A stretch of 64,000 bases of DNA from an uncultured delta proteobacterium (GCA_963716325.1 CAVQTH010000045.1:1505-65504); one strand, 5' to 3'; shown: positions 1-64,000, numbered from the stretch's first letter. Notes: generated from the sequence alone by a model not told the origin. Numbers and translations: made by a program.

Positions 1-567
1 CGTCGTGCCCCAATCGCGCCGGGCTTTCAGGACAGCGTCCTTGATGAGCTGGGCGCTCAGCGCGTCGATGCTGGCCGTGGGCTCGTCCATCAGGAGCACC
101 TCCGGTTTGAGAACCAGACGCGCCGCGAGGGCCACCCGTTGAGCCTCGCCGCCGGAAAGCGCATAGGCCGGCCGCTGTGCGAACTCCTTCCCGTCCAGCC
201 CCACGTAAGACAGAGCTTTGTCCACCCGCTCCGATAGGTGATCGCTGGCCTTGCGAATCCGCAGGCCGTAGGCGACGTTTTTCAGCACGGTGCGTTTCAT
301 AAGGAAGGGTTCCTGAGGGAGCAAGGTCACCCGGTTTCGGACCTCCGTCGCAAACGGGCCGGCCGGCTTGCCGTCGAAAAGGACCTCGCCCGCCGTTGGT
401 TTCTCGACGAACCCCGCCAGCCTCAGGAAAGTGCTTTTCCCGCTGCCGTTCGGGCCGATGACCCCGATGATACCGCCCCGGGGCAGGTCAAGCCGGTCGA
501 TGCTCAAAACGGGCTTGCCGCGATAGACATGCGTGAGGCTGCGGATGGTGTAGAGCGGGGTTTCCAC
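1..567 (-). CDS. tupC: ABC transporter ATP-binding protein, tungstate-type (TupC-like); C-terminal end lies outside the window
   Basis: My translation of the minus strand from GTG at 567: VETPLYTIRSLTHVYRGKPVLSIDRLDLPRGGIIGVIGPNGSGKSTFLRL...LSGGEAQRVALAARLVLKPEVLLMDEPTASID. Walker A, ABC signature and Walker B are present. It abuts the tupB stop codon. Confidence 0.85.
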   Translation of the reverse strand, partial: METPLYTIRSLTHVYRGKPVLSIDRLDLPRGGIIGVIGPNGSGKSTFLRLAGFVEKPTAGEVLFDGKPAGPFATEVRNRVTLLPQEPFLMKRTVLKNVAYGLRIRKASDHLSERVDKALSYVGLDGKEFAQRPAYALSGGEAQRVALAARLVLKPEVLLMDEPTASIDALSAQLIKDAVLKARRDWGTT

Positions 568-568
568 G

Positions 569-1258
569 TCAATACCTTTTCCGCAGGAAAGACACCGAGA
601 GGTTCACCCCGAAGGCGATCAGCAGCAACACCAGCCCCAGTGCAATCCCCATGGCAAATTCCCCCTTGTTGGTTTCAAGGGCGATGGCCGTGGTGATGGT
701 GCGCGTCTGCCACTTAATGTTACCCCCGACCATCATGGCGATGCCGACTTCGGTCATGACACGGCCGTATGCCGTAAGAGCGGCGGCGATGACCCCGTGG
801 CGCGCCTCCCAGAGGGTGCTCAAGAAAAGCTGCCGCCGGTTGGCGCCTAAAGAGATCAGCGTCACGCGCAGCTGGCGGTCCATGCTCTCCACGGCCGTGG
901 CGCTCAGGGCGACAACAACCGGAAGCGCCAGGATGGTCAGACCGACGGCAATGCCCGGCAGGGTGAACAGCAGGCCCCACTCGCCCATAGGTCCCCGGTT
1001 AGTAAAAAAAGCGTAAACCAGCAGACCAATAAAGACGGTCGGGAGCGCGAGGAGCGTGTCCACCACCACGCGCACCTGCTTCTTGATGCTGAAATCAAAA
1101 TACCCCAGGCAGAAGCCCAGCGGCAGCCCTATGATCAGAGTGGCCGCCAGGGAATAGGTGGATACGACCAGCGTGGCGTAAACGGCCGAAAAGGTCTCCG
1201 GGTCGTTGGTCGTGAGCAACTCGATCGCCTTGAGCAACCCCTGAAGCAGAAAGTCCAT
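569..1258 (-). CDS. tupB: ABC transporter permease, tungstate-type (TupB-like)
   Basis: 229-aa multi-TM ORF of the binding-protein-dependent permease type, sandwiched between tupA and the ATPase on the same strand. Confidence 0.85.
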   Translation of the reverse strand: MDFLLQGLLKAIELLTTNDPETFSAVYATLVVSTYSLAATLIIGLPLGFCLGYFDFSIKKQVRVVVDTLLALPTVFIGLLVYAFFTNRGPMGEWGLLFTLPGIAVGLTILALPVVVALSATAVESMDRQLRVTLISLGANRRQLFLSTLWEARHGVIAAALTAYGRVMTEVGIAMMVGGNIKWQTRTITTAIALETNKGEFAMGIALGLVLLLIAFGVNLSVSFLRKRY

Positions 1259-1330
1259 TAAAATCCGTCCGCCGGTCGGCCCGTCACCGGTTGCTTTTTA
1301 ACCCGGCTCATCACTTGTTTTCTCTTTGCC

Positions 1331-1351
1331 CGTTGCTCGTTGCTCGTTACC
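1331..1351 (-). repeat. Tandem heptamers (CGTTGCT CGTTGCT CGTTACC on plus strand) just 3' of tupA
   Basis: Three consecutive 7-mers. The 15-mer at 1336-1350 is the reverse complement of 49321-49335. Confidence 0.7.
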
Positions 1352-1382
1352 TTTTACTCCGACTCATCACTCGGAACTCATT

Positions 1383-2219
1383 TTATTTCGCGTTGGGAGT
1401 GAACAAGGGCTTCCCCATCACCTTGAACTCCTTGATCACCTTCTGTCCCTCGGGGCCGGCGATCCAGGTGCTGAACTTCGTCGCCAGCTCGAGCTGGGCC
1501 TTCTGGCACTTGGCCGGGTTCACGGCGATGACGCTGTATTGGTTGAGAAGGGTCTGGTCCCCTTCCACCAGGATTTTCAGCGGGGGGTTCCCGCCCAGGT
1601 TGTTTTCATACTTGATGTAGGTGCCGCGATCGGCCAGGGTGTAGCCGTTCTTCTCGGCGGCGATGTTGATGGTAGCCATCATCCCCTGGCCGGCCTGGGC
1701 ATACCAGGCCTCTTTTTCCGGCACCGCGGCCCCGGAAACCTTCCACAGGTCCAGTTCCATCATGTGGGTCCCGGATTTGTCCCCGCGGCTGACGAAGTTG
1801 GCCTTCTTGGCCTGAACGGCCAGCAGGGCGTCTTTGACGCTCTTGCCCTTGACGCCGGCCGGATCCGCCGCCGGGCCGATGATGACGAAGTCGTTGTACA
1901 TGATCTCCTTGCGGTTGATGCCGAACCCGTCGGCCACGAATTTCTTTTCCGCATCGGGGGCGTGGACCATGAGCACGTCCACGTCGCAGCTCTCCCCGAG
2001 CTTGAGCGCCTTGCCGGTGCCGGTGGCGGTCCACCGCAAATCGATGCCGGTCGCCTTTTTAAATTCCGAGGCGACCACATTCAGCAACCCGGTGTCCTCG
2101 GTACTGGTCGTGGTGGCCATCAACAAAACCTTCTCCTGGGCGCCGGCAAAGCCGGCTGCATTCAGAGATGCCAGTAGCAGCAACAAGACCGTCTTGAAAA
2201 CGTGTTTCATGCGAACCAT
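1383..2219 (-). CDS. tupA: Tungstate ABC transporter substrate-binding protein TupA
   Basis: 278-aa ORF with a signal peptide. LLMATTTSTEDTGLL carries the TTTS anion-binding motif typical of TupA, followed by GTGKALKLGESCDVDVLMVHAPDAEKKFV and MYNDFVIIGPAADPAGV. Confidence 0.9.
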   Translation of the reverse strand: MVRMKHVFKTVLLLLLASLNAAGFAGAQEKVLLMATTTSTEDTGLLNVVASEFKKATGIDLRWTATGTGKALKLGESCDVDVLMVHAPDAEKKFVADGFGINRKEIMYNDFVIIGPAADPAGVKGKSVKDALLAVQAKKANFVSRGDKSGTHMMELDLWKVSGAAVPEKEAWYAQAGQGMMATINIAAEKNGYTLADRGTYIKYENNLGGNPPLKILVEGDQTLLNQYSVIAVNPAKCQKAQLELATKFSTWIAGPEGQKVIKEFKVMGKPLFTPNAK

Positions 2220-2270
2220 TGAAGACCTCCTTTTAGCAATGAAATAGTCCCTGCATTCACCCTCGCCCCG

Positions 2271-2359
2271 CCTCCCCCGTCCAGGGGGAGGAGAAAAGAG
2301 AGCCTCCGCATAAGGGGAGATGATTCATCCAAGGGATTCCCCTCCCCTTGCGGGAGGGG
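2271..2359. repeat. Pair of G/C-rich hairpins (CCTCCCCC-N5-GGGGGAGG and CCCCTCCC-N5-GGGAGGGG)
   Basis: 8-bp perfect stems at 2271-2291 and 2339-2359, in the spacer between the regulator and tupA. Confidence 0.75.
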
Positions 2360-2411
2360 CCAGGGGAAGGGGTTATTTGCCGTCATTGCCGCGACCATCC
2401 GCCCGCCATTG

Positions 2412-3371
2412 TCATGCCGGCTTTTCTTCGGCTGTCTTTTCTTGCGTATTGTGCGGGAACACCATCTTGCCGCTCAGACTGAGATCATAGCCCTCGAGGC
2501 CGTCCTTCACCACCCGGTGAAATTTCGGCTCGTGCAGGAGGCCCAGAAAACGCTGGACCCCCTCGTCGAAGAACCGCTCCTTGGAGGCCATGAGGTCGAA
2601 GCGCTCCCAGCGCAGGGGGATGAACCCCAGATTGAGCAGCGCCGCCACCGGGCGGATCCCCGGACCGGCATCGGCCCGGTTGGACAAGACCTCGAGGCCG
2701 ACGTCCAAGTGGCGTTGCACCTCATGGGTGTAACCCTCGATCTTTTCACCTTTGACGCCGGCTTTGTTCAGCTCCCGGTCCAGCAGCAGGCGGGTGCCGG
2801 TCCCCAGGGGACGGTTGACGATCCGCAGCCCCGGCTTGCCGAGATCGGCAACACCGGAGATTTTCTTGGGGTTGCCTTTCCGGACGATGATCCCCTGCTC
2901 GCGTCGGCAGAAATTCACCACGGCCGGCAGATTGCCCAGTTCCTCCGAGGCGAAAGCGAAGTTGTACTCGCTCTCGTCCTCCTGGAGCAGGTGGCTCGCT
3001 GCCAGGTGGCACAGGTCGCGGCGCAGCGCCCGCAGGCCGCCCATGCTCCCCAGGTTGCCGAACACCGCCAGGTGCTCGGAGTGCATGGTGTTGAACAGCG
3101 TGATGGCCCGATCCAGGAGCAGGTCATTGCTTCCGGCAATGACCAGAAGCCCCTTGTAAGGGGCCGCACTCGCGTCGCGTTTGGGAAAATTGATGGTGTT
3201 CGCCTCCACCCACTGTTCGACGAGGTGCTGGGGAAACAACCACTTGCCGGTGATCTTGGTCGCCGGCAGCCCTTTCTCGGACACGAGGGTGTAGACCATT
3301 TTCTCGTTCACATTGAGGAACTTGGAAACTTCTCTGGTGGACAGGAGCCTGGCCATAGAAAACCCTCGCAC
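2412..3371 (-). CDS. Transcriptional regulator: N-terminal excisionase/MerR-type HTH plus C-terminal periplasmic-binding-protein-like (ModA/TupA-like) domain
   Basis: ARLLSTREVSKFLNVNEKMVYTLVSEKGLPATKITGKWLF is an HTH_17-type motif. The remaining ~250 aa look like a PBP-fold domain. It sits directly upstream of tupABC. The start may be the ATG at 3356 (MARLL). Confidence 0.7.
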   Translation of the reverse strand: MRGFSMARLLSTREVSKFLNVNEKMVYTLVSEKGLPATKITGKWLFPQHLVEQWVEANTINFPKRDASAAPYKGLLVIAGSNDLLLDRAITLFNTMHSEHLAVFGNLGSMGGLRALRRDLCHLAASHLLQEDESEYNFAFASEELGNLPAVVNFCRREQGIIVRKGNPKKISGVADLGKPGLRIVNRPLGTGTRLLLDRELNKAGVKGEKIEGYTHEVQRHLDVGLEVLSNRADAGPGIRPVAALLNLGFIPLRWERFDLMASKERFFDEGVQRFLGLLHEPKFHRVVKDGLEGYDLSLSGKMVFPHNTQEKTAEEKPA

Positions 3372-3536
3372 ATTGAGGCGTTAATGGTTGTCAACGGTAG
3401 TCAAATAGGCCACCGATTCTACAGTGTCAACCTCAACAATACAAAATTACAAAAAATAACCAATAACAACCAAAAACGACATAAATTTGGAACATCTCAG
3501 CTTGGTCTGTTTGCGCCTGCTTCTGGCGCAAACAGC

Positions 3537-4193
3537 TCAGGAGGGGGTATTCGTAGTTTTATGAGGGTAGGGGCAGAGAGGGCCCAATGGGCAGATGGGG
3601 CACTTGGGTTTTCTGGCCGTGCAGGTCGCGCGGCCGAAAAAAATGAGGCGCAGCGAGAAGTCGCTCCACTCGTTTCTGGGGATGATGCGCATCAGGTCGA
3701 GCTCGATCTTCTTGGGGTCCTTGTTCTTCGTCAGGCCGAGGCGGCCGGAGATGCGACCCACGTGGGTGTCCACCACGACACCCGGCGTGTCGAAGGCGGC
3801 GCCGAGCACCACGTTGGCGGTCTTGCGCCCCACCCCGGGCAGATCGACCAGCTCCTCCAGCGTCCGGGGCACATGCCCGCGGTGACGTTCGAGAAGCGCC
3901 TCACAACAAGCCTTGATATTCCGGGCCTTGTTCCGGTAAAAACCGGTCGGCCGGACGAACCCCTCGATTTCGGCGACCGGCGTTTTCACGAAGTCCTGCG
4001 GCCGGCGCATGCGCTTGAACAGCGCGGGCGTGACGCGGTTGACCTGGTTGTCCGTGCACTGGGCGGAAAGAATAGTGGCCACCAGCAGCTCGAACGGGTT
4101 GCGATAGAACAGTTGCGGCTTGACCTGCGGGTAGAGCGCGTTGAGGATCTTGAGAATGGCCGCGGCGCGTTCGACTGTTTTTTTTGAAGCCAT
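3537..4193 (-). CDS. nth: Endonuclease III
   Basis: 218 aa. HhH-GPD motif LVDLPGVGRKTANVVL and a C-terminal 4Fe-4S Cys cluster CTARKPKCPICPLGPLC. Confidence 0.93.
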   Translation of the reverse strand: MASKKTVERAAAILKILNALYPQVKPQLFYRNPFELLVATILSAQCTDNQVNRVTPALFKRMRRPQDFVKTPVAEIEGFVRPTGFYRNKARNIKACCEALLERHRGHVPRTLEELVDLPGVGRKTANVVLGAAFDTPGVVVDTHVGRISGRLGLTKNKDPKKIELDLMRIIPRNEWSDFSLRLIFFGRATCTARKPKCPICPLGPLCPYPHKTTNTPS

Positions 4194-4199
4194 AAGCGA

Positions 4200-4224
4200 A
4201 TCGCGGCTGGAAAGCCGCTCCCAC
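4200..4224 (-). repeat. REP-like hairpin element, copy 1 (GTGGGAGCGGCTTTCCAGCCGCGAT)
   Basis: The minus strand reads gtgggagcggctttccagccgcgat, with the internal stem GCGGCT/AGCCGC. Lies in the nth / PP-loop-gene spacer. Confidence 0.8.
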
Positions 4225-4355
4225 GAAAACTGAAAAAGGCGAGAACCCGTTTGCCGGATCGACTTGAATTTGAGATCCGTTGACCTATGTTAACGAAGCG
4301 GGTCCCGACAGAAGTTCGATGATTTTCTATGAAGTCGCTTTTAAAAACCCCCCAA

Positions 4356-4374
4356 CCCCCTTTGGCAAAGGGGG
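4356..4374. repeat. G/C hairpin CCCCCTTTG-G-CAAAGGGGG
   Basis: 9-nt complementary arms in the nth / PP-loop spacer. Confidence 0.6.
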
Positions 4375-4494
4375 TGCAGGGGGATTTCGTTCCACGTCGG
4401 ATGGCGCATTTTGCCATAACGTGATTTTCACGAAACTATCAGGTCCGGCATATAGCCCGATTCAAACAGACCCGTCAAGAAGGGCGGACAACAC

Positions 4495-5490
4495 ATGAGC
4501 CAGCAACCAAAAATAGTGCGTGCGTTGGGGTTGTGCTCCGGCGGGCTGGACAGCATGCTTTCCGGGCTGGTGCTGCGTGCGCAGGGGATCGAGGTCGAGT
4601 GGGTCTCCTTCGAAACCCCGTTTTTCGCGGCCGCCAAGGCGCGCAAGGCCTCCCGTCTCACAGGAATCCCGCTGACGGTGAAGCCCATCTTTGCCGACTA
4701 CATGGTCATGCTGCGCAACCCGCCCGCGGGCTACGGCAAGCACATGAACCCCTGCATGGACTGCCACACGCTGATGTTCCGCCTGGCCGGCGAGATCATG
4801 CGCGAGAGGGGCTTCGATTTCCTCTTCAGCGGCGAGGTGCTCGGCCAGCGGCCCATGTCTCAGACCAAGCCGTCGCTGCGCTACGTGGAAAAGCATTCCG
4901 GCCTGGGCGGTTACATACTGAGACCCCTCTGCGCAAAGCACCTGCCCGAAACGATCCCCGAGCAGCAGGGGCTGGTGGACCGCGAACGGCTGCTCGACAT
5001 CCACGGCCGGGGGCGCAGGGACCAGATCGCGCTCGCCAAAACCTTGGGCATCAGCGACTACCCGGCGCCGGCCGGCGGCTGCCTGCTCACGGACAAGGGG
5101 TTCAGCGCACGCCTGAAGGACCTCTTCGACCATGGCGGCGACGGCACCGAAGCCGAGGTTCAGCTCCTGAAGTTCGGCCGGCACTTCCGGCTGAACCACC
5201 AGGCCAAGCTGATCGTCGGCCGCACCGAGAAGGACAACGAAAGCATCCTTCAGCACCACCACCCGGCCCAGGACGTGGTGCTCGACGTGCGCGACTACCC
5301 CAGCCCCGTCGGCCTGCTGCAGGGCGCAGCCGACCGGAACACCCTTCTTCTGGCGGCCGCCATCTGCGTCGGCTACAGCCGCGCCCCGAAGCTTTCTCCC
5401 GTGGACGTGGCGGTAAGGTGGCCTTCCGGCGAGGAAGTGATCCAAGCCATCGCCGTACCGCCCGACGACGTGCGCAGGCTGATGATCTGA
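4495..5490 (+). CDS. PP-loop ATP pyrophosphatase family protein (MnmA/ThiI-like thiouridylase-related)
   Basis: 331 aa. N-terminal PP-loop LGLCSGGLDS, followed by NPCMDCH, similar to tRNA sulfurtransferase N-domains. Confidence 0.6.
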   Translation: MSQQPKIVRALGLCSGGLDSMLSGLVLRAQGIEVEWVSFETPFFAAAKARKASRLTGIPLTVKPIFADYMVMLRNPPAGYGKHMNPCMDCHTLMFRLAGEIMRERGFDFLFSGEVLGQRPMSQTKPSLRYVEKHSGLGGYILRPLCAKHLPETIPEQQGLVDRERLLDIHGRGRRDQIALAKTLGISDYPAPAGGCLLTDKGFSARLKDLFDHGGDGTEAEVQLLKFGRHFRLNHQAKLIVGRTEKDNESILQHHHPAQDVVLDVRDYPSPVGLLQGAADRNTLLLAAAICVGYSRAPKLSPVDVAVRWPSGEEVIQAIAVPPDDVRRLMI

Positions 5491-5505
5491 TAAGATCGAA
5501 GACAA

Positions 5506-5973
5506 TTGAAAGGTTGGAGTTGGAGCGTGGCACCCAAGCATGACAAGTATACCTATCGCGTAACCTGGTCGGAAACTGACGAGGAGTATGTAGGCCTTTG
5601 CGCCGAGTTTCCCAGCCTGAGCTGGCTGGCCACTTCCCCCGAAGCGGCGCTCAAGGGCATCCGGAATGTTGTTGCCGAGGTCATCAGCGACATGATGCAC
5701 AACGGAGAATCAGTACCGCAGGCCGCAGCGCCCGCGTACCGAAGGGCCACGCCGAAATGGGGCGTCTCACGAAGCCTCGGCGCTGCGGGCGCGCAGCTGT
5801 CCGCAGGCGGCGGAGATGTCCTGCCCCTTGCTCTGGCGGATGATGACGGTGAAATGCTTGCGCACGAGGACCTCCTGAAAAGCCAGGATGGTTTCCTCCG
5901 GGGGCCGCTCGAAGCCGCTGCCTTCGTGGGGGTTGAAGGGGATGAGGTTGACCTTGCAGCGGATCGGCTGTAG
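5506..5973 (+). CDS. HicB-family antitoxin-like protein; only the N-terminal domain is recognisable
   Basis: KYTYRVTWSETDEEYVGLCAEFPSLSWLATSPEAALKGIRNVVAEVISDMMHNGESVPQ matches the HicB/UPF0150 fold pattern. A likely start is GTG 5527, after a GGAG. The ORF's last ~200 nt are antisense to the rlmN 3' end and show no RHH-like tail. Confidence 0.4.
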   Translation: MKGWSWSVAPKHDKYTYRVTWSETDEEYVGLCAEFPSLSWLATSPEAALKGIRNVVAEVISDMMHNGESVPQAAAPAYRRATPKWGVSRSLGAAGAQLSAGGGDVLPLALADDDGEMLAHEDLLKSQDGFLRGPLEAAAFVGVEGDEVDLAADRL

Positions 5974-6870
5974 CAGGCGGGCCAGGCGGCGGGCGTCCTC
6001 CGGCGAGTCGTTGACTCCCTTGATCAGGATGTATTCGAAGGTGATGCGCCGGCCGGGCGGAAGCGGGTAGCTGCGGCAAGCCGCGAGCAGCGTCTCCAGC
6101 GGGTAGGTGCGATTGATTGGCATGAGCCGGCTGCGCGTTTCGTCGTCCGCAGCGTTGAGGGACACCGCCAGGCTCACCCGGGACTGCCGGCCGAACTCGA
6201 GCATCTCCGGCGCCAGGCCGGCGGTGGACACCGTCACGCGCTTGGCCGCGAACCCGAGCCCGATGTCGCTGTCGGTGATGATCGCGAGCGCGCCCAGGAG
6301 ATGGTCGAAATTGGCCAGCGGCTCCCCCATGCCCATGAAGACAAGGTTGGTGAGCTGCTCGGGCTGAGGCAGATCCTTTTTGATGTCGCGGACCTGCCCG
6401 AGGATCTCCCCCTGGGCGAGGTTGCGGCGCAGTTTGCTCTTGGCCGTCAGGCAGAACCGGCAGTTCTGGGCGCAGCCCACCTGGCTCGACACGCACAGGG
6501 TGTAGTGGTCGCGCTCGGGGATCAGAACGCTTTCGATGCGCTCCCCGTCCGCGAGACCGAAGAGGTATTTGCGGGTCCCGTCCGCCGAGGTCTGCATGGC
6601 CTGGATCTCCAGCCGCGGGATCCGGAAGTGCTGCGGCAGAAGGGCGCGCACATCCTTGGCGATGTCCGACATCTCGGCGAAGCTGTCCTTCTGGCGGCGG
6701 TAGATCCACTTCAGGATCTGGCCCGCCCGATAGGCGGCGATCCCGCGCTCGGCCAGCCAGTCCACCAGCTGTTCCCGGGAAAGGTCCAGAATGTTGATGC
6801 GCTTGTCGTTCACTCGACCCCTTGAGCCCTCGAACCCTTGAATCCTCTTGAATCCTTTTAGGCTTGACAT
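5767..6870 (-). CDS. rlmN: 23S rRNA (adenine2503-C2)/tRNA methyltransferase RlmN (radical SAM)
   Basis: 367 aa. Radical-SAM motif CVSSQVGCAQNCRFCLT and a C-terminal GQDISAACGQL. A later start (GTG 6813) is possible. Confidence 0.92.
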   Translation of the reverse strand: MSSLKGFKRIQGFEGSRGRVNDKRINILDLSREQLVDWLAERGIAAYRAGQILKWIYRRQKDSFAEMSDIAKDVRALLPQHFRIPRLEIQAMQTSADGTRKYLFGLADGERIESVLIPERDHYTLCVSSQVGCAQNCRFCLTAKSKLRRNLAQGEILGQVRDIKKDLPQPEQLTNLVFMGMGEPLANFDHLLGALAIITDSDIGLGFAAKRVTVSTAGLAPEMLEFGRQSRVSLAVSLNAADDETRSRLMPINRTYPLETLLAACRSYPLPPGRRITFEYILIKGVNDSPEDARRLARLLQPIRCKVNLIPFNPHEGSGFERPPEETILAFQEVLVRKHFTVIIRQSKGQDISAACGQLRARSAEAS

Positions 6871-6923
6871 AGCACCGATGCGATTGTAATTTCAAGAATT
6901 TGTAAAACCACGGCAGAGTTTCT

Positions 6924-8246
<1,323 letters not shown>

Positions 8247-8261
8247 AGGAGAGATTGAGAC

Positions 8262-8516
8262 ATGGCAGTAAAAATCAGACTCGCGCGCCACGGCGCCACC
8301 AAGAAACCCTACTACCGGATCGTGGTAACCGACAGCGACAACAAGCGTGACGGCCGGTTCCTGGAAAACGTCGGCACCTACGACCCCAAGACCAACCCCG
8401 TCAAGGTCACGTTCAAACCGGAGCGGGTGCAGTACTGGCTGAGCAAGGGCGCCACTCCCACCGATACCGTCAGAAGCCTTTTGAAAAAAGAAGGCGTTCT
8501 TGGTAAAAAGGCGTAG
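8262..8516 (+). CDS. rpsP: 30S ribosomal protein S16
   Basis: 84 aa, starting [22 protein letters not shown]. Confidence 0.95.
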
Positions 8517-8654
8517 AAACGGTCTCAACTTCCGGGGTCACGCTCCATCAAGGCGTTGAAAAACCGCGCAGATCCGCAGCGGCGGACTGAGGCTGTTGCG
8601 CGCCTGGCAGGTCTCGATGTGACGTTCTCAACCGCCAACTGAGGAGACGACACC

Positions 8655-8885
8655 ATGAAAGATCTGATCACGCTCCTAGCGAAGGCACTGGTGGACAATC
8701 CCGATCAGGTCGTAGTCACCGAGGTGGAAGGGAACCAGACCACCGTGCTTGAACTCAAGGTCGCCAAGGAGGACCTGGGCAAGGTCATCGGCAAAGAGGG
8801 CCGCAACGCCCGGGCCATGCGCACCATCCTGGGCGCCGCGTCGGCCAAGCTCAAGAAGCGCACGGTCCTGGAGATTCTCGAATAA
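8655..8885 (+). CDS. KH domain RNA-binding protein (UPF0109/YlqC-like)
   Basis: 76 aa with the [17 protein letters not shown] motif. Conserved position between rpsP and rimM. Confidence 0.85.
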
Positions 8886-8888
8886 GCG

Positions 8889-9407
8889 GTGCCCGGCGAA
8901 CGCATCATTCTCATCGGACGATTGGCGGGGGCCCACGGGATGCGGGGCGGCCTGAAACTGATATCCTATGCCGAATCCCTCGACGTGTTCACGGCCGGCC
9001 TCCCGATCCGCGCGCGCGGCGCCAACGGCGAAGAAGCGGTTTACGAAGTCGGCGAGGTCAGGCCCCAGGGACGGGGGGCGGTTCTGTTCCTGTCGGGGAT
9101 CACCCACCGCAGTCAGGCGGAGGCGTTGGCCGGCTGCGACCTGTTCATTGACAAGGCGGTGCTGCCGGCTCTCGCGGAAGGCACCTATTACTGGGCCGAC
9201 CTCATCGGCCTCGAGGTGGTTTCCATCGACGGCCGTTCTCTCGGGCGGCTGGAGTCCATTTTCGAGACCGGCAGCAACGACGTGTACGTGGTGAAAGGCG
9301 CAGGCAAAGAGATCCTCGTACCGGCGCTCAAGTCGGTGGTGAAGGCCGTCGACCTCTCGGCGCGCCGCATGCAGGTCGATCTGCCCGAGGGCCTGAGTCA
9401 GGAGTAG
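8889..9407 (+). CDS. rimM: 16S rRNA processing protein RimM
   Basis: 172 aa with a GTG start. [15 protein letters not shown], a PRC-barrel tail, and conserved synteny. Confidence 0.9.
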
Positions 9408-9414
9408 CGGCGGC

Positions 9415-10193
9415 ATGCGGATCCTGGTGCTCACGATTTTCCCGGACATGTTCGACGGGCTGTGGTCGCACGGCATGGTCCGCCGGGCGATCGAGCAGCA
9501 GGCGATCTCGGCGGCGGCGCTCAACATCCGGGACTTCGCCGACGACCGGCACCATGTCACCGACGACCGTCCCTACGGCGGCGGCAACGGCATGGTGATG
9601 AAGCCCGAGCCCCTGGCCGCCGCCATCCGCCACGCCCAACAGACGGCGCCGGAGGCCCGCACGATCCTCATGACCCCCCAGGGGCGCGTGTTCAACCAGG
9701 CACGGGCCCGGGAACTCGCGGGTCTGAAAGGGATCATTCTCGTCTGCGGACGCTACGAAGGGGTGGACGACCGCCTCTGCCACGACCTCATCTCGGATGA
9801 GCTGTCCGTCGGAGACTACGTCCTGACGGGGGGGAGATCGCCGCCATGGCGGTGATCGACGCCGTGACCCGGCTGATCCCCGGCGTCCTGGGCGGCGAGG
9901 ATTCGGCCGCGCGCGACTCTTTTTCCGACGGGCTCCTCGAGCATGCCCACTACACCCGGCCGCCGGTGTTCGAGGGTGCGGGAGTGCCCCAGGTGCTTTT
10001 AAGCGGCCACCACGGCAACATCGAACGCTGGCGGCTCGAGTCCTCGCTCATGCGAACGCTGGTCAACCGTCCGGATCTCCTGCAGCAGCGGGCGCTAACG
10101 GCGGAGGAAGCCGAAATCCTGCGGCGCTGGCACGCGCACCTGGGCGAGCTGATCGGCGGGCGGCCGGATGCGCCCGACCGCAAGCGGCGCTGA
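9415..10193 (+). pseudogene. trmD: tRNA (guanine37-N1)-methyltransferase TrmD, reading frame broken in a G7 homopolymer (possible sequencing artefact)
   Basis: ORF 9415-9855 ends ...[19 protein letters not shown] 9846-10193 continues as [20 protein letters not shown]. Adding one G to the run at 9828-9834 would read [15 protein letters not shown], the canonical TrmD sequence. Confidence 0.85.
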
Positions 10194-10214
10194 CCCGCTG
10201 CGCGGAGACTGCCG

Positions 10215-10775
10215 ATGGCCCGGCTTTACCTCGCGCTCGTGCATCACCCGGTCGTCAACCGCCGGGGCGAGGTCGTCGCCTCGGCCGTGACCAACCTGGA
10301 CCTGCACGACATCGCGCGCGCCGCGCGCACCTTCGAAGCCAAGGGCTTTTTCGTCACCACCCCGCTGGAAGACCAGCAAGGTTTTGCCCGACGGATCGTG
10401 GAACACTGGACCACCGGGCCGGGCGCCGACCACATCCCGGACCGCCGGCTCGCAATGGAGCTGGTCCGGATCACGGGGTCGCTTGACGAAGCCATCGCAG
10501 CCGTCACCGCCGCTGAAGGCCGGCCGCCGAGGCTGGTCGCCACCGGCGCCCGCAAGCATCCTCAGGCCATCGGTTACGCGGCGCTGCGCAGCCTGATCGC
10601 CGATGACCGCCCGCACCTGCTGCTGTTCGGAACGGCCTGGGGCTTGGCGCCGGAGGTCATCGCCGCGGCCGACTGGGTGCTGGCCCCGATCGCCGGAACC
10701 AGTGGGTACAATCACCTCTCGGTGCGCAGCGCGGCGGCGATCGTCCTGGACCGGCTGCTGGGAGCACCTGCTTGA
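10215..10775 (+). CDS. SPOUT-like RNA methyltransferase family protein (DUF2168 / Methyltrn_RNA_4-like)
   Basis: 186 aa. LYLALVHHPVVNRRGEVVASAVTNLDLHDIARAAR and a C-terminal GYNHLSVRSAAAIVLDRL. The family assignment is from memory of the family pattern. Confidence 0.55.
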   Translation: MARLYLALVHHPVVNRRGEVVASAVTNLDLHDIARAARTFEAKGFFVTTPLEDQQGFARRIVEHWTTGPGADHIPDRRLAMELVRITGSLDEAIAAVTAAEGRPPRLVATGARKHPQAIGYAALRSLIADDRPHLLLFGTAWGLAPEVIAAADWVLAPIAGTSGYNHLSVRSAAAIVLDRLLGAPA

Positions 10776-10854
10776 GGCCTGCGGTGCGCAAAACCGAAGG
10801 TTTCTCGCACCCGCCATTGGGTGGAGTTTCTATGCGCTTGAATTGAATATTTTG

Positions 10855-10884
10855 TTGACGGCAGGTATCAATTTAGAATAATAT
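10855..10884 (+). promoter_or_regulatory. Sigma70-like promoter candidate for rplS
   Basis: TTGACG (10855-10860), an 18-nt spacer and TAATAT (10879-10884), in an AT-rich spacer. Confidence 0.4.
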
Positions 10885-10915
10885 TCCAAATTTCGGTGCC
10901 ATCGAAATTTGGAAT
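10883..10915 (+). promoter_or_regulatory. 13-bp perfect inverted repeat between the promoter candidate and the rplS RBS
   Basis: attccaaatttcg-gtgccat-cgaaatttggaat, immediately followed by GAGGAG and the ATG at 10929. Confidence 0.55.
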
Positions 10916-10928
10916 GAGGAGATGAGAG

Positions 10929-11276
10929 ATGAACAAGCTCGAGTTGATCGAACGCGAACAGATGCGGATGGACTTGCCCGACTTCATTCCGGGCGACACC
11001 GTCAAAGTCCACGTCAAAATAAAAGAAGGTGAAAAAGAACGCATCCAGGCCTTCCAGGGCGTGGTCATCGGCAGGCGCGAGGGTAGAATGGGCGCCAGCT
11101 TCACCGTGCGCAAGGTCTCCTACGGCGTCGGCGTGGAGCGCATCTTCCCCATGCATTCGCCGTCCATCGACCGGGTCGAGATCATCACGCGGGGCCGGGT
11201 GCGGCGCGGCAAACTCTACTACCTGCGCAACCTCCGAGGCAAGGCGGCCCGTATCCGCGAGAAACGCCTGAGCTGA
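10929..11276 (+). CDS. rplS: 50S ribosomal protein L19
   Basis: 115 aa containing [29 protein letters not shown]. Confidence 0.95.
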
Positions 11277-11353
11277 CCGGCTGAGGAATTAAGGCCGCCT
11301 GCAGAAGAAGCGTCCGCCCGGCCGCGGCCGCCGCGAACGACCGGCCATACCCG

Positions 11354-12004
11354 ATGGATTTGTGGGCATACGAACATCTATCCGCCCGCCGCGGATACCA
11401 ACGCATCGCAGGAGTTGACGAGGCCGGCCGCGGGCCGCTGGCCGGACCCGTGGTCGCCGCGGCGGTGGTGCTTCCGGCGGATTTCTCCGACCCGCACGTG
11501 ACCGATTCGAAAAAACTCACCCCTGCCCGGCGCGACCGGCTCTACCGCACCATCTACCGCCGGGCCTCCACGGTGGGGATCGGTATCGTCGATGCCGTCG
11601 AAATCGACCGCATCAATATCCTGCAGGCGTCGCTTCGAGCCATGGCGATCGCCGTCGCCAACCTGAGCCCGCCGCCGGACTACCTCCTGATCGACGGCAC
11701 GTTCCCCATCCCGCTGGACCTGCCCCAGAATGCCATCCCCAAAGGGGACGCCCTGAGCATCACGATTGCCGCCGCGTCGATCGTCGCCAAGGTCACCCGC
11801 GACCGGTTGATGGAGATCTATCATCTGCACTATCCGGATTTCGGCTTCGCCCGTCACAAGGGCTACCCGACCCAGGACCACCGGGAGGCGATTCGCACGT
11901 TCGGCTGCTCGCCCATCCACCGGCGCACCTTCCGGGGCGTCCGGGAACACCTGCCCGCGCCCGAGGGGGATGTCCATGCCGCACCCGCGCCAGCAGTACG
12001 GTGA
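11354..12004 (+). CDS. rnhB: Ribonuclease HII
   Basis: 216 aa containing GVDEAGRGPLAGPVVAAAVVL and DSKKL. Confidence 0.92.
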   Translation: MDLWAYEHLSARRGYQRIAGVDEAGRGPLAGPVVAAAVVLPADFSDPHVTDSKKLTPARRDRLYRTIYRRASTVGIGIVDAVEIDRINILQASLRAMAIAVANLSPPPDYLLIDGTFPIPLDLPQNAIPKGDALSITIAAASIVAKVTRDRLMEIYHLHYPDFGFARHKGYPTQDHREAIRTFGCSPIHRRTFRGVREHLPAPEGDVHAAPAPAVR

Positions 12005-12347
12005 AGCCGGCGAGGCCCTGGCGGCCCGTTTGTTGCGCAAGAAGGGGTATAAAATCATTGCGGCCAACTACCGCACCCCGCTCGGGGAGATCGACATCAT
12101 CGCCCGGGACGGCGACACCATCGTGTTCGTTGAGGTCAAGGCGCGCCAGTCCCTGCACTTCGGCAACCCGAAAGGAGCGGTCACCCCACGCAAGCAGCGC
12201 AAAATCTCCATGGTCGCCCTTTACTATCTGAAGACCACCGGGCAAAGCCAATCCAAGGCCCGCTTCGACGTCGTTGCCATTCACTCCACGGCGCCGCAGC
12301 CGGAGGTGGAAATCATTCAAAATGCCTTCGAACTCCTCTATGGATAG
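11970..12347 (+). CDS. yraN: YraN family endonuclease-like protein (UPF0102)
   Basis: 125 aa. GEAGEALAARLLRKKGYKIIAANYRTPLGEIDIIARDGDTIVFVEVKAR is the family signature. Confidence 0.88.
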   Translation: MSMPHPRQQYGEAGEALAARLLRKKGYKIIAANYRTPLGEIDIIARDGDTIVFVEVKARQSLHFGNPKGAVTPRKQRKISMVALYYLKTTGQSQSKARFDVVAIHSTAPQPEVEIIQNAFELLYG

Positions 12348-13227
12348 CCGCAGCCGCCCCACCGGTCCGGGGACGCTCTACGTGGTGGGCACCCCCATCG
12401 GGCACCTCGACGACATCACGCTGCGGGCCCTCTCCGTGCTGAAAGCGGTGGACCTCGTCGCGGCCGAGGACACCCGCAAAACCGGCCAGCTGCTGCGGCA
12501 CTTCGGGATCACCGCCGCGCTCGTTTCCTATCATGAGCACAACGAAACCGCGCGGACCCCTGATCTCTTGCGCCGCCTGCAGCAAGGCGCTTCGATCGCC
12601 GTGGTCACCAACGCCGGCACTCCGGGCATCTCGGACCCGGGCTACCGCATCGTCGCTGCGGCCGCGGCCGCCGGACTGCGGGTGGTCCCCGTGCCGGGCC
12701 CGGTGGCGGCCGCGGCCGCCCTGTCGGCGTCCGGCCTCCCCACGAACGCTTTCGTCTTCGAAGGGTTCCTGCCCAAGAAAGCCGGCAAACGCTCCCGGCA
12801 GATAATGGCACTTGCCTCGGAAACGCGAACCGTCATAGTATATGAGTCTCCGCAGCGCATCGCGGCGCTCATCGCGGAGATGCTCCCGGTATTCGGCGAC
12901 CGCCGGGCGGTCCTGGCCCGGGAGATGACCAAGCGATATGAGGAATTCATTCGCGGCGGCCTCAGCGAGATCCTGGAGAACCTGAGCCGCCGCACCGACA
13001 TCAAAGGCGAATGCACCCTTCTGATAGCAGGCAAAGCCGATGAAGGGCCCTCTTCCTGGGAGGAGGTCCGGGAAGACATCCGACGGGGGTTGTCATCTCC
13101 ATCCAAGGGGGTTGCGGAACTGGCGAAAGACGTCGCGCACACGCACGGGCTGCCGCGCCAGGCAGTCTACACGGAAGCGATGAGGATCAAAGCGGAACTG
13201 AAGGAATCCGGAAACGGAAACGACTAA
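12340..13227 (+). CDS. rsmI: 16S rRNA (cytidine1402-2'-O)-methyltransferase RsmI
   Basis: GTLYVVGTPIGHLDDITLRAL..AAEDTR. I chose the ATG at 12340 (MDSRSRP) that overlaps the yraN stop; the track ORF starts earlier, at 12274. Confidence 0.88.
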   Translation: MDSRSRPTGPGTLYVVGTPIGHLDDITLRALSVLKAVDLVAAEDTRKTGQLLRHFGITAALVSYHEHNETARTPDLLRRLQQGASIAVVTNAGTPGISDPGYRIVAAAAAAGLRVVPVPGPVAAAAALSASGLPTNAFVFEGFLPKKAGKRSRQIMALASETRTVIVYESPQRIAALIAEMLPVFGDRRAVLAREMTKRYEEFIRGGLSEILENLSRRTDIKGECTLLIAGKADEGPSSWEEVREDIRRGLSSPSKGVAELAKDVAHTHGLPRQAVYTEAMRIKAELKESGNGND

Positions 13228-13268
13228 AACCCCAACGATGGGACGCTTGCAAAGGAGGAGTCAGAGGT

Positions 13269-15461
13269 ATGGAAACCAATTCCGTCATTGAACCGCTGGA
13301 TGCCATTTTGTCGCCGAAGTCGGTGGCGGTGATCGGGGCATCCACCACGCCGGGCAAGGTCGGCCACGACATTTTCGTCAACATCCTGAAGGGCGGGTTC
13401 ACCGGGACGCTGTACCCGGTCAACCCGACCGCGCGCTCGATCTCAAGCGTGCGGGCCTATCCCTCGATCAAGGACGTGCCCGACCAGGTGGACCTGGGCA
13501 TCATCATCCTTCCGCCCAAGGCGGCGCTGCAGTCCATCCAGGATGCCGTGGCCCAGGGGGTCAAGGGCATCGTCATCGTCTCGGCCGGCTTCCGGGAAGT
13601 GGGCCCCGAGGGCCGCGAGCTGGAAGACCGCATCGTGTCCGTTTGCCGCGAGGCCGGGGTGCGGCTGATCGGCCCGAACTGCCTGGGGGTCATCAACCCC
13701 CTGCCCGCCATCCGGCTGAACGCGAGTTTCTCCGCGCGCATGCCCAAGGCCGGCAACATCTCCTTCATCTCCCAGAGCGGCGCCTTGTGCACGGCCGTCC
13801 TCGATTTCGCCGCCGACCGCAACTTCGGGTTCTCCAAGTTCATCTCCATCGGCAACAAGGCCGACGTCGACGAGCTCGACCTGCTGCGCTACCTGCACCA
13901 GGACCACGACACCGAAGTGATCCTGCTCTACATCGAGGAGCTGCGGCGGGGACCGGAGTTCATCGAAGCCGTCAAGGAAATCACCTGCGGCGACTACCGG
14001 CCGAAGCCGGTCCTGGTGATCAAGTCCGGCCGCACCAGCGCCGGCGCCCAGGCGGCCGCCTCGCACACGGGGTCGCTTTCCGGCACCGAGGGCGTCTACA
14101 ACGCCATCTTCCAGCAGGCCGGCATCATCCGGGTCGACTCGATCGACGAGCTGTTCGACTTCGCCACGGCCTTTGCCTACAAGAACGAAAGCGAGCTGGG
14201 CAAGCTGCGCCGCAAGGTGCCGGCCGGCAACCGCGTGGCCATCGTCACCAACGCGGGCGGCCCGGGCATCGTCGCCACCGACATGACCATGTTCTCGGGC
14301 CTGGAGCTCGCCAGGTTCAAGGACGAGACCATCGAGACCCTGGCGAGCCACCTGCCGAGCACCGCCAACCTCAAGAACCCGGTGGACGTCATCGGCGATG
14401 CCACCACGGAACGCTATGAAAACGCCCTTGGCGCCGTCATTCGCGACGAGGGTGTGGACGGTGCGCTCGTCATCCTGACCCCGCAGTCGATGACCGACGT
14501 CCTCGGCACGGCCGAGGCCATCGCGCGCATCGCGCGCAAGTCCTTCAAGCCGATCCTGTGCTGCTTCATGGGGGTGATCGACGTGTCCGCAGGGGTCAAG
14601 TACCTCCAGGACCACGGCATCCCGGTCTACAAGTTCCCGGAGAACGCGGCCAAGGCCTTCGGTGCGCTCTACCGATACTCCAACTGGCTGAACCGCCAGC
14701 GCCTCGCCCAGTACCACCTGACGTTCGACCGGGAGCGCGCCGCCCAGATCATCAAGGACTGCCTTGCCCGCGGCAAGACCCGCCTCGGCGAGCTCGACGG
14801 CATCGGCATCCTCGAATCCTACGGCTTCAAGGTGCTGCCGACCCAACTCGCCCAGAGCGCCGATGAGGCCGCCGCCATAGCAACCGAGATGGGCTTCCCG
14901 GTGGTGATGAAAGTCGTCTCCGAGCAGATCCTGCACAAGTCGGACGCCGGGGGTGTCATGGTCGGGCTGCAAACCCCGGAGGAAGCCAGACAGGCCTTCG
15001 ACGCCATCGTCTCCCGCGGCCGCGCCTACAAGGCGGATGCGGTCATCGAGGGCGTGCTGGTCCAGAGGATGGCGCCTGCAGGAACCGAGATCATCATGGG
15101 CCTGAACCGCTACCCGGTGTTCGGGCCGCTGCTGATGTTCGGCATCGGCGGCATCTTCGTCGAGGTGTTCCAGGACGTGACCTTCCGGCTGGCGCCCATC
15201 GGCCGCAACGAAGCCCGGCGCATGGTGCGGCAGATCAAGGGCTACAAGCTGCTGCAGAGCTTCCGCGGCCGGCCCAAGGGCGACATCGAGACCGTCGAGA
15301 AATGCCTGGTGGGACTGTCCAACCTGGCCATGAACCACCCGGAGATCGTGGAACTCGACATCAACCCCCTGCTCGTCCACGCCGAGGGCCAGGGCGCGAC
15401 GGCCGCCGACTGCCGGATGATTTTGCGAGCACCCGGAAGCGACCAGGCGCCGAAACATTGA
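13269..15461 (+). CDS. Acetyl-CoA synthetase (ADP-forming) / acyl-CoA synthetase (NDP-forming), fused alpha-beta type; no GNAT domain
   Basis: 730 aa. A CoA-binding domain (SVAVIGASTTPGKVGH), a succinyl-CoA-synthetase-like ligase domain (SHTGSL phosphohistidine loop) and a C-terminal ATP-grasp. Confidence 0.85.
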   Translation: METNSVIEPLDAILSPKSVAVIGASTTPGKVGHDIFVNILKGGFTGTLYPVNPTARSISSVRAYPSIKDVPDQVDLGIIILPPKAALQSIQDAVAQGVKGIVIVSAGFREVGPEGRELEDRIVSVCREAGVRLIGPNCLGVINPLPAIRLNASFSARMPKAGNISFISQSGALCTAVLDFAADRNFGFSKFISIGNKADVDELDLLRYLHQDHDTEVILLYIEELRRGPEFIEAVKEITCGDYRPKPVLVIKSGRTSAGAQAAASHTGSLSGTEGVYNAIFQQAGIIRVDSIDELFDFATAFAYKNESELGKLRRKVPAGNRVAIVTNAGGPGIVATDMTMFSGLELARFKDETIETLASHLPSTANLKNPVDVIGDATTERYENALGAVIRDEGVDGALVILTPQSMTDVLGTAEAIARIARKSFKPILCCFMGVIDVSAGVKYLQDHGIPVYKFPENAAKAFGALYRYSNWLNRQRLAQYHLTFDRERAAQIIKDCLARGKTRLGELDGIGILESYGFKVLPTQLAQSADEAAAIATEMGFPVVMKVVSEQILHKSDAGGVMVGLQTPEEARQAFDAIVSRGRAYKADAVIEGVLVQRMAPAGTEIIMGLNRYPVFGPLLMFGIGGIFVEVFQDVTFRLAPIGRNEARRMVRQIKGYKLLQSFRGRPKGDIETVEKCLVGLSNLAMNHPEIVELDINPLLVHAEGQGATAADCRMILRAPGSDQAPKH

Positions 15462-15482
15462 GCGGATTCACCGCCCACCTCA

Positions 15483-15503
15483 CCCCTCCCCCAGCGGGAG
15501 GGG
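15483..15503. repeat. G/C-rich hairpin of the same family (CCCCTCCC-CCAGC-GGGAGGGG)
   Basis: Arms identical to those at 2339-2359. Lies between the acetyl-CoA synthetase stop and the PPTase start. Confidence 0.75.
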
Positions 15504-15532
15504 TCGGGGGAGGGGTCGCAAGCAACGCGACC

Positions 15533-16105
15533 ATGTCCCCGATCATCTACCCGGTGATCCTCCCGGTTCCGCCGGACGCACGGAGCCTTCCTCCCCAGCG
15601 GCGGGTCCGCTTCCTCAGCCGCCACGCCCGGGAGGCCTTGCGGCTGTCCGCCGAACGGATGCATGTCGAGCTGGGTGCGCTTGAAAAAGATTCACGCGGC
15701 GCCCCCCTGCCTTTCAAAGGAAACTTCTGGTCGTTGACCCACAAACCGGGATATGTCGGCGGGGTGGTCGCCCCCACCGTCGTCGGCCTCGACCTGGAGC
15801 AGGTCCGCCCCTGCTCGCCGGCGCTGTTCCGCAAAACGGCTTCCGAGCAGGAATGGGCATTGACCGCGGACGGGGACAAGCTGCAGACATTCTTCCGCTA
15901 CTGGACCGCGAAGGAGGCCGTTCTGAAAACCGGCGGGGAAGGGATCAAAGACCTGTCCCGCTGCCGGGTCGCCCGAGTAGAAAGCAGCTCGCGCCTCCTG
16001 GTGGACTATGCCGGACAAGGCTGGCCGGTCGACCAGTTTTTTTTCGACGGGCACGTAGCCTCGGTCGCGAACAGAGGATGCCGTCTGGACTGGATCCTGC
16101 TCTGA
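15533..16105 (+). CDS. 4'-phosphopantetheinyl transferase superfamily protein (Sfp-type)
   Basis: FWSLTHKPGYVGGVVA, GLDLEQV and WTAKEAVLK are PPTase motifs. I chose the ATG at 15533, after the upstream repeat element. Confidence 0.75.
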   Translation: MSPIIYPVILPVPPDARSLPPQRRVRFLSRHAREALRLSAERMHVELGALEKDSRGAPLPFKGNFWSLTHKPGYVGGVVAPTVVGLDLEQVRPCSPALFRKTASEQEWALTADGDKLQTFFRYWTAKEAVLKTGGEGIKDLSRCRVARVESSSRLLVDYAGQGWPVDQFFFDGHVASVANRGCRLDWILL

Positions 16106-16179
16106 CAACCTGCTGCACAAGGACGGCGCAAGCCCGACTCCTCACAAGCAACCCTTCTAATCAAACCGGAATTTTTTCT

Positions 16180-16224
16180 TGTGGGAGCGGCTTTCCAGCC
16201 GCGATCATCGAGGCTGAAAGCCTC
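16180..16224 (+). repeat. REP-like hairpin element, copy 2, with an adjacent second hairpin
   Basis: tgtgggagcggctttccagccgcgatc at 16180-16206, followed by gaggctgaaagcctc (6-bp stem) at 16210-16224. Confidence 0.8.
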
Positions 16225-16307
16225 ACCCCCAAAACCACACTTCACTCCTGCGTAGGATGGCATTGTGCGCCATAACCGGTTCCCAACCAAATCCTGGGGC
16301 CGGCCAT

Positions 16308-16336
16308 TTGTCAAAGACACCCAATTGATCTAAAAT
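16308..16336 (+). promoter_or_regulatory. Sigma70-like promoter candidate for the macA operon
   Basis: TTGTCA, a 17-nt spacer, then TAAAAT. Confidence 0.35.
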
Positions 16337-16478
16337 ACGTTACAATTATTTGTTCCGGTAAGCGGCAGGCCGCGCAATCCGTCTGCCGTTCTTGCGCCGG
16401 TTGTGGCGCACACGCAGCGGCGTGCCTATCATCCGCCTGCGCGATATTGAACCGTTGCCGCATCCTCGGGGAGCACAC

Positions 16479-17852
16479 ATGAGTCGACGCGTTAAACAGA
16501 TCGTCATGGCAATCATTTTACTGGCGGCGCTGGCAGGCGCCGCCGTCTGGTATCTGCAGCGCGGCAACGGGCAGGCCGTCGCCTTTCGCACGGCGCCGGT
16601 GAAGCGCGGCGATCTGCTGGTGGCGATCAGCGCCACCGGCACGGTGGAGCCGGAGGAAGTGATCGATGTGGGCGCACAGGTAGCCGGCCAGATCCTTTTC
16701 TTCGGGAAGGATGCCTCCGGCAAAGCCGTCGATTACGGGTCGATGGTGGATGCGGGGACGGTTCTCGCCAAGATCGACGATTCCCTCTACGCGGCGGATG
16801 CGGCCCAGGCCGAGGCCCAGGTTCAGGCGGGCCGGGCGGCCGTGCAGCGCGCGGAAGCCGACCTGGGCCAGCTGCGCGCCAAGCTCCAGCAGACCGAACG
16901 CGACTGGCGCCGCGCCCAGAAACTTGGCCCATCCGAAGCACTGGCTGAAGCCAGCTACGACGCTTACAAGTCGGCCTATGACACGGCGGTGGCCAACCTC
17001 GCCGTGGGCCAGGCGGCGGTTCTGCAGGCCAAAGCCGGCCAGGCCCAGTCTGAAGCCCTTCTGCGGCGGGCCCAGCGCAACCTGAGCTACTGCACGATCA
17101 CATCGCCGGTAAAGGGCGTCATCATCGACCGTCGCGTGAACATCGGCCAGACCGTGGTGGCCAGCCTGAACGCCCCCAGCCTCTTTCTGATCGCCAAGGA
17201 CCTCCGGCGCATGCAGGTGTGGGTGGCGGTGAACGAGGCGGACATCGGCAAAATCCGGCCCGGCCAGCCGGTGACCTTTACCGTGGACGCGTTCCCCGGC
17301 GAGATCTTTCCGGGCGAAGTCGGCAAGGTGCGGTTGAATGCGTCCATGACGCAAAACGTCGTCACCTACACGGTGGAAGTGGTCATCGACAACTCGAGCG
17401 GCCGCTTGTTGCCTTACCTGACGGCCAACGTGCAATTCGAGCTGGATCGGCGCAGCAACGTGTTCCTGGTGCCGAATGCGGCCCTGCGGTTCAAGCCGAC
17501 GGCGGAACAGGTTGCGCCGGGATCTCGCGAGGCCTTACCCGGTTCCGGTGAAGGCAAAGAAAAACCGAGGGAGGACCAGCGGCCTGCTGCGGGAAAGTCC
17601 GCGGCCCCCGACGAACTCTCCGGACGCTCCGAGCTCTGGCTGCCCGAAGGCGGCGGTGTGCGACCCCTATCGGTGCGGGTGGGGCTGAGCGACGGCACCC
17701 TGACCGAAGTGGCCGGCGAACAGATAGCCGACGGGCTGATGGTGGTGACCGGTCTGCAACCGCCGGGCAGCGCCCAGACCGGCACCAGCAACCCCTTCAC
17801 GCCCAGTTTCACGCGCGGCGGCGGCGCCGCCGGCGGCGGCCGGCCCCGGTAG
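16479..17852 (+). CDS. macA: Efflux transporter periplasmic adaptor (HlyD/MacA family)
   Basis: N-terminal TM segment, a long coiled-coil (AEAQVQAGRAAVQRAEADLGQLRAKL), a TITSPVKGVIIDR lipoyl-like motif and a beta-barrel domain. ATG 16479 (MSRRVKQ) chosen. Confidence 0.85.
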   Translation: MSRRVKQIVMAIILLAALAGAAVWYLQRGNGQAVAFRTAPVKRGDLLVAISATGTVEPEEVIDVGAQVAGQILFFGKDASGKAVDYGSMVDAGTVLAKIDDSLYAADAAQAEAQVQAGRAAVQRAEADLGQLRAKLQQTERDWRRAQKLGPSEALAEASYDAYKSAYDTAVANLAVGQAAVLQAKAGQAQSEALLRRAQRNLSYCTITSPVKGVIIDRRVNIGQTVVASLNAPSLFLIAKDLRRMQVWVAVNEADIGKIRPGQPVTFTVDAFPGEIFPGEVGKVRLNASMTQNVVTYTVEVVIDNSSGRLLPYLTANVQFELDRRSNVFLVPNAALRFKPTAEQVAPGSREALPGSGEGKEKPREDQRPAAGKSAAPDELSGRSELWLPEGGGVRPLSVRVGLSDGTLTEVAGEQIADGLMVVTGLQPPGSAQTGTSNPFTPSFTRGGGAAGGGRPR

Positions 17853-17856
17853 GCCC

Positions 17857-18590
17857 ATGGAACTCATCGAGCTGCGCAACATCTACAAGACCTACCAGCT
17901 GGGGGACATCACCGTTCCCGTGCTCAAGGGGGTCTCGTTGACGGTCGCCCGCGGAGAGCTGGTCGCCTTGATGGGGGCGTCCGGATCGGGCAAGAGCACC
18001 CTGATGAACATTCTCGGGTGCCTGGACCGGCCGACCTCGGGCGAATACTGGCTCGACGGCGAAGAGGTGTCGAGGCTGTCGGCCGATGAGCGCGCCCTGG
18101 TGCGCAACCGCAAGTTCGGCTTCGTTTTCCAGAATTTCAACCTGCTGCCGCGGACCAGCGCGCTCGACAATGTGGCCATGCCGCTCTCCTACACGGCCGG
18201 CCATCTCTCCGAACGCCAGGCCCGGAAGCAGGCCCGCAAGGTGCTGGAGCAGGTCGGCCTGGTGGACCGGCTGGACCACGAACCATCGCAGCTGTCCGGA
18301 GGCCAGCAGCAGCGGGTCGCCATTGCCCGGGCGCTCGTCAACCATCCCCCGCTGATCTTCGCCGACGAACCGACCGGCAACCTCGATTCGCATACCAGCG
18401 CGGAAGTGCTGCGCATGTTCCAGGAGCTCAATGAGCAGGCCGGCATCACCATCATCATCGTCACCCACGACGCGAACGTGGCCAAGCACGCCCAACAGAT
18501 CATACGCATTCACGACGGGCTGATCGTCGAAGACACGCATAGCGCCGCCGCGCAAGCCGCCCCGGGGCCAATCGCGCGTGGAGGTGTCCC

Positions 18591-18594
<4 letters not shown>
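17857..18594 (+). CDS. ABC transporter ATP-binding protein (MacB/LolD family)
   Basis: 245 aa containing GASGSGKSTLMN, LSGGQQQRVAIARAL and IFADEPTGNLD. Confidence 0.9.
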
Positions 18595-19961
<1,367 letters not shown>

Positions 19962-20013
19962 GGACTTCATGCGAGATTATAACGAATAAACTCACAGCGA
20001 GCCCGCGAGGAGA

Positions 20014-21510
20014 ATGGCCTTGGCTTCAGCGATGAGTTCACGGCTTCGAAAATGGCGTCACGGCGCCAGCTGCCTGCTGGCAGTCGGTGCTGGCCTGGCT
20101 CTGTGCGACGGCTGCATGGTCGGCCCGAACTACCATCCGCCGGCGGCAGCGGTCCCGGACCGCTGGGCCGGGCCGATTCCCGACCCCGCGGCGGTGCCGC
20201 CCGGAATCGACCTGGCGCAATGGTGGACGGTCTTCGACGACCCGACCCTGACCTCGCTCGAAGAACGCGCCGTCCGGTCCAACCTGGATTTGAAACAGTC
20301 CGAAGCCCGCATCCGCCAGGCGCGCGCGGCACGGGGTATCGCAGCAAGCGGTCTCGGCCCCACGGTGGACGGCACCGGCGCCGTTCAACGCAGCCGGAAT
20401 CCGGGCCGGAATTCCGGCTGGACGGACGGGGAAACCCGCGGGGTGGTCTCCAACTCCTACGATGCCGGCTTCGACGCCGGCTGGGAGGTGGACATCTTCG
20501 GCGGCATCCGGCGCAACATCGAGGCCGCCGATGCCGATCTGCTATCCGCCGTCGAGAATCGCCGGGACGTCCTGGTGATATTGACGGCCGAAGTGGCGCG
20601 CAATTACATCGAACTGCGCGCCTTCCAGCAGCGGATCGAAATCGCGCGGCAGAACCTGGCGACCCAGGAGCACAGCGCCCGGCTGACCCGGCAGCGGTTC
20701 GAGGGCGGGTTTGTGAGCGGCCTGGACGTCGCCACCGCCAACGCCCAGGTGGCGACCACGGCCTCCCAGATCCCCTTTCTGGAGTCGGCGGCCCGCCAGT
20801 CCATCTATGCCCTCGGCATCCTGCTGGGCCGGGAGCCGGCCGACCTGGTCCCCGAGCTGGCACCCGCATCCCCCATCCCGGCCGCGCCGCCAGCGGCGCC
20901 GGCCGGCGTGCCCTCGGATCTGCTGCGCCGGCGGCCGGACATCCGCCAGGCCGAGGCCGACATTCATGCGGCCACGGCGCGTATCGGCGTCGTGACGGCC
21001 GATCTCTTCCCCCGGTTCACGATCACCGGCTCGGCGGGGGTGCGCTCCGGTGATCTCAGTTCCTGGCTGAGCTATGCCCAGCGGTTCTGGTCCTTCGGAC
21101 CTTCGGCCAGCTGGCGGGTGTTCGACACGGGCCGCACGCGCTCGGCCATTGAGCAGCAGGAGGCCCTGCAGGAGCAGACGCTCATTGCCTACCAGCAGAC
21201 CTTGCTCCGTGCGTTACAGGAGGTCGAAAACGCCCTCATCGCCTCCGCGATGGAACAGGAGCGCCGCGAGTCGCTCATCAGCGCCGTCACCGCCAATCGC
21301 AAAGCCGTCAGCCTGTCGAAAACGCTATACACCCAGGGACAGACGGACTTTCTCAGCGTGCTCGACGCACAGCGGTCTCTTTTTGTAACCGAGGAGGCGC
21401 TGGTCCTGAGCACCAGCGCCGTTTCAACAGACCTGGTGGCGCTGTACAAGGCGTTGGGGGGAGGTTGGAGCGAGGATTCGGGCGACGGGCGAGGTTCCCA
21501 GCCGAACTGA
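20014..21510 (+). CDS. Efflux outer membrane factor lipoprotein (NodT/TolC family)
   Basis: 498 aa. Lipobox LALC, two OEP repeats and PDIRQAEADIHAA. Confidence 0.88.
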   Translation: MALASAMSSRLRKWRHGASCLLAVGAGLALCDGCMVGPNYHPPAAAVPDRWAGPIPDPAAVPPGIDLAQWWTVFDDPTLTSLEERAVRSNLDLKQSEARIRQARAARGIAASGLGPTVDGTGAVQRSRNPGRNSGWTDGETRGVVSNSYDAGFDAGWEVDIFGGIRRNIEAADADLLSAVENRRDVLVILTAEVARNYIELRAFQQRIEIARQNLATQEHSARLTRQRFEGGFVSGLDVATANAQVATTASQIPFLESAARQSIYALGILLGREPADLVPELAPASPIPAAPPAAPAGVPSDLLRRRPDIRQAEADIHAATARIGVVTADLFPRFTITGSAGVRSGDLSSWLSYAQRFWSFGPSASWRVFDTGRTRSAIEQQEALQEQTLIAYQQTLLRALQEVENALIASAMEQERRESLISAVTANRKAVSLSKTLYTQGQTDFLSVLDAQRSLFVTEEALVLSTSAVSTDLVALYKALGGGWSEDSGDGRGSQPN

Positions 21511-21609
21511 AGGGTTTAGATTCGCACTATTATTAATATTCGATGTTTGTTAATGCACATTGCGTTGGACAACCTAAGAATCGTCTATCGCTGCGATGTT
21601 GATTCAGCT

Positions 21610-22422
21610 CTACGGCCCCCGCTTTTTGAGGACATAATCAATCACAGAAGCCGGATCCGGTTCTTCGGGCGAGGTCCTGGCATCTGTATTTTCAACAGCC
21701 GGCGTTTCGGAATAACTTGTTCCATCTATTTGAAAATCGTCGCCTGGAGCCCCATCCGCTATTTTGTCATCATTCGTGGAAGACGCGAGGTTCCTGGCTG
21801 CTTCTTGTGTCTCAACCGGATCGAATGCGGGCTGGGTATCTCCAATGACGGCCTTCTCCTTGGACAGCATCGCACTCTGATCTTCCATTCCGTTATCGGG
21901 CAAAGTTGATAGGTGTTCGTTGCCAACTAAAGTCGGCATTTTTTTGATAACCATTGTAACTGTCTTTTGAACGACCTCGCCGCTTTTATCTCTTGCAACT
22001 TCAGAAAACCAATCAACAAAATAGAAAAAAATGCTCCCTACCAGAACGAATGCCACTGTGCTTTTGAGGAATGACTTTAATGCATGATCGCGATGAAAAC
22101 GCTTTCTCTCGGGCGAGCCTTGACCAATTAGCACCTTCGGTGTTTTAGTATCAGTGGAACTCGCCCCCCAGGACTTTTCAGTTAAGTTACTTCCATCAAC
22201 CGAGAGTTCCCGGGTTGCTTTAGTGTCACCGCAGTTCATTTCCGACTCGATAACCTGGATTTGCTTTTTAATAGAGGATTTGGTTGCCGGATCAATGTTG
22301 GCCGAGCGGGCAATATACTTGGCATAGAGCCCCAGCGCCTCTCGATGCAATCCCTGCGAGCGGTAGAGGTCTGCTTCCTTACGGATTAATGCAAAACCAA
22401 TTTTCATGGGAATGACTGCCAA
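21610..22422 (-). CDS. Hypothetical membrane protein (TPR-like N-terminus, one TM, acidic C-tail)
   Basis: 270-aa ORF in a visibly lower-GC stretch with one hydrophobic segment, VAFVLVGSIFFYFVDWF. No recognisable catalytic motif. The start is uncertain (TTG 22422 or ATG 22407). Confidence 0.5.
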   Translation of the reverse strand: MAVIPMKIGFALIRKEADLYRSQGLHREALGLYAKYIARSANIDPATKSSIKKQIQVIESEMNCGDTKATRELSVDGSNLTEKSWGASSTDTKTPKVLIGQGSPERKRFHRDHALKSFLKSTVAFVLVGSIFFYFVDWFSEVARDKSGEVVQKTVTMVIKKMPTLVGNEHLSTLPDNGMEDQSAMLSKEKAVIGDTQPAFDPVETQEAARNLASSTNDDKIADGAPGDDFQIDGTSYSETPAVENTDARTSPEEPDPASVIDYVLKKRGP

Positions 22423-22943
22423 GATGTCAGTCAGGAGCTTCCCGGGGGTAACCGGGAGGCGTTTCTGCCTGTGAATATAATTTTGGTGAATTGCCCATTA
22501 AGGGATCCCATGAACCGATGAAAAACATCCAGGCCAAAGGGGTTTATGTTCTTCAGGCCATGAGTGCAATGGTTCAACGGTTTCCTTTGAAAGGAGGCTC
22601 GATGACTCCATCGCGTCGCAAGGCTCTCGATGACGGCTGTTTCGGGGCGTTGACCGGTCTTGGATAAGGCAGGGATGCGGAGTGTGTAATGCGTGATACC
22701 CGGAAGGCATGTCATAAACCTACGGAATCGAGAGTGTGGAGGAAAGACCCCCGTTCAATTCCGAAGGTTTTCCTCATCGACGCCTACGAGGTTAGCTGAA
22801 GGGCTAGGACCGAAGAGGTTATCCCCCGCCAATTGGCGATACGCCCCAAAAACGTGGGTCCCCCGTTCTCGACGGTTGCCGAGATTAGGCAGAAACATAA
22901 ATAGTCTACATGAAAATTTTTGTCAAGCACCTCGGATGATCTG

Positions 22944-23025
22944 TTGAAAACCTGTATGGATGAAACAGAACTGGGGCAGCGAGCACATGCCAGAGTTTCG
23001 ATCAGGAAAGGTGAAAAATTTCAGA
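22944..23025 (+). repeat. Dispersed repeat, copy A (partly deleted hairpin arm)
   Basis: ttgaaaacctgtatggatgAaacagaactggggcagcgagcAcat...tttcgatcaggaaag..aaaaatttcaga, aligned by eye to 28457-28561. Confidence 0.7.
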
Positions 23026-23036
23026 ATTGGACACTT

Positions 23037-25838
23037 TCAGTGTTCAAATTCATCAACCAACTTCAAAATCCCATCAAAATCAAAATCGTCGGCCAGTCGG
23101 GCCACCCTGGCTGCGTAAGGAGCGAAGACTTCGGATTTGGCGGTAAGCTCGCTGCAGATGATCGCAAGCCCCGACACGTCCCCCAGTTCGGTCACCTCCC
23201 GCAGGCGGGTGGCCGCTTCCTTTGCCAGCGCAGGCGGGAGAGAGCCGGCGGCCGGCTTCGCAGGGGCCGCCGGCTCCGCGGCGGCGGGCATCAAGGATGC
23301 TACGGCACCCAGCGCCCGGCCCAGCGATCCCTCGAAGGCCTCGAAAGCCGGGTTCAACTCATCTGCCGGCGGCGGGCTGGCGGGGTCGGCGTGCTTGACG
23401 AGTTTTTCCAACGCCACCGACTGCTGCTGCAGGTCCTTGGCCGCCAGGTTGCCGGCGACCCCTTTGATGGCGTGCACCAGCCCGTGGACTCGCTCGAAGT
23501 CGACGGCGTCAAGTGCTTTGCGGATGTCCGCCCCAGCCTGGGCATACTGGGTTGCGAAATTCACCAGCAGCTTGCAGTAAAGCGCTCGGTTGCCCATGAG
23601 CCGCTGCAACCCATCGGTCAGATCGAACTCAGGCATTTCGTCCGGAAGCTTTTTTTCCTGAAGCGCGGGCGCTTTGGCCTGCAGACCGGTTGCGGCCGGA
23701 GAAGCCTCGGCCGGTTTTTGCACCGCATCCCGGGGGCCGATCCATTTTGCCAGGGTTCCGAAGAGCTTCACCGGGTCGATAGGCTTGGTGATGTGGTCGT
23801 TCATGCCGGCTGCGATGCTCTTCTCATGGTCGCCGGACATGGCGTGGGCGGTCATGGCGATGATGGGGAGGCGCCAGATGGGAGCTTGGAGGTTGGAGGT
23901 TGGAGGCCGTTTGGCTTCCAACTCTCTAATTTTTCTGGTGGCCGTGTAGCCGTCCATCACAGGCATCTGCACGTCCATCAGCAACGCATCGAAAGTATTG
24001 GCACAGACCAAGTCCAGCGCCTCTTGCCCGTTGCTGGCAATGCTCACCACCAATCCCGCTTGCTCCAGAATTTCCTTGGCCACTTGCTGGTTGATCTCAT
24101 TGTCCTCCGCCAGCAATACCCTTGCCCCGCGAATCTTTCGCAGCTCTTCCTCGTCACTGCCCATCACCCGGGCCACAGCCTCATCCTCTAAAGCTTCCTT
24201 CCCAAAAGCAACCATGATCGCGTCAAAAAGCACGGACTGGCCCACAGGCTTTAAAAGAAAGCCGTCCACCCCCACCTTCTCGGATCGCTGCATGACCTCC
24301 TCACGACCATAGGCCGTCGCGATGATAATCTTGGGCTTCCGAGGGAGGCTCGGATGCCTCTTGATCACCTCGGACGCTTTGATCCCGTCCATACCAGGCA
24401 TTTTCCAGTCCATGACCACCAGTTTATAGGGGCGGACGTTGGCATCCTTCTCCAGCTCTGCTATACCCTCCTCGGCAGAGGCTGCCACCGTCACCTCGAA
24501 ACTCATGCTTTCGAGCAGAGCCTGGAGAATCTCCCTGGATGACGCATTGTCGTCCACCACCAGAACCCGCATCCCCCTCAGATCCACGGACGGCTCCAGG
24601 CGCCTCCTGGCCACCTTCCTCGCTAAACCGAATTTTGCCGTGAATATGAACTCGCTCCCCTTTCCTGGCTCGCTCTCAACCCAGATCTCCCCTCCCATCA
24701 TGTTGACTAACCGCTTGGAGATTGTCAGCCCGAGACCGGTCCCTCCGTATTTTCTCGTGGTGGACGTGTCTGCCTGGCTAAAGGCCTGAAACAGTTTCCC
24801 CTTCTGCTCTTCGGTCAGGCCGACCCCGGTGTCGCGAACACAAAACCGGAGCGTGACCGATTCCTCCTCTTTCTCCACCGCCCTGGTGGAAATGACGATC
24901 TCACCCTCGTGTGTGAATTTCACCGCGTTGTTGCACAGGTTGATCAAAACCTGCCCCAGCCTCAACGGGTCGCCCACCAGCGCCATGGGCACGTCGTGAG
25001 GAGTATTCATCAAGAACTCCAGCTTTTTCTCATGGACCTTCACTCCCACCACCGTGGATACATTGTCCAGAACCTCGTCCAAGCTGAAATCCACGGATTC
25101 CATCTGCATCTTCCCCGCTTCGATCTTGGAGAAATCCAGGATGTCATTGATGATCCCCAGAAGGGAATGGGCGGAACGCTGGATCTTTTTCACGTAGTCC
25201 GCCTGCTTGGGAGTCAGATGGGTCTGAAGGGCCAGGTGGGCCATCCCGATCACCGCATTCATCGGTGTCCTGATCTCGTGGCTCATGTTGGCGAGGAAAT
25301 CGGACTTGGATTTGGTGGCGGATTCAGCCTCCTTCCTGGCCTCTTCGAGATCCTCCATGATATTGAGCATGGCCCTTCTCGCCCTGGCCAGTTCACCCAC
25401 CCGATCATGAAGCGCCTGTGTTGCTTTTTCGCGCTCCTGGAAGGACATTTTCAACTGCTGGGTCATGCTGTTGAAAGCCTCTGAGAACTCCCCCATGAAA
25501 TTGACGCTGTGGTCGAACTCCCCCTTGGCGATCTGCTGGGTCGTCCAGGTGAGATTTCGCAAGCTGGCCTGGAGGCTCTTGAGAGACTGAATGACCCTCA
25601 TCCTCCCCTTGGGGGCTTCGAACTGAATATCGCCTCTCGACAGGGAGTACATCTGTTCGCTTATGCCGTTGTATTCATCGATAAACTGATTGATGAATCC
25701 GACCGTCTGCTTGAGTTCATTGTCGGGGTGATCTTCAGGCAGATGAACGGCGTTCGGCTTCTTGCCCTTCAAAATCGAATGGAAGACTTCCGAGATCTGA
25801 TCGAGGTATTTCTCTTCGACGTTGAGCATTTCTATCAA
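23037..25838 (-). CDS. Soluble hybrid sensor histidine kinase (HAMP-like, HisKA, HATPase_c, two REC, Hpt)
   Basis: 933 aa. H-box [15 protein letters not shown]-boxes [10 protein letters not shown], two receiver domains ([17 protein letters not shown] and [17 protein letters not shown]) and a C-terminal Hpt ([10 protein letters not shown]). No TM segment. Confidence 0.92.
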
Positions 25839-26368
25839 TCTTTTCCAGCCTGTTTCACATCAAAACGGCAGACCCTGTCCCCTGAACACCAGCAATCGAC
25901 TTCCTTGACGTCGAACTCGCGTCCGGTATACTCCGAAAGCAATCCGCTGATGAAACCCTCATCGTAGGTGCAGATGGTTTCCTCGCACACCGGCAGACCT
26001 GAGCAATCCAGGTCTTCAGCGACCGTCAACGTAAAATTCAATTTCTCCAGATCCGCCTTCTCAATGCGCAATATCCCGATTTTCAGCTTGCTCAACAGTT
26101 CCTGGGTTTCCTGGACGAATCCGCTGAAGTCGTTTTTATTGTTGATCAGCTGCTTACAGAACTGCCGGCCCGCCAGTTCGCCGGCCTTGTAGTAAATCCG
26201 GTCGGCGGCTTCGGTTCCGAACTCCGTGATTAGAATATCCCTCAGGGTAAACTGCATGAGCCTGTAGACTGCCACATCCATGGTCGGTCCGAGGTTCGGG
26301 CGGCCCTCTCCCACATTTCCGATCATGCTCCAGTCGAACTGGGGTGCTTCTCTTTCTTCCTTGAACAT
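25835..26368 (-). CDS. V4R (4-vinyl reductase-type) small-molecule-binding domain protein
   Basis: 177 aa. C-terminal [37 protein letters not shown] matches the V4R pattern. Its stop overlaps the kinase start (ATGA). Confidence 0.7.
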
Positions 26369-26389
26369 GTTGTCCTCCGCTTGCTGCTT

Positions 26390-27898
26390 CTATGATACGA
26401 TTTTATACCTCTTTTCTCCTCCCAGCTTCTCCGTCAGCCCATTAATCTCCTCCTTGAGCTGGATCATTCTTTCTTCCCGACCGATGACCAATCGTTTGAA
26501 CCGTTCCAGGTCTGCCACATACTCCTTTAAATCCGCTTCCGCTTTCTTCCTTTCTGTGATGTCGCGCACCGTAACCACCGCGAACCACTCGTTGTCGACT
26601 TGGAAGGGGGACAGGTTGCCCTCCACCGGAAAAGTCTGGCCCGTCCGATTGATGGCGGTAGTCTCCCGCGCGGCGCCGAAAAGGGCGCCCTGCCCGGTAG
26701 CGGCAAATTGCCGCATCCCCGTCTGGGCCTTCTCCCTGCCCGCTGCTGGAACTGCCATTTCGTAAAAATCCATGCCCATGGCTTCTGCGGCGGTGTAGCC
26801 GAACAGGTTCTCCGCCGCCTGGTTCCAGAACAGCACCTGGCCCCGGCCATCGATCATTACCATGGCATCATCCACCGCCTGGCTCATGGCCTTGATCTTG
26901 CGTTCGCTGCGCTCCTGTTCCCGGATGGCTCTCCCCAGGCGGCGATTCCACACAAGAACGAAGGCGATGATGGCCAGCAGGGCAGCACCAATCGGTCCGA
27001 CCATCCGCCAGTTGATGCCGGCCTCATACTTAAGGGCCAGCCACCGGTTTTTGATTTCCGCCGTTTCCTGGTCTGTGATGCTGTCCAGGGCTTTGTCCAG
27101 GGCCGAAGCCAGCAAAGGCCAGTCTTTCCTGACCCCGATTGCCAGGTCATGGGTGTAAGGGGTCGAAGCGGCGATTCTCAGGTTCGGCAGTCCCACCGTC
27201 TCGATGGTGTAGGCGACAGCACCGAGATTGTCGATAAAGGCGTCGCATTTTCCCGTGGCGAGCGCACGCAGGCCGGTCTCGATGTCAGGATAACGAACGA
27301 GGGACAACTCCGGATGGTCGCGTTCCAGGTTGGACTCGATGATCTGGCCTTTATTCACCCCCACCTTCAGCCCACGCAGATCATCCAGTCCCCCGGCCAG
27401 GCGATCCTTGCGCGTAACAATCACCGATGGGTAAGTGGTGTACGGCTTGGTGAAGATCAGAAACTTTTCCCGTGCCGCTGACGGCGTCACTTTAGGAATG
27501 ACATCGATATCGCCGACCTTGACCTTTTCCATGGCCTCGGTCCATTTCATCCCTGTCTGCGGAACAACTGCGATGCCAAGCCGTTGGGCGGCCGCCGCCA
27601 TGAACTCGGCACTGATTCCGGTATAGGCCCCTTTTTCATCGACATACTCGAAGGGCGGCCGGGCAACGTCCACACCCAGGCGGATGTCCCGGTGGCGGGC
27701 GAGCCACTCGCGCTCCTCGGCTGTGAGGCGGATGGCCGCAGCACCCTGGGTCTCGCCGGCCGGTGCGAGTTGTGCGTGAAGGGTCCCGTTGAAGAACGCC
27801 AGGAAGGCCACTATCAAGAAAGCGGCATTGCGTAAGCAGGCCGATGGTACTGGACGTGAACCGTTTCTTCGGTGCGGCGCAGAATCGACTGGCTGCAT
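26390..27898 (-). CDS. Membrane sensor: periplasmic SBP_bac_3 solute-binding domain, TM, PAS, coiled-coil; no output domain
   Basis: 502 aa. Family-3 solute-binding domain (IRLGVDVARPPFEYVDEKGAYTGISAEF), a TM segment (MVGPIGAALLAIIAFVLVW) and a PAS domain (VLFWNQAAENLFGYTAAEAMG). The protein ends after a coiled-coil. Confidence 0.8.
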   Translation of the reverse strand: MQPVDSAPHRRNGSRPVPSACLRNAAFLIVAFLAFFNGTLHAQLAPAGETQGAAAIRLTAEEREWLARHRDIRLGVDVARPPFEYVDEKGAYTGISAEFMAAAAQRLGIAVVPQTGMKWTEAMEKVKVGDIDVIPKVTPSAAREKFLIFTKPYTTYPSVIVTRKDRLAGGLDDLRGLKVGVNKGQIIESNLERDHPELSLVRYPDIETGLRALATGKCDAFIDNLGAVAYTIETVGLPNLRIAASTPYTHDLAIGVRKDWPLLASALDKALDSITDQETAEIKNRWLALKYEAGINWRMVGPIGAALLAIIAFVLVWNRRLGRAIREQERSERKIKAMSQAVDDAMVMIDGRGQVLFWNQAAENLFGYTAAEAMGMDFYEMAVPAAGREKAQTGMRQFAATGQGALFGAARETTAINRTGQTFPVEGNLSPFQVDNEWFAVVTVRDITERKKAEADLKEYVADLERFKRLVIGREERMIQLKEEINGLTEKLGGEKRYKIVS

Positions 27899-27986
27899 GA
27901 TCCAACCCCGTCAGGCAAAGGGTTCAAGTGATTTAGGGTTCGAGGGTAAACGAAAAACCCGGCCGCTGTTTCCTCGATGAACGCCA

Positions 27987-28109
27987 TCACCAGTTGTCAT
28001 TTATCATCAACTTCGGCATCCATCCGCGGTCGGCACCGTCGATTGACCCGATGGGTGACAGGACGAAGATGCCCGGACTTTTGATGGCGGTATTGACTTC
28101 AAGTGCCAT
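27987..28109 (-). pseudogene. 40-codon relic of a STAS-domain gene (paralogue of the N-terminus of the 38324-38689 protein)
   Basis: My translation is MALEVNTAIKSPGIFVLSPIGSIDGADRGWMPKLMINDNW*, compared with MALIVNTVIKRPGIFTVTPIGSIDTPGH in the full-length gene. It is preceded by AAGGAGGG and is too short to appear in the ORF track. Confidence 0.4.
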
Positions 28110-28254
28110 GTGCCCTCCTTGTATAGGCGTTTTTCGGTTTTTTGCTCTGATGTGAATTAGTTATGGCAATCTAACATTTTATGCAATGGCCTTAATTATC
28201 TGAACATACCGTCTAAGGTCAATGTTTTCCATCCCAAAATCAAGGAGGTGCCCT

Positions 28255-28659
28255 ATGAAGGTGTCCCAGGCAATCCAATCGTTTCGGGAATACCATCGGT
28301 TGAACTCGAAAAAAAATACGCTGAAGAACGATGAGATCATTTTTACCCGGTTTAAGGATGCATATGGCGACCGGCAGATTGATACCATGAAGCCGAGGAA
28401 TCGAATCATGCTGGAGCTTATGGCACGGGGCGGGATGAGAGTCGGAGAGGTGTGGATTGAAAACCTGTATGGATGTAACAGAACTGGGGCAGCGAGCTCA
28501 TACCCTGCCCCAGCCACCATGATTTTGAGAGATTCGGTCAGGAAAGCAAAAAATTTTCAGAGCCGAATGAGCGCATGTTCATTTCCGATACGCGTCAAGC
28601 AACCCAATTCTGCACCTTCAGACCAGGTATGCGTCGAAATTCTCGTTCGTTGTTGGTAA
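28255..28659 (+). pseudogene. Tyrosine recombinase/integrase relic (internal deletion and 3' truncation)
   Basis: MKVSQAIQSFREYHRLNSKKNTLKNDEIIFTRFKDAYGDRQID resembles an integrase N-terminal core-binding domain. It is joined directly to RNRIMLELMARGGMRVGEV (the box I Arg region). The ORF then runs into a dispersed repeat and antisense vapC with no catalytic H/R/Y region. Confidence 0.6.
28457..28561 (+). repeat. Dispersed repeat, copy B (intact 9-bp hairpin CTGGGGCAG/CTGCCCCAG at 28484-28513)
   Basis: ttgaaaacctgtatggatgTaacagaactggggcagcgagcTcat...ttcggtcaggaaagcaaaaaattttcaga. Confidence 0.7.
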
Positions 28660-29005
28660 CGATCGTAAGGTCTGCCGCTTTAGCGTGTGCGGCGATCCAT
28701 AAATCGTTGTTACCGACAGGCTGTCCATGGGCTTCAAGTGCTGCCCGGAATATCCCATATGTATTCCCTGCATTCTCTGGGATCGGCAGAACGGGAACAA
28801 AGGTCTTGAACTCTGCAAGCAACTGCAGAACCTTTTTACGCTGCTTGCTTTTCTCCGCACCGCACAGCAGCTCGCCCCATGTGATAACGGATATCGCTGC
28901 ATCGCCAGGCTCAAGTTTTTGGAAACGCTCCAATACGTTCCCGGGTCTTTGGCGTTGGATGAAGATGCAGATATTGGTATCCAGCAGAAAACGAGCCTTC
29001 ATCAC
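28595..29005 (-). CDS. vapC: Type II toxin VapC (PIN-domain ribonuclease)
   Basis: 136 aa. LLDTNICI (first acidic residue), WGEL and IAAHA...TNNEREF are PIN motifs. Overlaps the vapB stop by 4 nt. Confidence 0.9.
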   Translation of the reverse strand: MMKARFLLDTNICIFIQRQRPGNVLERFQKLEPGDAAISVITWGELLCGAEKSKQRKKVLQLLAEFKTFVPVLPIPENAGNTYGIFRAALEAHGQPVGNNDLWIAAHAKAADLTIVTNNEREFRRIPGLKVQNWVA

Positions 29006-29232
29006 AATCCCTCGCGATGCTGAGGCGGCGTATCCTGACGTCCTTCAGCAAGAAAATCATCGGGAAGTTCGGTCAACACTTCAAATGCTCGTCCCAGCCC
29101 CTTGCCTGGTTCCCGCAGCACGATTTCGTCGCCGCGGCGGAGAATCTCAAGTACTTTGCTTTTGACGGAGAATTCTTTCGGCAGTCTGACTGCCTGGCTA
29201 TTGCCTGATTTAAAAACTCGAGTTGTTGTCAC
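29002..29232 (-). CDS. vapB: Type II antitoxin VapB (AbrB/SpoVT family)
   Basis: 76 aa. TRVFKSGNSQAVRLPKEF is the SpoVT-AbrB swapped-hairpin motif. Confidence 0.88.
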   Translation of the reverse strand: MTTTRVFKSGNSQAVRLPKEFSVKSKVLEILRRGDEIVLREPGKGLGRAFEVLTELPDDFLAEGRQDTPPQHREGL

Positions 29233-29306
29233 AACAGCCTCCTTGCCATGTGGCGCGATCGCATTTCCTTAAACCATAGGCGACGCTTCCATTTCTGTAT
29301 ACACAT

Positions 29307-29338
29307 TTAAGTATATACTTAAGAATGAGAATTGTCAA
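29307..29338 (-). promoter_or_regulatory. vapBC promoter candidate with an overlapping 16-bp perfect palindrome (operator candidate)
   Basis: The minus strand reads TTGACA, a 17-nt spacer, then TATACT. The palindrome TTAAGTATATACTTAA (29307-29322) covers the -10. Confidence 0.6.
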
Positions 29339-29414
29339 TTTGTGAATTTGATTGCCGGAGCCATAATGGGCCGACAAGGCCTTGCCGGTTCAACTTTTTA
29401 GAGTTTGACGGTTT

Positions 29415-31801
29415 TTATTTTTCTTTCGGTTTGGCCGCCGCCATCGCTTTCGCCCGCTCTTCCTCTTCCTGCCGGATCACGGCCAGCGCCGCGGCCGCGC
29501 CGGCCTGGAAGACCGGATCAGCGGCCTCATGGGGCTCTCCCGTTGCGGAGGCTTTGGGCCGGAACTCCGGCGGCATGGACACCGTGACGTTGCGGCTGGC
29601 GAAGTCGATGCCGGCCGCCTGGAACTCCTCCCGGATCATCCGGTAGACTTCTTTTTTAAGGACGAACTGCTCGCCGGGCAGGGTCCTGAATTTGACCCGC
29701 ACGATCATGGCCGAATCGTCAAATTCCTTGATCCCCATGGACTTGAGATCGTCCAGCATGACGCGGTTGATTTCCTCGTCTTTGCGCAGGGTCTTGTTGA
29801 TCTTCTTGATGATCTTGCGCACCTTTTCGAGGTCGGTGTCGAAGCCCACGCGGATTTCCAGCTTGGTGATGGTGTAGTCCCGGCTGAAGTTGGTGATTGA
29901 TTTCAAGTTCCCGAAGGGGACGGTGTACACCATGCCCCGGGGGTGGCGCAGCTTGATCGACCGCAGCGTGATCTGCTCGACGGTGCCCTTGACGCCGGTC
30001 GACTCCACGTAGTCCCCGAGCCGGAAGGAGTCGTCGATCATGAAGAAAACCCCGGCGATGATGTCCCGCACCAGGGCCTGTGAGCCGAAACCGATGGCGA
30101 GACCGACCACCCCGGCCCCTGCGATCAGCGGGCCGATGTTCACCCCGATCGAGGAGAGCACGATCAGGGAGACGAGCACGCACAACACCGTCAGGATGAA
30201 CTTGCGCAGCAGCAGCAAGAGTGTTCCGGTGCGGGTCCCGCCCGGGCCGCCGCCTTCCCCGTCCATGTCGGTCGCCGGCATTTCCTGCCGCAGCCGGCTG
30301 TCGATGCGGGCCTTGGTAAACTCCCACACGATGAAGCCCAGCAGCAGGGTCACGACGATGCTGAGCACGTGCGAGGTGAAGATCCGCCCGAACTCGAGAT
30401 CGACACCCCACAGCCCCAGCACGATGAAGAACATGAACGCGGCCAGCACCAGCCGCAGCAGCCGCCGGATCAGCGGCACGTAGTGCTTGATGCGGGACTC
30501 CCCGCCCGGCGGCGGCACTTCGCGCACGGCCTCGCCGCTCAGATCGACGATTTCCGTAAACTCCCCCGAGGCCTGCTTGAGCAGGCGCTGCGCCCATTGG
30601 TCGATGCCGATGAAGACCGGGATCACGAACAGGCTGAGGATGAGGTTTATGACCGTGGCCTTGCCCCCCAGCAGGACGTCCGCGACCCAGAAGATGCCCA
30701 TGATCAGCACGTAAACGCTCGCCAGGTAATGCCAGTAGCGGGCGAAGGCGGCTCGCGGCCCGCCTGGCGCAGCCGCTGCGTTTTTTGGCAAAATGACCTC
30801 GGCGACCCGCTGCCGGCTCTGCCAGATCATGACCATGAGGGCGATGGCGATGTAGGCGCCGCCCAGGCTGTAGAACAGCAGGTAGAGGGCTTTAGTTGGC
30901 TTCGATTTCACCCAAAACAGTACTCGCCCCGGTGATCAGGGCCGCACCCGATGCGATGTATAGGATCCACCGGTAAAGAAAAACGGCGTCCGCATCCTTC
31001 ATCGGGAACAGGCGCAGGGCGGGCGCATCCGGTGCGAAGAGGACCTCGGCCGCGCAGGCGAAAAGCAGCAGGTAGTAGCTCACGAGCAGGTAGACCGAGA
31101 CAAACTCATAACCCAAATCTCCTTTTTGGAAGAAAAGGACAAACAGGATGAAGGTGGTGACGGTGAACACGGCGACCCCCAGAGCCTGCAGGATCAGATG
31201 CGACACGATCCGCCCGAAAAACTCCAGCCGCCCCAATCTCGCAGAGGTCAAGAGCCGTTCGTGGAGGTCCCGGGTCGCCCGGAAAAAAAACCATCTCTGG
31301 AGCAGACCCGCCGCCACGATCGCAAGAAGCGCCAGCAGGGTCAGCAGGAAGCGGCCGATGCCCTTGCCGCCGGTCAGCTTGCGCCAGGCATCGCCCAGCG
31401 TCGTCTGATTCGTCCTCCGCGGCGGTGAAGGTCCCGGATGAGCTTTTTCATCAGCGCCGAGGCATTGTCGGCCAACCGGAAGAAAAGTGGCCCCAGCCCG
31501 CGGTTTCCTGCCTTTGATGACCACCCCGTCCTCGTCCGAGGCGGCCTTGGCCGCCGTCTGACTGCCTGAGCATCTGGGCCAGCACCTGCCGCGCCTTCTC
31601 GTCGGTCAGAGAGCCCATAAACGCGTCCACTTGCTCCGGGGTCTGCGGTTGGGTCGGAGCAGCGACCTCCTCCGACTTGGCCTCGGGTTTTTTCGCCTTG
31701 GGCGTTGGGAACTTCTGGGCCCAGACGGTCCCGTCGGCGAAAAAAATGAGCAGCAGGAGACACACCGTAGCCCACACAGACCGCTTAGCGCTATGCAGCA
31801 T
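29415..31801 (-). pseudogene. Large MscS-family mechanosensitive channel gene split over at least three reading frames
   Basis: ORF 31451-31801 has a signal peptide and VDAFMGSLTDEKARQVLAQML. ORF 30892-31524 has TM helices. ORF 29415-30911 has more TM helices and the MscS core (GSQALVRDIIAGVFFMIDDSFRLGDYV). The ORFs overlap by 74 nt and 20 nt in different frames. Confidence 0.65.
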
Positions 31802-32011
31802 ATGGCCTCGCTTTAAGAAGAATAGTGTGATTTTTTCCGGGCCATGCGGAACATTTCATAGCCCACGATGAACGAGACGCCGTTGCCTGGGAACACACTT
31901 TTTGGAAACAAAAGGTGCCCCTCGGCATCGCTTATATCACATTGTCAAAATTTTTAGCATAGATATCAATGACCAGGCCGGCTGAAGCAGGTGCCACTTA
32001 AACCGATGCCA

Positions 32012-32053
32012 GGCGGAGCGGGGTGCTCGCCGCGGCGGGCACCCCGCTCCGCC
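32012..32053. repeat. 42-nt near-perfect palindrome
   Basis: ggcggagcggggtgc t cgccgcggcg g gcaccccgctccgcc: 15 bp plus 4 bp of pairing with one T/G mismatch. Lies in the divergent spacer upstream of the aminotransferase gene. Confidence 0.75.
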
Positions 32054-32268
32054 TCTGCGTGAGATGCTGGAATTAGACATATTTACTTGCCGGAGTAATA
32101 ACTGCGATCGCCCAGAAGCCGGCCTCGCCGTAAACGACGAAATCCACCCCCACGCCCGAGCGTGTCCGCCAAGGCGGTTGCTTCCACGGCCCTGGTCATG
32201 CTACCAAATAAACTTCAGAGGCGGTTCAAAATTCGGGGAAAGCCAAAATACCAAGAGGGAGCAGGCAC

Positions 32269-33603
32269 ATGCAAAAAACGGTTAAGAAGCTGGATCACAC
32301 CTCTCACTTGATCCTCCACCGGACCAGCCGAAAGGAGGTCAGGGAAGGCATCACCGTCATCGTCAAAGGCGAAGGCGTGTGGGTGTACGACCAGGACGGA
32401 ACGCGTTATCTGGACCTGGACGCCGGGGTGACCCGGCCGGTTCACGTGGGGCACGGCTCGAAAGAGCTGGCCCAGGCGGCCTATGACCAGATGTGCCGCC
32501 TGGCCTACTTCACCCCGATGAGCTTTGCCAACGTGCCGGCCATGGAACTGGCGGAGGTCCTGGCGGGGATCGCCCCGGGCGGCATCAACCGTTTCATTTT
32601 TGAGTGCGGCGGCTCCGAGGCGGTGGAAACGGCCATGAAGCTCGCCAAGCACTACCATTACTACCGGGGCGACAAGGGCCGGTTCAAAATCATGTCCAGG
32701 AGGGGCGCCTACCACGGGGTGAACGGGATCGGCCTGCGCGCTCTCGGAACGGTCATGCCCATGCGCCAGGTGATGGAACCTCTGGCCCCCGGTGCCGCCT
32801 TTATCGAGTCCCCCTACTGCTACCGGTGCCCCCACCATCTCACCCGGCAGAACTGCGACATGGCGTGCGCCCGCGAGCTGGCCCGCATCCTCGAGTTTGA
32901 AGGGCCGGACCAGTTCTCCGTGTTTATCGGGGAGCCGATTCAGCAGGCCTACGGCGCCTTGAAACCGCCCGCGGACTATTGGCCCATCATCCGGGACATA
33001 TGCGACCGCTACGGCATTCTGCTCATCATCGACGAAGTCATCTGCGGGTTCGGCCGCACCGGGAAGATGTTCGCGACGGAACACTTGAACGTCAAAGCGG
33101 ACATGATCACCATGGCCAAGGGGCTCACCAGCGGCTATGTGCCCTTGGGCGCCGTGGGGTGCACCGACCAGGTGATGGAACCCATCGAGGTCTTCAACCA
33201 CCTGCACACCTACGGGAACCACCCGGTGCCGTGCGCCGTCGGGGTCAAAAACATCGAAATTCTCAAGCGGGACCGGCTGGTGGAAAACAGCGCGGCCATG
33301 GGGGCCTATTTCCTGGACGGGTTGAAGCACCTGGAGGACCATCCATCCGTCGGCGAAGTCCGCGGCACCGGCCTCTGGCTGGCGATCGATTTTACCATCG
33401 ACAAGAAAACACGTGCCCCCTATCCCACCGCCAACCTGATGAACCTGCTGGTGCGGGCCAAGAAAAAGGGAGTCATCACCAAGACCATGGGGTTGGCCCT
33501 TGAATTCGCCCCGCCCCTGACCATCGGGAAGGAGGAGATCGATTTCGCCCTCAAGGTGATCGGCGAGTGCATCACCGAAGAAGAAAAGGCCCTTGGCCTC
33601 TGA
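32269..33603 (+). CDS. Class III PLP-dependent aminotransferase (omega-transaminase family)
   Basis: 444 aa. FECGGSEAVETAMKLAK, LIIDEVICGFGRTGKMFA and the MAKGLTSGYVPLGAV Lys motif. Confidence 0.88.
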   Translation: MQKTVKKLDHTSHLILHRTSRKEVREGITVIVKGEGVWVYDQDGTRYLDLDAGVTRPVHVGHGSKELAQAAYDQMCRLAYFTPMSFANVPAMELAEVLAGIAPGGINRFIFECGGSEAVETAMKLAKHYHYYRGDKGRFKIMSRRGAYHGVNGIGLRALGTVMPMRQVMEPLAPGAAFIESPYCYRCPHHLTRQNCDMACARELARILEFEGPDQFSVFIGEPIQQAYGALKPPADYWPIIRDICDRYGILLIIDEVICGFGRTGKMFATEHLNVKADMITMAKGLTSGYVPLGAVGCTDQVMEPIEVFNHLHTYGNHPVPCAVGVKNIEILKRDRLVENSAAMGAYFLDGLKHLEDHPSVGEVRGTGLWLAIDFTIDKKTRAPYPTANLMNLLVRAKKKGVITKTMGLALEFAPPLTIGKEEIDFALKVIGECITEEEKALGL

Positions 33604-33622
33604 AGAAGTGCAGCGCTCTTCT

Positions 33623-34612
33623 TCATCCGCCGCCCGGGACTTCCAGGATCACCTTGCCGATGTTGCGGTTTTCCTTCACGTAGGCGTGCGCGGCCGCGGC
33701 CGCGGTGATGGGGAAGACCCGGTCGATCACCGGCTGGAGTTTCCCGGAGGCGAGCATGAGCAGGAAGCGCCCCTCGAAGCGGCGGGTGATCTCGATCTTC
33801 TCGGAGACCGGGCGGGGCCGAAGCCTTGAGCCGATCAGGCGCAGGCTCCTGCCCAGGACCCGCCCCAGGTCGATTTCCGCCCTGCTGCCGCCCATCAACC
33901 CGATGTTCACCAGCCGGCCGCCGGGCGCCAACACCTCGAGGTTGCCCTTGAGGTAGGCCGCGCCGACGGGGTCCAGGACCAGGTCCACCTCTCGGCCCTC
34001 GGCGTGCGCCTTGATCTCCACGGCGAAATCCTGGTTCTTGTAGTCGATGGCCACGGTGGCGCCCCACCGACGGCACGCCGCCAGTTTCTCCGCCGAGCCC
34101 GCCGTCGCATAGACCGTGGCGCCGCCCGCAACCGCCATTTGGATGGCGGCCGAGCCCACCCCGCTGGCCCCCGCGTGAATCAGAACCTTCTGGCCGGGCT
34201 GCAGCCGCCCCTCGATGAACAGGTTCAGAAACGCCGCCAGCCAGGCCTCGGGCACGGCCGCCCCCTGGGCAAACGACCACCCGTCGGGCAGGCGCATCAG
34301 CAGCCCGTGATGGACGGCGGCCCGCTCCGCATACCCGCCGCCCGGCAGCAGGGCCATCACCCGGTCCCCGGGCTGCCAGCCCTGAACGGCAGCCCCCACG
34401 GCCGCGACCGTTCCGGCCATCTCCAGCCCCAGGATGTCCGTCACGCCCGACGGCGGAGGGTACTGCCCCCGGGCCTGCAACAGGTCCGCCCGGTTCACGG
34501 CGGTGGCCCGCACCGCAACCAGAACCTCCTCCGGGCCCATGACCGGATCCGGCGCCTTCTGCCATGCCAGCCGCGGCGCATGATCGCCCGGCTCAACCAC
34601 GATCGCTTTCAT
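33623..34612 (-). CDS. NAD(P)H:quinone oxidoreductase (MDR superfamily, PIG3/Qor-like)
   Basis: 329 aa. RATAVNRADLLQARGQYPPP, and VLIHAGASGVGSAAIQ as the nucleotide-binding motif. Confidence 0.85.
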   Translation of the reverse strand: MKAIVVEPGDHAPRLAWQKAPDPVMGPEEVLVAVRATAVNRADLLQARGQYPPPSGVTDILGLEMAGTVAAVGAAVQGWQPGDRVMALLPGGGYAERAAVHHGLLMRLPDGWSFAQGAAVPEAWLAAFLNLFIEGRLQPGQKVLIHAGASGVGSAAIQMAVAGGATVYATAGSAEKLAACRRWGATVAIDYKNQDFAVEIKAHAEGREVDLVLDPVGAAYLKGNLEVLAPGGRLVNIGLMGGSRAEIDLGRVLGRSLRLIGSRLRPRPVSEKIEITRRFEGRFLLMLASGKLQPVIDRVFPITAAAAAHAYVKENRNIGKVILEVPGGG

Positions 34613-34751
34613 TTTTCCCCTGCTGAAAAAAGTTCAAATTGAACTCAAGAAAATTCGCGATTTGACCGATGACACCAACAAAAACAATCAGAATCACCCC
34701 ACAGGCATACGGTGGCCCATTTTCCCTGAACAAGGGGCTGAGGAGGCATTC

Positions 34752-35855
34752 ATGGAGATTCTAGGCATCGATATCGGCTTCGGCTTCACCAAGGCCACCA
34801 ACGGCACGGACACGATCATCTTCAAATCCCTGCTGGGCGAATCCGCCGACATTCAGTACTGGGCGGACTTCGGCGACGACCGCTCGGCCGACCATATTCA
34901 AGTGACCATCGACGGCAAGTCCTATTTCATCGGGGACCTGGCCGAACAGCAGTCCCGGACGCCCAAATTCACGCTGGACCAGGAAAAGCTCATTACGGAA
35001 TACGTCCGGGTCCTGGCCCTCACGGCCGCCGGCCTGCTGACCAAGAACGGCCACCAGGTGAATGTCCCGGTAAACGTGGTCTCGGGCCTTCCGATCGGCT
35101 ATTTCAAACGCAACCACGAGCGGTTCCAGGGGATCCTGTCCGGGCACCACTCGGTTGCCTACCACTCCCCCCACGGCCAGGTGACCACGAAGGAAATCTA
35201 CATCAACAAGGTGCGCATGCTGCCCCAGCCCCTTGGAAGTATTCTCAACCTTCTGATGGACGGAAACGGGAAAGTTTCAAACAAAGAGCTTGCCGGCCAG
35301 AAGATCGGCGTGGTCGACATCGGCTTTCGAACCACCGATTTCACGATCATGGATCGCATGCGGCACATCGACCGCGGCAGCCGCACCATCGACAGCGGGA
35401 TGTCCAAGGCCTTCGGCCTGATCGCCCAGAAGCTCCAGGAGAAATGCGGGGTGTCGGTAGAATTATACCGACTCTACCAAGCCGTCGAGGAGGGCACCAT
35501 CCGCATGCGCGGCAAGCCCATCAACTTCGCCAGCATCCGGGACCAGGTGTTCGAACAACTGGCCGGTTCCATCGCCGGCGAAATCGACCGGCTGTGGTCC
35601 CAAGACTGGGACATCGACCTGATCGTCTTGACCGGTGGCGGATCCCGTGAACTGGCCCGCCACCTCAAGCCACTGATCGACGGCAATGTGGTGCCCTTGG
35701 AGCCCCACATCGATTCGCGGCTGAACAATGTCTTCGGCTATGTAAAGTACGGAAAATTCGCATGGAGAGCCGCCAACGGCTCAAAATCGAATGGTGACGG
35801 TGCCGCCACCGGCAGGCAGGAGATGCCGGAGGCCGGCAAAGCGGCGGCCTCGTAG
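34752..35855 (+). CDS. ParM/StbA-family actin-like ATPase
   Basis: ILGIDIGFGFTKA (phosphate-1), GVVDIGFRTTDF (phosphate-2) and LIVLTGGGS (adenosine motif). I chose the ATG at 34752, after GAGGAGG; the track ORF starts at TTG 34662. Confidence 0.75.
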   Translation: MEILGIDIGFGFTKATNGTDTIIFKSLLGESADIQYWADFGDDRSADHIQVTIDGKSYFIGDLAEQQSRTPKFTLDQEKLITEYVRVLALTAAGLLTKNGHQVNVPVNVVSGLPIGYFKRNHERFQGILSGHHSVAYHSPHGQVTTKEIYINKVRMLPQPLGSILNLLMDGNGKVSNKELAGQKIGVVDIGFRTTDFTIMDRMRHIDRGSRTIDSGMSKAFGLIAQKLQEKCGVSVELYRLYQAVEEGTIRMRGKPINFASIRDQVFEQLAGSIAGEIDRLWSQDWDIDLIVLTGGGSRELARHLKPLIDGNVVPLEPHIDSRLNNVFGYVKYGKFAWRAANGSKSNGDGAATGRQEMPEAGKAAAS

Positions 35856-35902
35856 TTGTAGCTGCCAGCCTCTGAAATCCCTGGAAGCGGCCACCCGATC
35901 GG

Positions 35903-36574
35903 CTACTTGTTCCCGCTCGGCCGTTCCGGGTCGTCAACCCCATCGGCTTTGCGTTCGAAAAGACGCAGGACATGTTCCACCGGCCGCCCCAGCAAAAAGT
36001 CCAGCATCTCGGCCTCAAGCCCCCCTTGCGCGACCATCAGCCGCCGAATTTCGGCATCATAGCGGACCATCCCGGCCAGCTCGCGCTCGACCCCGGCCCG
36101 GCCGCGACCGGACCGGCGTTCCAGAAGCCGCCGAACACCGTCAACATCGCAGCGCCGCTCATGATCTTCGATCAGCTCCCACAGCCCCTTGACGTCGGCC
36201 AGCAGGTCTCTGCGGGACAGGCGCCCGCGGCGGTAGGCCTGTTCGAGCCGGACGGTATCCCAGCATTCCAGGAGTCTGCACTCCAGGGGCCGGTCGGCGT
36301 AAATGTGGCAGGCGCCCGTGCGGTCGTCAAAGAAGCGGCAGGCCCAGGTGCTGCCGTGGCCCTTGATTTTAATGATGTCGCCGTCGACGCGGATGAGCCC
36401 GTCCTGCACCGGGTCCGTGGCCCACTCGCCCTTCCGGAGGGTGTAGAGATGGCGGGTGTGGATGACGCCCTGCTCCACCCGTTCGCGATCTTCCTGGTGC
36501 AGGGCCGGTCCTCCCTTGCGGCAGCAGGTCCCGCAGCGCGAACACGATGACGGCTGAGCGGCAGAGGGGTTCAT
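35903..36574 (-). CDS. YkgJ-family cysteine-cluster protein (CxxCxxCC, UPF0153)
   Basis: Starts MNPSAAQPSSCSRCGTCCRKGGP, with a later ACRFF...GACHIYADRPLECR. The upstream part of the 365-aa track ORF has no coding signal. Confidence 0.7.
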   Translation of the reverse strand: MNPSAAQPSSCSRCGTCCRKGGPALHQEDRERVEQGVIHTRHLYTLRKGEWATDPVQDGLIRVDGDIIKIKGHGSTWACRFFDDRTGACHIYADRPLECRLLECWDTVRLEQAYRRGRLSRRDLLADVKGLWELIEDHERRCDVDGVRRLLERRSGRGRAGVERELAGMVRYDAEIRRLMVAQGGLEAEMLDFLLGRPVEHVLRLFERKADGVDDPERPSGNK

Positions 36575-36652
36575 GGCACTGCCTATATCAAAGCCTCCGA
36601 ACCCTGGCAAGCCGGCCGAAGCAGCAACCCTCTGCCGGAACCAAACAATTCT

Positions 36653-36680
36653 TTGAATTCCAACGGTAAATGAGTATAAT
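36653..36680 (+). promoter_or_regulatory. Sigma70-like promoter candidate for yceD-yihY
   Basis: TTGAAT, a 16-nt spacer, then TATAAT. Confidence 0.45.
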
Positions 36681-36740
36681 AACGTCAAAACAGCATTGCC
36701 CGCTGTCGAGGCCGCGGGCCGGCCTGAGGCGGACGTCATT

Positions 36741-37292
36741 ATGCGCATCCAAACAGAAGAACTCAAAGAAACCCGCATCGCGCTTGAATTCGACACTTCG
36801 GCGGACCGCTTCCCGGCCCTGCGCGAGATGATGGGCCGCCGCGAATGCGACTTCACCGGCCCGATCCGCTCACGCCTCCGGGCGTTGCGCATCGGCGACA
36901 TGGTGGAGGTCGAGGGGGACATTCGCGCGACGGTTCGCCTGAGTTGCGGCCGCTGCCTCGCTGAATTTATCTGCCCGTTGGAGGCGCCCTTCACCCTCAC
37001 CTATGCCCAGCCGGCGCCCGCAGCGGAAGAACCCGGCGAACCCGGGCCTATCGAGATGGACGTCGAGGAGGCCGGTCTCATTTATTTCCAGGGTGAGGAC
37101 ATCGACCTTACCGAGGGGATCCAGGAGCAGGTGATTCTCTCCCTGCCCCTCAGGCCGCTTTGCAGCGAGAGCTGCAAAGGTCTCTGCCCGCATTGCGGTA
37201 CCGACTTGAACAAGGCCGCTTGCGGCTGCCTCGCGGCGGCGGCCGGCAGCCCGTTTGCGGTCCTGGGCCGATTGAAGCTGGAAAAGGATTGA
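36741..37292 (+). CDS. yceD: YceD/DUF177 family protein
   Basis: C-terminal PLCSESCKGLCPHCGTDLNKAACGC and SPFAVLGRLK are typical of DUF177. ATG 36741 chosen. Confidence 0.8.
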   Translation: MRIQTEELKETRIALEFDTSADRFPALREMMGRRECDFTGPIRSRLRALRIGDMVEVEGDIRATVRLSCGRCLAEFICPLEAPFTLTYAQPAPAAEEPGEPGPIEMDVEEAGLIYFQGEDIDLTEGIQEQVILSLPLRPLCSESCKGLCPHCGTDLNKAACGCLAAAAGSPFAVLGRLKLEKD

Positions 37293-37306
37293 CCGAAAAA
37301 AAGCCC

Positions 37307-38233
37307 ATGGACAACGATGATTCATCCATACCGACCGCACCTCCCGGCGTGGTGAAACGGATCGTCCGCTTCACGCTTCACGTTCTGCGGGATTTCCAGC
37401 GCCGCCAGGGGCTGCTGCTGGCGGGCGCGGTGGCCTATTACACCCTGCTGTCCATCGTGCCGCTGTTCGCCCTCATTCTGGTCGGCCTCTCGCACTTCGT
37501 CAACGAAGAGCAGTTGATCCAGACCATTGCCCGGAATCTCGAGCTTCTGATCCCCGGTTATGCAAACAGCCTGGCGGACCAGGTCCGCATGTTTCTGGCG
37601 CGACGCCACCTGGTCGGAGTGGTCGGGTTTCTCATCATGCTCTTTTTCAGCTCCATGGCCTTTTCGGTCCTGGAGAGCACGATGGCGGTGATCTTCTCCC
37701 ACCGCGAGAAGTCCATGCGCCGGCCGTTCTTCATATCGGCGATCATTCCGTACTTCTACATTCTGCTGATGGGCTTGGGATTGCTCCTGGTGACCCTGAT
37801 CTCCGGCGCCATGGACGCTATCGAACGACAGCAGGTGCTTCTGCTCGGCTATGAGTTGAGCCTGAGAGGATCCTCCAAAATTCTTCTATACTTGTTGGGC
37901 ATGGGCGGCATGGTCCTGATGCTCACCTCGTTTTACCTGGTCATGCCGGTCGGACGCATATCGTTCCGGCATGCCTTGAGCGGGGCGGTCACGGCCACCG
38001 TGCTCTGGGAGGTCATCCGGCGCATCCTCGTCTGGTATTATTCCAAGCTGTCCCTGGTCAACGTGATCTATGGCTCGCTCGCCACCACGGTGGTGGCGCT
38101 GCTCAGCATCGAGGTGGCAGTGATCATCCTCCTGCTCGGGGCCCAGGTGATCTCCGAATTCGACCGGCGCCGCTACGAGGCCGGCGGGAACCGCTACGGG
38201 CCGTCTAGGCAGGACCGTCAGCCAAGTAAATAG
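37307..38233 (+). CDS. YihY/virulence factor BrkB family membrane protein
   Basis: GLLLAGAVAYYTLLSIVPLFALIL and six hydrophobic segments. ATG 37307 chosen. Confidence 0.8.
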   Translation: MDNDDSSIPTAPPGVVKRIVRFTLHVLRDFQRRQGLLLAGAVAYYTLLSIVPLFALILVGLSHFVNEEQLIQTIARNLELLIPGYANSLADQVRMFLARRHLVGVVGFLIMLFFSSMAFSVLESTMAVIFSHREKSMRRPFFISAIIPYFYILLMGLGLLLVTLISGAMDAIERQQVLLLGYELSLRGSSKILLYLLGMGGMVLMLTSFYLVMPVGRISFRHALSGAVTATVLWEVIRRILVWYYSKLSLVNVIYGSLATTVVALLSIEVAVIILLLGAQVISEFDRRRYEAGGNRYGPSRQDRQPSK

Positions 38234-38323
38234 GTCTAATTCCAGCAACTCACACAGAGGCTTAAGTTGCACCTGTTTAATCGCCGGAGTAATAACCGGG
38301 TCATCTCTCTATCAGGAGGCAAT

Positions 38324-38689
38324 ATGGCGCTCATAGTCAACACCGTCATCAAGCGGCCGGGCATTTTTACCGTGACCCCCATCGGATCCATCGACACCCC
38401 TGGCCATGCGGTCTTCCAGGAGAAGGTCGATTCCGTTCTCAGCCAGAACCCCGATGTGGTCATATTCGACCTGGAGTTCACGGAGTACATCAACAGCATG
38501 GGGATCCGCGTGCTGGTCAAGGCCAAGAAGGCCATGAAACCGCGCGGAGGCAAGATCGTGTTCATCAACCTGCAGCCCCAGATCAAGAAGGTGTTCGACA
38601 TTCTGAACGCCCTGCCCTCGCTCAAGGTGTTTGCGAGCATCCAGGAACTCGACACCTACCTGGATGCCATGCAGAAAAAAGCCCGCTGA
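38324..38689 (+). CDS. STAS domain protein (anti-sigma-factor antagonist / MlaB-like fold)
   Basis: 121 aa. VVIFDLEFTEYINSMGIRVLV (STAS core with a conserved Ser) and IVFINLQPQIKKVFDI. ATG 38324 follows AGGAGG. Confidence 0.8.
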   Translation: MALIVNTVIKRPGIFTVTPIGSIDTPGHAVFQEKVDSVLSQNPDVVIFDLEFTEYINSMGIRVLVKAKKAMKPRGGKIVFINLQPQIKKVFDILNALPSLKVFASIQELDTYLDAMQKKAR

Positions 38690-38721
38690 ACATCGGCCAT
38701 CGCCGACCAAGGAGACCCCCG

Positions 38722-39120
38722 ATGAAACGAGCCCTCCTCCTCCTCTTGACGATCCTGCTGACGGCCGCCTGCTCTCACGGCCGCACCGCGAGCTTCCCCG
38801 CTGCGGCGGATCCCGCCGGCGCCGGCCAGGTGGCCGTCATGCGCAACAACAACCTGTTCGGATGGTGGTTCCCGGTAAAAGTGACCTACGACGATGCGGT
38901 CATCGCCCACCTCCGGTCCGGGGAGCGCGTCGTGTTCCAAACCCCGCCGGGGTTGCACACCGTCGGGGTTGCGGACCGCGGCATCAGCATGGCGGTCGAA
39001 CCGAACGGGAAGTATTATTTTTTGATCAGCACGGAAGACTCGCAGGCCGGGTTCGAGATCGAACGGCTGGATCCGAGGCGGGGAGAGGAATGGGTCTCCA
39101 AAACAAAGCCGATCCCCTGA
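38722..39120 (+). CDS. Lipoprotein of unknown function (DUF2846-like)
   Basis: 132 aa with a signal peptide and lipobox LTAAC. Followed by a strong terminator hairpin. Confidence 0.6.
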   Translation: MKRALLLLLTILLTAACSHGRTASFPAAADPAGAGQVAVMRNNNLFGWWFPVKVTYDDAVIAHLRSGERVVFQTPPGLHTVGVADRGISMAVEPNGKYYFLISTEDSQAGFEIERLDPRRGEEWVSKTKPIP

Positions 39121-39123
39121 AAA

Positions 39124-39160
39124 GCAACGGCCGCCCGTTGCCGGGCGGCCGTTGCTTTTT
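39124..39160. terminator. Rho-independent-type bidirectional terminator
   Basis: gcaacggccgcccg-ttgc-cgggcggccgttgc is a 14-bp perfect stem, flanked by AAA on the 5' side and TTTTT on the 3' side. It sits between the convergent lipoprotein gene and mlaC. Confidence 0.8.
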
Positions 39161-39205
39161 ATCGAGGACACATGGCGCCCCTGCGGGGCAATGAAACCTT
39201 CAGAA

Positions 39206-39811
39206 TCAACCCTTTGCGACTTTGTCCCGGAGCATCTTCAAAACCTCCTCCGGCGAATCCTTGGCCAGGATGTCGCGGAACTGGTCGCGGTAGTTCTTCA
39301 CCAGGCTGATCCCCTCGATGATGACATCGTAAACCCCCCAGGTGCTTCCCTTGCTGATCAGCCGGTAGTCGAGGGGTATCTTTTTGCCGTCGCCCGTGAT
39401 GATGTTGCTGGTGACCTCGGCCTGGCCTTCCCTCAGCATGGTTTCCTTGTCGAAGACGACTTTCTCGTTGGAATAGGAAAGCAGCCGGTCGGCATACGTC
39501 TTTTCGAGCAGATCGCTGAAGAGCTTGATGAACTCGGCCTGCTGCTGATCATTGAACTTGGCCCATTCACGGCCCAGCGTCCGTTTGGACAACTCGGTGT
39601 AGTCGAAGATTTCGTTCACAATCGAGCGGATCTTAACGATCTTGGCATCGCGGGGCTGGTCTTTGAACGCCGGCTCGGCCAGCGTCTTCAGCACCTTGTT
39701 GACCTGCACCTCCACCGTCTCCTTGGCCGACGCCGCCAAGACCTGCAGCGGCAGCACGCACAGCGCCACCGCCACGAATGCAACCACTATCGGTGCTCCT
39801 TTAAATCGCAT
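39206..39811 (-). CDS. mlaC: Phospholipid-binding periplasmic protein MlaC (Ttg2D family)
   Basis: 201 aa with a signal peptide and WGVYDVIIEGISLVKNYRDQF, characteristic of MlaC. Confidence 0.85.
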   Translation of the reverse strand: MRFKGAPIVVAFVAVALCVLPLQVLAASAKETVEVQVNKVLKTLAEPAFKDQPRDAKIVKIRSIVNEIFDYTELSKRTLGREWAKFNDQQQAEFIKLFSDLLEKTYADRLLSYSNEKVVFDKETMLREGQAEVTSNIITGDGKKIPLDYRLISKGSTWGVYDVIIEGISLVKNYRDQFRDILAKDSPEEVLKMLRDKVAKG

Positions 39812-39865
39812 GTCGTCCCTCCATTCTATCGGTTAATCGAGCAAAGATAAAACCATCCCGACGGG

Positions 39866-39978
39866 CTCACAGGAAGCCCAAAGTCAAGGCGCGCGATCCT
39901 CGCCGAGCGAGGCGTACAGTTCGTACGCCGCAGTGAGCGCGAGGTGAAGCGCAACGCAGGATTTGGGTTTCTTGTGAG
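39866..39978. repeat. Nested inverted-repeat element between mlaD and mlaC
   Basis: Outer arms ctcacaggaagcccaaa (39866-39882) and tttgggtttcttgtgag (39962-39978), 15/17 complementary. Inner hairpins are cctcgc-cga-gcgagg (39898-39912) and ggcgtac-agttc-gtacgcc (39911-39929). Confidence 0.7.
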
Positions 39979-39982
39979 CTCG

Positions 39983-40435
39983 TCACTTTTTGACGTCGCC
40001 GAACGCATATTTGCTTACCAGCTCCATGATGTCGATCGGCGCCTCGGTCTCGGTGATCGCATCTCCCGCTTTCAACAGCGAGCCGCTGCCTCCGGCATCG
40101 ATGCCCACGTAGCGGTCGCCGATGAGACCCTCGGTCTTGATCGAGGCGATGGCGTCGTCGTAGACCTTGACGCCCTTGTTGACCCGCAGTTCCACGATCG
40201 CCTGCTGCTTTTCCTGGTCCATGGTCATCTTGCCCACGCGCCCGACCTCCAAGCCGAGCATGTTGACGGTGCTGCCCGGTTTCAATCCGGTCACCTTGCT
40301 GAAGCGCGCCGTCAACGGGTAGGTGTCGTCCGCAAAAAGTCCGACGTCACCGATCTTGACCGTCATGTAGCCGATGCAGAGCAGGCCGACCAACACAAAG
40401 ATGCCGACCACCGATTCCTTGGAATACTTTTGCAT
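39983..40435 (-). CDS. mlaD: MCE-domain protein MlaD
   Basis: 150 aa with an N-terminal TM anchor and an MCE domain (VTGLKPGSTVNMLGLEVGRV). Confidence 0.88.
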   Translation of the reverse strand: MQKYSKESVVGIFVLVGLLCIGYMTVKIGDVGLFADDTYPLTARFSKVTGLKPGSTVNMLGLEVGRVGKMTMDQEKQQAIVELRVNKGVKVYDDAIASIKTEGLIGDRYVGIDAGGSGSLLKAGDAITETEAPIDIMELVSKYAFGDVKK

Positions 40436-40441
40436 ACCGAA

Positions 40442-41689
40442 TCACCTCCGAGTGCCGCACTGAAACGTGGCGATGGGTTTCTTGTCGAACCGCGCGAATT
40501 CCATGACCGACTCGATTTCCACCTGGGGCTGGCCCTGCGCCATGCCGACCGAGATCACGAAATCAAAGCACTGGTCCGGCGGGATCTCTTTCTGGAACGC
40601 CTCGGTCAGCTCGCGCATGCCGTGCTCCTGGAAATCGGCGGTAAATTTTTCGAGGATGCGCCGGGCCTCGTCCAGGTCGGAAAACGGCAGGATGGTGGCA
40701 AACTCGTTGATGGTTTGCCGCGTGGAGAAGCCGCCGACGGCGCCGAAGTGTTTGCGGATGTAATTGCCGAGCGACCGCAGGGTCTGCTGGGCCGCGTCAT
40801 GGCTGATGGCCTCGCTGATCTCGTCCATGTTGTCGAAACCGAACATCAGCACGGCGTAGGACTCATCGGCCCCCCGCCGCACGAGCTCGGTCTGGTAGCG
40901 GATCTTGAAGTGCCGGGTGGAGTAAAGCCCGGTGATGTCCTCCTGCAGGTTTTCCAGGCTCTGCAGGATTTCATCGTGGAACGGGTGGTTGAAGTTCTCC
41001 ATCTGATCCGGGGTGCCTTCGAACACGATTTTCTTGTCCCACAGGGCCAGAATGCGGTTCGAGATGAAAAACACGTCCGGGATCTCGTGGCTGATGAGAA
41101 TCGCGGTGAAACCGATCTTCTTCTTGTACTCGGCGATCATCCCCAGGATCGCGTTCTTGCGGATGGGGTCCTGGCCGGTGGTGGGCTCGTCGAACAGCAC
41201 GATCTGCGGGTCGGTCACCAGCGCCCGGGCCAGGGCGGCGCGCTTCTGCATGCCGCCGGAGATCTCCGAGGGGTATTTGTGCGCCACTTCGGTCAACTCG
41301 GTCTGCTGGATCCGGGCCATGGCCTTGGCCTCGATCTCCTTGCGGCCGAGCGTGGTGGTACGTTTGAGCGGCAGGGCGACGTTCTCAAAGACGGTCATCG
41401 AGTCAAACAGGGCGTTGTTCTGGAACATGTAGCTGATCCGGCCGATGTAAGCGTTCCACTCCTGGCGGGTCATGCGGTTGATGGGTTGGCCCTGGTAGAG
41501 GATCTCCCCCGCGTCCGGTTTGAGCAGCCCGATGATGTGCTTGAGCGTGACACTCTTGCCCGTGCCGCTCAGGCCGATGATGGTGGTCACCTCGCCTTCG
41601 TAGACCTTGAAGTTGACGCCGTCCAGGATCGTGCGTTCGCCGAAGCGCTTGGTGACGTTGCGGAACTCGATCAGGGGCTGCTGTTCCAT
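40442..41689 (-). CDS. mlaF: MlaF-type ABC ATPase fused to a C-terminal degenerate GGDEF domain
   Basis: 415 aa. GLSGTGKS, ISGGMQKRAALARAL and VLFDEPTTGQDP, then DITGLYSTRHF...YAVLMFGFDNMDEI...RQTINEFATILPF...FVISVGMAQ (GGDEF fold with the signature replaced by TINEF). Confidence 0.85.
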   Translation of the reverse strand: MEQQPLIEFRNVTKRFGERTILDGVNFKVYEGEVTTIIGLSGTGKSVTLKHIIGLLKPDAGEILYQGQPINRMTRQEWNAYIGRISYMFQNNALFDSMTVFENVALPLKRTTTLGRKEIEAKAMARIQQTELTEVAHKYPSEISGGMQKRAALARALVTDPQIVLFDEPTTGQDPIRKNAILGMIAEYKKKIGFTAILISHEIPDVFFISNRILALWDKKIVFEGTPDQMENFNHPFHDEILQSLENLQEDITGLYSTRHFKIRYQTELVRRGADESYAVLMFGFDNMDEISEAISHDAAQQTLRSLGNYIRKHFGAVGGFSTRQTINEFATILPFSDLDEARRILEKFTADFQEHGMRELTEAFQKEIPPDQCFDFVISVGMAQGQPQVEIESVMEFARFDKKPIATFQCGTRR

Positions 41690-41701
41690 GCCGTCCTCGC
41701 G

Positions 41702-42550
41702 TTACAGGAGAAAAGACGTGACCACGTAGTCCGAAACCAGGATCATGACGCAGGAGAGCACCACGGCCGATGTGGTGGACAGGCTGACACTCTTGGAGCC
41801 GTAGCTGTCTCTGCGCATGTGGGTGAAATAGCCCTGGAAGCAGCAGATGGTGATGACCAGCACGGCGAACACGATCGACTTGATGAAGCCTCCCTTGACG
41901 TCGATCCACTCCACGCTGGCGTCGACCCGATAGAGGTAGGAGCCGGCACTGGCCCCCATGAGAATGACCCCGCTCAGGTAGCCGCCCAGGATGCCGATCA
42001 GGTCGAAGAAGGCCGTCAGGATCGGGAAGCTGATCAAGGCCGCGGCGATGCGTGGGCTGATGAGGTAGCCGAGCGGGTCGATGCGCATCGTGGTGAGGGC
42101 GTCGATCTGCTCGGAGATGCGCTGGATCCCAATCTCGGCGGTCATGGCGGAGCCCGCCCGGGCGGTGATCATGATCGCCGCCAGCACGGGCCCCAGCTCC
42201 CGGATCAGCGAGAGGGACACCGCTGTGCCCAGGAACCCGACCGCACCGAACTTGTTCATGACGTAGTACAGCTGAAGGCCGAGCACCATGCCCGTGAAAA
42301 ACCCCACCAGGGCGACGATGCTCGCCGATTTGGCGCCGATGAAGTAAACCTGGTTCACGATCTCGGGGATCTGCTTCCAGTGAAAGATCTGGATGAACGC
42401 CCGCGCCAGGAATATGGCCATCGCGCCCAGATTGTTGTTGAGCTGAATGCCGAAGCGGCCGAAGGGGTTCAAAATGGCCGGCAAAAGCGACCCCCGATCT
42501 TTCGAGGCGGCGCTGATCGGTTCGTTGTCTGGTAACTGGTCGACTGCCAT
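41702..42550 (-). CDS. mlaE: ABC transporter permease MlaE
   Basis: 282 aa containing LIRELGPVLAAIMITARAGSAMTAEIGIQRISEQIDAL, the MlaE signature. Confidence 0.9.
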   Translation of the reverse strand: MAVDQLPDNEPISAASKDRGSLLPAILNPFGRFGIQLNNNLGAMAIFLARAFIQIFHWKQIPEIVNQVYFIGAKSASIVALVGFFTGMVLGLQLYYVMNKFGAVGFLGTAVSLSLIRELGPVLAAIMITARAGSAMTAEIGIQRISEQIDALTTMRIDPLGYLISPRIAAALISFPILTAFFDLIGILGGYLSGVILMGASAGSYLYRVDASVEWIDVKGGFIKSIVFAVLVITICCFQGYFTHMRRDSYGSKSVSLSTTSAVVLSCVMILVSDYVVTSFLL

Positions 42551-42631
42551 GCAATGAACTCCGTTGCGCTGAAGTGGGGGTGGGCCGCGGCCGAAACGTC
42601 AAAAAAGAAAACCCAAATGATGACTGCAGGA

Positions 42632-42659
42632 TTGACAATCACCACCAGGATTCGATAAT
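42632..42659 (+). promoter_or_regulatory. Sigma70-like promoter candidate for gpmA
   Basis: TTGACA, a 16-nt spacer, then GATAAT, in the AT-rich divergent spacer with mlaE. Confidence 0.4.
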
Positions 42660-42769
42660 GCTTTATTAATACAAATAAAATAGCACAATAGGCCGATAAG
42701 TCAACCGACAGCCGGAAAAGGGCGGGCGGGTTTCCCGGCCCGGTCTGCGGCTGAAAAAAGGAGGCAGGC

Positions 42770-43519
42770 ATGAAGAAACTGGTGTTGCTGCGTCATGGCG
42801 AGAGCCTGTGGAACAAGGAAAACCGTTTCACCGGCTGGACCGACGTGGGGTTGACGGAAAAAGGCGTCCAGGAGGCCGTCGAGGCCGGGCGACTCCTGAA
42901 AAAGGATGGTTACGTGTTCGACGTGGCGTTCACCTCGGTTCTCAGCCGCGCCATCAAAACCCTCTGGCTCGCGCTGGAGCAGATGGACCGGATGTGGATC
43001 CCGGTGCACCTGAGTTGGCGGCTCAACGAGCGGCACTACGGCGCGCTGCAGGGTCTGAACAAGGCCGAAACCGCGGAGCGCCACGGCATGGACCAGGTGA
43101 TGTTGTGGCGCCGCAGCTACGACATCCGCCCCCCGGCGCTCACGTCCGACGACGCGCGCTTCCCCGGCCACGACCCCCGCTACCAGGGCCTGGGGCTGAA
43201 GGACCTCCCGCTCACGGAATGCCTGAAGGACACCGTCGAGCGGTTTCTGCCCCACTGGCACGACACCATCGCCCCGGCCGTGAAATCCGGCCAGCGCGTC
43301 GTCATCTCCGCCCACGGCAACAGCCTGCGGGCCCTGGTCAAATACCTCGACAACATCTCCGAAAAGGACATCCTGGAACTCAACATACCGACCGGCATCC
43401 CCCTGGTCTATGAATTGGGCGACGACCTGAAACCCCTGCGCAGCTACTACCTGGGAGACCCGGAAGCGGCGAAAAAAGCCGCCCAGGCGGTTGGCGACCA
43501 GTTGAAAAAGAAAAAGTAA
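42770..43519 (+). CDS. gpmA: 2,3-bisphosphoglycerate-dependent phosphoglycerate mutase
   Basis: 249 aa containing [23 protein letters not shown] and [11 protein letters not shown]. Confidence 0.93.
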
Positions 43520-43593
43520 CGTGAAAGAATGATGAGTGCGTCTGCCCCCGGCAGCGCCGACGACCCACTGAATAAAGGAGCGAAGCAGCCCCC

Positions 43594-45708
43594 ATGGATT
43601 TGATCACGACCGCCACAAACGGATTTTCCCAATTGGACGTTTCCGAGAAGGTTAAATCCGCCGCCCTGGCCAACCTGCAAACCTGGCTGACCGACCTCGC
43701 CTTTGCCGAGTATGCCCCCCAGATCCGCTACCTGATCGAGGCCGGCAAATGGGATGTACTCCTGGACTCCTTTTACCAGGTGATCCCCTTCGGCACCGGC
43801 GGCCGCCGCGGGCCGGTGGGCATCGGCCCGAACCGCATCAACGCGTGGACCATCCAGGCCTCGGCCCAGGGGCATTCCCAGTATCTCTTGAGAATCTACG
43901 GCGAGGAGGCCAAACGCCGGGGCGTCGTCATGACCTTCGACGTCCGCATCTACCGCCTCAAGGGGATCTATTCCGACGACATCCCCAACCCGGTGAAAGA
44001 CCTCGACGGCTGGAGGCTTGCCCGGGCCGCGGCCGAAGTCTACGCCGCCAACGGCATCCGGAGCTACCTCTTCGAAACCGTGCGCAGCACGCCGGAGCTC
44101 TCGTTTGCCATCCGCCACCTCAAGGCCATCGCCGGCGACATGTTCAGCGCCAGCCACAACCTGCCCCCCGACAACGGCAAGAAGGTCTATGACGAGTTCG
44201 GCGGCCAGCTCATTCCGCCGCACGACCAGACGCTGGTGGACGAGGTCACCGGCAACGTCCAGGCGATCCGGCACCTGCCCTTTGACGAGGCCCGTCGCCG
44301 CGGCCTGGTGGTTATCCTCGGGGAGGAAATCGACCGCGCCTATCAGGATGCGGCCGGCGGGGTGTCCCTCTCCGGGGAGCGCGGCCTGAAAATTTTCTAC
44401 TCGCCGCTGCACGGCACCGGCATCACCACGGTCTACCCGGTGCTCAAACACCTGGGTTTCGACGTGGCGCTGTGCCCGGCGACCTCCAACCTGAGCGGGG
44501 CATTCGAGAAGGTGACGTTCAACATCCCCAACCCGGAGGTGGTGGAATCCTTTAGCACCTCCCTGCCGCTGGCGCAGAAGGCGGGCGCCGACATCCTGCT
44601 CAGCACCGACCCGGATGCGGACCGCATCGGCATCATGGTGCACCACCGCGGGCAGTGGCTTTTCCTGACCGGCAACGAGATCGCCATCATCCTGGCCAAC
44701 TACGCCATCGACCGGCTGCGCGCCGCGGGCCGTTTGACCCCGCAGCGGGTGATCGTCAAAACGGACGTCACCACCGCCCTGATCGACAAGATGGCCCGGG
44801 AGAACAACATCACCTGCGTCGGCGACCTGCTGGTCGGCTTCAAGTACGTGGCCGAGGAAATGAACAAGCTGGAATCCGCCGGCCGCGGGTCGGACTTCAT
44901 TTTCGGCTGCGAGGAAAGCCACGGCTACCTCACGGGCACCTATGCCCGCGACAAGGACGCGGCCGGCGCCGCGGTCTGGATCGCCGAGTATGCGGCCCGA
45001 CTCAAACAGCGCGGCAAGACCCTGGTGGACGCCCTCGACGAGATCTACTCCGCCTATGGCTACTGCCACAACTACCTGACCGAGATCCGGCTGCTGGGCG
45101 CCAAGGGCATGGAGCAGATCGCGGCCATCATGGACCACTTCCGGGGTCGGGCGGTGGAGCGCTTCGGTGATTTCACGGTGGCCGAAAAGATCGACCGCTG
45201 GCAGGGCGCGCCCCAGCCGCACCTGTCCGAGACCGACACCTCCGCCCGCAACGCCATCATCTTCCGCCTCCGGAACGTGCCCGAAACGACCGGCCTGCGC
45301 GTCACCGTGCGGCCGTCGGGGACCGAGCCCAAGATCAAGATGTATTTCGAATTGGTAGGCAAGCCCTGCCGCCTCGAAGATCTCGCCGCGGCCAAGCAGG
45401 CGCTCGTCGATGTCCGCCTGCAGCTCGAAAAGACCTTCATGCGCTACTGCTACGGCCTGATCGGCGTGGATTTCCCCGAACGCGGCTTTCTCCTGTTCTG
45501 GCAACTGCCCCTCAAGGACAAACTGAAGTACTTTGAGATCGAGGACGAGATCGCCCGGCTGAAAGACATCCCGGAGCGCAAGACCCGCACCGAAAAACTG
45601 AACTCCCTACTCAAGTTTTTAGGAGCCAACCCCGTCCAGAAGGTGGACAATGCCTTCAAGGCCCGCTTCGAGGCGGGCATCCAGGATTACCTGGGTTTGG
45701 CCCCCTGA
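43594..45708 (+). CDS. Alpha-D-phosphohexomutase family protein (phosphoglucomutase/phosphomannomutase) with a C-terminal extension
   Basis: 704 aa. Active-site loop MFSASHNLPPDNG, Mg loop STDPDADRIG and sugar loop GCEESHGY. Confidence 0.82.
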   Translation: MDLITTATNGFSQLDVSEKVKSAALANLQTWLTDLAFAEYAPQIRYLIEAGKWDVLLDSFYQVIPFGTGGRRGPVGIGPNRINAWTIQASAQGHSQYLLRIYGEEAKRRGVVMTFDVRIYRLKGIYSDDIPNPVKDLDGWRLARAAAEVYAANGIRSYLFETVRSTPELSFAIRHLKAIAGDMFSASHNLPPDNGKKVYDEFGGQLIPPHDQTLVDEVTGNVQAIRHLPFDEARRRGLVVILGEEIDRAYQDAAGGVSLSGERGLKIFYSPLHGTGITTVYPVLKHLGFDVALCPATSNLSGAFEKVTFNIPNPEVVESFSTSLPLAQKAGADILLSTDPDADRIGIMVHHRGQWLFLTGNEIAIILANYAIDRLRAAGRLTPQRVIVKTDVTTALIDKMARENNITCVGDLLVGFKYVAEEMNKLESAGRGSDFIFGCEESHGYLTGTYARDKDAAGAAVWIAEYAARLKQRGKTLVDALDEIYSAYGYCHNYLTEIRLLGAKGMEQIAAIMDHFRGRAVERFGDFTVAEKIDRWQGAPQPHLSETDTSARNAIIFRLRNVPETTGLRVTVRPSGTEPKIKMYFELVGKPCRLEDLAAAKQALVDVRLQLEKTFMRYCYGLIGVDFPERGFLLFWQLPLKDKLKYFEIEDEIARLKDIPERKTRTEKLNSLLKFLGANPVQKVDNAFKARFEAGIQDYLGLAP

Positions 45709-45725
45709 GGAGCTTTGATATTTCC

Positions 45726-45752
45726 TGTGGGAGCGGCTTTCCAGCCGCGATC
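45726..45752 (+). repeat. REP-like hairpin element, copy 3
   Basis: Exact tgtgggagcggctttccagccgcgatc, 18 nt after the phosphohexomutase stop. Confidence 0.8.
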
Positions 45753-46033
45753 GACGATTGCGCAGGGTCGGGCCTTGATTGACCGCCCGCTTCGCTTGAG
45801 ACGCAAAGTGCGCGGAGTGAATTATGTTTTCAAACCACCGTGAGAGGCGGCGGTTTGAAAAATGTCGCTCAAAGGGAATGCAAGGCCTCGCCGAAAGCCC
45901 AGGTGGGCCTTTTCCGGCGCCGGCCTCTCACCGGCACCGGAAAAAAGAAAACCCTCAGCGGCCTTTGCGTCTCTGCGGTGATATAGCGCCTTACCCACTC
46001 GTCAAAAGCCATCCGCCAGCCGAGGAGGACTCT

Positions 46034-47464
46034 GTGACATTTCCCTTCAACAAAACCAAGATCGTCGCCACCATCGGCCCGGCGTCGGATTCACCGGAGG
46101 TGCTCCGGCAGCTGATCCTGGCCGGCATGAATGTCGTGCGCCTCAATTTCTCCCACGGCGATTTCTCCGGCCATGGGGAGACCATCGCCCGGGTCCGTGC
46201 CGCGGCCGCGGCCGCCGACCGACGGGTCGCCATCATGGCTGATCTGCCGGGGCCCAAGATGCGCATCGGCAAATTTGTTGAAGAACCGATCCAACTCGCC
46301 GCCGGCGAGATGTTCACGCTGACGACGGAGGACATCATCGGCTCGCGGCAGCGCGTGTCGGTCAGCTTCCCGCAGCTGCCTGCATCGGTCCGTCCGGGCG
46401 ACCGGCTGTTCCTCAACGACGGCTATATCGAAATGGAGGTCGTTCAGGTCAAGGGTCCCGACGTCGTCTGCCGCGTCCAGGTGGGAGGCGAGTTGCGGTC
46501 GCGCAAGGGAGTGAACCTGCCCGGGATCGATCTCGGCATCAGCGCCTTCACCGAGCACGATCGCAAGTGCCTGGAGTTCGCCCTGCAGCACGGGGTCGAT
46601 GCCGTGAGCCAGTCTTTTGTAGACCGGGCGGAGGACATTGCGGCCGTGCGCGCCGCCGCGGCCGCCTTAGGATACCACCCCATGATCATCGCCAAGATCG
46701 AGCGCTCCGGGGCCCTGAAGCGCATCGACGAGATCATGGACGCCGCCGACGGCATTATGGTGGCGCGCGGCGACCTCGGGGTGGAGATCCCCATCGAAGA
46801 GATGGCCGTCGCTCAGAAACGGTTGATGCGTCTGGCCAACGTCACGTGCAAGCCGGTGATCACCGCCACCCAGATGCTGGAGTCCATGATCACCAACCGC
46901 CTGCCGACCCGGGCCGAGGCGACCGACGTGGCCAACGCCATCCTCGACGGGACGGATGCCGTGATGCTCTCGGGTGAGTCGGCCATGGGCCGCCACCCCG
47001 TCGAGGCCGTCGCCATGCTGGCGAAAATCGCGGCGGCCACCGAATCCCACCGCGCGGACTTCGGCACGGTCTGCGCCGGCGCAGTCATGGCCGGCAACGA
47101 GAACATCCAGGCCGAGGAACTGATTGCCGCCAGTGTGGAAGCCACCATCCGGCGCATCACCCCGGCCACGGTCATCGTCCCCACCCACAGCGGCGGCACG
47201 GCCCGCGGCATCGCCCGCTTCCGGCTGCCGGTGTGGATCACCGCCGTGAGCTCCCAGGAGAAAACCTGCCGGGACCTGATGTTTTCCTATGGGGTCTTCC
47301 CGGTGTGCGAAAAAGAACACCCGGACCGCTGGATCGACTGGTGTCGGCGCTGGCGGGAAGAGCAGAAGCTGACCGGCCGCTACATCGTGCTGACCGAAGG
47401 CCCGTCCCGCAAGCACCCGGACCGCAACAACCGCATGGAGATCATCGACCTTGGGAGGCAATGA
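46034..47464 (+). CDS. pyk: Pyruvate kinase
   Basis: KTKIVATIGPASDSPE, NFSHGD and MVARGDLGVEIP. I chose the GTG at 46034, after GAGGAGGA. The upstream part of the track ORF lies in repeat-rich spacer. Confidence 0.9.
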   Translation: MTFPFNKTKIVATIGPASDSPEVLRQLILAGMNVVRLNFSHGDFSGHGETIARVRAAAAAADRRVAIMADLPGPKMRIGKFVEEPIQLAAGEMFTLTTEDIIGSRQRVSVSFPQLPASVRPGDRLFLNDGYIEMEVVQVKGPDVVCRVQVGGELRSRKGVNLPGIDLGISAFTEHDRKCLEFALQHGVDAVSQSFVDRAEDIAAVRAAAAALGYHPMIIAKIERSGALKRIDEIMDAADGIMVARGDLGVEIPIEEMAVAQKRLMRLANVTCKPVITATQMLESMITNRLPTRAEATDVANAILDGTDAVMLSGESAMGRHPVEAVAMLAKIAAATESHRADFGTVCAGAVMAGNENIQAEELIAASVEATIRRITPATVIVPTHSGGTARGIARFRLPVWITAVSSQEKTCRDLMFSYGVFPVCEKEHPDRWIDWCRRWREEQKLTGRYIVLTEGPSRKHPDRNNRMEIIDLGRQ

Positions 47465-47492
47465 GATACTCGATACGAGATGCCGGATGCTG
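47465..47492 (+). repeat. Tandem heptamers GATACTC GATACGA GATGCCG GATGCTG directly after the pyk stop
   Basis: Four units with a shared GATRC core, starting at the first base after TGA. Confidence 0.7.
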
Positions 47493-47506
47493 GTTAAAAA
47501 ACGGTT

Positions 47507-47532
47507 GATCGCGGCTTGAAGCCGCTCCCACA
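47507..47532 (-). repeat. REP-like hairpin element, copy 4 (loop variant)
   Basis: The plus strand reads gatcgcggcttgaagccgctcccaca. Same arms as the other copies, with a TGA loop. Confidence 0.75.
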
Positions 47533-47553
47533 AAAACAGCATAATGAAATGCT

Positions 47554-47590
47554 GTTATCCAGCATATAGAATCACGTATCCAGCATCACC
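47554..47590 (-). repeat. Heptamer-periodic array in inverse orientation (ATC recurring at 7-nt spacing)
   Basis: gttatcc agcatat agaatca cgtatcc agcatca; complementary to the GATRC units on the other side of the REP hairpin. Confidence 0.6.
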
Positions 47591-47664
47591 CTCGGAATCG
47601 CGCATACCAGCGTAGATGAGAGCAACGACCTCATTAATCAACTAACCGGCACGAAGGAGTCAAG

Positions 47665-49324
<1,660 letters not shown>

Positions 49325-49376
49325 CGAGCAACGAGTAATGAGTGATGAGTCAGAGTTCAAAGTGATGAGTGATGAG
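49325..49376 (+). repeat. Tandem heptamer array immediately 3' of pgi
   Basis: CGAGCAA CGAGTAA TGAGTGA TGAGTCA at 49325-49352, and TGATGAG TGATGAG at 49363-49376. Confidence 0.7.
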
Positions 49377-49392
49377 CAAAAAGGAATTCTCC

Positions 49393-49836
49393 ATGAAAAT
49401 CTTGACTGCCCCACGCATGGAACGCTGCATCGGCTGCCACTCCTGCTCGCTCGCGTGCGCACGCCAGGTGCACAAGAACCTGTCCTGGAACACGGCCGGC
49501 ATCCGCATCGCCTCCTCCGGCGGGCTGTCCACCGGCTTCGAGGCCCGCACCTGCCTCGCCTGCGACCCGGCGCCCTGCGCCGCAGCCTGCCCCACCGGCG
49601 CCTACTCGCAGCGCAAGGGCGGCGGGGTGGTCGTGCGCAAGAAGCTGTGCATCCGCTGCGGGGAGTGCGCCCGCGCCTGCCCGGTGGATGCCGTTTACCT
49701 GGCGGCGGACGGCGAGCCCTTCGTGTGCATCCACTGCGGACGCTGCGTGCCCTTCTGCCCCCACGACTGCCTGGAGCACAAAGAGATCGGGGGCGAGGCG
49801 GCCGCTGAAGCGGCGGCCGGTGGAGGTGAATCATGA
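49393..49836 (+). CDS. 4Fe-4S dicluster ferredoxin-like protein (AOR-associated electron-transfer subunit)
   Basis: CIGCHSCSLAC, CLACDPAPCAAACP, CIRCGECARACP and CIHCGRCVPFCP cluster motifs. Its stop overlaps the aor start. Confidence 0.8.
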   Translation: MKILTAPRMERCIGCHSCSLACARQVHKNLSWNTAGIRIASSGGLSTGFEARTCLACDPAPCAAACPTGAYSQRKGGGVVVRKKLCIRCGECARACPVDAVYLAADGEPFVCIHCGRCVPFCPHDCLEHKEIGGEAAAEAAAGGGES

Positions 49837-51626
49837 TCCGGGACCATTTCCGCGTGATGCGGGTCGACCTGAACACGGCCCGGGGCGAGATCCTGACGCT
49901 GGAGGGCCGCGATCTTTACGCGGGCGGCAGCGGCCTGGCGGCCCTCTTGTTTGCCAAGTTCGCCCGGCCGGACAAACCCTGGGACGACCCCGACCAGCCG
50001 CTCATATTCGCCATCGGGCCCCTGACCGGCCTCTTCCCCCTCATGAGCAAGACGGTCTGCGCGTTCAAGTCCCCCTACCACAACCAGTTCGCCGAGAGCC
50101 ACGGCGGCGGGCGCTCGGCCCTCGCTTTGCGGTTTGCCGACCTCGATGCACTGGTCGTCACCGGCAAGGCACGGACGCTCAGCTGTCTGTCCATCGGCTC
50201 CCGCCACATGGAAGTCAAAGACGTGCACTTCATGCGCGGCTTCGACATCCACGCCACGGGCAAACTCTTGCGGCGCATGTTCCCCGGCGCCGGGCACCGC
50301 AGCATCCTGCGCATCGGGCCGGCGGGCGAGAGTCTGTCCGCCATGGCCTGCGTCATCGTCGACACCTACCGCCACTTCGGCCGCCTCGGCGCCGGCGCCG
50401 TCATGGGCGTGAAGAACCTCAAAGGCATCGCCATCCAGGGGGACGGCTCCTTCCCGCTGCCCGAGGGCAAGGACTACCCCAAACTTTTCCAGGACGTCTA
50501 CGGCCTGCTGACCGGAACGGAAATGATGCACAAGTACCACAACCTCGGGACGGCCGAGAACGTGATCGTGCTGAACGAGCTCAAGGCGCTGCCCTTCCGC
50601 AACCTGCAGCGGACGAGCGACCCCTCGGCCGTCGAGATCAGCGGGGAAAAGTTCGCGGAGAAAACGCTGCTGCGCAACGCAGCCTGCGCCGGCTGCCCGG
50701 TCGGCTGCATCCACCTGGGGTTCGTGCGCGAAAAATTCATGGAACCCAACCAGTACCTCTACCGGCAGGTGTCCTACGACCATGAACCGATTTTCGCCGT
50801 GGGCTGCATGCTGGCGGTGACCGACCCCTTCGCGGCTCTCGACATCATGGAGGAAGCGGACAAGGTGGGCCTTGACGTCATGTCGGCCGGCGTGGCGCTC
50901 GCCTGGGCCACGGAGGCGAGTGAGAAGGGGCTCGTCTCCCCCGTCGAGACCGTCGTGCCCCTGCGCTTCGGGGACGCGGCCGCCTTTCAGCAGGCCATGT
51001 GGCACCTGGCGCGCGGGGAAAACGAATTCTACCGCCTGCTCGCCTCAGGCACCCTGCACGCCGCCGAGCGCTTCGGCGGGGCGGACTTCGCCTGCGTCCT
51101 GGGCCAGGAAATGGCGGGCTACGCAACCGGCGAAGTCTTCTTCGTATCCCAGGCCCTGGGGCTCAGGCACTCGCACTTGGATTCCGGCGGCTACTCCTTC
51201 GACCAGAAGCACACCGAGAAGGACGCGGCCAAGGCGGTCGAGTTCCTTATAACCGATGAAGCCAGCCGCTGCTTCCTTACGTCCATGGTGTCCTGCCTGT
51301 TTGCGCGCGGGGTTTACACCGAGGCCCGCCTGGCGGAGTGCCTGAAAGCGGTGGGGTACACCGCTTTGGCCGAAAACATCGGGGCGGTGTCCCAGCGGGT
51401 CCAGCGCGAGCGCTGGCGCTTGCGGTTGGCGACGGGCTACGAGCCCGAGCGTGTCGAGATCCCGAAGCGTTTCTCAGAGGTCGTCACCTGGAAAGGACCC
51501 ATCGATGGGCAATACCTGTCGGATCTGAAAGCGGAATACAGCCGGCGCATTCGCACCCTCGCCGCCGAAGCCGCACAACCCGGCGGCGCCGATGCCGAAC
51601 CCCGGGAAAAGAGAAAAAAAGAATGA
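49833..51626 (+). CDS. aor: Aldehyde:ferredoxin oxidoreductase family (tungstopterin enzyme)
   Basis: 597 aa. AOR N-domain (LYAGGSGLAA..PLIFAIGPLTG..KSPYHNQFAESHGGG) and Cys ligands within CAGCPVGCIH. Confidence 0.88.
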   Translation: MIRDHFRVMRVDLNTARGEILTLEGRDLYAGGSGLAALLFAKFARPDKPWDDPDQPLIFAIGPLTGLFPLMSKTVCAFKSPYHNQFAESHGGGRSALALRFADLDALVVTGKARTLSCLSIGSRHMEVKDVHFMRGFDIHATGKLLRRMFPGAGHRSILRIGPAGESLSAMACVIVDTYRHFGRLGAGAVMGVKNLKGIAIQGDGSFPLPEGKDYPKLFQDVYGLLTGTEMMHKYHNLGTAENVIVLNELKALPFRNLQRTSDPSAVEISGEKFAEKTLLRNAACAGCPVGCIHLGFVREKFMEPNQYLYRQVSYDHEPIFAVGCMLAVTDPFAALDIMEEADKVGLDVMSAGVALAWATEASEKGLVSPVETVVPLRFGDAAAFQQAMWHLARGENEFYRLLASGTLHAAERFGGADFACVLGQEMAGYATGEVFFVSQALGLRHSHLDSGGYSFDQKHTEKDAAKAVEFLITDEASRCFLTSMVSCLFARGVYTEARLAECLKAVGYTALAENIGAVSQRVQRERWRLRLATGYEPERVEIPKRFSEVVTWKGPIDGQYLSDLKAEYSRRIRTLAAEAAQPGGADAEPREKRKKE

Positions 51627-51713
51627 GGAGAATTCACCGGAGAAGGCTCAATCTCGGCAAAAGGCCCGGTTATCGAAAGAGCAGCAGACCTATTCTCGAT
51701 GAGAAGGGGTTCC

Positions 51714-52724
51714 TTACTCGACCTTCTTCCATGTCTTATCGGGATCGAACGACGTCATCGCCTTTGCGGTCTTCGCGGTGTTTTTGCCGAGGTCCTTCTC
51801 GTAAACCACCCCTTCGTGGTTCACCACAAATGTCATGACACCGGAACTTCCATATACTGCCGGATACGCAACCACGGCAAACCCGCCGATCATTTTGTTT
51901 TTTACGACGTAATCAAACGCCCCGCCGGAGGCATGTTTCCCCTGCTTCTTCAGCAGCCTGAAATAGTAGCCGTGAAAGGGAATGGGGCCTTGCTTCGGTC
52001 CGGTCCGGGTGTACCCCTCGGCCCGTGCATCGGCCACCAGTTCACCTAAAGGGCTCGGCCCCTCGCCTTCCTTCGTCTCCCAGTAGAGGCCATTCTTCTT
52101 GCCGGGATCGCTCCGTAATTTTTCTGCGTACGCGCGGAGTCCGTCGTTGTCACGGTCAATCAGCGCGTATTCACGCTGCGCATCGACTATGGCAAGCAGG
52201 GTCTGCACCGTGCTTAACTCGTCCTCTCCGATCCTGCGGTTCAGGATCTCCTCCTTCCCCGCCTGTGTATCAAAAATCCACTGGTCTCCCCTTTTCACCA
52301 AGGGAATCGGAAAGGGCCAATCCTTCTCCCCGACCACCAGGACCATCTTGGCTCCTTCCTGGGTGATGCTGTTCTTCCGGTCATAATCGCTGATAAACAT
52401 CTCCCGCCGCTGTTTGTCCCTGACAGGGTCCCCTGAAGATATCAGCTCTTTTGCCGCCGTACCGAAGATCGACAGCAGCGCCTGCTCATCATTCGATCGC
52501 ATAGCGGTCGCAAAGGCATTTACCGCCTCATCCGGAGTTGCGAACCCCTTCTGTTTGACGGCTGCATCAGCCTTAACCCCGACAATAATAATGATCATGG
52601 CGACAACCGCCGCTGCAAAAAGCCGAAATGCAAAACGCGCGGATGGACCTTTTTTATTTTTTTCTGGAAGCATCGTTGTTTTCTCCCTTGAACCTTCCTG
52701 CATTGACGATCGGTATGTTTTCAT
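51714..52724 (-). CDS. DUF2950 family protein
   Basis: 336 aa. N-terminal anchor, then DWPFPIPLVK, YAEKLRSDPGKKNGLYWE, FHGYYFRLL and GGFAVVAYPAVYGSSGVMTFVVN, typical of DUF2950. Confidence 0.75.
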   Translation of the reverse strand: MKTYRSSMQEGSREKTTMLPEKNKKGPSARFAFRLFAAAVVAMIIIIVGVKADAAVKQKGFATPDEAVNAFATAMRSNDEQALLSIFGTAAKELISSGDPVRDKQRREMFISDYDRKNSITQEGAKMVLVVGEKDWPFPIPLVKRGDQWIFDTQAGKEEILNRRIGEDELSTVQTLLAIVDAQREYALIDRDNDGLRAYAEKLRSDPGKKNGLYWETKEGEGPSPLGELVADARAEGYTRTGPKQGPIPFHGYYFRLLKKQGKHASGGAFDYVVKNKMIGGFAVVAYPAVYGSSGVMTFVVNHEGVVYEKDLGKNTAKTAKAMTSFDPDKTWKKVE

Positions 52725-52726
52725 GG

Positions 52727-54007
52727 CTACCTCCTGCCTCCACCGCCGCCGCGGCCGCCGCCGCCACCGCCACCCCGGCCGCCGCCACCGCCGCCCCTCG
52801 ATGCGGCACCGCTCATGCCGCCGCCACCCCCGCTGCCGGATGACATGCTCTGGCGGCTGGAACTGCCGCGATTGCTGGCATCACGTGTGGCGCTTCCGCC
52901 CCGGTCCATGCCTGAAAAGGCGCTGTCTCTCTGACCGGACAAATCCCGCCCCCCGGCCTCCCTGGTTCCTGCCTTGCCTTCAAGGCCGCCTCGCTGGCCG
53001 GCACCCTGGCTGCCCCTGGACTGGTCAGCGCCTCCGCGGGCCATATCCTGCCGGCCGGTGTCGGCACGTCCCCGGAAATTTTCCCTGGACTGAACGGCAT
53101 CATTGGTTGATGCCCGGTTGAACTTCTGTCCCGTTGCCTGGTCCCGGTATGAGACCCCTTTGCGATGCTCGGGGTTGTGCTGCCAGTTCCCCTGGCCGCC
53201 CTGATATTGCTTTGCATAGTTGCCGCGGTTGATGTTGTTGTTGATATTGGTATTTCGGTTGATATCGACATCGACATCGCCGCCGTTCCAGTTGCAGCCG
53301 CCCCACGCATACCCCCAGGCGGCGCCGACCGCCATCCCGACTCCAAAGGATAACAGGGCCGTCCCGGCCACATATCCCGGCGGATAGTAGGGGGTGGGCG
53401 GATAAGCCGGGTATGGCCATGCGCCGTAGACGACCGTCGGGTTGTAGGTCGGCACATAGACGACCTGGGGGCTGGCAGACTGAATGATGATCGTCTCCTT
53501 CTCGACGATCACTTGCTGCTCCTGCGTGGTCTTCAGGTTGCCCGCTTCCACGGCCTTCTTCCGAAGCGCCTGGACCGTGGCCATGACGTCTTTTTGTTGT
53601 GCGAGGAATGCGTCGCCCAGCTTCTGCGTCCAGTCAAGCTTTTCGCTCATCATGGTCAGCACCTGCGGAAAGTTGACGAGGGACTTGACGCTCGGGTCCC
53701 ACGGTTGTTTCTCAAGCGCCGCCGTCAGGGCATCTCCCTTGAGGGTCGTATTCTGCTTGGCCCAGCGGTCTGCCTGCACCACTTCCAGGGGATAGGTCGA
53801 GGCCATGAAGATCTGGGCCAACAGCGAATCGGGATAGAGGGCGATCGGCGCCAGCATCTGGTCCAGCTCCTCCTGTTTGAAAACAGGTTGGTCCGCCTGC
53901 TGCCCGAACGTCCCCGGCGGGACCGCCATCATGAGCACGAGGACCAAGGCCAGGGCACGCGCGCATTTTTCTCTCATTCCTCTTAATTTCATAACATCTC
54001 CTTTCAT
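52727..54007 (-). CDS. DUF3300 family protein with a Gly/Arg-rich C-terminal tail
   Basis: 426 aa. Signal peptide, LAPIALYPDSLLAQIFMASTYPLEVVQADRW (DUF3300 signature) and the tail GGGGGRGGGGGGGRGGGGGRR. Confidence 0.75.
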   Translation of the reverse strand: MKGDVMKLRGMREKCARALALVLVLMMAVPPGTFGQQADQPVFKQEELDQMLAPIALYPDSLLAQIFMASTYPLEVVQADRWAKQNTTLKGDALTAALEKQPWDPSVKSLVNFPQVLTMMSEKLDWTQKLGDAFLAQQKDVMATVQALRKKAVEAGNLKTTQEQQVIVEKETIIIQSASPQVVYVPTYNPTVVYGAWPYPAYPPTPYYPPGYVAGTALLSFGVGMAVGAAWGYAWGGCNWNGGDVDVDINRNTNINNNINRGNYAKQYQGGQGNWQHNPEHRKGVSYRDQATGQKFNRASTNDAVQSRENFRGRADTGRQDMARGGADQSRGSQGAGQRGGLEGKAGTREAGGRDLSGQRDSAFSGMDRGGSATRDASNRGSSSRQSMSSGSGGGGGMSGAASRGGGGGGRGGGGGGGRGGGGGRR

Positions 54008-54059
54008 CAGCCGGGGCTGCAGACTCCAAACTTTAAAAAACGTGTCATCGTGCGTCCCC

Positions 54060-55952
54060 TCAGGGCTCCTTCAAGTTTTCGAGGAGAATCCGGCGCACCT
54101 CCTCGATGGCCAGCGGCGATTCCTGCGCGGAGTGGCCGGAGTGGACGATGAGCTCGGAGGCGACGCCATCGATGTGGGCGCTGCTGAAGGCCACCACGCC
54201 GTCATCCCACTCTGCCTTCGGGTCTTCGGGGTTGTCCACGGCAATGATGGAGTGGGCGATGATGCCCGGCGCGATGGGGATCGACGCAAAGGTTTTGATG
54301 AACTCGCTGTCGGGGTTCATGTTGTCGGTGCTGCGCGGGATTTCAGCCTTCATCGCACGTGTCGTGACGGCCTCGGGACTCCTTTGGAAAACCTCCTGCA
54401 GCGGGCTGAGAAGCGTGAGGGGCAGCGAAATCAGACGCCTCAACAAATCGGTGATATAGCCTCCAGATAGATGGCTGCCGCGGTGCGGCGTGGAGATGAA
54501 GACGACATGCCGGACAAAAGGCAGGGGTTCGTAGTAGAGGCTGCGCCGGAACAGCTCGCGCGAATCGGATGAGAGATTAATCTGATCGATGGGGACGTTG
54601 AAAACGCGATCCCAGAAACGATCGCCGCTGTCGATGGCGGTCAGCTTTGTGAGCAGCCCCCCTTGACTGTGTCCGATGACCACCATCTTCCGCAGGGCGT
54701 CATCCTTGCCCGCGGGGTCGAGTTCCTGAACCACGCTGCGGAGCCCTTGCGTGAGGATCCCGCCGGAGTACAGAATGGGGTTGCCGGTGTTGTAGGTGAA
54801 CAGCCAGACCTGGTAACGGTTCCACAATTCCCGGTCGTTGAGAATTTCATTGAGCATTTGCGCCCACCGCGCCGGGCTGGAGGCTGTTCCGTGAACGAGC
54901 ACCAGCGGGATCCGGCCGGGACGGTAAGGCGCCATGAGAAACACGTTGTCCTTGAACCGGGCGGTGTCCTTGAACAGTTCGAGGTCCCCCGAGAGCAGTC
55001 CCTTGAGCTCCAGCGCGTAAACCTGGGCCCCTTCCAGGGTGTAGGCCAGGGCGGAGGTCAGCCCGAACTCCAGGGGAACCGTGCGGCCGCCGACGCTGAC
55101 CGATGTGCTTTCCTGGGTGGTGTAGAGCGCCAGGTTTCCCTCCAACCGGCCGTCGCGGAGCCCGGCTTCGACGTTTTCCAGGCGCAGGAAGGCAGTCGCC
55201 GCCATTTTCAGCGACGGGGGGACTCGGGTGAAGGCCGCTTCCTGCTCTCCCTGGACGTGTTTCAGGCTGGCAACCAGAGCCGACCCGATCCCCGGCCAGC
55301 GATAATCATTGTGAAGGCCGCGCACACCGAGACGGGAGGCGGCCACGAAATTATCCATGCGGAACGGACCCCAGCGAAACTCGTTCGGATCGATGCGAAC
55401 GAGGAGTTCTCCGAAGGGGAGCTTGTAAGTGCCAGCCTCCAGCAGCACTTCCTTGGTTTCTTTATCGGTGAACCCTTCCGCAATCCCCTGGTTGTAGATA
55501 TCGACGGCGGTTCGCAGGCGCGGATCAAACGCGTCGGGAATGCTGCCGGCATCCGGGGGAAAAAGAAATGCGTATGCGTACACGGCCGCGGAGAGGAAGT
55601 AGGACCGATCCCCACGTTTTGTCGCATGCAGGAAGGAAAGCTCCGCCAGGGCAAATAGCCGGTCGGCCTCGCGGGCAGTGGGGATGCCCTTGTTCAGCGC
55701 GGCAATCACCTCGGCCGGTTCGCTCTGGAACTTCTTGCCCAACCCGGACCGATTGAGGATCTGCAGCGTCGGGGCGCTCAACTGATCGTCCGATAAAACG
55801 CTTTCGGTCAGTCTGCGGTTGGCCTCCTTTAAATCCAGGTGGCGCACACCCACGGGCGTGGCGCACCCTGACAGGGCGAGCACCGCGGCGAGGAAAAAAG
55901 CGCAAGCCATGCGCCACATGTTCGGACTAACCGTCTGGCGAGTCTTCATCAC
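54060..55952 (-). CDS. Lipoprotein alpha/beta-hydrolase (esterase/lipase-like)
   Basis: 630 aa. Lipobox LALSGC, LVLVHGTASSP and the nucleophile elbow VIGHSQGG. Confidence 0.7.
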   Translation of the reverse strand: MMKTRQTVSPNMWRMACAFFLAAVLALSGCATPVGVRHLDLKEANRRLTESVLSDDQLSAPTLQILNRSGLGKKFQSEPAEVIAALNKGIPTAREADRLFALAELSFLHATKRGDRSYFLSAAVYAYAFLFPPDAGSIPDAFDPRLRTAVDIYNQGIAEGFTDKETKEVLLEAGTYKLPFGELLVRIDPNEFRWGPFRMDNFVAASRLGVRGLHNDYRWPGIGSALVASLKHVQGEQEAAFTRVPPSLKMAATAFLRLENVEAGLRDGRLEGNLALYTTQESTSVSVGGRTVPLEFGLTSALAYTLEGAQVYALELKGLLSGDLELFKDTARFKDNVFLMAPYRPGRIPLVLVHGTASSPARWAQMLNEILNDRELWNRYQVWLFTYNTGNPILYSGGILTQGLRSVVQELDPAGKDDALRKMVVIGHSQGGLLTKLTAIDSGDRFWDRVFNVPIDQINLSSDSRELFRRSLYYEPLPFVRHVVFISTPHRGSHLSGGYITDLLRRLISLPLTLLSPLQEVFQRSPEAVTTRAMKAEIPRSTDNMNPDSEFIKTFASIPIAPGIIAHSIIAVDNPEDPKAEWDDGVVAFSSAHIDGVASELIVHSGHSAQESPLAIEEVRRILLENLKEP

Positions 55953-56306
55953 ATCCCCCTGATATTGTTTGCCCCACCTCTTTTACCTTTTCGAGAGTGC
56001 CTTGGGCAAGGGTAATCTTAGCCGGCAGACAGCAGCAGGCTCGTCGGGTCAATGATGAATCTAATAGTCGGTCGTCGGCTTGTTAAGTCCCATTTAAAAG
56101 AAGCTCTTAGAAGCCAAAGGATTCGACCTATGCGATTAAGGCAAACCTACGCAAAATTGCACCTTCCCTAAGCTAAACTAACGAGCTTGGCACCCCGCCA
56201 AAGATTCGTTCCAGGGCACGGAGTCCAATCACCCTGAGGTTCGTGTGATTTTTTGTTGCCTATTGAAAGGTTAGCTGGGCATAGGATATCATCCGATGTA
56301 TTACCG

Positions 56307-56327
56307 AAGTATCAATCTTTGATACTT
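56307..56327. promoter_or_regulatory. 9-bp perfect inverted repeat upstream of the candidate selenoprotein gene
   Basis: aagtatcaa-tct-ttgatactt, about 38 nt before the ATG at 56365. Confidence 0.45.
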
Positions 56328-56364
56328 ACCACTAACTGAGAATTGCCTACTGAAGGAGATCAAA

Positions 56365-57183
56365 ATGGGTGAAAAGAGAGCAGCGTTGTCCCGCCGCGAC
56401 TTCATGTCTGCGGCCGGTCTTTTTGCTGCCGGCGGCATTGCGGGGTGCGCGAGCCATGCAGTGTCTGCCCAGCAACCGGCGGCACCCGAGCCTCCGCCAT
56501 TGCCGTGGAAGTGGACGAAGCTCGATCCGCTGGAAGCGGGCCGCAGGGCCTACCGCGGCTACCTCACGAAGCCGCCGGGCGGGTGAGGGTACGGCACTTG
56601 GCTGGGGTTCTCCAGCCTGCTGAAGGAAAAAGTCGGCTATCCCTGGACGACGCTTCCTGCGAACATGTTCGTACATGCCGGGCAGGGCTACGCCGGTCAC
56701 GGGACGCTCTGCGGCGCTCTGGGTGTCAGCTCGTACGTTATCAACATGGCCTGCTACGACGACAAGCAGAGCTATGCGGCCATCATCGACCGGATGATGT
56801 ACTGGTATTCCGGGATGAAGTTTCCGACCGAACGGTTCGACGACATTTCGGCTTGCCCCAAGCAGATCCAGACCCAGGCGATGACCCCCCTTTGTCACAC
56901 CTCGGTTTCGAAGTGGACGCTTGCGGCCGGAGCCGAAGTCACCTCCAAGGAAAAGTACGAAAGATGCGCGAAGGTGGCAGGCGAAGTTGTCTACACCGTT
57001 GTGTATTACCTCAACGAATATTTCGACGGGAGGTGGAAGCCGGTTCAGTGGACGCCCTCGGAAAACATCGCCCATTGCATTCAGTGCCATGGGCCGGAGA
57101 CCTTCCCGGACTACACCGACGGCATGAACCAGCAGCAGGGGCATATGGAATGCCTGCTCTGCCATACGGACCACACCAAATAA
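56365..57183 (+). CDS. Candidate selenoprotein: Tat-signal, C_GCAxxG_C_C-type Cys-cluster domain plus two C-terminal CxxCH haem motifs (split-Soret cytochrome c-like); in-frame UGA at 56584-56586
   Basis: ORFs 56365-56586 and 56665-57183 share a frame (offset 300 nt). The only interruption is TGA at 56584, and read-through gives ...LTKPPGG-U-GYGTWLGFSSLLKEKVGYPWTTLPANMFVHAGQGYAGHGTLCGALGV. Also present: the SRRDFM twin-arginine motif, CIQCH and CLLCH. A GGAG lies 7 nt before the ATG. Confidence 0.6.
56600..56617 (+). promoter_or_regulatory. Candidate bacterial SECIS stem-loop
   Basis: GGCUGG-GGUUCU-CCAGCC. The stem starts 13 nt after the UGA (56584-56586). The apical loop begins with GGU, about 19 nt after the UGA. 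Confidence 0.45.
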
Positions 57184-57455
57184 TGCGGCGGTCGAGGATC
57201 TGTCCCGATATCCGGACTGGACCCTGCAGGTTGCCAACGTCCCGGCCGTCATCACTTGCACCGACCCGATGGCCGAGAAACACCCCGAATGGGTCGTCAC
57301 GTTCATGAAGGGCATGATCAAAGTGGGCCGCACCGGAATTCCTCGAAGCAGCGGCGAAAGAACTGATCAAGGAACGCTGGGAGAAGGTAACCATGGAAAA
57401 GCTTCCTACGCCTGCGGCACGGCTCGGGTAGGGAAGCTCTCAGGAGGGTATTCGT

Positions 57456-57917
57456 ATGAAGCAGTTATGCATGTGTGTTTTGATGGTGATCTTGCTGATT
57501 TCTCAGGCCTATGCCCAACAGTACGTGTATCCTGCAAAAGGGCAGACGCCCGAACAGCAGAAGAGCGACGAGGCCGCCTGTTACACGTGGGCGATCCAGC
57601 AGACCGGATTCGATCCGGCTAACCCTTCAGCCCAACAGCAGGCGGCAAAACCTCCGGCCACCGCTACGGGAACCAAGCCCGGGGCCGGGGTTCGCGGTGC
57701 TGCAAAAGGCGCTGTGGTAGGCGAGGTGGTGGGTGATGACGCGCAAGCAGGAGCCGCGGCGGGGGCGGTTGCCGGGCGCAGTCAAAGCCGAAGACAAACC
57801 GCGGCTGCTTCCCAGCAGGCCACTCAGCAGCAGCAAGCTGCGGTGCATGAAAAACAGACTGCCTTTAACAAGGCGCGGGCTGCATGCCTCGAAGGCAAGG
57901 GGTATACCGTAAAATGA
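57456..57917 (+). CDS. Secreted Gly/Ala/Gln-rich protein (glycine-zipper-like) of unknown function
   Basis: 153 aa. Signal peptide, a conserved-looking YVYPAKGQTPEQQKSDEAACYTWA and a C-terminal ACLEGKGYTV. Confidence 0.55.
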   Translation: MKQLCMCVLMVILLISQAYAQQYVYPAKGQTPEQQKSDEAACYTWAIQQTGFDPANPSAQQQAAKPPATATGTKPGAGVRGAAKGAVVGEVVGDDAQAGAAAGAVAGRSQSRRQTAAASQQATQQQQAAVHEKQTAFNKARAACLEGKGYTVK

Positions 57918-57984
57918 TTTTTCAACCCGTGTCGTTGAGCATCTGATCGGATTGGTGAGCGGACCCATAAAAGGAGAAAAACCT

Positions 57985-58473
57985 ATGAAAGCAAAGAAGG
58001 CAATCATGATCACGGTATTGGGCTTAATCATGTCGCTGGGAGCCATGCCCTCGGCCTCCCAGGAAAAGCCGTCGGACAACATGCAGGTTGTCGTCGAGAA
58101 GATCCGCGCCGATAAGAAGCTCTTGGTCGCAGAGAACATGCAGCTTACCGAAGCTGAAGCTAAAGCCTTCTGGCCGGTCTATAAACAGTATCAAGATGAA
58201 CTGTTTCTGCTTCGCACACGGACCGTGAAATTGATCAAGGACTATTCGGACGCCTATGCGACCATGAACAACAATACGGCGAAGAAGCTGCTGGACGAGT
58301 ATATGACCATAGAGGCCCTGGGACCGAAACTTCGTCAGGCCTATCTCCCAAAGTTCCGCAAAGCTTTGCCCGAGGTAAAGGTATTACGCTACTATCAGAT
58401 CGAGAACAAGATCCAGGCCGCATTGATATATGAACTTGCTGCCAATATCCCGCTCGTGAAATTGGACAAGTAG
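57985..58473 (+). CDS. Secreted helical protein of unknown function
   Basis: Signal peptide MKAKKAIMITVLGLIMSLGAMPSAS. ATG 57985 follows AAGGAG. No motif recognised. Confidence 0.55.
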   Translation: MKAKKAIMITVLGLIMSLGAMPSASQEKPSDNMQVVVEKIRADKKLLVAENMQLTEAEAKAFWPVYKQYQDELFLLRTRTVKLIKDYSDAYATMNNNTAKKLLDEYMTIEALGPKLRQAYLPKFRKALPEVKVLRYYQIENKIQAALIYELAANIPLVKLDK

Positions 58474-58493
58474 TTGTAAAAAGGGAGGAACCG

Positions 58494-59054
58494 ATGATGA
58501 AACACCTTCGTTTGACGACCATTCTCTTGGTGTTTGCATTTGTTGCGGGTGCACTCACCAGCCCGCATCCCGCCATAGCGGCGTCCGCCGCAGAAATTGA
58601 CCGTGATGCACAGAAAGCCCTGGGGGATCTATATGCAAAATCCCCATCAGCCAAAACGATGGGTGAAAAGGCGATAGGCATCCTGGTCTTTCCGGGCATC
58701 GTCAAGGGGGGTTTTATAGTGGGCGGCCAATATGGCGAGGGCGCTCTGATCAAAGACGGAAAGACGGTTGGGTACTATAACACGATTGCGGCCTCTTATG
58801 GACTGCAGGCCGGCCTTCAGAAATTTGGCTACGCGCTCTTTTTCATGACCGAGTCCGCCCTGAAGTGGCTCGACAAGAGTGATGGCTGGGAAATCGGCGT
58901 CGGTCCGAGCATCGTCGTCGTGGACGTCGGTGCGGCCGCATCCATGACGAGCACCACCCTTCAATCCGATATCTATGCGTTTTTCTTTGATCAGAAGGGA
59001 CTGATGGCGGGGCTCGGTTTGCAGGGTACGAAAATCACCAGACTCGAAAAATAG
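58494..59054 (+). CDS. SYLF (Ysc84-like, DUF500) lipid-binding domain protein, secreted
   Basis: 186 aa. AIGILVFPGIVKGGFIVGGQYGEGAL, SYGLQAG and FFFDQKGLMAGLGLQGTKI fit the SYLF domain. Confidence 0.7.
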   Translation: MMKHLRLTTILLVFAFVAGALTSPHPAIAASAAEIDRDAQKALGDLYAKSPSAKTMGEKAIGILVFPGIVKGGFIVGGQYGEGALIKDGKTVGYYNTIAASYGLQAGLQKFGYALFFMTESALKWLDKSDGWEIGVGPSIVVVDVGAAASMTSTTLQSDIYAFFFDQKGLMAGLGLQGTKITRLEK

Positions 59055-59350
59055 ACACCCTCTGAACCGAGTGTTGTCAGCAGGCGCATCAGCAGAGAAT
59101 CTGAAAAGTAAGCCAACGATGCAAGGGTGCGCTGAAAGATGTTGGGCTGAAATAGAACAGATGATATTATAATACACTGGCTGAACCAGGGGTTAATCTC
59201 GCCCGTATCCTGCACAATCATTATGACGAAACTGTTCGACCTCTCAAATAGGAAGGAGCTGGATTTACAGCGACTAGAGGATTCTGTGCACACCGTTTTG
59301 AGTTTACAAACCGGACGCGGAATCCCTATCCGGCCGACAGGAGGCTTGTC

Positions 59351-61861
<2,511 letters not shown>

Positions 61862-61996
61862 GCAGCTGATTGAGAGGAAGCCCAGCCTGGACAAGCCGGG
61901 ACCAAATGTGAAATTCAAAGTGTGCCCATCTTGCATGGAATTTCACTCTTTAGGGACTAAGGTGCCAACCAACAGTTGCCGACAGAGGGGCCCCGC

Positions 61997-62542
61997 ATGA
62001 TAAACGCAGCAAACTACGACAAAACCGCAACGCTTAAAAACGGGATCGAGGTGAAGGTCCGTTCGATCCGGCCGGACGACAAGAAGCGGTTGGCCGAGGC
62101 CTTCAAGAACCTCGATCCTGAGTCGATCTACACGCGCTTCTTCCATCACAAAAAAATGCTGACCGAAGAAGAGCTCAAATCCGCAACCGAAATTGATTTC
62201 GAAAGCGCGGTCGCTTTAGTGGTTTCGACCGGCGAAGGGGAACATGAGACCATCATCGGGGCAGGACGCTACATGGTCATCGATGCGACCGGCAAATTGC
62301 GCAGCGCGGAGGTGGCGTTTACGGTCGAGGAGGACTACCATCGGCAAGGGATTGCCCGCATCCTGCTGCAGCACCTGGCTGCCATCGCCCGCGAAAAAGG
62401 CCTGTCCCGCTTTGTAGCGGAGGTCCTTCCGGAAAACAGAGGCATGCTCACTGTCTTTTCCCGCAGCGGGCTGCATATGAAAACAGAGCATGGGGGAGAC
62501 GCCGTGCATGTGACGATGTCTTTGACGGAAGAGGTCTTCTAA
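61997..62542 (+). CDS. GNAT family N-acetyltransferase, Pat-type acetyltransferase domain
   Basis: VRSIRPDDKKRLAEAFKNLDPESIYTRFF...TEIDFESAVALV...HRQGIARILLQHL resembles the C-terminal GNAT of protein lysine acetyltransferase Pat. ATG 61997 chosen. Confidence 0.75.
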   Translation: MINAANYDKTATLKNGIEVKVRSIRPDDKKRLAEAFKNLDPESIYTRFFHHKKMLTEEELKSATEIDFESAVALVVSTGEGEHETIIGAGRYMVIDATGKLRSAEVAFTVEEDYHRQGIARILLQHLAAIAREKGLSRFVAEVLPENRGMLTVFSRSGLHMKTEHGGDAVHVTMSLTEEVF

Positions 62543-62544
62543 TC

Positions 62545-63750
62545 ATGTACCAAAATTTGGCGATCCTGGCGGCGTTTGTCCTTGTCTACAGCGCCGTCGC
62601 CGGGCGCCTTGAGAAAACACCCATCAGCGGGGCGATCGTTGCCATGGGCTTCGGCTTCGCCTGCGGGCCGCTCGGGCTGGGAATATTTACGCCCCACGTA
62701 GACGAGGAGCTGCTGCGGACACTGGCCGAATTGACCCTTGCCCTGGTCCTGTTTACGGATGCAGCCAATGCAAACCTGAGCGTTCTCAAGCTCAGCCTGC
62801 AGCTCCCGGAGCGACTGTTGTTGATCGGCCTTCCCCTGACCATTCTGCTCGGCTTCGGCTTCGGTTTCCTGGTTTTTCCCGGCATGCCCCTGTTCGAGCT
62901 CGCCGTTCTTGCGACCATGCTCGCGCCGACCGACGCCGCCCTGGGCAAGGCCGTGGTGACCAATCCGGCCGTTCCGGCAACGTTGCGGGAGGGCTTGAAC
63001 GTGGAAAGCGGCCTCAATGACGGAATCTGCGTTCCCATTCTGTTCGTGTTTCTCGCCCTCGCATCCCGTGCGGCCGTGAATGAGAGCGGATTTCAGCTCG
63101 CATTGGTTCTGGTCGCGCAGCAAATCGGCATCGGCCTGGCTGTCGGCATCGGCCTGACGGCCGCCGCCGGCTGGATTCTGAAACGGTGTGCGCAGCGCAA
63201 CTGGATCACCGAAACCTGGCGGCAGCTCCCGGTGGTCGCCCTGGCGTTTGTGTGTTTCGCCGCGGCCCAGGTGCTCGGCGGCAGCGGGTTCATCGCCTCC
63301 TTCACCGGCGGCATTCTTTTCGGGGCGTTGGCGAAAGAGCACAAGCACGATCTGCTGCGCGCGGCCGAGGGCGCCGGCGACACGCTGTCGCTTGCCACCT
63401 GGATGTCTTTCGGGGCGGCCGTCGTCGGGCAGGTCATATGGGAATTCAGCTGGCCGATCCTGATGTATTCCTTACTCAGCTTGACCGTCGTTCGCATGTT
63501 GCCGGTATACCTGTCGCTTGCCGGTTCAAGCCTGAAACCGGGCAGCCGGCTCTTTCTCGGGTGGTTCGGCCCGCGCGGTCTTGCCACCGTCGTGTTCGCC
63601 GTCATCGTCCTGAACCATCACCTCTCGGGCGGGCAGGAGCTGGCGCTGACGGCAGCCTGCACGGTGATTTTGAGCATTCTCGCGCACGGATTCAGCGCGA
63701 ACCCGCTTGCGGCGTCACTGGGTGCAAAGGAGGTTTCAAGAGCAGAATGA
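62545..63750 (+). CDS. Cation:proton antiporter (CPA1 / Na+-H+ exchanger family)
   Basis: 401 aa, about 11 TM segments. LAPTDAALG and LNVESGLNDG motifs. Confidence 0.85.
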   Translation: MYQNLAILAAFVLVYSAVAGRLEKTPISGAIVAMGFGFACGPLGLGIFTPHVDEELLRTLAELTLALVLFTDAANANLSVLKLSLQLPERLLLIGLPLTILLGFGFGFLVFPGMPLFELAVLATMLAPTDAALGKAVVTNPAVPATLREGLNVESGLNDGICVPILFVFLALASRAAVNESGFQLALVLVAQQIGIGLAVGIGLTAAAGWILKRCAQRNWITETWRQLPVVALAFVCFAAAQVLGGSGFIASFTGGILFGALAKEHKHDLLRAAEGAGDTLSLATWMSFGAAVVGQVIWEFSWPILMYSLLSLTVVRMLPVYLSLAGSSLKPGSRLFLGWFGPRGLATVVFAVIVLNHHLSGGQELALTAACTVILSILAHGFSANPLAASLGAKEVSRAE

Positions 63751-64000
63751 TTGCATGCGCAAAGGTCGGGATTAACTGCCTAAGATGAGGCGAAATGCTG
63801 TCGAACATCGCCATCGGCGCAATACTGATTCTTCTTACAACCGCCGTTCATCATGATCGACATGAGTAAGGCACATGGTGGGAATACTGAAATATGGGCT
63901 CCGGTCGCGATGAATAGTATTGCCAATCAAAGGTTTTCGTTATATTTAAAGCATTTATTTTGCATCTTCTTTAGGAGGAGCTATCGCAAAGGGGGCAACG

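Follow-up and report, generated by a model that had tools for sequence, protein, structure and literature searches.

[quoted passage not shown] (2003) reportedly assigned four residues as ligands of this non-haem iron centre. Tat signals on split-Soret cytochromes have been documented for Shewanella SO0939 and for archaeal members of the family (PMC3623810, PMC4429474). Selenoproteins with a PF09719 domain are already catalogued, among them a 'form 2' protein, WP_012158890.1 (PMC13188914, PMC9312934), and the sequences of form 1 and form 2 are printed in the deep-Sep supplement (PMC12013277). Selenocysteine (Sec) is also present in c-type cytochromes, namely the ExtKL multihaem proteins, GSU2204-family CXXCH proteins and octahaem proteins of the tetrathionate-reductase family (PMC13188914). 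In the literature searched we found no paper that joins split-Soret and selenocysteine, or that describes the Sec clade presented below.

We analysed a 64-kb stretch of DNA from an uncultured delta proteobacterium (the window), in which a gene interrupted by an in-frame UGA had been proposed to encode a Tat-targeted, split-Soret-like selenoprotein. Taken as a whole, the locus is very probably best explained by one Sec-decoded split-Soret-type gene that belongs to a clade of single origin.

Gene layout and domain architecture

Translation shows that 56365-57183 on the plus strand is one frame of 272 codons whose sole internal stop is the TGA at 56584-56586, and the ORF listing places the 73-aa and 172-aa ORFs in this same frame, just as the original prediction of a continuous 272-residue read-through protein had described. 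The frame constitutes a single gene that has a ribosome-binding site and probably also a promoter to itself; a promoter candidate lies ~70 nt 5' of the start codon (Table 1). No convincing small gene, like the 71-aa call at two related loci (L001 and L002), is present in the 270-nt gap 3' of the stop codon. Since TGA is an ordinary stop for 14 of the 25 Pfam-supported genes of the window, UGA is not reassigned in general, and we ruled out this explanation of the interrupted frame. Other TGA-split candidates from a scan of the window were rejected: 41689-39983 (minus strand) and 9846-10775 (plus strand) are merely adjacent genes that share one frame, and 1663-2247 is a shadow ORF.

Table 1 Features of the locus, with positions counted from the first letter of the window
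Feature	Position	Strand	Basis
Sigma-70-like promoter candidate, TTGAAA-18-TATCAT	56263..56292	+	Consensus scan, 10/12 matches, weak
Ribosome-binding site, AAGGAG	56353..56358	+	Read from sequence; 6 nt before ATG
Predicted CDS, Sec-containing split-Soret-type cytochrome c precursor, 272 codons	56365..57183	+	Frame and homology
Twin-arginine (Tat) type signal peptide, predicted extent	56365..56463	+	SRRDFM at 56389-56406
N-terminal C_GCAxxG_C_C-like (PF09719) domain	56503..57009	+	Pfam score and labels of homologues
In-frame UGA, almost certainly Sec, residue 74	56584..56586	+	Cys/TGA column in homologues
Predicted bacterial SECIS hairpin, stem GGCUGG(G)/(U)CCAGCC, loop G(G)UUC(U)	56600..56617	+	bSECIS model and conservation
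Ligand-type residues U74, C116, C177, C201	C116 56710-56712; C177 56893-56895; C201 56965-56967	+	Conserved
Haem c motif 1, CIQCH, residues 238-242	57076..57090	+	C238, C241, H242 invariant in 90/90
Haem c motif 2, CLLCH, residues 263-267	57151..57165	+	C263, C266, H267 invariant in 90/90

All of the motifs claimed for the read-through product are found in its translation: SRRDFM at residues 9-14, IAGC at 25-28, GTLCGALG at 113-120, CIQCH at 238-242 and CLLCH at 263-267. SRRDFM is followed by a hydrophobic region, and both are conserved. Specifically, the S/T-R-R motif is kept in the full-length Cys-type sequences as well as in the N-termini of the Sec clade. The scores of the Tat HMMs are below their cut-offs (TIGR02811, 18.3 bits vs 48.45; TIGR01409, 11.4 vs 16.7). 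By its motif, the N-terminus is probably of the Tat type, as claimed. The second part of the claim about it, a lipobox at IAGC, does not extend to the clade: the lipobox Cys is found in the window and in four of the seven distinct Sec-clade N-termini read, and is missing from the other three, leaving the idea of a lipoprotein unsupported. The signal peptide is found solely on the piece 5' of the UGA, and the haem motifs are on the 3' piece.

Against PF09719, the window protein scores 26.9 bits with a gathering threshold of 27.0 (E=5.4e-6, residues 86-211), and nearly all homologues carry a precomputed PF09719 label. None of the 90 sequences compared departs from C116, C177 or C201, and the two CxxCH haem c motifs claimed for the C-terminus are present and equally invariant in these relatives. 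The UGA had been placed at the first Cys of the family. Within the split-Soret subfamily this position is correct, but it holds only approximately for the Pfam model, whose alignment begins after residue 74 and, when simply extended, puts the first Cys of the model ~4 residues downstream.

Protein searches, in which we put Cys in place of the TGA, agree with the claimed likeness to split-Soret cytochromes. The NCBIfam model NF047622 'split-Soret cytochrome c' matches residues 9-269 (E=9.5e-37, 126.9 bits), phmmer matches 1H21 over residues 47-268 (E=7e-24), and a 25-sequence profile matches 1H21 with E=5.8e-31. The AlphaFold model of the window protein is moderate (pLDDT 61), and 1H21 is its sole significant PDB match (Foldseek E=1.9e-7, TM 0.58/0.65). 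In the 1H21 alignment, the UGA column corresponds to the Cys of GCGFG, at about residue 44 of the 1H21 chain, CIQCH aligns with CGECH, and CLLCH aligns with CTPCH. The equivalog cut-off of NF047622, 400 bits, is not reached. Because its score is far below this cut-off and its identity to Ssc is only ~30%, the window protein represents a subfamily distinct from Ssc. Metagenomes from soil, sediment and wetland commonly contain members of this subfamily. The combination of a Tat signal with c-type haem motifs had been called unusual, but it is in fact a trait of the split-Soret family (PMC3623810, PMC4429474).

Cys and TGA at one column of the homologues

A protein search returned 498 relatives. 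Those matching at 80-94% identity are all 172-193 aa long and cover just the C-terminal 63-69% of the query; full-length matches (~275 aa, 57-68% identity) all have GGCG at the UGA column. The DNA of ten truncated relatives from different metagenomes shows an in-frame TGA at the same column, followed by the same hairpin, and where these ten contigs extend 5', a conserved ORF with an RR motif precedes the TGA. Scanning one genome per GTDB species yielded 80 more loci, each of which we classified by alignment. With the window included, 91 loci were available, of which 40 have TGA at the column (the window, L001-L036, L043, L056 and L088; Sec-type) and 51 have TGC or TGT (Cys-type). Twenty-nine of the TGA loci are in species-representative genomes, and the genome labels of TGA loci are mostly Syntrophobacteraceae, Desulfobacterales/Desulfobacteraceae or 'delta proteobacterium'. 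As the original prediction expected, the UGA column is occupied by Cys in 1H21 and likewise in every one of the 51 Cys-type homologues. Both flanks of the UGA are conserved at the protein level, with a variation at synonymous sites that reaches an entropy of 1.6 bits.

We built a neighbour-joining tree from the C-terminal 198-205 residues of 39 complete Sec-type and 51 Cys-type sequences, in which one branch parts all 39 Sec-type from all 51 Cys-type sequences. Given this single-branch split, and identity within the Sec clade as low as 66%, the sequences indicate that the switch between Cys and Sec is old and occurred once, in the ancestor of a clade mostly labelled Desulfobacterota (Syntrophobacteraceae, Desulfobacterales).

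An analysis of the neighbourhoods of 76 loci revealed no conserved respiratory partner gene. The recurring neighbours are a DUF3300/DUF2950 pair, seen at ~20 of the 76 loci and with both types, and a Ysc84-like gene.

The hairpin 3' of the UGA and competing readings

A GGCUGG-GGUUCU-CCAGCC hairpin had been claimed 13 nt 3' of the UGA, and it can be read there, with GGCTGG at 56600-56605, the GGTTCT loop at 56606-56611 and CCAGCC at 56612-56617. According to ViennaRNA, a seventh G-U pair is possible, which leaves a GUUC tetraloop. The published bSECIS model calls for a stem of 4-16 bp that carries a 3-9 nt loop with G at one of its first two positions, a UGA-loop distance of 16-37 nt and an MFE no higher than -7.5 kcal/mol (PMC13188914 Fig. 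2). We scored these constraints with our own implementation and not with bSECISearch. The window hairpin falls within them, in line with its original description as SECIS-like, having a 7 bp stem, a GUUC loop, a spacing of 20 nt and -10.6 kcal/mol, against a background in which 168 of the 1961 TGA triplets of the window (8.6%) also pass. Its loop starts 19-20 nt after the UGA, and the first loop base is G. At the same column, hairpins within the constraints are present at 39 of 40 Sec-type loci and at 4 of 51 Cys-type loci.

Comparison of 35 distinct Sec-type sequences shows that each of the stem pairs 1-5 is the same in all 35 or in 34 of them, the sole exception being an A-G mismatch in the stem of one Sec-type locus (L030), while pairs 6-7 undergo only G-C/G-U switches, or pair 7 opens. 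The stem is fixed even though the 13-nt spacer occurs in 26 variants among the same sequences. This is also visible in the codons. Within the Sec clade, those that form the stem are frozen (Leu CTG 38/38, Gly GGG 38/39, Ser TCC 20/20, Ser AGC 39/39), whereas synonymous entropy is 0.9-1.6 bits at the same columns of the Cys clade and 1.2-1.6 bits at neighbouring conserved codons of the Sec clade. Such a pattern indicates that selection acts on the sequence and structure of the RNA and is tied to the presence of the TGA. Since no two-sided compensatory stem changes occur among the 35 distinct sequences, only G-C/G-U switches, this evidence is one of conservation and not of covariation. Over the 67 nt 3' of the UGA, folding is not more stable than in shuffled sequences (z=0.40), so that the case for an RNA element comes from conservation and not from thermodynamics. 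Between Sec-type and Cys-type loci, the MFE differs weakly (-12.7 vs -11.0 kcal/mol, p=0.015). Searching the locus against Rfam models with E values allowed up to 10 returned no SECIS family and only a chance flavivirus frameshift match on the other strand; to our knowledge, Rfam holds no general bacterial SECIS model, so this outcome carries little weight.

We asked what else could account for a conserved frame with a TGA in it. A near-cognate or suppressor tRNA might read through the UGA by inserting Trp, Cys or Arg, with a hairpin that slows the ribosome or is incidental. The ordinary stability of the hairpin and the lack of compensatory stem changes are consistent with this reading, and so is the lack of Sec machinery in the 64-kb window, which contains no tRNA genes and, among its 40 ORFs, no Pfam matches to SelA, SelB or SelD. 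No tRNA-Sec was found in the flanks of 31 Sec-type loci. However, every homologue without TGA has Cys at the column, which makes a classic Sec/Cys pair, and the hairpin fits all four bSECIS constraints with synonymous sites frozen only where TGA occurs. In addition, the catalogued WP_012158890.1 has U at the same column, and most genome labels of the clade point to Desulfobacterota, which are known to be rich in selenoproteins (PMC1976440). We consider read-through with another amino acid very unlikely. From the conservation of the column and of the RNA around it, the in-frame UGA at 56584-56586 almost certainly encodes selenocysteine.

Less probable still is a pair of genes, in which a 73-residue gene for a Tat-signal peptide ends at the TGA and a separate cytochrome gene follows, although all databases annotate the locus in this way. 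Gene callers do report proteins of 172-193 aa that begin at ATG 56665 or, in relatives, at a TTG, but the window has CTG in place of the TTG with which the relatives' 187- to 193-aa calls start. Conserved residues and varying synonymous sites mark the 26 codons that separate the TGA from the next downstream ATG, and this inter-ORF segment (56587-56664), whose conservation the original prediction had singled out as informative, aligns as protein with 1H21 and with all Cys-type proteins, which are single polypeptides. The downstream piece would moreover be a protein with two haem c motifs and no signal peptide, though haem motifs need export. A single base change from TGC or TGT to TGA would suffice if the gene were a pseudogene or if an error had been made in sequencing or assembly. 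However, the TGA stands at the same column of 40 loci, which come from independent assemblies and of which 29 are in species-representative genomes. With clade identity down to 66%, and with the protein under purifying selection both before and after the UGA, such an origin has next to no probability.

Proposed working of the protein and comparison with known systems

In a single Sec-decoded gene, as its conservation suggests, the UGA at 56584-56586 would not be read as a stop in translation. Instead, the hairpin at 56600-56617 would recruit SelB with Sec-tRNA(Sec), and Sec would be inserted as residue 74. By homology, the product is predicted to be a 272-residue precursor composed of a Tat signal peptide, a PF09719-type domain and a C-terminal di-haem domain, an architecture that corresponds to a periplasmic split-Soret cytochrome c. 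The Tat signal would direct export of a protein whose N-terminal cofactor domain has folded beforehand, and attachment of the two haems to the CxxCH sites would take place in the periplasm. By analogy with 1H21, Sec74, Cys116, Cys177 and Cys201 may hold a non-haem Fe-S centre, where Sec would either replace one thiolate ligand or be a redox-active residue beside the centre, and may tune electron transfer to the stacked haems. We propose only tentatively that Sec74 is a direct ligand. The protein would then contain a natural selenolate-ligated Fe-S cluster within a Tat-exported di-haem cytochrome c, one that arose by a single ancient switch, has been retained in a clade of anaerobes mostly labelled Desulfobacterota, escapes present annotation and has Cys counterparts in dozens of species. 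Should Sec be a ligand of the iron centre, these proteins would offer natural Sec/Cys pairs for studying selenium-ligated Fe-S clusters, and such a pair could be used to examine the tuning, by a selenium ligand, of a cluster beside stacked haems.

Judged by these comparisons, the Sec-type loci constitute a genuine and widespread selenoprotein clade that has so far been mis-annotated. The Sec-clade database entries among the best 120 matches are all truncated at or after the UGA, and nine truncated Sec-clade clusters among these matches amount to ~770 member sequences. Such entries are without the signal peptide and the Sec residue, so that selenoproteome counts and cytochrome inventories of anaerobes from peat, soil, groundwater and bioreactors are slightly wrong. 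The finding extends the known PF09719 selenoproteins by an architecture with haem and leaves Sec decoding, as it is understood, unchanged. It is an incremental addition, in that the Sec column was already known in a related haem-less protein, the bSECIS is ordinary and the host group is rich in selenoproteins; its novelty lies in joining Sec to a di-haem domain, in an ancient switch that occurred only once and in the spread of the clade over 29 species representatives. Its significance is modest overall and would be higher if Sec proves to be an Fe-S ligand.

Compared with Ssc of D. desulfuricans, the window protein has the same order of elements, with four Cys positions in the N-terminal domain and two C-terminal CxxCH motifs. 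Ssc carries Cys, within GCGFG, where the window gene carries UGA/Sec.

The original prediction knew of no described selenoprotein form of the PF09719 family, but such forms are catalogued, and WP_012158890.1 has its Sec in the same column (PMC13188914, PMC9312934). BLASTP aligns WP_012158890.1 with window residues 3-218 at 34% identity (E=3e-35), and its Sec (KEKGGUGAG) falls on the exact window UGA column, with GGCG opposite GGUG. It has a Tat-like N-terminus, TRKDFL, and its other three Cys align with those of the window protein. However, WP_012158890.1 is 223 aa long, ends at window residue 218 and is without CxxCH, and is thus not a cytochrome; the window protein has the di-haem domain in addition to this architecture. 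The form 1 selenoprotein, from a deltaproteobacterial source, matches PF09719 with 49.8 bits and has Sec where the family has the first of its four Cys (MGEQYTUAEAIL...). It is a protein of 142 aa without signal peptide and without haem domain, and its Sec column is ~4 residues downstream of the window Sec according to MAFFT and the Pfam model, with the MAFFT placement ambiguous by 4 residues. The ExtKL, GSU2204-family and octahaem Sec cytochromes resemble the window protein in combining Sec with CxxCH motifs, but they belong to unrelated families that have neither the PF09719 domain nor the split-Soret architecture.

Genes beside the split-Soret-like gene

We examined the genes surrounding the split-Soret-like gene, both in the window and in the related loci that carry its homologues. 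The adjoining DUF2950 and DUF3300 gene pair lies beside the split-Soret-like gene in about 20 of 76 loci, which include both those with TGA (Sec type) and those with a cysteine codon (Cys type) at the UGA column; in one of them, L012, the pair is found at 3740-5915. The Ysc84-like gene of the window was found again in 9 loci. The recurrence of the DUF2950/DUF3300 pair and the Ysc84-like gene may reflect a functional link to the split-Soret-like gene.

Features of the window discussed here, with window positions and strands
Feature	Position	Strand	Remark
TrmD-like C-terminus	9846-10190	+	True gene within 1326-12067
c-di-AMP riboswitch	22766-22901	-	RF00379, 85.3 bits, E=1.9e-18
MlaF-like ABC ATPase, then MlaD-like gene	41689-39983	-	ATPase with ~170-aa C-terminal extension and TGA stop
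Sugar and glycogen metabolism cluster	42770-51626 and 59351-61861	+	
DUF2950 and DUF3300 gene pair	51714-54007	-	Adjoins split-Soret-like gene
Ysc84-like gene	58494-59054		

Atypical Sec-type loci

Only one Sec-type locus, L030 (6223-6270) from uncultured Desulfobacterium sp. TRIP AH-1, has a hairpin that falls outside the bSECIS model, our implementation of published bacterial SECIS criteria. Here the third stem pair is lost through a C-to-A change that turns a Leu codon (CTG) into Met (ATG), and the region instead forms another hairpin, whose loop is GGGG. Four further Sec-type loci come from genomes labelled as something other than Desulfobacterota, namely Bacteroidales, Rokubacteria, Betaproteobacteria, and Rhodobacterales (loci L011, L024, L034, and L043). 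The labels could be wrong, the genomes could be misbinned, or the selenoprotein gene could have been transferred horizontally.

Shadow ORFs and other genes of the window

Several long ORFs within window 1326-12067 have no Pfam match and show low GC3 (0.48-0.64), and are thus probably wrong-frame shadow ORFs; the true genes there include one with the TrmD-like C-terminus. The greedy longest ORF over the MlaF/MlaD-like region (39944-42535, plus strand) is a shadow ORF with low GC3. On the minus strand of this region, the MlaD-like gene starts two codons past the TGA of the MlaF-like gene and shares its frame; read-through of this TGA was rejected in favor of two successive genes.

Downstream of the c-di-AMP riboswitch are two small minus-strand ORFs, 22431-22715 and 21610-22422, the larger of which (the latter) has no Pfam match. 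The sugar and glycogen metabolism cluster includes genes for histidine phosphatase, phosphoglucomutase, pyruvate kinase, glucose-6-phosphate isomerase, and aldehyde:ferredoxin oxidoreductase (AFOR), and a long ORF farther along looks, as judged by eye, like a glycogen phosphorylase.
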